A stretch of 64,000 bases of DNA from Trichoplax sp. H2 (taxonomy: Eukaryota). The position numbers were made by a program, and so were the translations under genes. The notes under the pieces were generated by a model. It saw nothing but the letters and a program-made list of their open reading frames with translations. It searched no databases and had not been told where the DNA came from. Within the stretch, counting starts at the first letter, position 1; the number at the start of each line of letters is the position of its first letter. Location of the stretch: the NCBI GenBank assembly GCA_003344405.1, contig NOWV01000152.1, forward strand, positions 62,001 through 126,000, given 5' to 3'. Shown here one piece after another: positions 1 to 64,000 of this stretch.

Positions 1-3000
1 TGGGTTAAAAGCTACTGACAGTGAAGTTGTATCAAATTGATCTTTTTCTTAATTTGAAAATCGGAAATGATATGATTTGTTAATACGATTGTACATTAAA
101 AAAGTAGCTAGCAAATCTATTCATGTTCCTATTCAAAATCGTGCTATCCACTGGTAAAGATAAAATTGAACTCAATTTATGATCATAAAATGATGACTTT
201 ATCACTATCACAACATAAAATGTTTAGTTTGATCCTTCTCCAACTAAGCCTATCTCATTGCAAGATATTTCAATTACATTATCTATAAACTATAGCAAGA
301 TCATCATGGACACAATTCATCTTAGCTTAAAAATTATCACAATACGATTCTCTTTTAGGTTCAAATTGAAAGCAAACATTTAGTCAATAATCCTAATCGA
401 TTGAAAGTTCAAATGTCGATGACATCCTTATTTTTATTTTATCATGCTAAGGGAACATTAAAACTCTTAATATTTCTTTCAATAATATGACATTGCTATA
501 TTCATTTTCAATAGTAATGAATTACATGTTCTTAGCTTTGATACGAGATTTGTGTACATACACTATGGATACAACATAAACAATTAGATTTCCTAAAATG
601 CGATACATAAAATTCTCACTTCTTCTATAGTAGTTTGAATAGAAATAGGGTACAATAAAGAAAAGGAATAAAAAATCTTACCAGCTATCAATGACAGATT
701 ATATTCACTGATTACGTCCAAACTACGTGTAATTGATGCTATTTTTAAAAATACAAACACAATCACGATCACATCATTGCCATCTCTATTTTATTAATTG
801 TGCATAGTAAGAATTGAACAACATAATTGATTGCTTGAACTATTTTTAGTTATAAATGTAGAGGTAATTAAATTAAATTATTCATTTTAACATTTGTTCC
901 ATATGGTGTTATGCCAATTGTTTGTCATACTATTACTAAACATGATTAGTATAGGATATACGCCAGATCTTCTACCTACATGGAAGGTACTAAGGCATCA
1001 TTGCGTGATAGAAGAGAGTTTATGAAACGACTAGTGCCAATAAGATAGACATGTCAATGCTTTCAGATATTCAACGATCTCGTAAATTGCGGTAGATCAT
1101 CATTGTAGGAGATGGTATACTTATCTAAAATAAGGGCTATGTTTAGATGATTTTAAGTTGCATTGAACAGCTATTATTTCAGCCTTTTATTACACCATAC
1201 AAGTTAATGGTTATATATTTACTAGAAGGATCTAATATTTTCTCTTTCATTCCGTAGCATAATCCAGCTGTCGATACGATGAGTGATCAAAATTAAACTA
1301 GATTAAGTTGAAATACATATTCGACTACTCAGATATCAAAAATGACGAATACAGGCTATTTTATAACAAACTAACGTTAATTCAGTGACTATCATTTGAC
1401 TGCCATAAAATACAGATGGTATACGAGCACCAGTAAAAGAAAAATAGTCATTTTAGATATCACATTATGAGTACATATTCACTACGAAAATAGCTCTGTA
1501 TTATATTGTTATTCATCTTCCTTGTTGCCATTTATTTTCATGGCAAATTAAAAATTAGAAAATGGATTATCCGAATATCTTCTTTAGTAATCCTATCGAT
1601 GTTAAAAATTGAGCATAGTGTTTCTCTCACAATGATTGTCTAGCTAACCTAAGCGATAACTGAATTATTATAGTAGTAGAGTTAATAGCAATCAACTTAT
1701 TACGTATATCCGTCCTGTTCCGAATAATCATCATTTCATTATTTACCGGCCCATAGATTTAGCTAAATTAAATAATAATTATAATACGGGCAACTACAGA
1801 ATTGTAGATGTTAAGATTGATGCTAATCTAGCTTACTAGTAAAGTAAACGCTGTTTCAAGTTAGTCTTTAAAGATAATGACATGATATAACCTTCTTCAC
1901 TGCTATTGATAAGTACGCTTTAGTTTCTGATAATTTATAGCTAGCCAATCACAATCTTAGAATCAAGAATGTAGCAACGAATAAATAGCAGTGGAAGCTA
2001 GTGAGGTATATTATGGTAAATATACTCATATCAAAGTTTCGTTTCTAATTAATAGCAATTTAGTTAGGCCTTTTATTTTATGGAAACGAAATAGTAATTT
2101 ATTCACGTAAAGACGACTATTTATTGCTAACATCACTATCAATTTTTAACAATACTCCTTGATATTGATGGAATCTTGAGGTTACAATAATCGCGATAAT
2201 GTTTCATGACTGGATTATCTTTCTATAAACCCGCTGTTATGGTGGATGACTTTAAAGTCTTTATAGTGTTTCTGACGCATTACAGTCATAGTTTATTTAT
2301 ATCCAAAAGCTCTACATTACTGTGTTTTATGCACTTAAGACGATAGAAAAATGCTAATACTCACATTCTGATCTAAATTATCAACACAAGGCTTAAACAG
2401 ATTTTAACTACGAATGATTAAGGCTTGAAGTCAACTTAAATTTGAGTATGATCAAAGTTTTTACATCATATAGGGAAAAAAGATAATTTAAAGCTTATAC
2501 CTCAGACTGTGTTTATGTGCAGCGTGTATGTGCTCATAATTAATTTTACAAGTGAATAATGCAAGCTCTACTAGCATTTACTAGTATTCTGTAAAAAACT
2601 TGCGTCGATGAATGCGATCATTTGTTAATCAACAATATTTTTACTCCTGTATAACTGGTATTAGCATAAATTGTAAATATATTCGTATGTATATCAGTAC
2701 CGAACTACCTTCTACACGGATATAGATTAGTAGTATTTATCATCGCCAACAGCTGCTAAAATTTTTTCAAATTCGTTTTAGACTTCACTATTTAGTTATG
2801 TTTTATTATGAGACAGCATCATTCTTCATTCATAGAAGGTATTATTAGTACTATAATTCAGAGTGGGAAAGTGGCATGTGCTATCCTGAGATTAATTGTA
2901 GTTATCGATTTTGGGACAAAATGCAGCTGTAAGTATTAGCATCGGATTGAGTTTTAACCATTTTTATCAGCAATGTTAGTGAAATGAACAGTCTAATCTT

Positions 3001-3304
3001 GTTACTTAGCTATTTGATACTGTCTCTATTTTGATTTAAACTCGTTGATTCCATTGGATATTAGCAAAAATGAGATCCAGTTAATCCATAAAATGGATTC
3101 AAGATATCAAGTATTAGATTTAGTTTAAATTAATAATTGACGTAATAGATCAACTCAATTATGGAAAAAAATACAAAGTAAATAAAAACATGTGCATCTG
3201 TTACACATGATACATATCCATTTACGTATAAGGTGTTGAGCATAATTGAGAAAAGAAAATAACTCAAGATTTATTGTTACATAACTACCGATGTATACTT
3301 ACAT

Positions 3305-3840
3305 TGGAAAGATCATATTACGATAATAATGACGACTTTGGTGCCATTACGACATTGTAAAATTTTTAAAGCATTATGATGTATTCAACAATATAGGCGT
3401 AATTTGGAAAGACTGTCTATGCACTAGAACAACTTTAAATGTATATCCCCAAATTAAACCAATATATGAGTAACTTTTTAAAAATGTTAACATAGTTGAT
3501 AGATATAAACTAAATAGTTGGAAAGACTGCTACCATAACAGTAGTAAACTTATATGGATGAAATTGAACGCACATACGTATTACTGCTTAATACGATGTG
3601 AATAATCTAAAGCTGGTAGATTGGATGCTTTAAAAGATCATATTATGATGATGATGATGACGGTGGTAAGGACGCTGAAATTTGAAATACATCTGTATTC
3701 GATAGCATAATTTTGAAAAATACAGACACATATAATTATAGCTAAAGCAATACTCGTAGACATATTGTAAATACTGCGATATTTAATAAATACATGTAAG
3801 CTGGAAAGTCTGCAGGATCAGCATAATAATGATGAGGTGA
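3305..3840. repeat. Degenerate tandem repeats sharing TGGAAAGA and GATCATATTA motifs
   Basis: tggaaag recurs near 3305, 3405, 3519 and 3802. 'aaagatcatatta...gatgacg...tgtattc...ataatt' occurs near both 3308 and 3633. Confidence 0.5.
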
Positions 3841-6800
3841 TATTAAGAGTTTTCTAGTACGTAGCACATATGAGGTAGTTTAATTTTAAAGATTCTACAA
3901 TGAATTATGCAAGTGCAAGAATAGAGCTAAATTTATACCATAAAATCCGGCTAATACATTGTTGTTCAAAATGATGTTTAATATATTATTGAATATTACA
4001 AAAAGCAAAGGTAGTAGTCTTTCCTGTGATAGTTTGCTATAATTATACCTTTTCAGTCTTTGACAATATAGCTTACCTGTATATCAGGTAACTATATGAC
4101 TTTATTAATAGAAATATTGTCTGAAATAGTTAAGTATGGTCGGAAACGGATGTTCCACTGTTATGGACAATATAATATCCAATTTATCTCTATTTACTGC
4201 CTCAACAACGGTTCCTGAAGCCAGGAGACATTTCCTCAAAGCGACTGCTACACACATTGATAATTGTTCTTCAGTATTCAAAATAAAATATACTGTACAA
4301 TAATTCAAAGCAATCTATTTTTATATTTTTCCTATTTCTTCTAATGTATTCGTTGAATACGTTTATGAAGCTATGTGGTACAATTATCATACATTACTAA
4401 AAATCTCTCCTGGGTCAGTTTTGTTCCATATAATGATTAATTACTTTGTATATAAAAATACAAAAAAAGATAGAATAGCAGAATGCCTACTAAATGTTAG
4501 TAGCAAACTAAAAATAATCGTCGTTGCACCTAGTTTGATTTCAGCGACGATAGCTCTAGATAATTCTGAAATTAATCTACTTTGGCCCAACCTTCATCGA
4601 GCTATGGCGCCTGTCTATTTAATTTATTGTAATCTATTGGGATTATTTATTCATATTTTCTGCCATCATTGTCCTTTAACCTCCATCTTATTACCATGGA
4701 ATGCCGTCTATTAGTGCTTTAAGTGCATGCTAGCATAATTATTTGAGCAAAAGCTCATTCTTGAAGTAATCTTTCCAGCTATAGGAACTCTACATAGTAG
4801 ACACAAAATAAGCTCTGAAAATAAGGTGGCAAGCATACATGTCAATTTTTTAAGAGGGGAGGGAAACAGCATAGAAAATACCTTCTCTACATATTATTAT
4901 TTTGTTCACTTCAGGTAGTACTTATCTTCAATCGTGAACTAGTCCTTTAAAAGTCTATCTGGTTTGTCTAGAGAAAATTCTATTACTACTATAGCATGCC
5001 AGTATATCATAACGGCTATCACGTCTTGGTTATTTTAAGAAATCAATCAAAATCTTTAGGCTATAAAAATGGACTAAATGGCATTTTTAGATAGGACAGT
5101 AAATAATATTTCTACATATAGTGACGCTATCGTCAGTAAGATTCTCTTCGTACGGTATTATTTATCGAATCGTAATCTAGCTTTTGAATTTTTCAAGTTC
5201 ATGTCAGATGAGGATTAAAGCTTATGCTTACTAATATATCATTTAAATAGTAGTATTCCGATTGGTGGTGCAGTTCAACAGCATCGGTTCAAACTATTCC
5301 CCCGATGTAAATTGAAAATATTAATGCGTTAGTAAGTATTATTAATTCTACCATATAATATCCTTGATACGTGACATCAATTGCTTCGTTCTTTTAATAC
5401 AAAAAGGGACAATTTTATTAAAATTTAATATATTGACATGATCACCTTTCCCAGCAATTAAGCAAATCAGCGATGATGGTTAGAAGGTGGAAATGGGTCT
5501 ACATTCAATTTTTTTAATGGTCACCGATAGTATAGTATAATGCTTAAATAGGGTGTCTTTGTTAATAATGTAATAGCTACTGAGTAGATGAATAATATAA
5601 AAGAATAATTGCTAGTTAGCTATAGTTAAACGATTAAAAGGAAATATCCTAAAAATGAATAATAAGAGTTTTACACATTAAATTAAAGATCAGGATGTGC
5701 GTAACTTTACTTTTATCAAGGTTTAAATAACTACCGGTGCCCGATTTGATGTTTGTATCTGTATTTCCTAAAAGCCAGAAGGGAGGGAGGAAAGTAGATA
5801 GTGATCACAGGGTATTTTTAATCAATATTATTGATTGAACTCCAAATGGATAAAATTGACGACATTGTATAAAATAGATTAATATTATGCTTCTGTTTTG
5901 TGACAACGTATTATGAGTCCGTTGGTAGTAATTTCATTCTATCCAATCTGCTGTCAGACAGAAAGAATGCAATAGACTCTCCTCCCATTCCAAATTAATT
6001 TTACTTTATGCTGTAGGTAATTCTTGTTTGCATAACAATCACTATGGAAATAGTAATCATATTAGAAAAGTTTTTGTATGATTATCATGCTAATTTGTGG
6101 CATCAGCTGCTGTTTTATTCCAGGGGAAGTAACAAAAAGTACATTAGAATCTCAAAGTAGATGAAAGTTTTATTTCGCAGAACTGAAAGACTGAAAATGA
6201 AAATAGAGGATGGAAAAACTTCATCTTGAGATTTTTGATTTTATGAATTTCATCATTAATATTGACTATATCTTGAGCCAATTTAACTGATACTTAATAG
6301 AGAAAGAGAGTTAGAATAGCAGCTTAATATTTGTATTCAATCTTGTGTAATATAAGATTAAATCGAACAATAATATGAAAATGAAGTTATTTCTCCTTTG
6401 AATTTTATTCGTTGTTTGTGCATTAGTATTATTGAATTGAAATTTTCCATCTGGACTTCAACAAAGTTAGGGAAAAGGAATGAATCTCCGCACCAGACAA
6501 AATATCCTATGAATTGAAAGTATACTCTTTATTCGTAAAATGATCATCAATTACAAAAGTATAATAACGATTGTAAAGTCTAATATTGACTGGAGTAGAG
6601 TAACTGTATCCATCAGCTTTTCTTTCACAGGGATTGGTGCATGTAAGAATTGCCTATGAATATCTATGTGCATAAGTGAATCTCTTACAACTATAAATTT
6701 ATTCTCCATTATAATTATTAACCATATATGAGAAAGGATGTCAAAGAATAAATGAAGCTAGCGAGCAAAAATGGAAATAGAGATTAGAAAGAGATCGTTT

Positions 6801-9471
6801 ATTTTCTGTTGCTATATTATCAATTTTATTACATCATCAAAATGGAAATATTTCCTTACAACATTGAATATGGTATAGCAACTGACAAATAATTAATATG
6901 AAACATTTGTATATATTGCCAAGGTAAATACAATTAGCATTACGGATATCTAGTGTTAGAACTTATCGTGATGCTAGTTGACGTATTAGGAAAGACTAAT
7001 ATAAATAATTTAATATCAACTATCTAGATTATAAAGAAAAGTCAGGAGAGGGAAAGAGATAGATAATAAAACCATGATTTTAACTTGTATTAATCTCCTT
7101 TTTTCTTAAATTAAATATAACCTGTAGTAGGATAATGAAGGGGAACTCCATAATATAATTATAATCCTACCATCAGGACTCTATACGTCAAATAAATGAA
7201 ATATTAATAGACAGCAAAGTCAAGTGGATCATCGTTTACCTTGAAAATTAAATCAAGTCTTTGACAGTAGTCATGATTGACGTAGTTTTTATAATTAAAT
7301 GTAGTTTACTATTCTCAATTTTGATCTAGCTGGCTAGAACAATTAACCACATCATTCTACTGCCAATTTCTAGTCCTATCGACATCATGCCATTAAATCT
7401 GAGCAACTATTAACGTCATCACAACCGAAAATGGTGTACGAATAATAAAATGAATCATCGAAATATCTATCTGACTAATACTTATAACTGATTGAATTTG
7501 ATGGCAGAATTTGTACAAATAAACAACAACAAAATAGATCTTGATCATCACCTGCACTCTAATGTCATCCAGTTTTTGACTATAATCATTCAACTGAACG
7601 AACTAATTAACTATCCTAGATAATAAGTTAACACTAAGACAGAAAATTGCATAGACTGACTATTATTTTTTTGAACTCCTTTATCATAGTTAAAGTCTAT
7701 AATCCTAAAAATAAAATAATTTCAACACTCCATCCTTTCTGATGGATTTATATTTCGTGATGGAAAGAATAGTAACCAATTGAGAAGTCAAAAAAGGAAG
7801 TCATTATTTATTATAGCATCGATCCTTCTACTGTAGCCATGTAAAATATTTCGTAGCCGACCCATTTATTGCATATATTGTGTGCAAAAGGATTAATGAA
7901 ATAGATCACCAGATTTTTATTTTTATACAAAAATAAAGAACAGAACAGCCTAGAAGAAAGCTTAGCATAACAAATAATTAATCTGGCCATGTATGTAGTC
8001 TTTGCTTTATTGAGCTATTTATTGGTTAATAGCAATAGACAAACCACCAGAAAAGACAGTAACTGTATTAGACAATATCGACGAACGGATAATTAACTGG
8101 GCTGCATGTATTATTTGCTTAAAATTTTGATCAACTATTATCACTTGGTGTTGATCTAGAAAATAATTTGACTATAGCTTTGATAATCAGACACATATTT
8201 TCGACCTGGAATTTGAAAACTATGTATTGTTATTTCTCCAGTATCCTATGAATAGAAATTCAATTTGAATAGCTATCAACAGTTAATGTAGAATAGATTG
8301 GTGGTATCAATGTGCGGGGTTATGGAGAAAGAATAAGATCAGTATGAGGAATTTGATTTTATATGCAGCAAAATGAAAGTAAAATAGCTTTTTACTAGGA
8401 ATAATGAATTAAATCGGTGAAAAAAAAAGCGATAAAATGGAAAAATAATTAAGGCAGCTTTATAAATAGTATTGAAAATGAAAATTATGCTTTTTCTATG
8501 CCGATTGAAATTGGCTGTAGATAGAGTTGAGCTCGATTTGAAACCGTTGTTCAAGGGAAAAAGTCTTAAAGTTCTCTCTAATTCATCGTAGCATTGTGTT
8601 CTCCCTATTCTAACCACATAAATTCTATCAACTAACAGAAGCTTATCAATAAGAATAATTTTATGTTGCTAACGACGATGGTGGATAACGCTTGCAAATG
8701 ATAGTTGTCTCCTCCATTTCAAACTGATCGATGATATGGCCAACAGCACTTACTGAAGATAGTTCATTTTAATAGTTGCTATTTTTAATGTTATTATTAA
8801 TGGCAGCAACTGCGAGGAGTTTGATCAAGATTGATTAATTATTTTGAACAATCATTAAAGCCGTAACCAGTAGCACATTGAATCATCATTTATTTCACAT
8901 CCAAAAAGAAAAAAATAATAAATAGCAGAAAAATATAATACAAGCAAGACAACATGAAGAAAGGAAAACGTTAGTTATTTTATTTTAATAATCTACAGGG
9001 CCCATTTGATGACTTATTTTTTTCTCTCTCCTTCCTTAATTGTATTTGTCTTGTGTTGAAGATGATTTTTAAATGGATTGCCTTTTTTATTCTTTTCATT
9101 CTACTCTTGCCAAGTGATTTTTTGTTGTTCAATATGATAACAATCAAGATGGAATTTTTACGTAGGGATTGCCACCTTGTGCCCATGTGACGCAAATCTA
9201 TCATGACAGTCGATTAGAGAAATTGTTGACAATGTATTAATGTTTAATTATATTAGTCAAGTTTTATTTCCACCTTGTACTCTAATAATACCCAAGTACA
9301 CCTCAGCTATTCTTCAATAACCTTGAAACAATTTGATTGACTGTAGAAAACTATCAAGCATGACAAGAATAGTGATAGAGAGCCTGTTCAAATCTCGTAC
9401 CCTTCTACACTATTCATTCACAAAAATTCTATATGACTGCTTTTGTTCAACAACAATATTACTATCCAATC

Positions 9472-9510
9472 TATATATATATATTATATATATATATTAT
9501 ATATATATAT
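9472..9510. repeat. Imperfect (AT)n microsatellite
   Basis: tatatatatatattatatatatatattatatatatatat. Confidence 0.9.
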
Positions 9511-10122
9511 AACTAGTAGACATGACGATACGTATCCGTCAATTTTTTTTTAGTCTTGGTATTCAACTGTTCTATCGCTCCATCCACTTAGCCTAGATGC
9601 ACGCATATACTGTACGCGTATATATAGGCGTGTATTCTTCATTATAACCCAATTGAATCTTGATGATCATTTGAACGTAGAAGTAATACAGGATAGACTT
9701 TGCTAGAGTTCAATTTTTTTGTTGTCCTCATCTATTTCATTAATCATCGCGGACCAATCGGATATTCATCAAAGCCCAATACATTGCATTAGATTAGTCT
9801 ATAAGTACAGTAATCTACGCAGATCTAGTACAAAAATAGAGTATATCTAGACTGATTTTTAAAGTAATACTATTGCCGGATTACAGGTAAATACTGGCCT
9901 ATTAGTTTTCTTTGATGAGTTTATAATTAATGATACTTGAGATTGCAATAGAAAAGTCATCATTATTTTATTCTCTGCCTCAGTTCCAGCTGATATTTCA
10001 ACAACTGTCGTTATCATTAAGATATCTACTGTATATCTTGCAGTTATGCTTGTATTAAATTGATCATTCCGTCTACTTCTTGCCCCTGACTTAAATCTGC
10101 AGTTTTTTTTCTCTCTTTTTAG

Positions 10123-13100
10123 TCTCCATTGGTATTGCAGTGACTATTGCAGTCTTATCAGGCATAGTAGTGGTTTTGGTCTTTTATTTAATCATTCGCA
10201 TCATGTTTCGACTTCTTCACAAAAAACAAGAGCAATTTTACGATCCGGTGGCGGCTTGCATTGAGCCAAATGAGGTCAAATCTGTTTCACCAAATAATTT
10301 TCATAGTTGCCCAGTGCAACCATCCATAGCAAGTTCTTTGGATAATTTACCGACACCGCCATTAACCAAAGTTTCTCGACCTCAACCTGCTAATATTATG
10401 GGCTACGATCGATCACGTCGAAGAGGTAGTAGTGAAAGTAGCGCAAGCCATGACTCATTTGGATACAAACAGTTGAGTTATCCTAACTCTCCCAGTTTGT
10501 CGGTACATAGTGGTCAAATTATCATGCCGTTATCACCAAATACTGCTAAAAAAGAAAATTATGGCAAGCTAATGCCTGAATTATATCAGTAAGTCATTCT
10601 TTTAATACAATACGTATGTACATTTCCAATACATTTTTTTGTTTCTTTCTAATTTTAATAGAAATCGTAACACATAAACAGTAGTTTGATGAGCTAATAG
10701 TTGCGATATCGAGTTGAATTCAACGTTTTTGTTTGTTACGATAGTTTTTAAACGTTCAAAGATTAAAAATGACATAGCAGGGAAGAAATAGAGAACGTTT
10801 CGATCGAAAATACTAGTGATTTTATGTAACTACAATGGATGACAGATGGGTTAATAGCTTACATTTCTATGTAAAAACAAGAATTGATGATAGGAAAATA
10901 GAATATAAGCAACAGAATACTGACTGTTGTAGGCTGGAGGATAAAAATTGTTAAAATCAACAATATACCTTCCTAGTATTTAACATGGAAATTAAAGAAA
11001 ACTTTTAGGCAATATGCTGAATTATCATTTTTCTTGCTTTAGGATAAAATAGAACATAGATTATGAGTTGAATCGGTATAAACAACTTAAATCGATATCT
11101 TCACGTCATCCTTTGCTATGCAAATAGAAATGATATCTCAATTTTTCTGTACAATAACTTCATAGTTGGATTGATAGTTGGATCGAATTATAGAGTGTAA
11201 TTTATCATACACTTTATAAATTAAATACGGTCCATCAGAAGCAAAATGAAATCACTGGAGCTAGTATATGTATTTATCGATTTATCAATCAATTTGTCAC
11301 CAAAATTATACTCAATTCTACATGTATATTAAAATAATCACATCGCTACAACTGATATTTAAACAGTAGCTGCTAATAAGTGATGAAAAATTTACGTTAT
11401 ACGATAGTATAGAAGCAAATTGTAAGTAAACTTCATGGAATTACATTACTGTACTCTATTATAGATTGCTTTAGCAAATAATTCTTGAAGTTGAAAACTT
11501 TGAACATAAAAACAACGACTACCCTTTCAGGAAGTTACCCAACTCATCGTTTCCTTTATTTTTAGTGAGTTGCGTTACTGAATAAAGGATTTATTGCCAT
11601 ATTCTTTATTTTTTATGACTGTATTAACTACATCGAAATTTGAATAAGGTCTCAATAGTAACTACTATCCCTACAAATAGTGACTAAAGTCATCATTTAT
11701 CCGATGACCGGAGAATTAGGGCAACTTGGTAATGGGTTTATGTCCATGCTTTACATTTTATAACTGTATTAAAGTTTTTTGTACGGTATTATTATTAAAG
11801 CCTCAATTCCATTCTGATAACAATAAGACAAAATACTTCAAATTTTATATAACAGTCTAAACTGAATATCTTGTAATTTTCGTTTTACTTTCTTTAACCG
11901 AACACGAATTTGGTAAAAAATCGATCATTTTAAATCTAGACGGATCGATTTCTTTCAATTTCATCAAGCTAAAGCGGAGAGCTAATTACAATTATTTTAC
12001 TTTACAGCTAAGATAGAACGTTAAAATTTTTATCAAATCTATCGGCCATCAATGAATAGTCAAACTACACCATATCTAATATATTAATGATACAACAACC
12101 AATCAAATGACAGTATATTATATTATAATAGATATAATATCTATTGTATTTCAATTTCTATATCAACCTTTTCTCCCTAAATGAGTTGCTGAATGTAGAG
12201 GCATAACCTTAAATTATTTAGTCTCAATATTGAAATCTTTCAAAATCTTTTGATCGACAATATAATTAAGGTTAAGTAAATTAGATGAGATTATTCAACG
12301 TTAGCATTAATCAATCAATAAAAAAAAAATCTGTACGTTTGTTGACTACTTTTCAAATCTACACTTTCCATGTAGACTTTAATTAGCGTATTATTCTTAT
12401 TTGATGTTTAATATTTGTTGGATGTGATCCCTTAAGGCTGCGCTCCGAATTTTTTTTATTAATTTGTTCACATTCAAATCAGCAAATTGTATCATAGCAA
12501 TAACAACAACACAACAATAGATGAAATTATTATTTAGCTTGTCGACAATACTCTATACTGTCTATCTGTGGTTGACGAAGACAGTATTTACAAAAAACGA
12601 AATACATATTAAGGAGCGACATTACCATTAGTTTTGACAATATTATCAATACATTAGAGCGATTTTAGACTGAAAAATCAGTTGTAATAGTGGTAGCAAT
12701 TTCTATAGTATGGGCAAACTTATTGTTTAAAGGATTAATTAAATTGTTCAAAATTCTTGACTTATTCCTTCCATGATGATCGGGATTACTTATTAAAGTT
12801 GATAGCTTTCAAGATAAAAGTATAGATATTGAAATAGATTTTATTGCCACAACCCTAGTAATAAACTCCTATCAATAAGCCTTGTGAATTAACAATAAAA
12901 GGTTGTTTACATTCTCCTTAACCAGTTTCTCCTTTTTTCAATAATTTCAAAAAATGCGCTGGATGTCTATGGAAAAGGTTGTAATTAGCTTCCAATTTAT
13001 TTCCGGAATATCATAGATGTCACTCTTGCCATGTCAATTAAAATAAAATAATATTTTATATATCATCCACTTGCTAAGGGTTGGGTAGGCTGAATATAAG

Positions 13101-16100
13101 ACATCAATATTTTGTTGTTGTTATTCATGCAGATGAAATATTGATTGAAATCACAATATATAGTATAGGATAAAACAAAAACTCATGTTCAATACCTAAT
13201 ATCTTACTATAAAGAGCAAAAAATTAACATATATCTCGATAAACATCAAAGCAGTAGATAGAAGTTGAATATTACTACTAAATAATTGCATCATAAATGT
13301 AAATTATACCTTAGAAATTAGAAATTAGCCCTTGTTATTGGCTGATATGGGAGGCAACATTAATAGAATGCTCAAAATATTACTGATATAGAATTAGGAC
13401 CACATTTAGTCATACCGATGATAATAGATGAGAATAATATCGATTAAAGGAAAACAATATTTAGAACCATCTAATAATTACTCACTGTACAACTGAATGA
13501 TAATACGAAAAACAATAGACAGTACCATTTTTAAGCAAGCAATATTAAAATGGATAATTTTAGACACATCGTAATTCTGACACCATCTTCGGACTAGCCA
13601 ATAATTTTAATATCGTAAATTGCTACTTTGTTTCGAGGTATGATTAAAATCTACAGTATATAATGATCAATAATTAAATTACTCATCATTTGTCTTTCAA
13701 TAGCGATATCTTCATTTTAGAAGTTAGATGATTTAAAGTAAACAAATTTTCTCATCAATTTGATGCCGACCTTACCTTATAATTACAAAATTATTCACCT
13801 ATTGCACCAATACTTGATATTAGTTTTGATTTGGTTCATATTTTTAGTTACGGTTGCGATTAACTAACATGAAACTCTGAATAGGCGTACTCTACAAGTG
13901 GACATTAACGATAATACCTTAATAAAATAAAATTTCAACAAGAATACTCCGTTGTAATCATATTGAGCAAATTCCTTATAATGTACAATACTAATGATTA
14001 TGGAAACAAATCCACGGGGTCTTCAATTATTTGAAGTTTATCGTTCTCCAAGTTAAGCATACTACAAGTCATGAATAGCAAATTTTTTAAATTTTGAATG
14101 CTAATATAATATTGGCTATTAGCTCATTTTCAATTATAGCAGACACACCCTAGGGATAAACTACATAAACATGCCTTAGAGATTAGTATACAGTACAATA
14201 AAATTATAATTGAGAGGTAGGCAACTGCTCGCAGGTATTGTGTTTCTAGCTTGAAATTAACTAGATGTTATGCAGCTTAATGAATTATTATAGGAAATTG
14301 TCTGAAGAATTTTTATTACTGCATATGGTCTTCTTTTTATAATAAGTTTTTGTAAAATGAAGGACATAAATAATTTTAGAGAGAAAGGATCAGATACAAT
14401 AACCCACATAACTAAGTACGATATGTCTATTTTATATCTACTTGCTGATTATAGGAATAATGATGCCGATAATGAAGATATTGAATTTCCTCCAGGTAAT
14501 ATCGGTAGAATATGGTTCTCATGGGAATATCAACCTTCAGATGAGCGATTAACAGTAGATTCTATCAAAATTCGCAATTTGCAAAATCGTCCTGGTGGAG
14601 GTGTCAGAAATCCACTAGTTAAAGTGTGTGCATTGCCATTTGAGCGGCAAACTAATCAAACTGTAGTCAAAAAGAAGTCCAATAATCCGCGATACGATGA
14701 ATCATTTCATTTTCAGGTGCCCATAAATGATATCTTCATTAATCTAGGCTAATTAGCTACGCTAGTCATGCTTATAGTTTTTATCAATTAAAAAAATTAA
14801 TGAATACTCTACATAATCTTGAGCTAAAGGGCTAAAAATTTATTATATACCGCTTATTTCTCCGACTTCGATTCTATCACTTATCATATACAATTCTTTA
14901 CTTTAGATTTCTCAGACTGAATTTCAACGTAGTAGGCTTCGTTTGTCTATATTTGATAACGAAGGAAGGCGCCAATACCCAATCGGCCATATTACTTGTC
15001 CGTTATTAGATTTAGATACATCAAGTAAGAAAACCGTCTGGAAAGATATCGAAAAAGGACTTGAGGTACCTATTTATTGGAAGTTCTTATTACTGCATCT
15101 GATTTATGTGTAAACTTAGCTTGCAATATTAACAGTTGCTGTATAATACAGAATAAAATTTTCGACATTTCTTGTAGCATCAAAACAACTCTAATCATTA
15201 TATTTATTTGGATTTGATTTCTTAAAATAGACATCGTACCAATTAGGAGCTATCACTTTTGCTTTGCAATTTATACCGCCTGATCGAGTGACTGTTACCA
15301 TACTGAGTGCTAAGGACTTACCAGCTCATGAAAAGTTATCTCATCAATGTAAGATTGAAATCATTGAAAGCTAAAATTACTCGTAGGGTTCAAGATAGTA
15401 CTAATAAACCATTAGACATGTAACTACTGTAGTGTTCAATAAATGTTGCTAACGAGTTTCCAAAATGACCAAAATCGTATCAAGCTCACTAAACTATCAG
15501 AAATGATCACTTGTCAAGATATTGATCATCTATCTGTTAAGCAACAGCTGCGATGTAGAATTGCTGTACACGTATTGCACATTAATGCGCATAATGTTCT
15601 TAGTTTCGATTTCTACTAGTGGCTCTTAGTTTATATTATTCGTTATTGTGATTTTATTTTCTAAATGTCCTTCCTTCATGCATGCTTTGATAAGGGAAAA
15701 ATTTAAAGAATCTCTAAACATCAATTATAATTATTAGTTGGCAATTTTATTTCTATCGTGAATATGGCTTAGCAAATCGAATTAATGATGGTATATGTAC
15801 GAATGCTCGTATCTATAGGTTTCTTGGTTAAAGCTACCTTAAGATATAATCAGAAGCCAATTAAAACTAAGAAAACGAACATTGTTAAGAAAACTGTAGA
15901 TCCTACCTTTGACGAATCGTTCCAATTTAAAGTATCAAAAGAGCATATTGAATCTACTGCAAATATTGTCATTGAAGTTCTATGCCGCTCTTCACATTCG
16001 TTCAAAGCTGATCGTAATGTTGGTCAAGTAATAATCGGTGGTAAAGATGTTGTTCGCGGACAAGCTTTGGATCATTGGCAAGAAATTATCAGTTCCCCTC

Positions 16101-16141
16101 AACAAAGCGCCCAAAAGACTTATTCATTGAGTCCTCCCTAA
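10123..16141 (+). CDS. SYT15: Synaptotagmin-15-like protein (N-terminal TM, linker, tandem C2A/C2B); start-codon exon not resolved
   Basis: Exons 10123-10588, 14455-14716, 14907-15065, 15231-15348, 15819-16141(TAA). All junctions are GT-AG and the phases (2,0,0,1) join in frame. TM segment IGIAVTIAVLSGIVVVLVFYLII. C2A 'GRIWFSWEYQPSDERLTV...NPLVKVCALPFERQTNQTVVKKKSNNPRYDESFHFQ' resembles SYT15 (GRLWFSVEY...ERL). C2B 'KTKKTNIVKKTVDPTFDESFQF...GQALDHWQEI'. The subfamily call is from recalled similarity, not a search. Confidence 0.85.
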
Positions 16142-17100
16142 TATTCACCGTTATCCGTATAGATAGCATGAAGGAAATATCATTATAATAAGACTTTCTA
16201 AAAACTAGATATCAATCCATTTACAGCCAATAGGTCACAATATCTGTTGAAGATGTGTTCTATAAATTCTAAATCGATTACCACTGCCTTGAATTTATCA
16301 TGTTAGAAAACTGTGTCAAGTTGACTTGACTTGAAACTAGAAAGTTTAATGATTAATACGATGAATACAAGTTTTCGGATTTAACGAGTACATACGAAAG
16401 TAGGCATCAGGTAGATTTTAGTTTTAGCAACTACTAGCTCGAAAAATTTTATCCTCATCCAACACTACAATTATTTGATAATGTACAGTAGTGATAGCCA
16501 TGCTTGACCGTGTTGCTGTTATTAAAACCAATCAATTGTAAAATTTTTTATCAGGTTACATTGCACTTTCTCACATGTACTCGTACATTTCCGTAACTTA
16601 ACTGGTATCAATACCAATTTCGTATGACTATAAATGTGATAAGTTGATGGAACGTAAGCGAGATGTTCCGCTACTCTAAAGTCAAAATAAGATTAATATT
16701 ACGTGAGGTATATTTTAAGTTTAGATGTGAATCAACATCGGCCATGCGTCATGAAATACCAGTGTTAATATTCGTGACAACTGCGATTGGTTCATGTTAA
16801 CTATAACTATGCTACATGTCGCTTTTAAAGATATTCGTTCAATATCATAAAGGCCTTAACTCCTTTTTTGCCATGACAAAAGAAATCTATGCTGCTACTG
16901 CTGCTTTTCTAAACGTTGTTGAGGGCATATCGCGTATAATTTTCTTCGATACTAGCATAGCTACGTCTTTTAATGCTGTAACTTCAATCTTTATAGTAAA
17001 ATTTTGCTTTTGTATCAACAAAACTGTATTGAACACAACCAAGACTATATTTAAATAAAGTTAATTCAATATATCCTTTTTTTATCTGTCGTAAAAGCTT

Positions 17101-17106
17101 TTTATT
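17101..17106 (-). terminator. Polyadenylation signal of RPS24 (AATAAA)
   Basis: tttatt on the + strand, about 55 nt downstream of the RPS24 stop codon in the last exon. Confidence 0.65.
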
Positions 17107-17161
17107 TAACTGGCTGTATCAGACAAGCATTTGAGAATTATTTTGTACAAGCGGGATCGGA

Positions 17162-19018
17162 TTACTGTAAAAACAGAAAAAACAACAGTTAGTATTGAAA
17201 TAGATTGCTATTGTCAAGATTAAATTACCTAGTAATCTATTGGGTATCAAGGTGCATAGCTACTAAGTCATGAATTAAGTTATAGAGTCTAAGTACGCCT
17301 ATCCATTATTCAATTTTAGGATATATTGTTACCATAGCTAACACATACTGTATACAGTATACGTTCAGGACATTTAAGCTAATACTGCAATCTCTACCCT
17401 ATCTGTGGTACAGTAATAGCTACAGTTAGTATTAATGTTCTGAACATACCTTCTTCTTGCCAGCACCAACTTTAGCTTTGGCAGTACCACGTACTTTCTT
17501 TTGTCTGTTCTTTCTCTCCTTACGTTGTTTCCTAGAAGCCCTTTTCCTCTCCAAGAAACCCAACTGATCAAATAAGAATAAATTTTACATTAATATCCTT
17601 GATGTTATAATTCAATTTACTTCAAGGTCTATCAACGCTATATTTGTGATAACTCAATTCCATCAATTGAAAAATTTAAATCTTAATTCAAGTTTTGTAG
17701 CTCGATCAATAATATTGTAACAGCAACTAATTTTTACGATCACGTAATCAGTATTGACTGACAACTTACCCGAACCAAACGATGCTTGGGCTCAAATTTT
17801 TTAAGATAATCTAAATTATCGTAGATAACGGCGAAACCAGTGCTTTTACCACCACCAAATATTGTCTTGAATCCAAAGCAGATTATATGATCTGCAGCAC
17901 ATTTGTACATTTGAGCTAATCTTTCTTTAACGACAGTCTTTTTTACGGTAGCTTTACCAGGATGGAGGACATCTACGACCTAAATAGTTATTAGGCGAAA
18001 TTTAATTTCATAGTATCGTCCAATACAAAACATATCGAAAATCCTGCTATAGAGTAGCAATAAAACTGGTAGATCAGTATGAGCACTAAAGGATAACCAT
18101 AACTCAAAAATGTGCAGGATAATCACCCTAATATGGCCGACCCCGCCAACACTGGTACTGGCTAGGACCGTTATTGTAGTTACCAGAGTTGCAAATTACA
18201 ATACTTTCATACTGAACTGCCCCTGAACTAAATGCATTATCCAATCTAGTTTAGTTCAGAAATAGCCTTCAAAAAAAGCTTTCGTAGGAGATACTATATC
18301 ATTAAGATGTTATGTAACTAAACTGCAAATTACTGATATGACTGCAAGGTAAATAGAATACTAACTATAGGATGAGTTTACAGGAATCCATCAATGCCAT
18401 CTTCTCTCAGCTAAAATGGAATCGCCTCTGCAAACTGCTCTTATACCCACTGATTAATAGTAGTTACTCACTATGGATATTTTCTATTACTGCTGTACTC
18501 TATTCTGTATTTAAGAAATGATGTAGTGTACCAATCACAATTTAACGTTTACACTATAACAGAGGCAGAGAACACTTACCATTTGCTTGCGATTCAACAA
18601 GCGGTTGGTCATAAACTTGCGGGTTCGAATTGTGATAGCACCTTCGCTCTACATCATGATAATAGTAAGATAACATAAGTGCAATTTCAAGATCGAAAAT
18701 GACTACAACATCAATAAAGCCTATTTCGACATAATTAGGATCATTTGAAGCAATCTGTATTGCAATTCATGTTGACTAGCAAGCAATCTCTCAAGCCATG
18801 ATTACTACAACATGACTATGACTTAGGATGTGTAAGTTGAAAATCGATACAATGAATATTATCGTTCATCACACTATTCAATCTTGAATTAAATAATAAA
18901 AAATTCAAACCGAACGAAACAATAAGTTTTTTTCTTGAAGTTAACATCAAATGAAGGCTAACTAGTGCAGGATTAATTGGATATTGGATGGATTCGTATA
19001 CGATCGGCTACTCACCAT
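17162..19018 (-). CDS. RPS24: 40S ribosomal protein S24 (eS24), 132 aa
   Basis: Exons 19018-19016 (ATG only), 18648-18580, 17979-17770, 17563-17450, 17164-17162 (TAA only), all GT-AG phase 0. Protein [36 protein letters not shown]...[38 protein letters not shown]...[29 protein letters not shown] is unmistakable eS24. Confidence 0.98.
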
Positions 19019-19041
19019 TTTGAAAACGTTGGATCGGAACT

Positions 19042-19051
19042 GAAAAGAAAC
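19042..19051 (-). promoter_or_regulatory. Candidate polypyrimidine (TCT/5'TOP-like) initiator of RPS24
   Basis: The minus strand reads GTTTCTTTTC about 25-30 nt upstream of the ATG. Ribosomal protein genes typically initiate in such tracts. Confidence 0.5.
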
Positions 19052-19116
19052 GGCCTTATCACGCGTGAACTATTAATCATGCGCAATGGACAGTACAGAA
19101 CAATGGCTCTTGTTCA

Positions 19117-19188
19117 ATACAGTACAGTACAGTACAGTACTGTAAATAATGATACTTAGTATTGTACTGGACTGTACTGTGTACTGTA
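19117..19188. repeat. (CAGTA)n / (TACTG)n inverted pentamer array in the RPS24 upstream region
   Basis: atacagtacagtacagtacagtac is followed after a short spacer by gtactggactgtactgtgtactgta, an imperfect inverted repeat. Confidence 0.7.
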
Positions 19189-20752
19189 GTGATCGTACTG
19201 GTAGAAGACCAGTATTCGTTAAAGGGGCGTGGCGAGCTCTCTAAAATGGTCGAAAGATGTCTCAGCTATAGTATTGCTTTAAATTATGTCTTTCAATGGT
19301 GAAGAAATAGACTTTCAATTTGGCTCCAATTCTATGCAGACAGATCAGTATAACCTTGAGCAATTAGCTCTTGATATGTTGATTACTTTTTATCGCAGTA
19401 TTGAGTAATTCTATTTCTTTCAAGTTTCTCATACAAACTATCAGTCGCTCTTACATGTTCGGTTACTCCAACCATTTTACAACTCACGCCGTAATACCGG
19501 TCAGTACTGCATGCGTAGGTATGGCAGTGCATGAGGCTTCTGTTGACGACATCTGTTGCATAAATTGGAAATTTGCACAATTTAACCATTTATCATGCCA
19601 ACTTAAGATAATTAATTCACTAGTAGCGTAACTATATGCTAGTGTTTTCAGAGTGGATAAGAAGGAAGACGCAAAACAATGGCGTACTGTATGCTACAAT
19701 GATACTGTCATACTCCACTCTAGCTAGCCTGTGCTGCACACTGCTTTGATACAAGCATATTAATCTTGCGCAAATGGCGTACAGTATTTGCGGTTGGACA
19801 TCACATCTAGTCATCTACTATTTTGATAAATAAATTAAACTTTTTAAAAATTAAGGGATATTTGCTTTTCTACCAGGCTCTGAGTTACTTTGTACTCCAC
19901 TTGGGGTTAGTCCTTATATATCGTACTTTTGACTCTCATTTTTACACACATATTTCACGTACGTAGCTAAGTTGCAGTTAACTTATGCATTCATTCAAGG
20001 CAAGTAAATAAGTGAAAATTTTATAGTGCAGGTTCTTGCACAACTTGAGATTTACTGTTAGAATGCATTAGCACTACTAGAATTTTAGCTATCTATTGAA
20101 TAATCGTGTAAGCCACCAATTGCATATTGTACATGCTGAAGCCGTACCGTAACATCTGACTGAGCGAGGTCGTCAGTTCAGGCCAAATACAATACTGTAT
20201 ATCTATAAGTTATGAGCTATCATGAGTAACTCATCCAATCATGTAGCCCACCATTCCAAAGATCTTGAAACAAGTAACCTTAAATTGTATTGTATATCAG
20301 AAACAGAACTTCTCATTGATCGTAATCATTCAATTCAATAAGCAACCATGGTCAAGACTGATAAAACAACGTGTAATCAACATGAATAGCAAGGGTATCG
20401 AATGCATTATAACTTCGAAATCAACAGAGGACTTGATCCATTCATAAATAAAAGTCTAGAAAATTTATTTACACATTGCAAAGTTGGCCAAGTCAATATC
20501 ATAACAGCAAATATTAAATTAATTCAGATAAGGTCGATACAATTCATTAGCTGTCTCACTACAGTAGTAGTATTTGAATGATATACAGTATTTATTTATA
20601 AATCTGGATGAAAGTGTAGCCTTTACACTTTACACAGCGTATCGCGTTTTTAAGGCTAGATTATTTCGAATTTTCATACAGGGCAAGAAGGTCTTATTCT
20701 TAATTTAGGACATTCTCATTGCAGAATAACAATAACAGTGACATCATTTCCT

Positions 20753-21950
20753 TTACCTTCTTTGAGTGCGTTTATCGTAGCGCCTTAAAACAGAATTAAT
20801 GACCTCTGCAGTGTTCTTTGAGCTGGCGTCAGTAGTCATCTCTTTCTCCTTACTTTGTTGCTAAAAAAGTATCAATGATCAATCGTTTCAATTTACCTGA
20901 GATACATACACATGAGTGGTTTTCAAGCACACGCACTACAACTAACAATTTTTTAATCTTGAATAAATACATTACAGTTCAATGAAACAAACTTACAGCT
21001 GCAACTTGGTTCGTACATGCCATGAATGCTGTAATTTCCTTTCCACAAGCACTATCTTGAAACTCATTCTCCTTCCAACACGTCATTAACGCAGCCATTT
21101 CATTCAGGCACGTAGCATCTTTACAACATACAGATAGCATTGTTAAAGCAGAATTTATGTACGAAATGCCCTTCATAAAATATGAATTTACAATCAAGTA
21201 TTATTAAATAACAGCAACTAGCGCGAATTCAACGTTGTACAGTTATTTGCAGCTTTCAATTTTAAGCACTTTATGTCCATTTTTAAATGAAAGATTTTCT
21301 ATTTTATCAAAAGCATCGATGGCTTTCCTGTTTATTCTGGTGGTTACAGAGGATACCTCAATTTGACTAGAGCTATGTCGGTACTTTAATAGCTGAGATA
21401 AAAGGGCTGTCAAAATGATTTAGGCGTTTCTGATGGTACAGTATACTCGTCTAGGACATAAATTATCGGATCGACGAGGTGGTCCAATTTATGCTGTAAC
21501 TTATTTTGAATATTCCGACTTTGAGATAGTATAATAGGCAAAACTTGAACCTAGACAACACTTGTAATTAATGTCATCATTACGAGTGTAGACAAGTACA
21601 ACTGTCAGCAGACGATACAAAGTCTATCATACTTTAATTTGCACTCGGATCAATTGCAGTGAAATAGAACTGATCCTTGCATTGTAGACAGTATGCAGCA
21701 GCAATATTAATGAACGAGCTTCTGCAACAAGCAACGGAATCCCCCAACGGTATAACAGTACTGTACTATACAAGATATAAAGTCTTCAAGATTTACATCA
21801 CCCATGAATAAAGCGAAGTTTGATCATACATATCTAATGTTACTCACTGCCAACATTACTGCCAGTATTGGAAATGTAAGGCCTCAATTTCATTTCTTTG
21901 ATGAGACCTTTAACTCTTTTCTTGCACAATGCGCGTGTAACTTGCACCAT
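20753..21950 (-). CDS. CHCHD1: CHCHD1-like / mitochondrial ribosomal protein mS37 (twin CX9C), 110 aa
   Basis: Exons 21950-21848, 21118-20997, 20860-20753(TAA), GT-AG, phases 1 and 0. MVQVTRALCKKRVKGLIKEMKLRPYISN...ATCLNEMAALMTCWKENEFQDSACGKEITAFMAC shows the CX9C-X10-CX9C motif with the CHCHD1-typical 'C..EM..LM.CWK.N.F.D..C.KEI..F..C'. Confidence 0.9.
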
Positions 21951-22222
21951 GATTCCTTTCTACCAGCTGTGTCTTGCTCGAGCTGCAAGGAAAAACTCCT
22001 TTAAGGTCACTTCAGCTCTACCCTAGCCTACCTTCGGTCAGGGACTGTTGCAAGACTACTATTCTATACAGAATAAGGGGGGGCCGTATCCTTTTTCCTC
22101 TCATTCCACTACAGTACCACAGCAACCGTCTAGACTGTACACTGTGCAGTATTGTACTGTAGCCTATGCGCAATCGCAGACAGTCTATCCATCGTTTCAG
22201 ATGTTGAGTTGAAATGACCAGT

Positions 22223-22412
22223 AAAATCGCCCATCCCTGCACTTTTGACTATACTGAATCAGCGTTTTTAAAATCGCCCATCCCCGCACTTTTGACTATA
22301 CTGAATCAGCGTTTTTAAAATCGCCCATCCCCGCACTTTTGACTATACTGAATCAGCGTTTTTAAAATCTTCCATCCCCGCCCGCACTTTTGACTATACT
22401 GAATCAGCGTTT
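22223..22412. repeat. Minisatellite, 4 copies of a 47-bp unit
   Basis: Unit aaaatcgcccatccccgcacttttgactatactgaatcagcgttttt starts at 22223, 22270, 22317 and 22364. Copies 2 and 3 are identical, copy 1 has one substitution, and copy 4 is diverged with a 4-bp insertion. Confidence 0.95.
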
Positions 22413-23958
22413 CGTGTCCTGTCTTTCCTTTCGTCGTCGGTATGCCTAAAATAAAACGTGTCGTACAGTACGTGTACATTGTACAATGCAGCGTGTCGTA
22501 CATCCGACCGGCTGTCCGTAAATGGAAAGCAGAGTCTTCAATCTCTATCAGCTAGTTGCTCTACTCTAGCGTTGCAATCGGCATGTTTAGTGCCCTAAAA
22601 TTGCGATGGCCTATCATTTCATCGGCCATTCTACTAATTCTACTTTACTCTACTACTCAAACCGTCGACTGCACTATCCAAAACCAATCTTAGAATTGTC
22701 TTCTATACAATATTCGTACATAGGATAGTTCATTGCAATCCTATAAATTCATGCGACATAGTCAATGTGACCATGGTAATGGATGAGCATGGATACCATT
22801 TCAGCTTCAGTTACATCCTGGCAGTTTAGAAGTCCATAGCTAGTCTTACGATCACATAAGGAAGAAGTTCGAAAGTGTAGTAGAGTATAGCTTTGGTTAA
22901 TGATTCCATTCCTACTGATCTTTATGATGTAGAAATAGTTTTGAATCCATGACCAACACTGGATTGCAACATAGCTGATCATTACCCTCCAATTCCTCAT
23001 TTGGTCAAATTACGGCATGAAGAATTGTTTTCTTGAGTCCATGACTAGGAAAGGAGAGAACAGATAAAGTTATTGCAGAGTTGAAGTTCAACTGCAGTCA
23101 TTTCATTCCCTTTGATCTCTACCTTAGCCACATTAGGAATTTTTCATTTTGTAGGCCTTGAATAATGCTGGAATGAATTAAGCAAAGGGCATGAACGCAT
23201 ACATGAAATGCCTGTATCCCTTCTAATCTCTATCAGTGTCAAGCTTTTGCAGTAATTACTATTCTAGATGCCATAGCCAATGTTGGAATGGATTGCATAA
23301 AGGATATCAGAATAGAGTCATGTTAGAGTATAAATAGGATAATACCGTTCCCTCTGATGTTTATTATAGCCAACCTAGTAATAATTACTTGCAGTCTAGG
23401 ACTAACGTTGGCATTAATTAGATCAAGAATATAACTGTATATTAGAAATCAATTTGATTATTACAACTGTAAGAGTTAGGTAGAGTATTTGTGTGAATTA
23501 TTTTCTATTGAGCTACTATCACGCGGAAACTATAAATTGTTTCTTCTTACTTCACGGCTAGAAATAAAATTTTTTTTATGCCGTAAGGGTATGGTACAGC
23601 AAGAATAATTATGCCCTCACATCGTCATCACGGTTTATTGCTCCATGGTTAGATTGCTATAATGTTGATTTAAGAGACATCAGAATATGATAGAATATGA
23701 ATTAAATAACTCCTTCAGATCTCTATTGTAGTAAAACCACTAATTAAGTCTGATCTAATCTGCATGAAAGAGAGTAACGCATGTGCAGTATACTGAACAG
23801 AATATTAATGAATTAGTTACATTTCCTTTCTATATTCGTTGTACTAACCTGATGACTAAATCTCCACTGATGAAGTAATCACGGTTGTATAAGAACAATA
23901 ACCTCCAGAACGATTTGATAATATTGCAGAACGAAGCCAGAGTACCAGTAAAGTAAAA

Positions 23959-25383
23959 ATGGAGAAACATGAAGAGGATGCTATTAAGGAATGTTGGTCC
24001 GAACTTGTTAAGTCCATGCCGGTAGACCATATGAAAAATAAGCTATTTTCGAAGCGTATATTAGAGATATCTGATCTTGAAGCTATTGACGCTATGAATA
24101 CTATTAATAAAAAAAACCAAGAAATTCTAAAATTGGTAACGCGATCACAATCTCCTGAAACCTATAATATTTTCATTACTGCTTTGAGGGAAATCCCAAC
24201 TAGAAATAATATCTTAGCGGACATGGTTGAAAAATGTAATAAAAAGAGCGTATCTTATAACTCAAGCAGCAATACTGCGTCTGCCAATATAAATGCAGAC
24301 CAAACAGGTAAGCTTAATCGTAGGTTTAATATTAGTTGTTGGAAAAAATAAAACAATTTCACTACGGTATGCGATAAATCCGTTGCTATCTATCAATCTA
24401 TTACTAATTATATATTTTTAAGGACTAATTGTGATAGCAGAAATCATAAAATCAATTACTGCAAATAAAGATAGTATTCGTTAATCAGATAACAAGATTA
24501 CATCATGTTTGTCTAATGTTTAATATTAATATTGTAAATGATGAAACCAAGTTAGTCATAAATCTCATAGAATATCAGTAATGATTTCGCTATTACCGCA
24601 TACTTCAATCTTGATAGCGCTCACTAGTTCGAGCAATCAGATAAAATTTAAACCATATTGATGTTACATGATTTTATTTATCGGTTGTTTAACATTGTTT
24701 ATTTAAACTGATATTACAGACTCTGTTGGAGTTGACAAATCCTCTGCTTGCGGTGAGAAATGGGACGTCTTTTTGAGTTATTCGTGGAATAATAAAGACG
24801 AAGTAAAGAAAATTAAGAGTTACTTGGAACAGCAAAAGTGGAAAGTTTGGATAGATGATAATCGTGTTGCAGGTGGTCAGGACTTGGATTCAGTTCTTTC
24901 AAATGGAATTGAGGCATGCAAGGTAAAATCATGAAGAACGTCGACAACCAGTACTCGCTACTACATCGTAGGCTATTTTTCAGCGACAATATTACCTCTG
25001 AATAGGCTCTGATTCTGTAACTAATTGCTGATCCAATAAGTTGATGCACAGTTTTAAATCACTACTTACTTTTTGCTTTTGATTAACTTCGATCTTCTAA
25101 TTCTGGCTAGGTGTTCGTTCCGTGCTTAAATAGATCGTATGCTAATTCCGATAACTGTTACAGTGAATTGTCACATGCTAAAGACCTCAAAAAGTTTATT
25201 ATACCAATCGTTCTTGGTGATGTGGATCCTAAAAACGGTGGTCTTAAAGGCAAAAATGGTGACCTAAATTTTAAAATCACTGGCCTTACGTATATTAAGA
25301 TAAAAGACTTTGAAGATAAAGCAACGACGAATATAAAACTAAATGATTTAAATAAGGCAGTACAAGAGCGATTAATAGGATAA
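23959..25383 (+). CDS. CARD (death-fold) + TIR (TIR_2-like) domain protein, about 274 aa
   Basis: Exons 23959-24307, 24720-24922, 25111-25383(TAA), GT-AG, phases 1 and 0. The N-terminal ~90 aa fit the CARD helical pattern (ELVKSM...KLFSKRILE...KKNQEILKLV...YNIFITAL...LADMVE). The C-terminal TIR reads WDVFLSYSWNNKDEV...WKVWIDD...GGQDL...GIEACKVFVPCLNRSYANSDNCYSELSHAKDLKKFIIPIVL. Confidence 0.88.
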
Positions 25384-28300
25384 TTTATTCATACCATGAA
25401 GAAGCATCCAGCGTCAACATGCCATACAAGTAAATATTATTTACTTCCTTTAATACACTGCAGTCAATGTACGTATAATTTAGTTGTGGAATAGCCGAAA
25501 GCTACCAGAACCATTGAAAGCTAGACTGCATGAAATACATATGCTTTTCGATTTACTGTACTTGTTAAGATAAGTAAAATTTTAAGTGCGATAAAGGATT
25601 CTTCGATCTATAGTGATTATGGCATTTACGATATATTATTATTAATCGCGCAGTTTACCAATAATTATAATGTAGGGTACTCTCGATACTAAAAAAATTT
25701 GCTACAACATTTTATGGTTAGATTAGTTATGTAACATACTACATTTAGTTGAATAGATGCAACTCCGATATGCATTTCGTACTCAGCCGTACATAAGCAT
25801 CATTCTGTTCGGACCTTTGCAATAAAAGGCTTTACGATGCAATTGCAGCGAAATCATGATATTATACAAGATTATAATATTATGGCGTATCGATTTTTAC
25901 GTTTATCTGTTAATTTTAAATTCTGTAAGCAACATTTAGCTTTCTGTTGAAAGACCTTGTGTAAGTATAAACCAGTTTTATGCTAAAGTAATACCTGAGT
26001 CATAACGTCATTACTCCATAGATTCCTACAGTTGCTTAGCTATTTACTGATTTTGATGTGATATAATTTATGTTAGGACAATTACAATAGTTAGGTTGAA
26101 ATGGTAAAAATGAGCATTTATTACCTTTAGCGTGTAGATATGCGATTTTTTTTTATCCTTATATCCGGTATTTGTGATATGAATAAATCGATCTTCTTAA
26201 TTGCCGTTTCAATTCTTAACTACATCATAGAATGACAATGTAAGATATGCTATGTCGATCCACTGTTCTAGAATCTATCCATTACTTTGTTAGTACAGTA
26301 TATACTTGTATAATAGGAATTTGTGGTCGTTTTCCGATAGACAAGGATAGATAAAGCATTACAGAAAAGCAGATATTTTGCCAGCATTCCTCTGATTGGG
26401 ATGCCTTATGCGTGTATACATTTTATCAACTTCGAATAGTAATAGGAGCTGTTTTAAGAGACAGTTCTGAACAATTGAGATCACTAATGTTCTAGAGTCA
26501 TTATTTTAAAAATGTTCTGCTTCTTAAGTCCAATCAAAGATACAGTTATAGTATTTTTTAAAGTATTAATGGCGTATCTTGCAATAGAAATTTAAAAGCA
26601 TACATGATAATAGTCTCGAAGGATTAAGCAACAACTTCTATCAATCAATATCTATGATCTAGTTTCAAAATCTATGGCCTTTGGCATATAATCCATCTTT
26701 CCATATCATAGCTTCAATTATTAAGCGCGTACATTAAGCCTTTGCTTAAATCTATCCAAATCTTGTATTTTGTGATGTAAATGATAGACCGTTATACTAT
26801 CTAGAATACTTCGATAAATTAGTCGATTCCATGTGATAGCAATTGTAACTGCATGATGTTTAATTATAGTCTAGTAAAATCGGTTTTAGCTTTTATTATT
26901 AAATAGTGATAAGATAGCATGAAGACACCGATGACTTTATAGTTTATTACAAAAATTCTATAGGATTTCCACTGCATATATGGCTTTTGATTTTTAAGGT
27001 TCCATAGCTTCTATTGATGGCCAGTATTACCATTGATTTTATAGTATTGTCCTAAGCCGTCTATGATTTTTATCAAGATATCAATCTTATGTCATTAGAA
27101 ATGAAAAGGCTAAAAATATTTTCGCTAGAGCTTAATTAAATTAGCTTATAGCTTCCAATCTTGGATGATGGTGATATACTGTAATATTAAATCGTCCACG
27201 ATTTCCTAAAATCAAGATCATATGAATTGAAAATTTCAACTTTACAGTGCGTAGATTGATACCGGATGCAGCCAGACTATATATAATCTCTGTTATGATG
27301 TAACGTTCTTAATATATTACTAATAGCAAGCCTAGTTTGCCTTCAACCTCTACTGTAATTTTTAATACAGATAGCTAGGTACAGACATTTTAACTATCAA
27401 GGAAATCATTGGTAACAATTAGTAGGTATTATGACCTGAAATTGAAGTAATAGTGACCTATATGATTTTATGTGATAGTATTACAATATCGATTATGAAT
27501 TTAGAATGACGGACCGATAATAGATAGATGCACCGGAATAATTTTAAGCCTGTAAAGCCTTAGATCGTTGATACTTTATTGAAATTTAGAACTAGCGTGA
27601 ATTCGTTCCTACCGGCAGAGCTTTCACACATGATCTAAGATGGTATATAGTGATTACCTTATTCACGTTACTTAATTTAAAGAAACTTTACGATAATTTC
27701 TTTGTGTTTAGAGAGAGGGAGATAGCTACCGTACCAACTCTTATAAATACTGTAAATTTAAAATATTTGCCTAAAATTATTGCAAGACTAACCCAATACT
27801 TTTACTAAAGATGATTGGTTCTAGATTAGATTTATAGTATATGAATATTTCAATCATTTTTCACATAAATATAAATACCCATACAATCTGGCAATGTTTA
27901 TATTCCAAATCATTTCGTAGCATGTCATCTTACGGACATTAGAAAGCTGGCGACTTGTGGCTAAAGTTTTATAAATCATGATGTCTCCGAGATACTGTCA
28001 TAGACAATGGAAATTTAACACTGATGCTAAATAAAAGCTTTATTTACTCCAAGCCTTATTGAAAAATTAAATGAATTTATGGTTATGTTAAATTACTTCA
28101 GATATTTCAGATCATTGTTATAGTAGATTACATTAGTGTTACGAGCTAAACAAAAAAACTAATCAAGCCTTCAGTTCCTATATCGCATAATAAATTGTCA
28201 CATATTTTACGGAGACTTTGTTAATAGACATTTTGAAATCTATAAGCTAAATTTTTTCCCCTGGTCTAATGCCTTTACCTAATGTATCGTTATTCGCCTA

Positions 28301-30587
28301 CTTGTTAATCATTTTTACTTCAGATACGATCAAGTCTTTTTCATATATAATAAGATTTTATGCAATATTGTAAGTCGAGTAGCTAAAATTAGTACATTTT
28401 AATTTCAATAAACGACAAGATTTAGTTGTCTGGTATTACGATTTTTTATTCCTAATTGATCTACCTTGAAACGCCTAATAATCCGGATAGCATCAAAACT
28501 TTAGGCTCTAGAGCTCTAATTTCAATACAAAGTTCTTCTACTCAGCTACTATAATTTTTCTCTTCATTCAACTAACGTTTTAATTCGATCAGATTTCGTT
28601 GTTTTAAATGCTATATAGAATAAGACATTACTTATGGCTCTAATAACAACCTTAATTATTATACTTTTATCCGTGTAAGTGTATTTGAAATATTAGCTAA
28701 GTTTTAGGAATATAGGTGATTTACGTACACAATATTTGTCCACCTCCACTAATGAATACCTTTATACCTGACCGCAAATTTTATGCTCGTTTCATCATTA
28801 CTACAATATATTTATGATTCAAACACTAAGCCATGTGATTACTCTATCATAATGTACTTAAAAATAAAAACTCGTTTAATTGATCAATACCGATGCAAGT
28901 ATGTGACGATAACGAACTAAAAGCATAAAACTTATTAACTAATTAAGTTATTGAAGTATATAACAAGGATTGTTCATGAATAAAAAGTGAAGTATCCGAT
29001 TGAATGAATAGTACAGTAATAAACTGTGTAAATAGAGCTAAAAGAAATCCAACGGTACATTAGCATAGTATACACATTGATCACGAATTGTTTGTAGGTT
29101 GAAAGGTAGAGCAGTACCAATTATATCAGTACATAGACTAATATTTGAGGAGCGATTCTACTTAATATTATGTGGCGAGGTATTTTTACTGGATCAGTAA
29201 AGGTATAGTATCCCCATTTTATAATATCTACTTGTGCACAACCTCGGTCATGACAAAGAAGTAAAGATATTTTCAAATTAAATTATGAGTTATCATCTAC
29301 ACTCTTCCCGCTATATTTTCCAAGTTAATGAAAATACAGTTAGATTTAATTTATTCCGGTAAAAATTTGAAGCTAAATATTCATCGAATTAAGGATTATA
29401 CCCCTCTATGATATTTAACCAATCATTTATTATGTGATATTTAACTAATATAACGTGAGTTATGATGTTTTTAATTTGCGTAAATGACTATGAACTTAGT
29501 ACCGCTTAAAGTCTTTGAAGACCGTATGCGAGTGTACCAATTTGAGTTAGGAGGTTAAGACAGAGAATTGAAATGAAGAGATAGTCCATTTTTGCTACTT
29601 CGAACTGAATGAGTTCAGATTAGTGATTAATTATGAGTATTTCTTGCAAAAATTACCTATCAATCCTACTTGCGCTATACTCAAGATTAAAAAGAATGGA
29701 TTTTTTTCTTAATTTTTTATCGCTCTAATTGAGGGAAAGTCTCTTTTGCGAAATATTATTTCTTCCTAATTATACAGTACTAATTATGACATCTTAATAC
29801 TGAATTTGATTGCAAAGTGACAACATACTGTATAAAATGTAGAAATGACCTCAAATTTTTAAAGTAATTTTATTTTATTGATAATACGTTCCCGCATTTT
29901 AAAATTTTAATTGAACAGAAATCATTTTTGAATATCAATTCAAAACCGCAAATTGATCGTTTAAATATTAGTAATTATTCTATTTTATCGCCTCGGCATA
30001 GCAACGTCGTGAGATAAAAATGTCGGCTGCGATATTAAGTTTAAAATTTTGCTTCTTGCTTCATTACTTAAAGCCTTAAATAACATAGGCTACGTGAAAA
30101 GAATAGAATCAGATAAAAAATTTCATCTTCGCTTTTACTTATAAATACTACTTAAATTCTGATACAGTCGGATATAAATGAAATATTAAATTATTTTAGT
30201 ATATAATATTCTAACTGAATATCTATTTTATCTTCTATCTCAATATCATTTATTTCCATTTAAAGTACCCTAACCACAATGGAAACCAAGTAGATTCATT
30301 AATATATTATTAAAATACTTTAATCGATAAACTATTCGATAAAATGATAAAACAAATAATTTTTCTTTAAACGTATCGCTTTGAATATAGAATTCGCATA
30401 TGAAAGAATTATTATACTAGAGGACGTAGTCAATTATTTAAACGTCGATAAAAATTTTAATAATTTGATACAATTACTTCAATTAATTACTTTCTTTGTA
30501 TAACCACTACTGATGGTCATAAACTTAAATAATAGCAGATAATCGTGTAAAATTAGACATAAACCGCTAGCACATCTTTTTTAATAT

Positions 30588-31424
30588 TTATGCTAAGTTA
30601 GTATCCTCCATTTCACTACTTGATGGGCATGGAGAAGTAGTGATAAAGAAGGCTATCTCATATGCGCTGCTAGGCTCTGCAAACTTCTCCTTAAATTCGT
30701 CTGCAATCCAGGAGACTTGGTATTTAAATTCGACTGTGGTCCTCGGGCTACTGATGGTCAAATTTTTAATTTCTTCTTTTGAGCATCCTCGAAAGTCACA
30801 GGTTTCATAAGTTCTAGTCTCTGGCTTACCAGGTGTAAGTTCTAACTGATTAACCTCTAGGATTGGAGGTGGCACGATCTTGGTTACAGTTCTTGGACTG
30901 CAGTTACTTTTTGTCTGTGCTTCTCTCTTGTGTCGGATGTGCTCTTCTGCAGCGATTTTGGACCGGTGATTTTCTGCAATGAATTTATTGTCAGAATCTC
31001 CAAGGCTGTTTTTTTGAAGGGGTTGCTGTGATGGCCGACCGCTGGCTATTGGCACTGTAACCATAATAGCAATGGTAACATAGATGAATAAGAATGCACT
31101 GGTTGAAGTTTGGTCAATCTAAATTTTAGGATCAAAATAATATATTTTGTAAAACATTAATAATTAATTAATATAATCAACCTGTAAATTGAATAAAAGA
31201 AAGAGCAATCTTTGACTGTTAATGCAAATAATTTCTGCTTCCAATTACTATTATTTATGCGTCAGAGAGTTACAGCGAACAATAACCCTATTTTCGCTAA
31301 TGAATATGCTGCGTATTAGTTATCTACGGTAATCGATAATTAAATAGGACTAGAGGAAATCTACAGAGTAAACTAGGACATGGAATAACCTTATACAATT
31401 AACTAATAGATTACACCTTACCAT
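30588..31424 (-). CDS. Secreted Cys-rich prepro-protein, copy A (cystine-knot/IL-17-like paralog, 4 Cys), 177 aa
   Basis: ATG-only exon 31424-31422 (ATG|gtaagg) plus exon 31118-30588 (tttag|att, ends TAA). Signal peptide MIDQTSTSAFLFIYVTIAIMVTVPIASG, furin-type site RHKR, mature part with 'YETCDFRGCSKEEIK...EFKY...SPCP'. Clearly paralogous to 49741-50506. Confidence 0.8.
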
Positions 31425-31521
31425 CTTCTTAAACGGAAGTTGCTGTAGGATTTTCTAAATCAAGTCCAAATCTTAAAGATCGAATAGCTTGTGAATAATG
31501 AAGTTCAAAGTGAGTGCAGTA

Positions 31522-31527
31522 CTTATA
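31522..31527 (-). promoter_or_regulatory. TATA-like box of secreted Cys-rich gene A
   Basis: TATAAG on the minus strand about 100 nt upstream of the ATG. The paralog has TATATAAG at an analogous position. Confidence 0.45.
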
Positions 31528-34287
31528 GATTTTAGTAGAGCAAACTTGGGGATATATTTCCATTTTTTGATTAGTTTTTCCCAATTTTTGTCATACGAAT
31601 TCTGCCTTCAAGATGTTTAATTACCTTTAGTCAAAGTAATGTCAATAATGTAAATATTAAATTTACTATAAAAATGTGTGCGTGGCAGGAAAAATAAATA
31701 AACAATTTCGTTAGCCTGCCTCCATATCATGGATAGGAATTAGTGGTCGGAATTTGACCGTAATACAATTTTGCCTCTCCACTATTCTATACTAATCAAT
31801 TAATTGATAGTATGCAACATAGTAGCCTATGTGGCCGAAATGATTCATAGTTCCAGGGAATTTAAGCTAAGGAATTTCGATAAATCTAAACTTAATCAAA
31901 CTGAATATTTGCAACTGATATCAGTCAATGGCTGTCGGAAAGGAGCAGCAATAAACGAAGCAACAATAGGTAAACTATAACTACTATAGATAATTTAATT
32001 TATTCAGTAGGTTAATTCGAAAGTCACATGTAAATGATCCTATTTCTGTACTATTTCCAATTAAATTGACATATCGAAAACGAAGACTGTCTTATTTTAT
32101 ATACAAACTAATTTTATCTTGTAGCGTAAAGTTGCAATCAATCATTTTGTATATTATTGAACAATTATGAGATATGCTTTGACTCTAAGAATATTTTGAG
32201 CAATCTACTTAGCAATTAAATTCATCATCTATTTCTAGTAATCAGTTAGAAAACATTCTGTTACTAAATTCTTTCTCGGAGAGATTGTCGTATATGTGTT
32301 AAATATTAAAATGATACAATTAGTGGAAAAACTGTCATGTCGAATTTAAGAAGGCTGACGATATGCTAGTAGTAGAACAGCACAAGTATTACGTAGTCTT
32401 CTATCAATACCATTTTAGAGTTGCAGTATCTGTTTGATCACTAATTGCTATTCGAAAATGGTTGTATGTAAATATATTTATCTATTTTTATACGTATACT
32501 AATCCTTGTCTACTTTGCGATCAACTAATTCACTTTAACTTGTGAATAATCCAATTAATCATTACTAACCATGACTGCAATTTTCTTAATTTGTTAAAAG
32601 AAAATATTTACCTATCGTCTTAGTGGTCCACTTTGAAGTTATATGAATTAGCTAATTTTAGAGAATTCATGGCAGTCCTGTATGATTAACAGAATAAAAA
32701 ACTTCTATATTTAAGTTTAATATATTTATGGTAGTCATGGGCTATACTGCTGGAATTAAACAACAGTGATGAATGGTGGGGAAATCAATCGATCGGTGCG
32801 GAATTATAATATTTTTGTTTTCCGTCCATATATTGTTTGGACAGGTACCTGCGAACGATGACATCATTGTATAAATTTTCTCTCTTAAATTTACCAGTTG
32901 ATTAAATAAATGCCGTAACCTCACTAAATAGTTATTTTTATAGATTGCAATTAATAAGAATAGGAAATGTAGTCATCCATATGAACTGGCGGAGAATGTT
33001 TCATTGCATTTCATAATTCGGCCTTTAACACTTTAATTTCTATTTCGTCCTATTATAGCATTATGGAGATGGCGTAAACAATGGATTTATTTTGGGCTAG
33101 TTAATGTAAATTTCCGTGCTTGTACTTCTAGGAAAAATCAAATATTAATGGGTTTGATAAAATCCATTACCCCGTCTTTCCGTAAGGGTATTACATATTA
33201 AAATAAGACCTAAATATACATTTATCACTTGGTACTGTTGGACAAGCCAATTTTATGCAATGAAGTAAAATTTTAGAAGAAATTTTAGTTATTACTAGCC
33301 CATTTTGTATTTCACGATAAAAATTAGACAACGAGGTAACTTTAGATCAAGTTTAATTGACACCCTCTTGCATGGCTATAACGTTAAAAAGTAATTATGG
33401 AACGCAGTACAGGCAATGTAAACGGTATACTGTAGTCACACCTTCTTCGATTGCTTCGAGTATTGCCATTTCTATATAAATCTTTACTATTGTGCTGCAA
33501 ATAGACTTTAAAGGTTTGGATATCGCTTAGTAAGCTATTAGGTCCATTAATGCAGCGTTACAAAATCTTGCTCTATAGCATTGCTTTTCAGCACAATAAA
33601 AGAGATACTACGATGTGATAGTAAGGCTGCAACTTCGATCATTTTATTCTTTATTCCTTTAAAATTTATTATCGGTGTATAGTTTATGTATTGCATTAGG
33701 ATAATTATTTTCATTACTATTACTCACACTAATATGAAAAGAAAAATCTCCTAAGAGTTAATTTCCTTTCCAAGCTTATTTGGGTTACAATCATGTCAGT
33801 GACTATCACAGTGAATTATAATTTTACTTAGTACGTTAGTATTTTAATTCTGGATTTGATAGTATGTTACTTTGTTATCTTCATAGTACGAAAGTTCTAT
33901 TCAAATTACTTGATTGACTAAACTTCGTTTTCCAGGAAATTTATTTTTAAAATAAATTGATATTTATAGTATACATATATAGTCTGTAGTTAGAGAAGAA
34001 AATCTATTATCTACGTCGATGCTAAAAAGAATATAGCTGCACTACTTTGAATTAGATTAATTTTACTCGTTTTATATACCGTATACTTTACTTCATTATA
34101 TATTTATAGCCTATATGCTAATTACCATTTTTATCCCCAAAATTACAAGTGTTTATAGTGTAATAGATTTTTCTCATTAAATATCGTTGCTTTCGTCTAT
34201 AATACCACGCAAGAACGTCATCAGTTGTTTTCTTTCTGCATATTACATCATTTCCAATTCTTCACACTAGATTACAGTAAATAAAGA

Positions 34288-37200
34288 TCAATGTATTCCC
34301 AGAAGACCCATTGTAAATAATGCTAGACCTATCGATAATAAAGTATATAAAGATAGTCCAGCTGCTCCGTTGACTTCAGTAGAATCCGTTGTTATTGCTG
34401 CAGTATTAGGTCCTTGCGTTGACGTTGCATAAGGCAATGTCGTAATGGAGGCTACATGAAATCAATACCAATCAGGTAAAAAGTTACTCTAAAGAATTTA
34501 GGCAGGGGTTAAAGAATTTTCAATTTATACTACCTAAATAATTCTATCCTGAAATTTAATTTTTACATCTCGCAGTGAGTTAAATTTTATGCTAGAGAAA
34601 ATTTATAGAATAACTAGAAGTGAGCTTTCCATTTGATAATTTACGTGGCGCATGACTATTGGTCAATTTATATTCTCGTTCGTGTTTCTAACAGGTAATA
34701 GAGATTAAAGTAAAACCTATTTTTAGGTTATTTGTGATTTATCTTCTGATGTTTACATAATTAATCTAGCTATACTTGAATGAAACAGAATTTAATTTGT
34801 CTGCTAGTTTAGGCTAAAGAAAGACTTTCACCTACGTTAGCTTTTCTAGAAGCTTAGAACTAATAGCAATAACCAATGCTAATAATTAATAGTCAAATGT
34901 CAAACAAGATATGAGAGTGAATATGGCAGAGTTGCTTTTTTAACATATATAATTTTCGATCATGTCATTTACACCGTCTTTAGTTATACTAAACATTATC
35001 GTCTTTTAAAGTCAATTCTGATGTAAGAAATAGCTAATTTGCATAAGTAATGCCAATAATACGAATATAATTTAATCTAAAGGTAAAAGGTGTAACATAA
35101 ATAGTTATTACAAGGGATTTTAAAATTTTACATTCCGGTATAGAAAAAATTTTTTGGTTTTCTTGACATTTAGTGCTATCATCATTTAAAACCTACGACA
35201 ACATTTTGGATAAAGACTGTTGTTCATTCAAGTATAGTAATAATTTAACGCTAAAAGGTTAATATGTTATAAACCATGCGATCATAATTATGGTTGTTCT
35301 ACAGCCATAAAATACAAACTAACACTACACTAATACAGCAACTAAAATCAATGGTCGTTGATATTCAAGTACCGTAAATTTTTTTAGAATCATTAATCTG
35401 TATGCACACTGGTATTCATTAGGAGTATAATAAGATTTGATCTAGGACTTTCAACTCAAGTGAACCGATAAGTTTAAAGAACGGTCTTAGATTTAAAGAT
35501 AAGAAATTGATTTACTTTCTCTAGTAACTGAATAATTTCACCTTTTAGCGTCGTTGCTTCGTAAAGCTTCACTAACTTTCATCAATAGCACATTAAAGCC
35601 AGAAAAGTAATTTGGAACTATTCCTTTTTAATCCTATCTTTATACTAGAAATTAGGAAATACTTTCGTGTACTGAAATCTTGATTGACTTTCTTATTGCA
35701 ACTCGGTAATAGCATACGGACACCACTTCTAGTCCATAGCTAAGTTTAAAATCATAGCTTTGCGCGTACTCCAGGAGGTAAGAGTAAACTGATGATTTAA
35801 TAGGGAATTCTAGTAGTATACGTTATGGATGTTACTATCTAAAGCTTAGAAATAACTTTTAAATACTATTTGGTGATAGAATTAATTTTTGTACTTAACA
35901 TACTTGTAAGTAGCTGAATATCGAGCGTTTTTTTAAAATCGATTGCCTTGCTCTGAGTTACTGAGTTGTGGAGATTCCTACGGTTATAGTTATATTCTAT
36001 CACAATATTATATTACAATCAGTCTGTAGCCTATTTACCTCTGTGGCATAGATAATTCAGCTTACTATCGCAACTCTCAGTCAGTAATTGCCAATGAGAG
36101 AGGAAAAGTGAGACGCATTTTTGAGCCCCTTTTGCTAATTCAGGTAATCGACTCCATCCTGGACTAGCTAGGTCAAATTTTTGTCCGTTGATCCATTTAT
36201 ATTCGTAGTACTTTCCAGAGTCGCCTTGAGTGGCTTGCATACCGATCCAAGCTAAGGAACCATAATTTTTATATAGCCGTTGTACTATTTGGGCCATGCT
36301 TGAGTCCAAGAGCAGTAATAATGTTCCATTCTCAGTAATACAAGAATTGTTGGCTTCATTCCATTCTAGATGGCTGCCATTAAATAGCTTAAAGCAATCG
36401 GTTCTAAGATTATCTTGGTGCATAAGCCAATTATCAGGGCAAGTATGGATTTGTGAACTAGCTATAAAGTGGCAACGGAGTATCATATTAGTTTTTATGC
36501 CAGCTGTAAATGAATCATCTTCAGTTGAGACGCTTACAATAAAATAATTAAACAGATTTAAATAAAGAAAATAATTTGCAAAGATTGATTTTAATGGGCT
36601 ACAATTTATATTGTCCAGCTATGTAACTGATGAACGCATTTTTGCATACATGATGCTAGCTGAGTTTTAAGAGCAGTGAAACTTAGAGTTCACAAAATGT
36701 TCTGTAGCCAGATTTACTCGCAATTGATATAGTTAACATAATGGAACTAAATTACAACGTGGCAAAAAATTGTAGTGTAGGAAAGTGTGGTAATAATGTT
36801 TATTACAAAATTTATGTCTTAATAATAGTTTTTGTTCGATGTATTATAAACTTCTTCTCTTCAATAATAGTATTTATAGACTAACTCAGCTCTTATTATT
36901 GCACAATAAGACAAAAAATTGTAGAGTAGGAAAAGTGTAGTCGCATTGCACATTTTAATAAATGAAATTCCTTTAAGAGATACGAAATAGGATATACGAT
37001 AATCAATAATGCATACTGATATAGCTATGGCAAGCCTAACATTAATTTCTATCAAAATAAAGTTATATTTCTCAGTAGTAACCTTTAGAGCTAGCAATAC
37101 GTTCCACTACTTTACAATGTGATAAATGCTATGATATTTGGTAGAGTCTGATGATGTATTTTATTATGGATGTAGTAACGATCAAATATAAATAGAACTG

Positions 37201-38890
37201 ATTTATCAGACTTGTTATAGAGACTATCTATCAATATAATTTTATTAGAATAAAATTATTTCTGTTAAGTAAGAGTATGCATAGCCGAGATAAGATTCTT
37301 CTATTTCGCAATAAAAAGTAATGTATATGTATGAAAAGATTTGATTGGTGTATTATTGTAAATTGAACTATTATAATTCGAGATTACTTTAGCAGATTAG
37401 AATGTAAAATACCTATTATCTGTAAAAAAGTAGAAGTAACTATGGTGCACCCAAAATAATTTCCTTTATGAATTATTCTTGTTGAACGGTAATTTATGAA
37501 CTACTTTCTATGATTTAACTATACTGTACAAAACTTATTTTACAGGGAAAATTTTGACATGATTGCTTTACTACAGGCAGGATTATATAGACGGAAATGA
37601 ACTTAAAATAGGATATAGTGGTATCTACTAGTGCGTGATAAAGTACAATGTCATTGTTATTTAGTAAAAATCTTAATAAGAAAGGAAGCATGCAGATCTA
37701 CTTGAGTAATAATCGCATGTCGTTTACATGTTATTCAACACTTAATTAAAGTATTTGAATACTTGGATAAGAAAGTAATTTTCTAATTTTAAATTTTTTA
37801 ATATGTAAAACTTGCAACGGATTGAACGCCTTTGATTAATATAAATAACAAGTAACAGCAATACTATCTACTCTTAATTTAAATTGCACACAGTATAGTA
37901 TAAATGAAACCATTTCCTTTATAATTAACCTAATAGTTAGGCTCCCTATCTGAAATGTAACAGTAATATGATAAATTGCAGTTGTTTGACGTCAATCATA
38001 TAAGGATTGGCATAATTATAATCTAGTCTGTAATACAAGAGCAATACTAATTATTAGGGACAATAACGTATGGTAATAGTTTAAATATCTACCTACAATA
38101 TTAAAAATCAGAAGTAAGGTATAAATTATTTTTGTAATTTGTTTCTATGTACATTTTGTAGGATCAACATGTAAAGATTAAGGCAAGACCGGCAGATACT
38201 AAAGAAGTATGGAAAAATTAACGCAATCGTCTTCAGCTATAATAGCATTAGTATGTTTTGTAATATTAATTTTTTATAGTTTTGCTTATTTGAATTTAAA
38301 CAACTGTGCTTTGGAAAGACAAACCACTGCAATAGAAATCCTAACGCATGTTGAAAATTCAGTAAAACTAAGCACTGTATTAAAAGAAGTCTACGCCGTA
38401 TGATATAAACAGGCAGATACGAATATTTCAAATTTTCATTCTACTCAATATATTAATCAAGCTCAAATTATAGCGATTATAAATTATAATTCGTTAGTAA
38501 TGCAGCGAACTATGACATTAATATTAATTGAAGAAAATGGATAGGACACAATCATTGTTCTTTTATATGTTTACCCTATTTTCTTAATTGAAAAACACAA
38601 AACTAAAGTTACGCGAGAATCTATTTTGTACAGCTGTATATCTTACTATACAGCACTTATTTTATATTAGATAATTCAAATGGTTGCATTATATAGAGTT
38701 CTTTCTTGTAGTGTTAAATTGTTTTTCTGATTGAATATTAATTAGAACGATTATTCAATATCATAGTGCCTATATAAATTTAAAATGGTAAATTCTATGT
38801 ATATGTAATAATTATGAATACTTTATAGACTGACGATATAATACAGCAATACTCACATAATCTTTCAGCCAATGCCGCCAAAATCAAGAG
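34288..38890 (-). CDS. GPI-anchored C-type-lectin-domain protein, copy A (no TSP1 exon); first exon unresolved
   Basis: Exons 38890-38857 (34 nt, LLILAALAERL, signal-peptide part), 36461-36039 (CTLD: CPDNW...CFKLF...W.EA...C...G.L...AWIGM...WING...CV.L...C...LNYLC), 34451-34288 (S/T-rich stalk, STEVNGA, hydrophobic C-terminus LSLYTLLSIGLALFTMGLLGIH*). Phases are consistent. A candidate ATG exon (ATGGCGAAA|gtaaat, MAK) at 40679-40671 is unverified. Confidence 0.85.
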
Positions 38891-41800
38891 CTAGATGAAA
38901 AGCAGTCATGGAGAACAATAACATATTGTTAGTAAATAAAGTGGTTTACGTAAATAATTAATACAGTATATTCCATTTTGATCAAATTTCGATTAGTAGC
39001 AATATAGTTTCGATTATTTTAAAAAAATGCTTATGATTCATATCCAAAATAAAGCAATATAAAATTGTTCATTAAACAAGACATTGATTTAAAAAAAAAC
39101 TAAAAATGATTTACGCAACAAAGGACGAAGGTCTGCTAATATGGTAGATAACGTGCATTTATATCTCGGGTCAACAGTATTTAAAATAGTACAATACTAT
39201 CACGAAATTTTCTTAACAATAATTTCTATCAATGTACCGTTTGTGGCCTTAGACTTGTTTCTAATTAATGAGCATCAACATAAGTAAGGGAATAGGACGG
39301 ATGCAATAAAAAGATGATATCAACTTCATAATCCCAGCTAGCAGTTCTTAATATTATTCATCAACACTGTAGTTACGATAACGTATTGTTATTATCTTGA
39401 TGAAGTGAAATTATATTCTTACAGATGATGTTTTCTCACAAATTCCCATCAGTTTTCTATAGACAATCTATGTATGTTGCGATCATTATAAACACTTTAT
39501 TGTCGTACTATATTCCATTACTCTTTATGGATCATTTAAATTTCGCAATCAATTATTATTTTTATAGCGTACAATAGTAATACTGTAGAAATTGCTGCAT
39601 TTCAAATTGAAGATGTAGCCTCTGAAAATAAGCCGATATGATACATTAAAATCGAGATATTAAATGTTAATCTAAAGTACTAATATCGTAGGGTTTGTCA
39701 TTTAATCGAGAAATTTCGCTATCGATCTCTGCTTGTATTTTTAACAGAGGAGGGCACTAAGATCGACAGAGTACTTGCGATTCAAATAATATTAACTGTA
39801 AGTAATTTAATATTATAGTATTGGAGACTTATTTGTGGCTACTACCATATGGTAATAATTCTTTCTGCTACTAATTTGTTCGTGACAGCGATATACCAAA
39901 GATTAGCTAAGCTTATAGAAAGAGTTATTGTATTGATGTATTAAATTTAAAGGTATACCTATATTGTATTTTGGCTTAGATGATGTAAAAATTAATTTAC
40001 AACTACCATAAATTGATGAAATGTAATGAGTCGCAATAACCAGCGCGATCAATTCCTAATGTAATTATGATTGATGAAAATAATATTGAGATAGCTTCAT
40101 TCCACTGATAGAACTGCCAATATTGAAAATTTCAATTATTACAAAACATGTAAACACATTGGGATCTCATAACATTCTAAAACAGCGTTGCTATTCCATA
40201 CCAATATAACTGATGTCATTTTATACCTATTTCAATAGACTTTGACTTGTGACTATTCTACGACATTGTGCTATAGCTGGTGATGATAAGTTAGATGAAT
40301 TCAATAGCCCTATAATTAATGGCAGATTTGGTCACTTTGAACTATAAGTCTTATCAAGACGTACTTAAGCTTATGATACGATGTATACGTTAAATGATCA
40401 ATTTAAAATATTTTCTTGTAAGTATTGATTAAATCGTGAAGTAGACATTCAAATAGATAGGGAAGAAAGAGATATAATACTAAAAGATAGAAGAAGTTCA
40501 ATATCCGAAAGTTGTGCTTCAGATTTTGTTTGAATATACTGGAATCAGTATAGTGCAGATTGTGTGCTGTGGCTAAGAATAAATGGCTGTCTAAAAGAAA
40601 TATCGACGTGTAATCTTAACTCTCATAAACAATAGAAGTTAGAATACAATTATTTTTCTCATAAATTTACTTTCGCCATAGCCGCGCCATTTTATTTTAA
40701 GGATTTTCAGAAGTTGATTAATCGTATAGACTTATAATTATGGATGTGATCGAATAAAAAATTTTTCATTAACTTTATCTCATAACCATGTGTTAAGATT
40801 GTACTACGTCCCGTATGAAATATAGATATCTCGCAGTAAAGGTTAAAATTTTCAAAACTGAATACATAAAATATAGTATCTAGGATAAATATATAATTAT
40901 CATGTTATGGTAGTGTGCTATTTGAGAGCAAAGGAAGTATTTAGATTACGCATATACTAAGAATGTTAATCTAATCATATTTGAGATTTGATACAGGGAC
41001 AATTGATTAATTACCGCCAATGAGCGAAACGGATCTGTCACAACGAGAACTACTCAGTAACACGAAATATTCATCATAACACCAAGCAATAAAATATTTA
41101 AATTACTTTAAGGTATATGTTAATGTGTCCTCCTTAGCATATTTATGCGTAGTTTCTTTTAAAAGAATATGCTAATTTGATTGAAGATTATTTATAATCT
41201 ATAAATTCAACGTAAGCTTCAATATTTAATACGGTAACGCACAATTTTACTCTTATTGACTTAGAGTTTAATTCAAAAAGCTATTGCGAAATAGAATCCA
41301 TCTAAGACAGTATCCACATCACATACATGTCATAAAAAATAGAAAAAAACATTAAGCCTAAGGCAATATACTTCGAACTAAATAGCGGCTCTAGTGCATT
41401 ATACGGATAAGTGATGTTTTATTATTATTAGGTGGAAGAAGGAATTAAAGTCAGTTTTCTAGTCCAAATTAGATGATTTTTTTAATGGTTACTATGATAT
41501 ATTTTGTATTGTGAAATATATTCTGTTGCAATCGTAACTACAGAGTCAATTTCGTTTTGGATTACAGTTCAATCAACGCTATAAAATTAATTACTAGTAT
41601 TTGAAAAATACTATCAAAATACGGGCTAATATAGCATAGTCTTCGAATATAGTGTATTATATATATAATTTGGAGGTAGTTTGAATTATTTTCTGGTAGA
41701 ATATCAGTTTCTACTATCGTTTTTATTCTCCGTGATAGCATTTTAAATTCTTTTAGTTATAGTTTATGAATTTTAGAATACAATTGTTTGCTATCACGAA

Positions 41801-44800
41801 TCAGATACTACCATGTTTTGATAGTGACGCAAGTAATAAGATGAAAATGTAAATATTCATAATATTAACATTTCCCTGGGATATATACTGTATTCATTGT
41901 ACAGTCTACAATAATTACTATCGAATCAAAACACGTTTATTATCTATATGATACTGTAGTAAGAAAATTAAAATAATTTCTTAAAGGGTATACTCGATTT
42001 TAAACATATCTTGCCGCCCTACAGAACAAACAACATCGATAAATTGATCTAGTTAGAGTAATGGATATCTATTTTAACGTTTGTTTATAAATCTCAGTGC
42101 CATTTTAAAAACCATCTTCTCATTATAACGATTGCATTTGGCAGTAATTTAGATTAATATCGTGTTGAACTACACTATTCTAGCAATAGATCAAGTTATT
42201 AGCAAATCGGTGGATATTAAATATCATTCCCTTCAAGCACAAATTTGAAAACAAATCCAGACACTTTGTAAAAAACGTGCTTACCAACAACAATGATTTT
42301 AGGATCATGGCTTTTACGTTGTATTTTTACGATTGTGAGAAATGATGCGGGCCCAGTAAATGGAGACTTAAATATAGTAGGGAACAACCTAAGGTATATC
42401 ATCCGAAAGTTACGCCTACTATTGAACTATAGAATGTCCACTATTAGTTTTATATTGAATTGAAAACAATAGTTTGTCCTATTTTATAATTAGAATGCAA
42501 AATTAATATTGCTGTCTCATCATGGGGGTACTCTGCAGTCTACACTATAGAGTGGACAGTCATTAGGATTGCATCATGTAATCATATTACTAATGTATCA
42601 AGCTTAAATAGCTATTTTTAATAGTTCAAACTAGTTTAAATTTGAAAACAGTATCAACAATCGTAGAATATAGAATATTTCTTAAATATTTTATAGGAAG
42701 GATTATTGACAGGCTATGCATATTCTAAGCTACAATGGAATGCAAAGTGCATGGAATAATGGATTAAAATAACATTGAATAAATAGGAAAGACTAGACAA
42801 TATTTCTCAGTTGGAGTAATTAGCTATCAAGACCTTTTACCTTTCTTTTACATACTACACTATTTTACCATACATATAGTGTTGGCTGCAGTAAAAAATT
42901 TTGCTTTAAACACAGCCAACAGAGCTAGGAATATGAGAGTACATAATCTGGAAACTTATAGTGACGTGAACAAACTTTCATCAAGACAGCCTATGATGTT
43001 GCAATTTTCAAGAGTACTTGATACATAAACTTATACCGATTTGTAGAAACCTTTTATTTTTTGACGCATCATGCTCCAGTAGAGTCTATGTATAGGATAA
43101 TTTCATTTTCTTATCCTCACATTTGGATTACAAAGCGATTAAATTTCTTTATATTGCATTATTAAACTTAATGGTGGATCTTACAGCTATAGACGGATTC
43201 TAATGTTTCATTAGCCTTAAATGGACGAAAAATAACAATAGTATGTCCATAATTTTGAATGGGATGGCTGGCTAATCAATAACGCAACGAGCATTATAAT
43301 TCTTAGAGCAATTTTAAGTGTCCACCAAGAATTTCTATTCAAATAGTCTAGCTTTTTTGTTTCCGTGCTACTATGATCATAGAAATGTGCGTCAATTGCT
43401 AGATCTTTTTTCCAATATTAAACCGACATTAAACAATAACGGGTTACTACCTTAGCACTATGGCTGCCGCTATCATTATTATTCTACATTGTTAACTGGC
43501 GTACCCGCTAATGTACCTTCTCCATTACTACTTGATCTTGTCATCATCATTACAATTAGTACCTCTTAATCAAAGTCGGCTTTTCGAACTTATTGTGCTA
43601 TCTCTTATCATCTTACTAGTAAATGGAAGTGTTTTAATTTTTCGCGATTACTTACCTTATTATCGTTCTTAGTCAATACTATCTCAAATTTGATATATAA
43701 TTTGTATTGTGGCTGGCTAGTATTCTACTACTTTATAGTCTCTTTTGCTTTACTTCTTTAATTAATCGTCGTTTTTTTAAACCGCTCGCCTTTTGTTCGG
43801 CTAGTAGGTTATTGATTTTTTTTTTAGACTGCTGATCTATGCACTTGGATGTTTGAAGAATGGACTAAAGATACTTGTAAAGCTGACCTAGATTAGAGAT
43901 ATCTACAGAGTAACAGTTTGCTCTTGCACGAGAATTATTTCCAAAGCAGTTCATGTATAACGAATGATATAAATCACACAAGATCAATAAATGATTTACT
44001 GAGTTACCTATGCAAGCAAAGAAACAATAAAGGTCGATCTTTAATTTAATAGCGACCGAATAATTTCTATTTGAAGATTTTTGTCAACAGTAGCACCAAC
44101 GTATTTTACAAATCTTTCATTAGAGTTACCGATAGGCGTGGAAGGTAAAGCAATCAAGACGACTACCCTACACAAACCACTATCCAATGAAATGTATGCA
44201 TACAATAGCAACTATGCAACTATAATGAATAAGTTCACGCATTCCATCGTAATTGATTTAATTATGATTATCAGTTCGTAGAGGGTGAGGAATACTTTGG
44301 TGAACAGTTTGATCTAATGCAACTAGATTGGACGAATAATCATATTAAGAGGGTATGAGTCATGCTTTTCCGCAATAAAAAGCCAATGAACTACTGACAA
44401 GGTCGAGATGCTCTGTTCTAGTTAGATTCCTGGCAAAGGATAGAAATTCTACCCGTCAGATGATTACCATTGATAAATTAATTTAGTATTACTCACCCTT
44501 CATTCTTGACATAGCTGAATAATGAGGTAAATAACTAGCCATCGTACCGAATGGTACCGGCAGTTATTAACTCTATTTGAATAAGAATGCAACAGTTTCT
44601 GGCATTATTATAAAGTTTACCATGAAATACATGGATATCAACATGAATTTAGTACTATGGTTATGCCTACCCTCACTTATACAGTACATAACTTAGAATG
44701 GAAACGGGATATCTTCGTTCTTGACGGGCTTGGATGTCATTCCGGCTTACTGAAATGCTTTTAATTAAAAAGCATTGTCGTCCTTTTCTAGAGATTTATA

Positions 44801-46575
44801 CATGGTTGAATAAATTATCGGTAGCACTTTGACCAATATACGTATTTATGAGGTAATTTTTTATCTCCAAGAAATTTGCTATTAATTATTAAATAAGAGA
44901 TGGTCAATGCAGTGGCTACTACATGCAAACGCCTGTTAGGAATCATCTGAAGAGTAAGAGTGAAAAATTTCAGAATAGTTATCGCGAGGATTTCGTATTT
45001 TCGATGTTGTATCAATAGATAAATTTTACCGCCACCATATCTTGTAATTTCATGGAATACTCTGAGACAAAAAATAGCAAGGGACGATAAACAATCTAGT
45101 TCCACTCATAAAAACTTAACAGGAATTAAATTTAAATATTCTGATAGCCAATACTTCGGAAAAGTAGACTGTTCCATATCATTTATTTTCAATTTTAGTA
45201 TATTAAAAATGTCAGTAGTGGGAACTAGAGTCGTACTTCTGTGAAAAGTCATTATTGATTGTAAGCTCAGGATGAAACTGGAGAGCGGGAAAGTGGGCGT
45301 TTATGTTTAAACTCTTTACTGTCGAGTAAATGCAGATATAAAACGTTGGATATTATAGAATCAACCACTTTTAATATACTGTACAATACAAAGGGATGCA
45401 ATAGGCTAGGGTATAGATCTTGCTTATGATAGAGTTCAACACATTCAGAGTTTTTCTCTATAATTTTTCGTCATAATGGCGACAGTACACTGTATTTAGT
45501 TAGGGAGAAAAATTGAGAAATTAATCACTTCTATAGGCAGTGGAGTGCTTAATCATTGCACATACAGTAAGTGTTCAACTTGATAATGCATAGTTATGAT
45601 ATTCTAATTGCATTACAAAGTATACGAACCGGAGATTATTATCTGTCCCAGAATTTCTGCAGTTGGTAATCGGTGTAGATCAATTGTTAGGCACAGGTTT
45701 GAGATTATTCTGAAGAAAGACCCATGCTACATGCTAAATTATTTCTTAATCTGTAAAGCAAAAGTGCACCACGGTTACAAACACTAATTGTACACCGGAT
45801 AGAAATACGGCGGCGGAAATCAGGCCCATTAAGTAAGATTTAAGACTTTAATATGTACTAGAGCAATTGCAAGTGCTATCCAAACACTGATTGATCTATT
45901 TATCAAGCGAAAGAGCTAGAAAAAAAATTGCAAAGGTACAGGACATCAAAGGTAGAAGTAACCATCATTTATTTCGGGATAGACTCTACTGAACAGAATT
46001 GGAACGCTAACTTAATGATGAGCTACGATCGGTAAACTGTACAGGGTATGATTCGGTAAGGATGATCGTAGAAATATCTTCCTTTCTACAAATGTAACAC
46101 TAAACCCCTATTTCCTACGCATGTAGTAATTAATTTCTTCTTTTTCGTCGCATAGAACAGTATACCATAGATGAGAATTACGGTGGTTCTATTTGGGTAG
46201 ATGTTTTAATTTGATGATGTAGGCAAGCCGTAACGTCTAAAAATTTTTATTTATTGTCTGTATCTTACTATCACATAAAATTTATTTTTCATGAATAATT
46301 TTCTTCTTCATCAAAGTGTATAATAAGTAAACATGAGAGTTTACGGAGCAGCGGTTGTGTCCACCTGCTAATAATTACCATCATCTTTACGGGCCATCGC
46401 TAGCTGTAGTAGATAATTGTTATGGGACTTCATATTCCATTCTATTTTTACTTATCGGCTTCATGTAGAGACGACCGTATTTTGCAACAATCTTAGACAA
46501 AAATTATTTCAATGTTGATCTTATAAATAATTAATCAATCCAAATCATTTGGTAGCTGAAAAAGAAAACCAACAC

Positions 46576-46681
46576 GATATATTCCTTGTCCTCAAGACAT
46601 TATTAAAGAAAACAATTTTAAATATAGTAACATACTTGCATGATATATTCCTTGGTCCAAGACATTATTAAGAAAACAATT
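46576..46681. repeat. Direct repeat of about 40 bp, 66-bp period
   Basis: gatatattccttgtcctcaagacattattaaagaaaacaatt (46576) and gatatattccttggtccaagacattattaagaaaacaatt (46642). Confidence 0.85.
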
Positions 46682-49600
46682 ATTAGCATCTCTTTAGCTT
46701 GCATTACTAGAGTAACTGTTTTCTTGGAAATTCAAAGTGTAAGGCATCGAGCATAGTTATAAAATGGATAATCGCAGTTGGTAGTAAGACTAGACCATAA
46801 ACAAATGGAGAAATAAGCTTTGTGTTGAATAATATAATTTGATCAGCAATAGTATATAAAGATTTTAATAGTAGCAGTAGTTGTGCATCTATGCGTAGAT
46901 AACATAATTTTTTTCAATGACAATAATCGATAGTTAGATAGCTAAGTTTATTTATATAATTTACACACAAAAACATCAACATAATTAAAAATACAGTATT
47001 TGCTGATATCTGTATGTTTTAATTACCGTACTGTAGATATTTCAAGCACTTGCACGAGTAGATTTTAATTCAGTGTCAGATATGATGACTCCTAAGATTT
47101 GTTGTTCGCCATTGATTTTAATACGTAATAAAATTTTGCTATAGTGGAAAAACTGGGCAATCGGTGTATTGTGAGATGGTGTCACTAGCGAAGGATCTCA
47201 GTTACTTTCCAGTTTATTGGATTAAGGTGCACCTATTAAATTTTAATTTTAATAGCATAGGTCACGGTTCGAGCTGATTGATCGATTGAGTTAGTTAAAT
47301 TTTTCCAGTTCCATCTCTGCACCAAGGAACTTTAATTTAAAGTATGAGTTCCAAATCTTTAAGAAATCTAAACAAATGTTAGGCTCTTACTTATATAAAG
47401 TTATAAAAGTACATTCGTATCAAGTAAATCGCATATGAATTTCCGTATTTTGAAATGCGGGTAGGGTTACTGCGACGCTACACTCTTCGAAGTCTCTTGT
47501 CATTATACAATCAATGGTTTATGTATAAATTTCCAACTCATAAATTTTTGCCGGATTTTCAAGTAATAGAGTGACATGCGATGATATTTCTTTGTCTCCG
47601 TAAAGATGAAGACAGTTATAGAATACCAGTATATCATTTGACAATGATCTTAGCCCGTTATATGTATAGCTGACAAAACTATTAAGAAATATAAACCCTT
47701 CAGTCATTTAAGTCTTACATTATGGATGTTATTTCTGTTTCCTATATTGATAACGACGTTAAGCTCACGAGAGACTGTTGTTATCTTCAATTAGGATTAT
47801 TATAATGCCATATACTGTATAATACAGTATTTGCTGTAATAGACGGTGCATATTTTTAGATTAATATAACATAAATTTGCTGCATATGGTCAGGATAAAT
47901 AAGTAATTGGCAGAATTCTTACGACAGTTCTCTCTCTTCAGTAGCTATCACATAAATGCAAACGAAATTTACATTTTCTGAGCACCTAGTAATAAAATTA
48001 TGATGCAGCCCTAATGATTTAATACTACCTTTTTCATTAATAAGTGAAACACTGTAAACACTTTACTGCTACTACGATAACAATTCAAGTTTTACGTCAT
48101 TTAAGGTGGTCTTTGATCTTTGACGGTCCATACTTAATAGTATAGCGAAAGATCCTATTAATCACCAGCTACCGGTACTGCTCACTAGCACTTTATCCAG
48201 CATAATCTTCTATGTACAAGTATATTCAAATCTCATTAGGTTATAATTTCGCAAATAACTAAGTAATAAGCATTGACAAAAATGAAAAGTAGCAACAGTT
48301 AAGGTTGCTTTTCACTTTAAGAGAGTTTTAAATTTATCGCGAGCGGCGATTATGAACTGTGAGGCATATTGAATAATTACTACACGTATATTCAATGGCG
48401 CTATCGTTATTACCATTTCTTGCATCCCTTACTTAGATCACACATTTTAGATTCCGTTTTCTGCCGATACTTAACTAGGAAAGCAATCGGTTGCTATAAT
48501 ACTAGGATGCTGATCACATATTTTGCACTCCCGGCATCTTATGAAATATGAAGTTCTCATCTAAGGTAATCTTAATCTTAATCCATGGGAAAAATTATCC
48601 AATCCGTAATTCCTACTGTATATTTTGAGTCCAATTTTGACCTTCATAGGTTTGTTAATTACCGCTTACTGTTATGTTTATTTTGTTGCTTTTGACAGTA
48701 TTTTATTTTATGTTAGATACAAAATCGTAAAAATAAGTCACTTGTAATATTTTTTTCCTTTTCGGTCTTACATTCATAGTACCGGGTATAGGAAAAGGAT
48801 ATTAAACTTTCTAAATTGGATAAGCCGCACACATGCAATCAGCTAGAATTGTTCTGTTCTATTTGAATTATTGAAAGCTATTCATTAATTATAAAGACCT
48901 AGTATACCATTACTAAATGGTAGATCATCTTATTAAGTCAAGAATGATGCTATACCTCATTTTGTAATACTAGTGTTAAATAACTGTTTATTTTGTATCT
49001 TTAGTTTATAATATCCGCAGTATAGGAATTTCATGATAAAACTTTCGCTAATTAATTAGTGTTATATGAGAATCAGTAAATATCAATGAGAAGAGACACA
49101 CAGAATTTACTTATTCAATTGTCCATTTATTTAATTCGAAATACAATTACACGTACGCACTTCAATGGTTACACCACTGACCACTGAGTCAGTCATCGAA
49201 ATGGCAGGAGTTACAGTTGTCACATCAATTCTGCATAGAGTTCTATCATTAAAATTAATTAAAGTGTGTATGAAATACAATAAGAGCCTACAAGGCTGTA
49301 CGTTATGGAGATTTCAGTCGCACAATACCAATATGAGTGCTGCTTGAATAATTAAGTAATTTTCAATACACCTATATTCCTCATAGTTTCGCTGAAAGTG
49401 GTTATCATAGTAGCGATACCTGCATTATTTATTCGCTATACACGTATATAAACATATATAATTATATAAGAAGTGTTTTTTCCTGTAATACTTTCAATTT
49501 ATACAGTATATCACTACAAGTAGAATGCATTTGACCTGCATATAATTTAGGTCAAAATTGCTGCTAACATTGTGCAAGATAAAGGCTACAGATATAATTT

Positions 49601-49740
49601 TCCACGTATTATTCTACTTTTAGCTACTATATTTCCGGTATTGTCAGCATAACTTCTTTTTTACAAGTTGTGACTATTACTGTACGATATAAGTGAAAGT
49701 AATTTAAGATTATAGTATCAATTTGAGTATTTTTAGCATA

Positions 49741-50506
49741 TTACGGGCATGAACAGTTATCTGGAACGAGTATGGATAATGTTACTTTTTTGTCCGTTGA
49801 CGGCCAGGTACTCTCTGGTGCATTATATTCAAATTCTATTCGCTTTTTTTTATTCGAGCTTTCACACGCTTTAATTTCTTTTGGCGAACAGGCTTTGTAA
49901 CTACACTTTGCATATAAATGTCCAAGTGGGCGGCCGTACCCGTAACTGGCTGATATCCATGGAGCCGGGAAGAATTTTCGTTCTTGCTCGACATGGCAAG
50001 GTGGATCGAATTCATTAATTTTTGGTGATCTTTTAACAAAGGCTGATCTATCGTTGGACTCTTTCGTGTTATTACCTTCATTCAAATCGGACGAATTAAA
50101 TTTATTCTCCTTGGCTACTGCTTTTGAATAGTCAGCCGGCCACGCACTACCGTATGGTAGAACGACTAAAATAATCACAATAAATGCAATTGCCGACAAT
50201 TTTGAAATGATCGAGTGTACCTAAGTTTTAAAGATAGAATAAATCCGTCAGTATAAAACTTATTGATTTAATTTATTTTTAAGCTAGCAATCAGTTCTAC
50301 TCGACGTAGACCAATAACTAAAAATTGTAATTGTTCTAATCACTTGAATATAACGTTAATAACTAACTTCTCATAAATGACTATTATACCGACAATTACA
50401 ATTATCATTGTATTTGATTAAGATTTAGTACCGCCGTATCCACTAGAACAAGTTAAATAATTAAACTATTAGAAAAAATGATTAATTTATTAGTGAGTCT
50501 TACCAT
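49741..50506 (-). CDS. Secreted 6-Cys prepro-protein, copy B (cystine-knot cytokine-like, IL-17-like motifs), 160 aa
   Basis: ATG-only exon 50506-50504 (ATG|gtaaga) plus exon 50220-49741 (cttag|gta, ends TAA). Signal peptide MVHSIISKLSAIAFIVIILVVLPYGSA, dibasic KR site, mature part PPC...PAPW...LYAKCSYKAC...KAC...ILVPDNCSCP. Confidence 0.85.
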
Positions 50507-50655
50507 TTTACTGCTTGATGGAAATGATGAATTGATTAAAACCGGCTTGAGATATTGCAAATTTAATTTATCCAAATGGAGGACAACCTTATTAGTTTTG
50601 CTGTTTTGCTCAGGAGCTAGTGCTGGATAGCTTAAAATTAGAAAAAAAATTCTGG

Positions 50656-50663
50656 CTTATATA
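50656..50663 (-). promoter_or_regulatory. TATA box of secreted Cys-rich gene B
   Basis: TATATAAG on the minus strand about 150 nt upstream of the ATG exon. Confidence 0.45.
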
Positions 50664-52032
50664 GCCTGCTGAATAACTATTTGATGCATACATGCAGCGA
50701 CGGTTATCGTAATTAGGGAGAAATTTTGGTAGAGAATGTTGGATTATTTATTGATCTAAAAAAAATAAACATTGCTAAAATAGAACTCATCGGTAGCAAT
50801 GATTTCATTGAGGATAGCTTAAACTTGAATTTATTGACTGTCTAAGTATGACTCATTATTAATTTATCAAAGAATAAACCGTAATACAATACTGAGATAT
50901 TGCAGTACTCAGTTAATCATTATTAAATACGTAGCTTAGATCCCATTGAGTACCAATACAGTATGTTTTAGGTAGAAATAGAGGATTTATCATATTTGTA
51001 CTTCCCACTGATAGTAGCGTTGCCCCCCGTCTTCCTGAAAGACGCCATTGGTAGTGTATGTGATACGTCTACCTATATTGCTATACAGTTGTACTTGTAT
51101 GATTAGGAGGGAAAATGCAAATTCCAACAGAACTTTACAGTACATGAATGTAGTTATTTACAGAATTTTCTTAAATCATTATATGCCCTAAATCAAAGAT
51201 TGTATGGTATTTATTCCTGTTTTACTATTCTCTTGGAGTCAAAATTCTAAATCGCTCAAACACCATTGCTACTGATCTTGTTCATACTTGCCAAGATACG
51301 TCAATATCCTAAATATAACTAGATTTACCCATCTAATTATGCTTTACTACTACACAAAATTGATGACTATTGTACGTATAAGTTACACTTTTACAGTCGT
51401 GTGATAAATAGATAATTACTACAGAACATCCATTTCACGGCACTTTGATAGTTAATGCATTATTAATATTATAGCAGGTCTATAAATACCTCAAAGTTCA
51501 AAAACCTGTAGTACCCGATTTAATCGGTGTAGTCATTTATAGTGACAGTCTGACGTAATGAGATTGGTTGGTATTGACTTATTGTTAATTGATCAGTTTA
51601 TATAGAATCTTCAATGCCGTTTAAGCTCTTTTATTAATTTCTACGTATTCGCATTCAAATTATATCATTACATAAATTTCATCATGTTGTATCGAAAGTT
51701 TCAATTAGGCGGACGTCATTGTTTAGTAATTCTAAGAGAAAGGTGTTGCTTAATATTACAACACAGCAAAACCTTTTTGCATATATACTACAGTGATACG
51801 ATAACTATTAATAATCTATCTATATATAGATATCGTGAATACACTTAACAACTACCTATCCAGCTGATTACGTACAGATGCAATTTTACTTCCTAAATTT
51901 TAAGAGCTAATCGTAAATGCAACCCTTTAAAACGTTAGAGTATTATAATATTTTGTGTCGTGGCATCCAAATCGGTTTAATTAATTACACCAAGATTTAG
52001 TAAAAATTTATCAATTGTGTTTGGATGGTAAA

Positions 52033-52049
52033 TATATATATATATATAT
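52033..52049. repeat. (AT)n microsatellite
   Basis: tatatatatatatatat. Confidence 0.85.
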
Positions 52050-52160
52050 CTGTCTTAATTTGAGATTATATTTCAGTATTAGCATAGATTTTTGTTAAAG
52101 TATATATACAGTACAATTAATTTCAGGGATGCATTCTTAGTTTTCATTTACATTGACCTT

Positions 52161-55100
52161 TTAAAGTACATTCATTAGTAGCGTGGCTAAAATCACGCTC
52201 GTCGTAAGCAAGATACTCCGTGATGATCTAGTTGCCCCGTTAATCTCGGTAGACTCCAATGGAGCAGCGGTTGCTCTTACAATTTTTTTTGTGACACTTG
52301 ATGATGCTGATGTAGTTTCTACATGTGGGGCTTTAGAAGTAGTGGCTTCGGCTGATGCTAATGATAATTGATATTTCAAATAAATTGTAAGGTTAAGAAC
52401 TTAACATAAATTCTATTCGTAGTTAGAAATAAATAGATAATTACTACAGAACAGTCCATGCTGTACACGGCGTGAAATATTAGCTTTGAACAGATAGCAT
52501 TGAATGCATTATGTAATAGTTGTTAACTTACTTGAACATGAATGCGTATTGCATCGATATTGGCGAATTGATGGGCCTTGACATCCAGCTCCATCACCTT
52601 GTGGTGCGGGATTAGTACACGTTCTTGTCGAAATAGTGACACCACCGCCACATGGAGCACTACAAGAAGTGTTCTGCCACTTGGTCCATTGACCATCCGC
52701 GCCACCTAATTGCACGATTGAATTAAAGATTTTGTTCGAAAATTGAGAATGAGGTATAATAAAGTGATACGAGCATACAAGTGCTATACAGTCAATGATA
52801 GAGCAAATAATAAAGCACATTTTATTTTTACTTTTAAATACTAATTCTAACCTTTATGGCAGAGGTAATTCATCTTGCTGTCACACGTTTCACTCACTAA
52901 TTTCCAATGTGAAAGAAATAGTGAGACGCATTTTCCTGCTCCTTTTCCAATCGTTGCAACGGAGACCCACGACGGGCTACTCAATGTAAAATTTTGTCCA
53001 TTTAACCATTTGTAGTCATTATAACTTCCAGCCCCATTGCCCTGTGCTGCCTGCATGCCGATCCAAGCTAAAGCTGACATTTTGTGATAAATTTTTCTGA
53101 CCATGGCTGCTATATCTGGACTTACTATCTGTAGTAGGGTTCCGTTCGAGACTGCACAAGAGACTTTCGCATCGTTCCATTCAATGTGGCTGTTGTTAAA
53201 CAGGCGAAAGCATTCAGTTCTTTGTCCATTCTGGTGTAAAGTCCAACCGCTTGGACACGTATATCCATGGCTGATGCCTATAATTATTTGTTTATAAATT
53301 GAATATTTGTCAGTTGTCATTAGAGGAAAATTGGAGACGAGACACAAAAATCAGTCCATTCTATCATCCGCTTTTGACATTATAGTAATTTGAATTACTT
53401 TCAAAAAGAAGTACTTGCTCGAGTACGTTGTATATCGCATGAAAATAGCTAAGATTCCTTTATACAGTAGTTAGTCAAAGTCAACATCACTAAGAGCTTT
53501 TCGATCAAGTTCAATAGACGGACCGATGTTTTTCATACTATTGGACTTGATCCGAGTTTTTTTTGGATACTATTTCAATTTTAATAGTAATTTCTGTCGT
53601 TGACTATACCAGATTTGGATTGACAGTAGTAGTTAGCACAGCATACACTAGCCGTAAAGTATTACTCTAGTTTACGGCAATGTCTTACTGCATCTGGTAG
53701 ATGGCAGATTAATAGATGGAAAAAAGGCGCGGCTTTATCAAAGTTATCAAAGTTATTCCAATTCACAATAGTACAGTACTGTACTACTAGGATGGCTAAT
53801 TCAGTGAAACACGTCAATACGAAATAGGGCAATCCGATCCTTATTTCAAGTGTCAATATTCACAACGACTACAGTAATGGTAGAAGCACTCTCTTCTTTT
53901 AATAGCAATCCAGTAAGACTCACCTATTTGATTGATGAAGAGTACGGAAAAAAATGCCTGAATAAAAAAGGAAATAATGCAAGAGAATAGGATTAGTTTT
54001 AAAATCACGTGCAAACTTCTTCATTTTAAACTTGCGTAAAAAAGTACAATATACTATTCAACTATATTGTCCACTTTTACGCTAAACCGGTAGAATGCTA
54101 TAGTTAGTATGATAATACAATTAGAATGGATGCATTGTAGTACGATGATATTTTTAGGAACTAAGTCATTTATTATTGCAATTGATTGGAATAGCATCGA
54201 TCTGTATCCCGCTGCCAAGATGAATTTGTGGTACAGGATGTTGTAAAGTAAATAGAAGGGTCTGCAGTTATTTATAGAATTGTTGTATAATGGATTTACT
54301 GGATGCTATTCAATGCTCAAATAAATATAGTTATCCAAAATTGCTCATCATTGTTACCATGGCTATTTTATTTCACTCCAGTTTGAAAAATATAATGAAA
54401 AGTGAACTAATTTATCACGGTTTTCTATCCAAAGGGCACTATGCCAACATGTACTGAAAGTGAGAAAAAGCAATCGCTACCATCTTTGAGTGAAGTGAAA
54501 CTATTTTTATTGCCCACTTGGCTACCGCTCGATCCAAGTCATTTAATATTACCGTACAGTATCAAGATGATTGCATGACGTCAGATATCAGGAAGTTTTT
54601 AATGTTTAAATATGCGCCACATTTTACTACTCCAACTTCCGACTTGTAACATTCCAACAAATCTTTGTCACCGATAATACTATTGAAGTTAGCGAAGAAA
54701 AGATAATTTTAAAATTTTATTTCATTTTGGATAGGGTTGTTGGGTAGTGTTGATGAAAGTGGAATGTACTCTTGGTAGGCGCTATTTTGATGCAATGAAT
54801 TTCTGTCAGTAACATTATGGATGATACAGCACCATGATTTGTTGCATCTTGATAAACTACCATCAATCTCTTTTACACCATCATCGCCTAAGAAATGTAT
54901 TTTACAACAAGTAAAATAAAATTGACACAGTAGAAATAGGAGGTGGTCAACGGCTCCATCTATTGCGATTTTACCGCTTGAGTTGATGCTCACTTGTAGA
55001 CAATCGTCTGATATTGAGTGATTCAACAATCATTCTACAGTATAGAACCCTTGGACTCATTTTCATGTCAACCAATGACTGTAGAACTGCACAAAATACG

Positions 55101-56643
55101 TCAGTTATGAAAAGAATGTGAATTGGCATCAAAAAAATTTCAAGCTGTACTCCTCCATAACGGTTATTGGATTCCGCGCCCCAGTCCCTTATAATATTTG
55201 TGCTACCATAGTACTTTTCAAGCATTACCATATGAATACAGTATGAAAAAGGGGGCCGCCGTCTGCAGACACTTTCGCTTATAATACTGTATAAGCGTCG
55301 TTTTATGTCCCATCGATGTAGAGATACTGAGGTATAAAATCAATCAATCTTTACTACCCATCAAGATCGATGGTCGGGCATTGATACTGAATTTTTACTT
55401 TAGTTGACGTATACAAGGCACCAAGCTGAAAAGGAGTTCAATTCATTCAGTACTGCCTATCCAGCTGTGATTCGCCTGTGAAGTTTAATAGAATGAATCC
55501 ATTTTCCAATGGCGTCTTCTCAAACGAGAACGCTCTTGAAAGAGGCGGCCAACCCTGTCCCCTTGGGGCATTTTTGGGTACGTACCGTACCGGTACGAGA
55601 GACAATTGGTCCAAGGGCAGCAATTCCCCATCATACTCAATACAGGTACGCCATCACTGCTTCCATCCAATACAAGATCCGCTCACAAAGAGAAGAAATG
55701 TTACTGGGCGTTGGTATGTCCAATTTGCCCATGCGGTAAACAAACTTTGTATACAAACGCAAGCGGTAGTAGAATTCTTCTTGCATGTGTCAGTGTTTTG
55801 TTTACTTGGGAGCAACGGTTGCTGCACTCATTCACCTCAACCATCTCTATACTATAGTATAGAGTAGCGAGGAGGACGTCATCAGAGTACACTCACTACT
55901 CAGTGACTAGTCTTCCAAGTTCAATGGCGTCCATTTATTCATTTTCAACCATTGAATGATTCCTTCCATTTGGACTAATTTAACCCAATTTACCCTTTTA
56001 ACTGTATAGAAAAATGGCTAAATAACTTGAAACAGCCTCCCATATCTTGCTACTTTATCATCTTCCATACTAGCCTAAAACTACCATGGCAGCATTGGAT
56101 GCGATGTACTTTGTATGCCAATATTGCAAGGTAGAAAACAACAACTGTAAATAGAGCCAAGGGTACAAGTAGACAGTCCTGACGACACTTTTTAAGCCAT
56201 CAGTAACAAACTCGCCAACGAATAGGACTTTCGGCTCCCTTTCTGTCCTTTGGTTCAAGTACTCATTTTCAAATTTATCAGCCATTATTACATTAAGTCC
56301 AAACTAGATCCAAGCAGTGATGAGAGGATGATCTTACTTGGCCATCTTCCATTGGCAATCAATCACTAACAGAAATTCAATAGGGACTTGCGGTTTACTC
56401 TTGGGATAGAAATGACTCGTATGGGTGTAAATTAATGAAATTGAAAAATGATTTCTTGGTATATCCAACAATTTGCCTCCTTTTCAATCCATTTAGTTTC
56501 ACTCGATGACATATCCAGAATGCCAAACATTCAAAATAAAATTGAAAAATTCCCGCTACCTTCTTGGACATCGACTATAAATTTCAAAACATAAACATTG
56601 CAAAAATAAAAACATCGCTTACCAGTAGTAATCGTAGTGCCAT
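52161..56643 (-). CDS. GPI-anchored C-type lectin + thrombospondin type-1 repeat protein, copy B, about 283 aa
   Basis: Exons 56643-56623 (MALRLLL|gtaagc), 53957-53924 (34 nt, AFFSVLFINQI), 53277-52852 (CTLD), 52705-52532 (TSP1: DGQWTKWQNTSCSAPCGGGVTISTRTCTNPAPQGDGAGCQG), 52357-52161 (S/T stalk, STEINGA, hydrophobic tail, TAA). The joined N-terminus MALRLLLAFFSVLFINQIGISHG is a good signal peptide and all phases fit. Assignment of exon 1 is inferred. Confidence 0.88.
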
Positions 56644-58820
56644 GATGTGCCTCCTTGCTTCTTGCGTTTGTTTAGATTCTGATGTAAATGCCAACTGGCG
56701 CGGCTTAAAATAGCCGGCGAGCGTTGTCGCGGGAATACGCCTTCGATCTACGTAACAGAAAGAATCTTTATTTATGCGTGACTGCATTTTATCGATTGTT
56801 TTTATCAAACGAAAGGCGGATAATAATATCAATTGGTTAAGAATAGGACTTGGCTCTTGATTGACATACTATTATGCAGGCTTGCAAAATGCCCGTCTCT
56901 GTTCAAATTGCATACCACCGTGTCCATCAGCTTTCTCCTACATCAAAAGCAATAAATGCCTTCCATTCATTGCTTTCAATAGATCAAGATCCCCTTGATT
57001 CTTTTCATTCATCAGGGCAGACAATGTCAAATGACCACTACTCCCCCCCCCGCAAAAATGGCAGTATTGATAGTATAGTACAGTTTACCAGGAAGGCCAT
57101 CACTCGTCACCATTTCAAGAGAGTAATTGTTGCTTTTCCATCAATCGCTTTCTATTCTGGGGAATATTGTTGAATATTAGCTAGACAGTCTTGATTACCG
57201 CCTTTCCCCTTCTATTCAAAGTTTTATGTACCGAAGCAGTAAATTGGGGGTACTACCGAAAATGGTGTACAACTATAGATGTCACGCATTTTCCTTTTCG
57301 GATTTTTTCCCTTGGAACTATAGAATACTGTATATATGTACATATCTATTTTACAACTAGAATTTGAAATGTCTTAACCAGATGGGCGTAGCTTCAATAG
57401 TAATCACACCAGGATAGTTTTGGATGTTGCATTAGCAACACCGCTGAGACAACGTTGCCTCTTTTTCGATCGATGCTATGCCATGGAGATGCATGACAAC
57501 AAAATAAGCAAATAAGCTGTAGAAAGGAAGTCTAAAAAAGTAAATTGTGCTGAATTACGATCCAAACGTGAGGAGTTGAAAGAGATACGCGTATGTTTTC
57601 TTTTTATTTATTTATTTTCTATTCCTATTGATTTTCACCAACAATTTCGGATACTATTTAAAGCATGCCAACTTTCATATGTTTTACACCGCAGTCGAAG
57701 ATCGCTAATACAGTACGGTAAATTAATTAGGATAATGAAATAATTTAGTATCACACAATCTCTTTGATGCTACAATACGTGGAGAAAGATTCATAGTCAG
57801 CAAAAGGATGTACTGTACTATTCTATGCTTGTCAGTGAACCGATTGAATGATTTGAATCAAAAAGAAAACGAAATGTTACAACTTACAAACGCACCTTGA
57901 AAGTAGAGTATTTATATTAGACATTGACTAGAAGACATGGACAATATCCTCGTGTCTTTCCTTCAAGTGTACTTTGCCCTTTAACTTAATAGAACGTGAT
58001 GGAGAATAAAGATGAAAAAAAACATGATGCAATGCTATTGTTCAGTGCAATCTCATTCTCGTGATACCATTATTTCCGCTTCGGAATTTAGGCTATGCCA
58101 AAATATAAACAAAATTCAAAATAGCGATTCCAATTGCTCTACCATAGCAATTGGAATTATATATATTTAATATGAGTATCGTTGTAAATCGATAATATCC
58201 ATATTGATAGTTAGTCAAAGCATTTCCTATGTGCATCTCAATTAATTAAGTCAAAGAAATGCACAACATTACAAAGTGTGAAGGTACCCGCTGCACTAAG
58301 TCTTCCATAGCACACTCCAACTACTTTCTGTTTTTGTTTATAATCAAAAATGGTAATTATTACCTACGGAGCTGGTCAAAATTAATATTATGAATAGTAA
58401 GTAAAGAGAGCGTATGAACGTTCGCTGGACTATATCATTTATACCATATTATTATTAAATGTAATAACATTAATATCTTAATCGAATACCGTACTACAAC
58501 ATTAAAATTTTAATATTTTCTCAACGAATTCACATTCAATGGTGCGTGCTTGATCTAAATTCGTCAATTTCGACAATTTAAAACGATTGGACTGTACTAG
58601 GAAAATTATAAAAATCAACATCTGTAGCAGCATTAATTAATTAATGCTCGACTGTGCCGAGATCCATTAATTATACACGCTAGATAGAAAATGAGTGCAT
58701 TAAAATTATCAGCCAACAGCACACATTATAATTTGACTATACCACTATGAATAGCGGTTACCAACGATTGCTCAATCTATTCTTAGACGACCCGGCGATA
58801 CCAAGCATCCTACAGCAGAG

Positions 58821-58975
58821 CAGTGTTGGAAAAAACACGGGTTATTCGTGATTTCTAGTTGTTGACTCGGGTTAGAACGCTATTTTACAGCCTGCTATTT
58901 GACTTAGGCTGTACTTTTGTACTAAATTCTTGGGTTATTTGAACGGGGGTTATAATCTACTGCCAGCCAACACTG
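58821..58975. mobile_element. Candidate hAT-like MITE (about 155 bp)
   Basis: Terminal inverted repeats CAGTGTTGG...CCAACACTG, with four internal GGGTTA motifs resembling subterminal repeats. No 8-bp target-site duplication is visible. Confidence 0.45.
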
Positions 58976-61900
58976 CCTCGTTCGTACGATAGTATGCGGT
59001 AAGCATACTATTAATTATCCACGACACCTCGACTAATCACAGACTGAAAGTCTTAAATATTATTATTTAGCAGAGTCATTACGTATATCAGTAAGCAGAC
59101 AGATACGTGTTTTGTTGCACAGTTGGCCGGAAAACTGTAGCTATAGAAGCTTTCATTTTCCATTTACAAATGTTATTTATGACTGGGTAATTAGTCCGTA
59201 ATATTTACATTTAGTAATCACTCAGATACAGTCTTCCTACAAGTCGCGAGCAAGCTTGAAATTAAACATTAATATCAATACTAAATATAATAGTTGACTA
59301 CCGTCGTTGTATTATGACTGTATGCAGATTAATAATGGCGTCTGGTATGATCATTAACTTTTGATATGTATAAACTTGGAGTAGACAGTATGTATAGGAA
59401 GACGATGAAGTTGCCGCCGGTACATCTGTGCGCTTATATTTATATTTGCAATTAAGAAAATTAATGATATGCTTATAATTATCAATATTTTTGCTCATGA
59501 TTTCTACCAATCCACTCCGTAATGGAACTAAGTTTATTTTATCAATTCTAGAGTATATTAATGATCATCCGTTCATTTATTTAAGCTAGATTGTCAATAA
59601 ATTTGTTCAATATCATAAAAATGAAGTTATGAAACATTTCGCAATTTTATGATTGAATGAAAGTTAAGCAAAGAGTACATTTTAAGATCCGATTTAATTT
59701 GTAATTAATTGATCCTGTAACGGCATCGCAGTCAATGAGACAGGAATTGAGAAAAACTGTTTGAATACTATTAACGCTATGTTGCAACACTGTAGAAGAC
59801 GTAAAATCAATTCATTACTACGCTGTTATGATAAGAGTATGAAATTAGTCATTCAGTATAACGCCGGTATTGATTATCCAAACTACAACTAAGATGCTCG
59901 TAGAAGCTACAGAGATCCGCTTTATCGGGTAGGAGCAATGGCGTAGTAAACAAGTATTTATTTACAATAATTAAGAGGTCGCACGTGCAGAAGCGATTTT
60001 GTTTACATGCATTCATGCCTGCTAGATTGACTAGGAAATGGCTTAAATTAAAGAGTACTCAATAGATCCTTTACATAAACTCTGCTTCAATCTGTACTAG
60101 TGCATTGATTGGTACAATATTCAAAATAGATGCTATGAAATACTGCCCAAGATAAGTATTAGAATATCGACGATTCGTAAAGTTATTTTCCTTCGAGATA
60201 ATTGGAGAAAGAGAGATTCGGTCAAGACTGATCAACTACAGTGTAATACTATCCACCATTACTACATTTAGGTTGATCAGATAAAGTACGCACGGCATAT
60301 TGTAATTATTGATAGTTTATGACCGAATCAGTGTCAGATAGCAACATACAACATTAAATTCTATTTATCCATAAGAGAATTAACAATTGTTCCATTAGGA
60401 TTATCGATAAATTCAGCATTTTACGCAATTCCGTTCGGTCAAGCTGTTGTTACGTAATAGTGTTGTGCCACTGTACAGTCTCCTATTCATTCTGCTATTA
60501 CAAAGGCGGATTTATTTTGGGATAGGTACGAAATTATCAACGGATATACGTATGTGTAGGTTGATTATATAATCATGATAAAAAATTATGCCTTTCTTAA
60601 TCACAATACATAAAAGCCGGTCTCGATATAGGCAATTTGGTCAATAACATATTTAAGGCATTGGTAAGCAGGTGTGCAAGTACAAAAGATAATTGACAGT
60701 TTATTCTTGGAAAGTTCTTTACTTTTAATCATCTATCGTCGATACGATACGGTACTACGCTTAGTTAATTGCGATTTATAGAATACCTATGGAGTTTATT
60801 CGGATTATATACTATATGAAACGGAGACTAGAATAAGGCGGATAATATAACAGTCTAAACCAATATTGAACATACAACATAGTAGGATATGAAGAAATGA
60901 TCGCAATGAATAACGGTCTGGAAAGAGTATACAGTAATAGCAAAGCGCTAGTGCATTAAATGGATATCAAGCGTTAAATTCTATTGATGGCAGATATTAA
61001 CATACAATCGATAATGAAAGAAGCGCTCTTTAAATAGAGGAAATTGTGCTCGTATATCAGTATGACGTACATTATAAAGCAGAGCATGTTTTCTTTGTAT
61101 AGAGGTAATAATGATAGTATTTCCTTTCTACGGTATAATTTACAACCAATGGTTTATTATTTGACATTATTGAAAAACGTACTGGGTATATTTTGTTTCG
61201 TATGCATGCCAAATAAATCAACGCAGCGTAATAGAGCTGCTTAATTAGGGAAAGCGAAAAATGACAATATTATAGTGATTTGTTGATGAGATTCAATGAT
61301 AGCGATATCTCCATAATTGCTCTTAAAATAAGCGTTGTTTGTAATTTTATACTCATTTAGTAGATCTCTAGATGTATTATAAAGTCTTAACTGTAGTTAA
61401 TAAAACAGTACAAGGCCTAAATATTTGTTGATATTGTATTTTAACAACATTATGACAATAAGAATTTTGTAAGTAAATAGAAAGCAATACTTCGTGCTCT
61501 CACAAAATGTAAATTTTAACAATATGTTGCTAAAGGAAATCAGTTTCTTTGAAATACAAATAATTTTGTGTTGTTGTGTTCATGTTCATGCCTATTTAAG
61601 ATTTTTATTATTAATTAATGTATTAAATTGTGTGCAATTGTTGTTCTTATAGTTGCCTTGTGAAAAAATTAAAAATGACCGCTAGCAAGCGTATACAGTA
61701 GGCTGTATAGCAAATTTTTGAAATTTTACAGATTGTAACACAGCTCACTCATTAATTAATATTTGATTCCTTATTTAGAGAGCAAGAGTATTTGCTGTAT
61801 ATTTATGTTTTTATTGTTATGATGTATTTGTGTATTGAAAAATGTTTTAACATAAATCTCGTATTTACTTTATTGTAAAGAATCCAAAGATGGATTGGTA

Positions 61901-64000
61901 CATACGGTTATATTTATAATTGATGTTTCGAGTGAATATTGATTTACCCTGAATAAATTAGTATCTAAAGCAATGCATAATTTTACTTTCCTTATTCTCC
62001 ATTTGTAAGCAGAGACTGAAAAATTTTAACCTTTATTTAAAGGAAGTAAAGCTTGGCTCATGTATCGTAATATTTACGTTACTTGATATGATAATTTTTG
62101 ATTAGGCTAACTTTGAATAATATAGAATTGGATTACCAAGAACTGGATTAGCTTTGACTGAAAGTAAATTTTTCTAAGTAAAACCATGAATGAATTAGCC
62201 ATACTGTTTTCAGTTGATCATATATTAATACTTTATCGTTTATCCGTGTTTGCTATAGCCAGTCGAATAAAATAAAAACGTAAATATTTTATTCGACAAA
62301 TGGTGCATTTTTAAATTATTTACAACTAGTTCCTTCATTACATCAAATCCAGTCAAATTCTTAACAACGTAAAGCCAATATGATTTTGTATCTAGTTTTA
62401 AGGCTATAAGAAATATTTTAAAATGTTAATGCTTTTGTGACATTTCGAAAGTAATGTAACGCTATTGTCTAGTGGATAGCCCATTAAGGAAATATTAAAC
62501 TATCCTGAATTCTAATATTTAGTCTCGTTGATATAATTTAATGAATGTGACGATGTTTCTCATAAACTGAGGAGTTATCATTGATTAGATAAAATATATA
62601 TATCTGTATAGATTTCACTATTGAATTGTAGTCTGCATTTCTGAAGAATCATTCATTCATGTGAAATAAATATATGTAATATGCTACTTGTGGTCTGCAC
62701 AGTTGGAGTTTTACGTACAATGGCTATCCTTATTTGTCATGTTGAATATGCCATCAATTTCCTACTATGCAGTAACTTATAGAAGTACTCGAATGCTCTT
62801 TAATGCTAGAAGCAATCCATGCATAAGCTTTTGAGAAGACTAGTTTTAGTAGTCATTGTGCAATTAATTGTAACATGTATTGCATAATAGAGACAGTTGA
62901 CAGAAGTATAGAATTACCTAGTAGCTCAATATAGAATAGTACTCTTATATGTACTTTGCGTAGAAGATGTACACTATCGCTACTATGGAGTTAATCTGGT
63001 GTGCATGAGGCCGTTCCATATTAGAAATGATTCGCACATGCGATTAATTGGCTTAAAATACGCTTCACAAATGACCAAATTACTTACGCCAGTAACATAA
63101 AACAATCTGGAAGGGAAAAATTTCTTCATATTGAATGCCTTACAGTCTTATCAAAAGTCGAATATAATATTTGTGATTAATGACGAAAATTATAGTCAGG
63201 CTAAATATGATTAGATAGCTCATGTCATAAGTTCTAATATATCATAGTCAAATTGATAACTTTCGTAGTAGAAGCAGCTATTTATCGGATTTAAAAACTA
63301 AAATAATAGATGTTGCTAATTGCATGATTGTGCTTATATTCAATGACTAGTGATATTTACTGTGCTGTATAATCAATGTATTGCGGAAAGAGCTCAACTA
63401 GCCACTAGTATCTTATACAATTTGCGCTTATATTACGATTAGAAATTTTTGAAACACATAAAAATTAAACTTTATCATACTAAGGAACTGGTTCAGATGG
63501 TTCGCAGACTATTGCACCGGCAGCTTTAAGAGAATAAAAATGTTTAAAATGCTTGAATAAAATGGATTGAATTTCAATGATTTTACATCATAATTTGCAA
63601 ACGCAAGGAGATTTCAGAGTTTTAAATTGTTTAAAGCTTGCTTAAACGTCGCTATAAAAGTATCAACGTTCGCTTTAGTGAAGCAGAGGGGAGGCTTCAA
63701 TTTTATGATATTTCGATCTGGACCATCTTTAGCAATTAGAACGTGCTTTTCTTTCATACTAATTGAAGGATTATTCGGGTAAATCGACATAATATTGCAT
63801 ACGATAAATCCATATAATACTATAGGAAATTATTCTAGTTATTACTAGCTTACAAGTCTACTACTGATGCCGCTTCTTCAACAGCTGGCTCCCTAGACTT
63901 ACGATCTTTAACTAACTCTATTCCTAGGAATAGACCAAGTCCACTAAAACATTTTAGAAATGGTATATAAATAAATTAGCAATGTGCTAAGCGCATAATT

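Follow-up and report, generated by a model that had tools for sequence, protein, structure and literature searches.

TrispH2_008615, a placozoan CARD-TIR protein and candidate CARD-recruited TIR NAD+ hydrolase

Does a small placozoan protein that joins a CARD to a TIR domain act as an NAD+-cleaving enzyme, or is it a non-catalytic adaptor of the MyD88 kind? The question is raised by TrispH2_008615 of Trichoplax sp. H2, which was drawn as a 274-aa 'CARD TIR', 'MyD88-like' protein by Kamm, Schierwater and DeSalle 2019 (BMC Genomics 20:5; Additional file 1 Fig. S1). That source likewise lists TrispH2_011522 as a 'MyD88-like' CARD-TIR, counts two such proteins, and describes TRIADDRAFT_62327 as a further placozoan example; in the portions drawn on here, TrispH2_008615 and TrispH2_011522 are seen as possible adaptors and their catalytic residues are not discussed. 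The CARD-TIR architecture is already known for this locus tag; new here are the assignment of the TIR to the enzyme type, the E203 and N199 columns, the Apaf-1-like CARD and a third CARD-TIR paralogue. A literature search found the locus tags and accessions in no main text, and did not find 'CARD-TIR' as an architecture term, matches to the word pair being to diabetes time-in-range or cardiology. Hurieva et al. do not mention Trichoplax, Placozoa or CARD in their main text; Trichoplax and Placozoa do not occur in the TeTIR preprint, where CARD appears as general background only.

Gene model and domain layout

TrispH2_008615 is a three-exon gene on the plus strand of the 64-kb window (the whole stretch of DNA that was analysed), with a CDS of 825 nt and a protein of 274 aa. 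Its start ATG at 23959 is the first to follow a stop in the same frame, and the exons, joined by script, gave a translation identical to GenBank RDD38987.1 ('hypothetical protein TrispH2_008615 [Trichoplax sp. H2]'; P0004). The features are as follows, with slashes marking exon-intron boundaries.

23959..24307, plus strand: exon 1, with the start codon, the CARD and the greater part of the Ser/Asn-rich linker
23959-24258, plus strand: CARD-coding part of exon 1, residues 1 to ~100
24307, plus strand: end of exon 1, the final base being base 1 of codon D117; donor CAG/GTAAGC, phase 1
24308..24719, plus strand: intron 1, 412 nt, GT...AG, phase 1, GC 0.267; donor CAG/GTAAGC, acceptor GATATTACAG/ACT (ends TTACAG)
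24720..24922, plus strand: exon 2, acceptor TTACAG/, donor AAG/GTAAAA; TIR_2 profile positions 1-51
24923..25110, plus strand: intron 2, 188 nt, GT...AG, phase 0, GC 0.362; donor AAG/GTAAAA, acceptor TTCTGGCTAG/GTG (ends GGCTAG)
25111..25383, plus strand: exon 3, TIR C-terminal half (SDNCYSEL is in its helix C); stop TAA 25381-25383
25153..25155, plus strand: codon AAC of N199, in the Trp column of the WxxxE motif (AbTir W204)
25165..25167, plus strand: codon GAA of E203, aligned with the catalytic Glu of NAD+-cleaving TIRs (AbTir E208)

An earlier note on this DNA had proposed two introns, and both were found as GT-AG pairs, the spliced CDS being that of RDD38987.1. Analysed separately, exon 1 matched CARD PF00619 at 37.3 bits (Pfam cut-off 23.9), exon 2 matched TIR_2 PF13676 at 42.1 bits (cut-off 28; profile positions 1-51) and exon 3 gave a TIR_2 score of 19.8 bits, under the cut-off of 28 (profile positions 54-109). 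Since exons 2 and 3 run along a single TIR profile across intron 2, the splice is supported. At the point of intron 1, the relative P0050 continues unbroken directly after the aligned 'DQ(T/S)'. A tblastn search of the protein against the window recovered only the three exons plus one chance match (E = 6.7). A pseudogene or mis-splice was rejected on the intact frame, the canonical splice sites, the TIR profile that spans intron 2 and the 97% identity of the orthologue; a bacterial contaminant was rejected on the spliceosomal introns and the animal-type adjoining genes (C2, C-type lectin and TSP1 domains).

In the full protein, Pfam reported CARD PF00619 at 42.4 bits (cut-off 23.9; residues 7-78), TIR_2 PF13676 at 73.9 bits (cut-off 28) and TIR PF01582 at 35.6 bits (cut-off 21.3), besides a weak DUF7740 match at E ≤ 1. 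Only three parts were recognised, namely an Apaf-1-type CARD (~1-100), a linker and the TIR (~130-274), with the TIR motifs DVFLSYS at D132-S138, WID at W160-D162 and SDNCYSEL at S197-L204. The linker, of ~25-30 residues, is rich in Ser and Asn and is predicted to be disordered over residues 103-127 (pLDDT < 50 in the AF2 model). The order given in the earlier note (a death-fold domain, a Ser/Asn linker and a TIR with these three motifs) is thus borne out by sequence and Pfam, down to the composition of the linker. Its remark that the architecture is easily missed does not hold, because the public annotation has the protein and the precomputed Pfam column names TIR, CARD and TIR_2.

The TIR domain and its active-site columns

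The AF2 model was built on an alignment of 32 sequences and had a mean pLDDT of 81; a run on the single sequence reached a mean of only 36. The model is weaker at the BB loop (161-180, pLDDT 69-78) and at 221-240 (pLDDT 58-72). Foldseek returned 78 PDB matches at E ≤ 0.001, and the rows listed were TIR domains or TIR-containing proteins; together with the TIR_2 score, this confirms the TIR domain proposed in the earlier note. Target-normalised TM-scores for isolated TIR chains were ~0.64-0.77 in most of the listed rows and ~0.50 in three, the higher range including plant TIRs, the SARM1 TIR and AbTir; the MyD88 TIR scored 0.74. On the predicted model, the fold search does not tell enzyme TIRs from adaptor TIRs.

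Sequence comparison gave a clearer ordering. Searched with the single sequence, solved structures were matched by Cat1 (1.6e-6), L6 (3.3e-5) and Roq1 (1e-3), and among named TIR chains the best-scoring ones were all NAD+-cleaving TIRs or TIR domains of plant immune receptors; an unrelated XisI chain (E = 0.016) was in the same match list, and no TLR or MyD88 chain was found at E ≤ 1 except SIGIRR (0.92). The profile of alignment A2 matched Cat1 at 4.6e-17, the TIR domain protein 7uxr at 7.9e-11, AbTir at 1.8-2.6e-10, Roq1 at 5e-10, Caenorhabditis elegans TIR-1 at 7e-10 and SARM1 at ~1e-6. MyD88 TIR chains came out at E = 0.24 (14.2 bits) against the family profile, ranked under at least 50 other TIR chains, and this TIR stands outside the MyD88 group (groups 23 and 32 of Toshchakov and Neuwald 2020). 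As judged by sequence, the TIR belongs to the enzyme-type (TIR_2) lineage. In PADLOC and NCBIfam, the TIR matches (ThsB and retron-TIR, for example) were all weak and stayed below threshold.

The earlier note also called the catalytic glutamate intact. The Glu of SDNCYSEL does lie in the catalytic column, where it aligned with the Glu of SDWCWDEL in Cat1, SKWCLMEL in flax L6, STWCLEEL in Roq1 and DWTNYEL in AbTir, and E203 is inside a predicted helix at 198-209, helix C of the AF2 model. This column is at least 90% conserved in alignment A2, and 395 of the 421 related TIR stretches had the Glu, as did all seven placozoan family members that have a TIR, across three lines. S136 (in DVFLSYS) aligned with the Ser of 'FLSF' in L6 and Roq1 and with that of AbTir 'FISHA', G169 of the BB loop with AbTir G174, and L172 with AbTir L177. 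S136 would be the counterpart of SARM1 S567. A Ser beside the catalytic Glu is described as required for NADase activity in the part of preprint 10.1101/2025.04.09.647920 drawn on here.

An intact Glu does not imply an intact active site, because mutants of the WxxxE Trp lose or weaken activity: in the sections of the Manik et al. preprint used here, NADase activity was lost in L6 W131A and ROQ1 W82A, AbTir W204A and SARM1 W638A were weakened, and every cyclase TIR was aromatic at the Trp position. In TrispH2_008615, the aromatic residue four positions before the Glu is replaced by N199. The Trp-to-Asn change pointed out in the earlier note is therefore real, although that note made little of a position tied to both cyclisation and activity. 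Among the 421 related stretches, this position was Tyr in 196, Asn in 145 and Trp in 7; the 'S.NC..E' variant occurred in 128, with the Tyr version in another 185, and all three placozoan paralogue lines were non-aromatic there (Asn, or His in one sequence). By these counts, Asn at the WxxxE position is not peculiar to TrispH2_008615. Our literature search identified no characterised TIR with Asn at the Trp position. According to the Hurieva et al. preprint, where the structural yardstick is a Cα no more than 3 Å from ThsB E85, the catalytic Glu is usual in non-TLR animal TIRs. In E. coli, a cyclic ADPR isomer was formed by only 12 of the 61 Glu-bearing animal TIRs in that study, and no activity was detected for TLR2, IL-1R9 and IL-1R10, which carry the Glu. 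The Glu alone is a weak predictor of activity.

The CARD, the placozoan family and the neighbourhood

The N-terminus, described earlier as a death-fold domain, is specifically a CARD. In addition to the Pfam score, AF2 predicted helices at 3-11, 13-19, 22-31, 37-44, 49-62, 68-77 and 85-103 (pLDDT 83-96), that is, six helices with helix 1 broken, and the CARD is a six-helix bundle in which helix 1 is typically kinked or broken. The family profile matched the Apaf-1 CARD (3.4e-7) ahead of the CED-3 CARD (2.6e-6), and Apaf-1 thus has the nearest CARD. CARD chains were absent among the Foldseek rows listed, where the TIR dominates.

The protein has an orthologue in T. adhaerens, B3SDH1, which is identical at 266 of 274 residues (97%) with the SDNCYSEL motif unchanged, and belongs to a placozoan family of at least three paralogue lines. 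The TIRs of the other lines shared 47-54 identical residues with TrispH2_008615 over 143-147 compared, and the CARDs of the three lines were very diverged (17-23 identical of 75-99 compared). The third CARD-TIR line is represented by T. adhaerens TRIADDRAFT_62605 (CARD 47.5 bits, TIR_2 70.5 bits), which falls in the same 90%-identity cluster as TrispH2_011686, a protein drawn as TIR-only in Kamm et al. 2019 (BMC Genomics 20:5; parts drawn on). Word-indexed homologue searches returned only the query itself (1 of 335 and 1 of 597 candidates). A search with alignment A1 kept 19 proteins from 7208 candidates, the query alone having a CARD, and among 20 short matches of an exhaustive search that were scanned with Pfam (from the best 150 of 5381), a CARD was found only in paralogue P0034 and fragment P0050, so that other phyla may also have CARD-TIR proteins. 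By Atlas features, which serve as leads only, clusters of CARD proteins of ~105-122 aa with mostly placozoan known members were near (score 0.89).

Other window ORFs carried only C2 (two), RPS24e, CHCH, Lectin_C (two) and TSP_1 among Pfam domains. Across the 64-kb window, a Pfam run of 91 of the 107 ORFs of at least 62 aa, from which short exons would escape, turned up no second CARD gene and none for an NB-ARC, NACHT or caspase protein. Adjacency of effector and NTPase genes is not expected in animals. Elsewhere in the genome, the sections of Kamm et al. 2019 drawn on report about twelve Apaf-1 homologues (CARD-NB-ARC-WD40) and two CARD-caspases, list a separate 'Sarm1-like' gene, TrispH2_003058, and, with the supplement, record neither a true TLR nor a Death-domain IRAK.

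Weighing the readings against known systems

The reading that we favour, and to which we give about an even chance, is that TrispH2_008615 is a CARD-recruited TIR NAD+ hydrolase. Its CARD would dock the protein by CARD-CARD contact on an oligomeric CARD platform, for which the expanded Apaf-1-like NB-ARC proteins or the CARD-caspases reported by Kamm et al. are the likeliest candidates. Crowding there would let the TIR domains self-associate and form composite active sites, in which E203 could then cleave NAD+. Since Asn replaces the WxxxE aromatic residue, the expected products would be ADP-ribose and nicotinamide by plain hydrolysis, and the protein would serve as an NAD+-consuming effector of death or alarm with no cyclic ADPR signal, following the logic of an adaptor-tethered TIR effector that acts in trans with a STAND ATPase. 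Such a mechanism would supply the connection put forward in the earlier note, by which NLR or caspase CARD signalling leads to NAD+ depletion. Counted against the hydrolase are N199, the weak predictive value of the Glu, the MyD88 TM-score of 0.74, the lack of an adjoining gene of a CARD-partner type among the ORFs scanned, and the lower confidence of the model at the BB loop and at 221-240.

The main rival, which we consider possible but doubtful, is a non-catalytic adaptor whose TIR binds upstream TIR or SEFIR proteins and whose CARD brings in a CARD-caspase or some other CARD protein, with no NAD+ chemistry. This is the role proposed for TrispH2_008615 and TrispH2_011522 in the consulted portion of Kamm et al. 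2019, and it fits the order of death-fold and TIR, which is that of MyD88, and the good superposition of the MyD88 TIR (target-normalised TM-score 0.74). Loss of the aromatic residue of WxxxE is in keeping with catalysis that is reduced or absent, 49 of the 61 Glu-bearing animal TIRs in the Hurieva et al. preprint gave no cyclic product, and arthropod MyD88 clusters were among the nearest in a protein-language search (0.83; a lead only). However, in sequence the TIR lies far nearer to TIR enzymes than to MyD88 (profile 4.6e-17 vs. 0.24), and the Glu, the adjoining Ser and the BB-loop Gly, none of which a pure scaffold needs, are kept in three diverged lines and in 395 of 421 relatives. Moreover, as the genome is reported in those sections of Kamm et al. 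2019 to have no true TLR or Death-domain IRAK, a Myddosome-like chain would be without obvious members.

Two further readings seem less probable. TrispH2_008615 could be a regulator or decoy on apoptosome-like machinery, its Apaf-1-like CARD competing for CARD-caspases or capping CARD assemblies as CARD-only inhibitors do, and its TIR serving only in localisation or self-association. The proximity of the CARD profile to Apaf-1, the small size of the protein and the mostly placozoan CARD clusters of ~105-122 aa (0.89; Atlas leads only) are consistent with such a role, which we nevertheless regard as unlikely: it leaves unexplained a full TIR with conserved catalytic-column residues in all three lines, and CARDs as diverged as these (17-23 identical of 75-99) fit different partners better than one shared target. 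Alternatively, the TIR might be an enzyme with another chemistry or product (an uncatalogued signalling nucleotide, or a 2',3'-cNMP synthetase or nuclease-type activity), with Asn-x-x-x-Glu as a distinct active-site variant. That 'S.NC..E' is recurrent and conserved (128 of 421 stretches, with Tyr in a further 185) speaks for this, as do the 2',3'-cAMP/cGMP synthetase activity that one paper, by its title, reports for plant TIRs and the point, stressed in the Hurieva et al. preprint, that several TIR products went unmeasured in their screen; against it, the literature search identified no characterised TIR with Asn at the WxxxE Trp position, and we judge this explanation to be very improbable.

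Returning to the CARD-recruited hydrolase, a bolder form of it can be stated, which we hold only tentatively and think rather improbable as a whole. Placozoan CARD-TIRs would be NAD+-consuming death effectors that act CARD-to-CARD on an Apaf-1-like apoptosome family; the Asn-x-x-x-Glu site would hydrolyse NAD+ or make an uncatalogued product, the three diverged CARDs would address three platforms, and the system would be an animal, in-trans counterpart of plant TIR-NLR resistosomes and of bacterial Death-like-TIR/STAND pairs. If the TIR is active, the protein would be a very compact and experimentally tractable death-fold adaptor-TIR enzyme in an early-branching animal, which would tie the world of caspases and the apoptosome to NAD+-based cell death and would mean that the bacterial and plant logic of adaptor-induced proximity of TIRs persisted in Metazoa beyond SARM1; NxxxE, which is frequent in this TIR clade, would then inform on the real role of the WxxxE aromatic residue. 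With an inactive TIR, the protein counts as a further lineage-specific adaptor, for which 'MyD88-like' is no more than an analogy. In neither case should the label be taken as orthology.

Compared with known systems, TrispH2_008615 resembles MyD88 in being small, with an N-terminal death-fold, a C-terminal TIR and no further recognised domain. Unlike MyD88, its death-fold is a CARD, with no Death domain PF00531 at E ≤ 1 in Pfam, its family keeps the Glu of the catalytic column, and Trichoplax is reported, in the part of the Kamm et al. supplement used here, to lack the Death-domain IRAK partners. Orthology to MyD88 was rejected on the missing Death domain and the MyD88 TIR match of only E = 0.24, and TrispH2_008615 is not a MyD88 homologue; the earlier note had spoken of a MyD88-analogous adaptor. 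Orthology to SARM1/TIR-1 was rejected on the lack of any ARM or SAM match in Pfam. As a group, SARM1/TIR-1, L6, Roq1, RPP1, AbTir and Cat1 provide the best sequence matches among solved structures, with the helix C Glu, the strand-A Ser and the BB-loop Gly aligned, and these NAD+-cleaving TIRs share the logic of activation by induced proximity with the mechanism proposed here; in contrast to them, TrispH2_008615 has Asn for the WxxxE Trp and is tethered by a CARD rather than by SAM, NB-ARC-LRR or CARF. A third likeness is to the bacterial Death-like/EAD-TIR and STAND systems (Kaur et al. 2020, 2021), where, in the portion of the 2021 paper drawn on, bDLD3-TIR is encoded beside a bDLD3-STAND NTPase; by protein-language features, the nearest clusters were bacterial EAD7-TIRs of ~217 aa (0.84; a lead only). 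TrispH2_008615 differs from these in having no operon-like adjacency, with no NB-ARC or NACHT among the ORFs scanned in the 64-kb window. By analogy with them, a two-domain adaptor-TIR could be recruited in trans, and for the placozoan CARD-TIR the partners might be the Apaf-1-like proteins.

Gene structure and domain architecture

GC content per 2 kb was 0.28–0.38 across the window, marking AT-rich eukaryotic DNA. On the + strand, three open stretches separated by two canonical introns were found within 23959-25383.

Exons of TrispH2_008615
23959-24307, + strand: exon 1; donor CAG/GTAAGC, phase 1
24720-24922, + strand: exon 2; acceptor TTACAG/, donor AAG/GTAAAA, phase 0
25111-25383, + strand: exon 3; acceptor GGCTAG/, stop TAA

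Scripted splicing gave a CDS of 825 nt whose 274-aa translation was identical, letter for letter, to GenBank RDD38987.1, annotated as 'hypothetical protein TrispH2_008615 [Trichoplax sp. H2]'. The gene model is thus that of the public annotation; a tblastn search of the window with RDD38987.1 matched only these three exons. The T. adhaerens orthologue, TRIADDRAFT_62327 (B3SDH1), shared 266 of 274 residues and had the same SDNCYSEL motif. The orthologue's model (P0005) comprises 287 aa, including 13 additional C-terminal residues; a near-identical peptide is encoded at 25381-25440 (+) of the window, in a different frame directly after the TAA stop, so that the 3' ends of the two species' annotations disagree.

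Each exon was searched separately against Pfam. Exon 1 scored 37.3 bits for CARD (cut-off 23.9), exon 2 scored 42.1 bits for TIR_2 (cut-off 28; profile positions 1–51) and exon 3 scored 19.8 bits for the same family (positions 54–109); the latter two pieces make up successive halves of a single domain and so independently support the second splice. The whole protein scored 42.4 bits for CARD (residues 7–78), 73.9 bits for TIR_2 (residues 133–241) and 35.6 bits for TIR (PF01582). The CARD-TIR protein with two introns that the earlier note had read from this interval was therefore correct, with solid domain calls and canonical splice sites. AlphaFold mean pLDDT was 36 from the single sequence and 81 with A2, a 32-sequence family alignment. 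In the latter model, residues 3–103 formed a six-helix bundle (pLDDT 83–96) with its first helix broken into 3–11 and 13–19, the linker (residues 103–127) had pLDDT < 50, and residues 131–273 alternated strands and helices in one domain with a TIR fold, in agreement with the order of death fold, linker and TIR originally proposed.

The locus has already been published with this architecture: Kamm et al. 2019 (BMC Genomics 20:5; Additional file 1, Fig. S1) list TrispH2_008615 as a 274-aa, MyD88-like 'CARD TIR' protein, along with TrispH2_011522 (290 aa). Searches by phrase, locus tag or accession found no other literature on CARD-TIR architecture. What is added here to the published record is that the label is an analogy, that the aromatic residue of the WxxxE motif is missing, as it is widely in this TIR clade, that the CARD resembles that of Apaf-1, and that there is a third paralogue.

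Against solved structures, exon 1 alone gave weak matches to CED-3 (0.033), RAIDD (0.45) and caspase-9 (~1), with chance matches such as YscF at similar levels. The family profile used for the CARD (A3) matched the Apaf-1 CARD at 3.4e-7 (profile positions 1–77 against residues 1–76) and CED-3 at 2.6e-6, while CARD8, BCL10 and caspase-9 ranged from 0.15 to ~2. By profile comparison, the CARD is thus Apaf-1-like. The protein-language neighbours of residues 1–105 were CARD clusters at 0.89–0.90, two of them mostly placozoan, and serve as leads only.

Lineage and active site of the TIR domain

At E ≤ 0.001, Foldseek found 78 matches in the PDB, and the rows listed were TIR domains or TIR-containing proteins; among these rows, isolated TIR-domain chains mostly had target-normalised TM-scores of ~0.64–0.77, with three near 0.50. 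Matches included plant RPV1, RPS4, RUN1 and L7, the SARM1 TIR and AbTir, as well as the MyD88 TIR (0.74). The comparison of the predicted fold confirms a TIR and has no power to tell enzyme from adaptor, unlike sequence comparison, by which these can be distinguished. The single sequence matched Cat1 (1.6e-6), flax L6 (3.3e-5) and Roq1 (1e-3) with the lowest E-values, followed by weaker matches to RPP1, AbTIR and SARM1; the best-matching named TIR chains were either TIRs that cleave NAD+ or TIR domains of plant immune receptors. An unrelated XisI chain also appeared (0.016), and no TLR or MyD88 chain was found at E ≤ 1 except SIGIRR (0.92).

E-values of the A2 profile against solved structures
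Cat1: 4.6e-17
'TIR domain protein' 7uxr: 7.9e-11
AbTir: 1.8-2.6e-10
Roq1: 5e-10
3h16, bacterial TIR protein: 6e-10
C. elegans TIR-1: 7e-10
SARM1: ~1e-6
TLR chains: 3e-6 to 2e-4
oyster-type TIR-STING: 3e-4
MyD88: 0.24

SDNCYSEL aligned with SDWCWDEL (Cat1), SKWCLMEL (L6), STWCLEEL (Roq1) and DWTNYEL (AbTir), which places E203 in the column of AbTir E208 and N199 in that of AbTir W204. S136 (in DVFLSYS) fell in the column of the Ser of 'FLSF' and 'FISHA', and in the BB loop G169 and L172 aligned with AbTir G174 and L177. The model placed E203 within a predicted helix (198–209), matching the catalytic Glu of NAD+-cleaving TIRs, which protrudes from helix C (Hurieva et al., 10.64898/2026.04.20.719644). 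The earlier note had described an intact catalytic glutamate and a Trp replaced by Asn. The replacement was confirmed, and Glu, Ser and Gly are present; despite these, the active site is not simply 'intact', because the WxxxE aromatic residue is missing. Judged by sequence comparison, the TIR belongs to the enzyme lineage, and the 'MyD88-like' label expresses analogy rather than homology.

According to the preprint of Manik et al. (10.1101/2022.05.07.491051), this Trp stacks on a nicotinamide mimic; W204A in AbTir reduced activity and lowered the 2'cADPR share from 93% to 24%, L6 W131A and ROQ1 W82A lost NADase activity, SARM1 W638A was weakened, and the position is aromatic in all cyclase TIRs but less conserved in TIRs that are inactive or produce only ADPR. 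Across 421 aligned TIR stretches from 175 related proteins, the Glu column was Glu in 395. In the Trp column Tyr (196) and Asn (145) predominated, followed by Phe (20), His (12) and Trp (7); the pattern 'S.NC..E' was counted 128 times. The Asn variant therefore recurs in this TIR clade as a conserved state. If active, we infer that the domain would be a hydrolase (yielding ADPR and nicotinamide) or form a product other than the known cyclic isomers. Many of the nearest members of the clade (among related proteins P0006–P0154) carry 2–7 tandem TIR stretches.

Placozoan relatives and genomic surroundings

An exhaustive search of representative sequences gave 5381 matches with E ≤ 1e-3; 467 of them reached ≤ 1e-10 and 8 reached ≤ 1e-30, and the best 150 were listed. 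Among those listed, the strongest were long multi-TIR proteins, and TRIADDRAFT_59582 (P0034; CARD 26–27 bits plus TIR_2), which clusters with TrispH2_011522 at 90% identity, was the sole full-length look-alike. Matches included proteins of an annelid (Dimorphilus), a clam (Mya) and a hydrozoan (Hydractinia). Pfam found no CARD among 20 short matches beyond P0034 and P0050, and the precomputed Pfam column of 19 matches held a CARD only for the protein under study. P0050, a 154-aa record, matched exon 1 at 48 of 96 CARD positions and departed just past the aligned 'DQ(T/S)' at the exon boundary, as though an intron had been read through in a more distant relative.

TrispH2_011686 (P0094; 230 aa, lacking a CARD), which Kamm et al. 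depict as TIR-only, falls into one 90%-identity cluster with the T. adhaerens protein TRIADDRAFT_62605 (P0185; 292 aa), which scored 47.5 bits for CARD and 70.5 bits for TIR_2. The latter CARD indicates at least three placozoan CARD-TIR lines, and the H2 model is probably truncated, lacking its CARD exon. Compared to TrispH2_008615, the other lines were identical at 17–20 of 87–99 CARD positions and 47–54 of 143–147 TIR positions; the catalytic column was Glu in all placozoan lines, and the Trp column was Asn, or His in one sequence. Seven placozoan TIRs formed one clade (FastTree, 172 distinct best TIR stretches; SH-like support 0.725), which lends modest support to one ancestral CARD-TIR fusion that would have been duplicated afterwards.

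Pfam was run on 91 of 107 stop-to-stop ORFs ≥ 62 aa, the other 16 overlapping the gene or scanned ORFs. No NB-ARC, NACHT, caspase, Death, CARD or TIR domain was found elsewhere in the window among these; the gene thus stands alone, which is not unusual for an animal genome. No tRNAs or Rfam families were found in the 64 kb.

Other features in the window
14306-14752, + strand: C2 exon (PF00168), 36.9 bits
15773-16141, + strand: C2 exon (PF00168), 47.1 bits
17743-17979, - strand: ribosomal protein S24e (RPS24e) exon, 100.6 bits
20982-21200, - strand: CHCH-domain exon, 40.8 bits
30588-31118 and 49741-50220, - strand: ORFs without a Pfam family, hydrophobic N-terminus, shared Cys pattern
36031-36618 and 52847-53350, - strand: C-type lectin exons (Pfam)
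52509-52853, - strand: TSP1-repeat exon adjoining the second lectin exon

The C2 exons, upstream on the same strand and unrelated to the CARD-TIR gene, probably form one tandem-C2 gene, and the S24e and CHCH exons occupy DNA of somewhat higher GC content immediately upstream of the CARD-TIR gene. The minus strand carries a duplicated unit of a lectin exon (54% identity between copies over 145 aa, E = 4e-64) and, ~3–5 kb downstream of each, an ORF without a Pfam family (25% identity, E = 6e-9).

Candidate function and known systems

Together, these results show that TrispH2_008615 is a real, conserved gene encoding a CARD, a flexible linker and an enzyme-lineage TIR. We consider the chances about even that it acts as a CARD-tethered enzymatic TIR effector, in which the CARD would anchor the TIR on a CARD-based oligomeric platform, the resulting proximity would drive TIR self-association, and E203 would then cleave NAD+, most likely without cyclisation. 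The sequence affinity to NAD+-cleaving TIRs is consistent with this. Glu itself is the norm in TIRs of this type: Hurieva et al. report that most animal TIRs outside the TLR and interleukin-receptor clades retain it, that, when 61 animal TIRs with the Glu were produced in E. coli, 12 yielded a cyclic ADPR isomer, and that activity was undetected for TLR2, IL-1R9 and IL-1R10 despite their Glu. Glu alone is therefore expected and weak evidence of activity. A hydrolase producing ADPR alone would escape their assay unless a fall in NAD+ were seen. Neither Trichoplax, Placozoa nor CARD is mentioned in their main text.

A purely scaffolding adaptor, the reading published by Kamm et al., appears less probable: the missing aromatic residue is compatible with it, and the MyD88 E-value of 0.24 argues against kinship with the adaptor from which the label was taken. 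The same authors describe no true TLR in Trichoplax sp. H2, IRAK-like kinases that lack Death domains, 39 NB-ARC genes (about twelve of them Apaf-1 homologues) and two neighbouring CARD-caspases. A regulator or decoy, or unusual chemistry, jointly takes up the small remainder; retention of the catalytic-column Glu in all placozoan lines fits a decoy poorly.

When whole proteins were compared by language-model features, bacterial EAD7-TIR clusters came closest to TrispH2_008615 (0.84), a lead only. Kaur et al. 2021 describe bacterial bDLD3-TIR (Death-like) proteins encoded beside bDLD3-STAND NTPases, and such pairs provide a precedent for the tethered-TIR logic proposed here.

What the first reader, a model, noticed from the sequence alone, without database searches (positions are those of the whole stretch)
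49741..50506. Secreted 6-Cys protein with IL-17-like / cystine-knot cytokine motifs
Seen: signal peptide, pro-region ending in KR, and a mature domain with C...PAPW-x15-AKCSYKAC...C...ILVPDNCSCP. Known: IL-17A has SPW-x17-AKCRHLGC...ILVSVGCTCV and lacks the third knot disulfide (Ser in place of two Cys). Inference: this protein has IL-17-like spacing plus two extra Cys, so it could be a full six-Cys knot intermediate between IL-17 and other cystine-knot factors (Trunk/PTTH, Noggin, NGF/Spaetzle). That would be a candidate early-animal cytokine or hormone of an unannotated family.
Basis: partly seen in the sequence, partly recalled or inferred. Interest (0 to 1): 0.8.

Follow-up and report, generated by a model that had tools for sequence, protein, structure and literature searches.

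The report
Placozoan secreted cystine-knot-like ligand gene
A small two-exon gene in a Trichoplax-type (placozoan) genome encodes a secreted six-cysteine protein that probably folds like the cystine-knot growth factors, but a specific kinship with interleukin-17 is not supported.

Summary
On the minus strand an ATG-only exon (50504-50506), a 283-nt GT..AG intron and a 159-codon exon (50220-49741) encode a signal peptide, a low-confidence pro-region ending in KR and a 95-residue six-Cys domain.

It belongs to a small family seen only in placozoans plus one unnamed contig set. A paralog lies in the window at 30588-31424. Named relatives are TrispH2_009210, TrispH2_009211 and TRIADDRAFT_52791.

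The Cys spacing C-x30/33-C-x4-C-x7-C-x36/38-C-x-C is kept in 4 of 5 members. AlphaFold models give two beta-hairpins with a helix between them. Foldseek's top rows are nearly all cystine-knot growth factors, led by PDGF/VEGF, but no hit reaches E <= 0.001.

The IL-17 reading is weak:
- No member matches Pfam IL17 or any other knot family.
- IL-17A ranks 14th and 42nd among Foldseek hits.

Best reading: a pro-protein processed to a cystine-knot-type extracellular ligand, subfamily and receptor unknown. The gene itself appears unannotated.

The parts
50657..50663 (-). TATA-like box (TATATAA), about 150 nt upstream of the ATG
   Evidence: It is the only TATAWAW match in the 400 nt upstream of the ATG on this strand. 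A promoter role is inferred, not shown.
50504..50506 (-). Exon 1 coding part: the start codon only
   Evidence: ATG is followed directly by GTAAGA. Paralog p2 has the same layout, and a public 177-aa protein (P0009) equals M plus p2's exon 2. The public paralog P0008 starts MVHSII, matching M plus this gene's exon 2.
50221..50503 (-). Intron, 283 nt, phase 0, GT..AG
   Evidence: Donor GTAAGACTCA and acceptor ..AAAACTTAG. The p2 intron is 303 nt and sits at the same place.
49741..50220 (-). Exon 2: 159 codons plus TAA stop
   Evidence: Open frame. It contains no Met at all. A gene finder that misses the ATG-only exon therefore cannot call this gene.
50143..50220 (-). Signal peptide (with the Met of exon 1), predicted to end at ..PYGSA
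   Evidence: Hydropathy maximum 3.9 at IAFIVIILVVL. LPYGS is shared with P0008 and P0006. The cleavage point is inferred by eye; no signal-peptide program was run.
50029..50142 (-). Pro-region of 38 residues, ending in the dibasic KR
   Evidence: pLDDT is below 50 throughout. The aligned column pair reads KR, KK, KK, NR, KR in the five members, so it is dibasic in 4 of 5. Proteolytic processing is inferred.
49744..50028 (-). Mature six-Cys domain, 95 residues: C-x30-C-x4-C-x7-C-x36-C-x-C
   Evidence: Cys positions are. The model has strands 76-84, 101-109, 125-133 and 145-153 and a helix at 113-122, with block pLDDT 67-88. Foldseek neighbours are cystine-knot factors.
30588..31424 (-). Paralog p2: ATG 31422-31424, intron 31119-31421 (303 nt), exon 2 31118-30588 (176 codons plus stop)
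   Evidence: tblastn in the window gives E 2.8e-06 and blastp E 6e-09, at 25% identity. Public models are P0007 (158 aa, internal Met) and P0009 (177 aa). It lacks Cys4 and Cys6.

Best explanation
This is a protein-coding gene of a placozoan of the Trichoplax lineage. It belongs to a small, fast-diverging, lineage-restricted family of secreted pro-proteins.

Proposed mechanism:
1. The signal peptide takes the protein into the secretory pathway.
2. A subtilisin-like convertase cuts after the dibasic KR.
3. The released 95-residue domain folds as a cystine-knot growth-factor-type module. Finger hairpin 1 lies between Cys1 and Cys2. The C-x4-C and C-x-C pairs close the ring. A short helix carries Cys4. 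Finger hairpin 2 lies between Cys4 and Cys5.
4. The domain acts outside the cell as a ligand for a surface receptor that is not yet known.

Shown: the gene structure, the family, the conserved Cys pattern and the predicted topology.

Inferred: secretion, cleavage, disulfide connectivity, any oligomeric state and the ligand role.

The subfamily (PDGF/VEGF-like, Spaetzle/NGF-like, Trunk/IL-17-like) is not resolved by the evidence.
For: Gene reality:
- About 0.03 open frames of this length are expected by chance.
- The splice sites are canonical, and the ATG-only exon 1 is shared with paralog p2.
- That exon model is used by a public annotation of p2: P0009 equals M plus exon 2.
- P0008 starts MVHSII, like M plus this exon 2.

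Family:
- The exhaustive phmmer run found 4 proteins at E <= 0.001, of which 2 are true relatives (P0002 at 8.1e-16, P0005 at 3.0e-04) and 2 are repetitive proteins.
- The profile search added P0008 (43% identity, 99% coverage) and P0007.

Cys pattern: the spacing is identical or near-identical in 4 of 5 members. Cys1, Cys2, Cys3 and Cys5 are invariant in 5 of 5.

Pro-protein: the dibasic column is kept in 4 of 5 members, and the N-terminal 64 residues have low confidence.

Fold:
- Two AlphaFold2 models (this gene: core blocks 67-88 pLDDT; P0008: core blocks 73-93) give the same hairpin-helix-hairpin layout.
- By entry description, 24 of 43 listed Foldseek PDB rows for this gene's model are cystine-knot factors, and the first 9 are all PDGF.
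- For the P0008 model the figure is 30 of 38 rows, with the first 15 all knot factors (PDGF, sclerostin, GDF5, VEGF-C, PTTH). The best is 4qci_C at E 0.063, probability 0.92.
- In the viral library the only compact match is an iridovirus VEGF.

Language-model neighbours:
- Mature domain: Cys_knot/DAN clusters at 0.87-0.84.
- P0006: 0.93-0.90 to clusters with minority NGF, IL17 or Spaetzle labels (11-39% of members) and one with Noggin on 53%.

UniRef's own name for P0006 is 'Spaetzle domain-containing protein'.
Against: - No Foldseek match reaches E <= 0.001 in PDB or BFVD (0 in each). TM-scores normalised by target are only 0.28-0.48.
- Both models rest on the same shallow five-sequence alignment, so they are not independent. 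AlphaFold may be steered by the Cys pattern.
- 0 of 5 members match any cystine-knot Pfam family at E <= 10.
- Profiles of the family find no knot protein among PDB sequences at E <= 10.
- The ESM Atlas model of P0006 is poor (pTM 0.38), and its structural neighbours have TM <= 0.36.
- Paralog p2 lacks Cys4 and Cys6. These are not partners in a canonical knot, so either p2 is re-paired or degenerate, or the connectivity is not canonical.
- This gene has no self-hit in the protein collections, and no transcript data were at hand, so expression is unproven.
Confidence: 0.65

Rival explanations
1. It is an IL-17 family member, or a six-Cys stem form on the Trunk/IL-17 line. It would then signal through a SEFIR-type receptor.
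For: - C-x4-C and C-x-C spacing is conserved in the family. I recall the same spacing, with Gly before the second Cys, for IL-17. Here Gly holds that place in 4 of 5 members.
- IL17 labels appear on 13-20% of members in three of the nearest ESM clusters for P0006.
- IL-17A chains appear in both Foldseek lists: E 1.3 at rank 14, and E 1.0 with probability 0.54 and TMt 0.42 at rank 42.
- PTTH (5aoq_L) is at rank 13 with TMt 0.44 and rmsd 5.8 A.
- Trichoplax sp. H2 has a SEFIR transmembrane protein and a SEFIR-death-domain adaptor with no known ligand (PMC6321704, passages read).
- Trunk is described as the closest relative of IL-17, and the pathway is placed after poriferans and before cnidarians (PMC11087794, section 10 read).
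Against: - Pfam IL17 matches 0 of 5 members at E <= 10.
- No IL-17 chain is found by the sequence profiles.
- IL-17A superposes at rmsd 18-28 A and ranks behind PDGF/VEGF, GDF5, sclerostin and PTTH.
- All six knot Cys are present, whereas IL-17 is described as forming two intrachain bonds from four Cys (PMC4517768 introduction).
- A long pro-region with a dibasic site is, by my recollection, not typical of IL-17.
- Published surveys report no IL-17 in T. adhaerens (PMC4517768). They also report no moulting-pathway components, Trunk among those examined, in Placozoa (PMC6660194 figure legend).
Confidence: 0.1
2. It is a divergent PDGF/VEGF-type factor that signals through a receptor tyrosine kinase.
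For: - PDGF-B and PDGF-A chains fill the first 9 Foldseek rows for this gene's model. They fill 8 of the first 10 rows for P0008, followed by VEGF-C. Best hit: E 0.063, probability 0.92.
- An iridovirus VEGF is the only compact hit in the viral library.
- The overall Cys spacing is close to what I recall for PDGF-B and VEGF-A, except for ring size.
Against: - Pfam PDGF matches 0 of 5 members.
- The ring is C-x4-C, not the C-x-G-x-C that I recall for PDGF/VEGF.
- No extra Cys is available for interchain bonds.
- No Foldseek hit is significant.
- The ESM feature neighbours are NGF, IL17 and Spaetzle clusters rather than PDGF.
Confidence: 0.15
3. It is a Spaetzle/NGF-type neurotrophin-like ligand, as UniRef's automatic name for the paralog suggests.
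For: - UniRef names P0006 'Spaetzle domain-containing protein'.
- The nearest ESM clusters carry NGF (17-39%) and Spaetzle (11-25%) labels.
- It has a pro-protein layout with a basic cleavage site.
- Spz1C appears in the first Foldseek list (rank 13, E 1.2).
- A CARD+TIR gene lies 5.7 kb from p2. This is proximity only.
Against: - Pfam Spaetzle and NGF match 0 of 5 members at E <= 10 in the 2025 Pfam copy.
- The Spz1C hit has probability 0.09 and is absent from the listed rows for P0008.
- True Toll-like receptors are reported absent in Placozoa (PMC6321704).
- The C2-C3 spacing that I recall for NGF is much longer.
Confidence: 0.15
4. It is a secreted Cys-rich protein of another fold, for example a defence or adhesion peptide, and the knot-like models are artefacts of a shallow alignment.
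For: - There is no significant structural or profile match anywhere.
- Only five sequences support the models.
- p2 loses two Cys that are not canonical partners.
- The neighbouring genes encode lectin and TSP1 domains typical of recognition proteins.
Against: - The first 9 and the first 15 Foldseek rows are all cystine-knot factors, out of a library of 350,542 chains.
- The order Cys1 / hairpin / C-x4-C / Cys4 / hairpin / C-x-C matches the superfamily layout.
- Core pLDDT reaches block means of 88-93 in the P0008 model.
- All ten of the best ESM hits that carry a family share a family or clan.
Confidence: 0.2
5. It is an unexpressed or decaying duplicate, not a working gene.
For: No protein matching it is in either collection, although p2 and the other paralogs are. 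No transcript evidence was available.
Against: - The frame of 160 codons is intact in a genome with a stop probability of 0.077 per codon.
- The six Cys, the dibasic site, the signal peptide, the GT..AG intron and a TATA-like box are all kept, despite only 42% identity to the nearest paralog.
- Exon 2 has no Met, which by itself explains a missed gene call.
Confidence: 0.1

Closest known systems
Trichoplax hypothetical proteins TrispH2_009210 (RDD40148.1), TrispH2_009211 (RDD40147.1) and TRIADDRAFT_52791 (XP_002109102.1, UniRef B3RKC2)
   Same: - Same family: 42% and 38% identity over the mature domain.
- Identical Cys spacing.
- Same MV(H/R)S..KL start and LPYGS signal-peptide end.
- Same dibasic column.
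   Different: - They are most simply paralogs at another locus. p2 of this window is letter-for-letter identical to public proteins, while this gene's best public relative is only 42-43% identical.
- None has a described function. A search for their four identifiers found 0 papers.
PDGF/VEGF family (PDB 4qci, 1pdg, 3mjg, 3mjk, 4bsk)
   Same: - They are the best structural neighbours of both models.
- Six-Cys knot order, and hairpin fingers on either side of the ring.
- Overall spacing is similar (recalled).
   Different: - No Pfam PDGF match.
- C-x4-C ring instead of C-x-G-x-C (the latter recalled).
- No interchain Cys.
- E-values of 0.06-1 only.
Interleukin-17 family (Pfam PF06083; PDB 7uwn, 4hsa)
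   Same: - C-x4-C and C-x-C spacing, with Gly before Cys3 in 4 of 5 members (the IL-17 side is recalled).
- Minority IL17 labels among ESM neighbours.
   Different: - Cys1 and Cys4 are present.
- There is a pro-region.
- No Pfam match.
- The PW and AK letters are not conserved.
- The structural match is poorer than to PDGF.
Spaetzle / NGF neurotrophins (PF16077, PF00243)
   Same: - Pro-protein cut at a basic site to release a C-terminal knot domain (inferred here).
- UniRef's automatic name for the paralog.
- ESM neighbours.
   Different: No Pfam match. The structural match is weak. Toll-like receptors are reported absent in placozoans (PMC6321704).
Trunk / PTTH (PDB 5aoq chain L)
   Same: - Six-Cys knot with a short Cys3-Cys4 gap (recalled for PTTH).
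- Pro-hormone processing.
- Foldseek rank 13, TMt 0.44, rmsd 5.8 A for the P0008 model.
   Different: E is 0.47 only. A survey that included Trunk says Placozoa lack the components it examined (PMC6660194 figure legend). The ring spacing differs (recalled).

Membership tests
Cystine-knot growth-factor superfamily | Six Cys in the order C1 ... C2-xn-C3 ... C4 ... C5-x-C6 | tested here: met
   C-x30/33-C-x4-C-x7-C-x36/38-C-x-C in 4 of 5 members. p2 lacks C4 and C6.
Cystine-knot growth-factor superfamily | Two long beta-hairpin fingers on either side of the ring segment | tested here: met
   The models give strands 76-84/101-109 and 125-133/145-153 with a helix at 113-122. The P0008 model has the same layout. 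These are predictions from a 5-sequence alignment.
Cystine-knot growth-factor superfamily | Significant structural similarity to solved members | tested here: inconclusive
   0 hits at E <= 0.001. The best is PDGF-B at E 0.063, probability 0.92. By my reading of the descriptions, 24 of 43 and 30 of 38 listed rows are knot factors.
Cystine-knot growth-factor superfamily | C1-C4 disulfide threading the ring made by C2-C5 and C3-C6 | not testable with these tools
This needs disulfide mapping or a solved structure.
Cystine-knot growth-factor superfamily | Sequence-profile match to a member family (Pfam clan) | tested here: not met
   0 of 5 members match at E <= 10. PDB sequence profiles give no knot protein.
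IL-17 (PF06083) | Match to the IL17 profile | tested here: not met
   0 of 5 members at E <= 10.
IL-17 (PF06083) | Only two knot disulfides, with the C1/C4 pair missing | tested here: not met
   Cys1 is invariant in 5 of 5 members and Cys4 is present in 4 of 5. The defining feature is as described in the PMC4517768 introduction.
   Pro is invariant, but W occurs in 1 of 5 members and AK in 1 of 5.
IL-17 (PF06083) | C-x4-C ... C-x-C ring spacing | tested here: met
   C-x4-C in 5 of 5 and C-x-C in 4 of 5 members. That IL-17 has this spacing is recalled, not tested.
IL-17 (PF06083) | Signals through a receptor with a SEFIR domain | not testable with these tools
   Only 64 kb of the genome was at hand. 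The literature reports a SEFIR transmembrane protein in Trichoplax sp. H2 (PMC6321704).
Spaetzle / NGF (PF16077, PF00243) | Match to the family profiles | tested here: not met
   0 of 5 members at E <= 10. UniRef's name for P0006 says Spaetzle domain, and this Pfam copy did not reproduce that.
PDGF/VEGF (PF00341) | Match to the family profile, with a C-x-G-x-C ring | tested here: not met
   0 of 5 members at E <= 10. The ring is C-x4-C. The C-x-G-x-C definition is recalled.
Trunk / PTTH | Structural or sequence similarity to PTTH/Trunk | tested here: inconclusive
   5aoq_L is at rank 13, E 0.47, probability 0.57 for P0008, and is not among the listed rows for this gene's model. No Trunk sequence was available for a profile test.

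The most novel reading that the evidence does not exclude
The family is the placozoan branch of the Trunk/IL-17 stem. It would be a full six-Cys knot that already has the C-x3-G-C ring of IL-17, and it would be the missing ligand of the orphan SEFIR transmembrane receptor and SEFIR-death-domain adaptor of Trichoplax. That would move IL-17-type signalling to before the placozoan/cnidarian/bilaterian split. It would also give a living intermediate between neurotrophin-like knots and IL-17.
Probability: 0.1. Interest if true: 0.8.

Novelty: new member of a known kind. Interest (0 to 1): 0.45.

Why it matters
Placozoans have no neurons and few described protein ligands. Published surveys report no IL-17 and no true Toll-like receptors in them, and one survey that included Trunk says they lack the components it examined. 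Yet they carry SEFIR and TIR signalling parts whose inputs are unknown (PMC4517768, PMC6660194, PMC6321704; passages read).

A lineage-restricted, tandemly expanding family of secreted knot-type proteins gives concrete ligand candidates to test against those orphan receptors.

The gene also shows how an ATG-only first exon hides small secreted-protein genes from annotation.

Tried and rejected
- **Pfam on the whole protein, the mature part, p2 and all five members:** no knot family. Only chance-level matches (APOBEC-type, Herpes_UL46 and others, at E 0.012-0.3).
- **PDB sequences, single protein and two profiles:** only chance hits such as FAF1, aq_165, CBF3 and KLF4.
- **Word-indexed search with the single protein:** 13 candidates, none scored.
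- **'Longer' proteins (302-2000 aa) with the family profile:** none among 8000 scored candidates, which the tool calls weak evidence. 'Shorter' proteins were not searched.
- **Exhaustive search:** two of its four hits (P0003, P0004) are repetitive proteins and were set aside after reading them.
- **Viral structure library:** nothing significant.
- **Rfam on the window:** 0 matches.
- **Tandem repeats at 48000-52500:** none.
- **Further family copies in the window by tblastn:** only this gene and p2.
- **Pfam on 47 of the 62 short minus-strand frames (30-54 aa) near the two lectin genes:** 0 families. The other 15 were overlapping frames that I dropped.
- **Homodimer test of the mature domain (complex prediction, two copies):** 'no answer'. 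The score was 0.00 in both runs, the partner's own fold was uncertain, the alignment was not used and no controls were folded. This says nothing for or against dimerisation.
- **Profile-profile comparison with IL-17, Trunk, Spaetzle, NGF and PDGF alignments:** could not be done.
- **Papers' supplementary files:** closed. I could not check whether these proteins are listed in supplements, for example among the placozoan 'Burs/GPH-like' peptides of PMC4079206.
- **Closed collections:** Viral contigs and metagenome contigs were not searched. The bacterial/archaeal genome-contig scan was not used.
Full report
**Observation**

The region 49741-50506 holds, on the minus strand, a two-exon gene.
- An ATG at 50506-50504 is followed at once by GTAAGA.
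- The intron is 283 nt and ends in TTAG.
- A 159-codon frame runs from 50220 to the TAA at 49743-49741.

The translation has a hydrophobic N-terminal core (11-residue Kyte-Doolittle maximum 3.9, against 1.2 at most beyond residue 35). It has a dibasic KR at residues 63-64 and six Cys at 75, 106, 111, 119, 156 and 158.

A frame this long is expected about 0.03 times by chance in the window. A TATA-like box lies about 150 nt upstream.

**The family**

A tblastn of the window found one paralog, p2, at 30588-31118 (E 2.8e-06, 25% identity; blastp E 6e-09). p2 has the same odd structure: ATG at 31424-31422, GTAAGG, a 303-nt intron, then the whole coding body.

The single-protein word search found nothing. 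The exhaustive phmmer search of 1.84 billion representatives, run with the mature 95 residues, found four proteins at E <= 0.001:
- P0002 (8.1e-16) and P0005 (3.0e-04) are real relatives.
- P0003 and P0004 are repetitive proteins.

A profile search added P0008 (43% identity, 99% coverage) and P0007. No protein of 302-2000 residues scored.

The sources name three of them:
- P0002 is TrispH2_009211.
- P0008 is TrispH2_009210.
- P0006 is TRIADDRAFT_52791. UniRef also calls it 'Spaetzle domain-containing protein'.

P0005 comes from unnamed assembled reads.

P0007 (158 aa, from an internal Met) and P0009 (177 aa) are two public models of p2. Read side by side, P0009 equals M plus the exon-2 translation of p2. 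So a public annotation already uses the ATG-only exon.

P0008 begins MVHSII, like M plus exon 2 of the gene under study.

The window is therefore placozoan, of the Trichoplax lineage. The named proteins are most simply paralogs at another locus.

The gene under study gave no self-hit in any of the three searches. Its exon 2 has no Met. It seems to have escaped annotation.

**What is conserved**

In the five-member alignment the invariant residues are Cys75, Pro87, Cys106, Cys111, Ser112, Phe130, Tyr132, Lys145 and Cys156.

The spacing C-x30/33-C-x4-C-x7-C-x36/38-C-x-C holds in 4 of 5 members. p2 lacks the fourth and sixth Cys.

The column pair at the proposed cleavage site reads KR, KK, KK, NR, KR.

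What is kept is C-x4-C, mostly with Gly before the second of these Cys, and C-x-C after a hydrophobic strand.

**Fold**

AlphaFold2 on the five-sequence alignment gave two models.
- This gene: overall pLDDT 63, with the first 64 residues below 50 and core blocks of 67-88. It has four long strands in two hairpins (76-84/101-109 and 125-133/145-153) and a helix at 113-122 that carries Cys119.
- Paralog P0008: the same layout, with core blocks of 73-93.

The order Cys1, hairpin, C-x4-C, helix with Cys4, hairpin, C-x-C is, from established knowledge, the layout of cystine-knot growth factors.

Foldseek against the PDB gave no hit at E <= 0.001 for either model. The lists are nevertheless dominated by that superfamily.
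- This gene's model: the first 9 rows are PDGF chains, and 24 of 43 listed rows are knot factors.
- P0008 model: the first 15 rows are PDGF, sclerostin, GDF5, VEGF-C and PTTH, and 30 of 38 listed rows are knot factors. The best is 4qci_C at E 0.063, probability 0.92, TMt 0.42.

The sorting of rows is my own reading of the entry descriptions. For complexes I also used chain length.

IL-17A chains appear at rank 14 (E 1.3, rmsd 28 A) and rank 42 (E 1.0, rmsd 18 A). Spz1C appears at rank 13 of the first list with probability 0.09.

In the viral library the only compact match is an iridovirus VEGF (E 0.39).

The protein language-model search gave two sets of neighbours.
- Mature domain: Cys_knot/DAN clusters at 0.87-0.84, which the tool rates as a lead only.
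- P0006: clusters at 0.93-0.90 with minority NGF, IL17 or Spaetzle labels and one with Noggin on 53% of members. All ten of the best hits that carry a family share a family or clan.

**What argues against**

- No member matches any Pfam family of the knot clan at E <= 10.
- Two family profiles find no knot protein among PDB sequences.
- The two models share one shallow alignment.
- The two Cys missing from p2 are not partners in a canonical knot.
- The homodimer job returned no answer and is listed only among things tried.

**Mechanism proposed**

The protein is secreted and cut after KR. This releases a 95-residue knot-type domain that acts as an extracellular ligand.

The gene, the family, the Cys pattern and the predicted topology are shown. 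Secretion, cleavage, connectivity, oligomeric state and ligand role are inferred.

I put 0.65 on this reading. Within it the subfamily is open:
- Structure favours PDGF/VEGF.
- Feature neighbours favour NGF, Spaetzle or IL-17.
- The ring spacing recalls IL-17.
- The short Cys3-Cys4 gap and the pro-hormone layout recall PTTH/Trunk. These two comparisons are from memory.

**Literature**

- No IL-17 homolog was identified in T. adhaerens (PMC4517768, passages).
- IL-17, IL-17R and CIKS are said to appear first in cnidarians, with Trunk as the closest relative of IL-17. That paper's main text does not mention placozoans (PMC11087794, find and section 10).
- A survey that included Trunk states in a figure legend that Porifera and Placozoa lack the components it examined (PMC6660194).
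- Trichoplax sp. H2 has no true Toll-like receptor. It does have a SEFIR transmembrane protein, a SEFIR-death-domain adaptor and two CARD-TIR 'MyD88-like' proteins (PMC6321704, passages).
- Placozoan 'Burs/GPH-like' knot peptides were reported (PMC4079206, passages). Their identities are in supplements that I could not open.
- A search for the four identifiers of the named paralogs found 0 papers.
- Searches for Trichoplax with 'cystine knot' (7 papers), placozoa with IL-17 (18), placozoa with SEFIR (5) and Trichoplax with VEGF and PDGF (13) listed nothing whose title, abstract start or read passages describe this family.
- A paper on placozoan secretory cell types does not contain 'cystine', 'cytokine' or 'growth factor' in its main text (PMC12013895).

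**Verdict**

The general idea of a knot-type secreted factor in an early-branching animal is supported at moderate strength. The IL-17 link is not. The gene is an apparently unannotated member of an uncharacterised placozoan family within a known superfamily.

Noticed in passing
window 23902-24931 (+): A CARD exon (E 5.2e-09) is followed by a TIR_2 exon (E 9.6e-11) on the same strand. This is the CARD+TIR 'MyD88-like' architecture that PMC6321704 describes for Trichoplax. It lies about 5.7 kb from paralog p2. It is proximity only; no link was tested.
   Followed up: partly
window 30588-36618 and 49741-53350 (-): A two-gene block is duplicated in tandem. In each copy a C-type lectin gene (with a TSP1 exon in the second copy) lies upstream of a knot-like gene. 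tblastx gives collinear matches 36465-36037/53281-52850, 34398-34309/52268-52179 and 30830-30720/49935-49825. In those matches the lectin parts are 48-62% identical, while the knot genes are only 25% identical overall (blastp).
   Followed up: partly
window 30588-31118 (-): Paralog p2 has lost Cys4 and Cys6 together and has a longer tail and an insertion before the last strand. Those two Cys are not partners in a canonical knot. So p2 is re-paired, has free thiols, or is degenerating.
   Followed up: no
window 49744-50220 (-): Exon 2 of the gene contains no Met codon, so the only start is the ATG-only exon 1. This may be why no public protein matches it. p2 has an internal Met, and a truncated public model (P0007) starts there.
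   Followed up: partly
window 10095-16141 (+): A frame with a hydrophobic stretch (10095-10592, no Pfam match) is followed by two C2-domain exons (14306-14752 and 15773-16141). This looks like a synaptotagmin-like gene.
   Followed up: no
window 17743-17979 (-) and 20982-21200 (-): There is a ribosomal protein S24e exon (E 5.4e-29) and a CHCH-domain exon (E 2.2e-10).
   Followed up: no
proteins P0003 and P0004 (library hits, not in the window): Two long repetitive proteins scored E 1.5e-05 and 1.2e-04 against the 95-residue query through many short repeats. They are an example of false positives at these E-values in the large library.
   Followed up: yes
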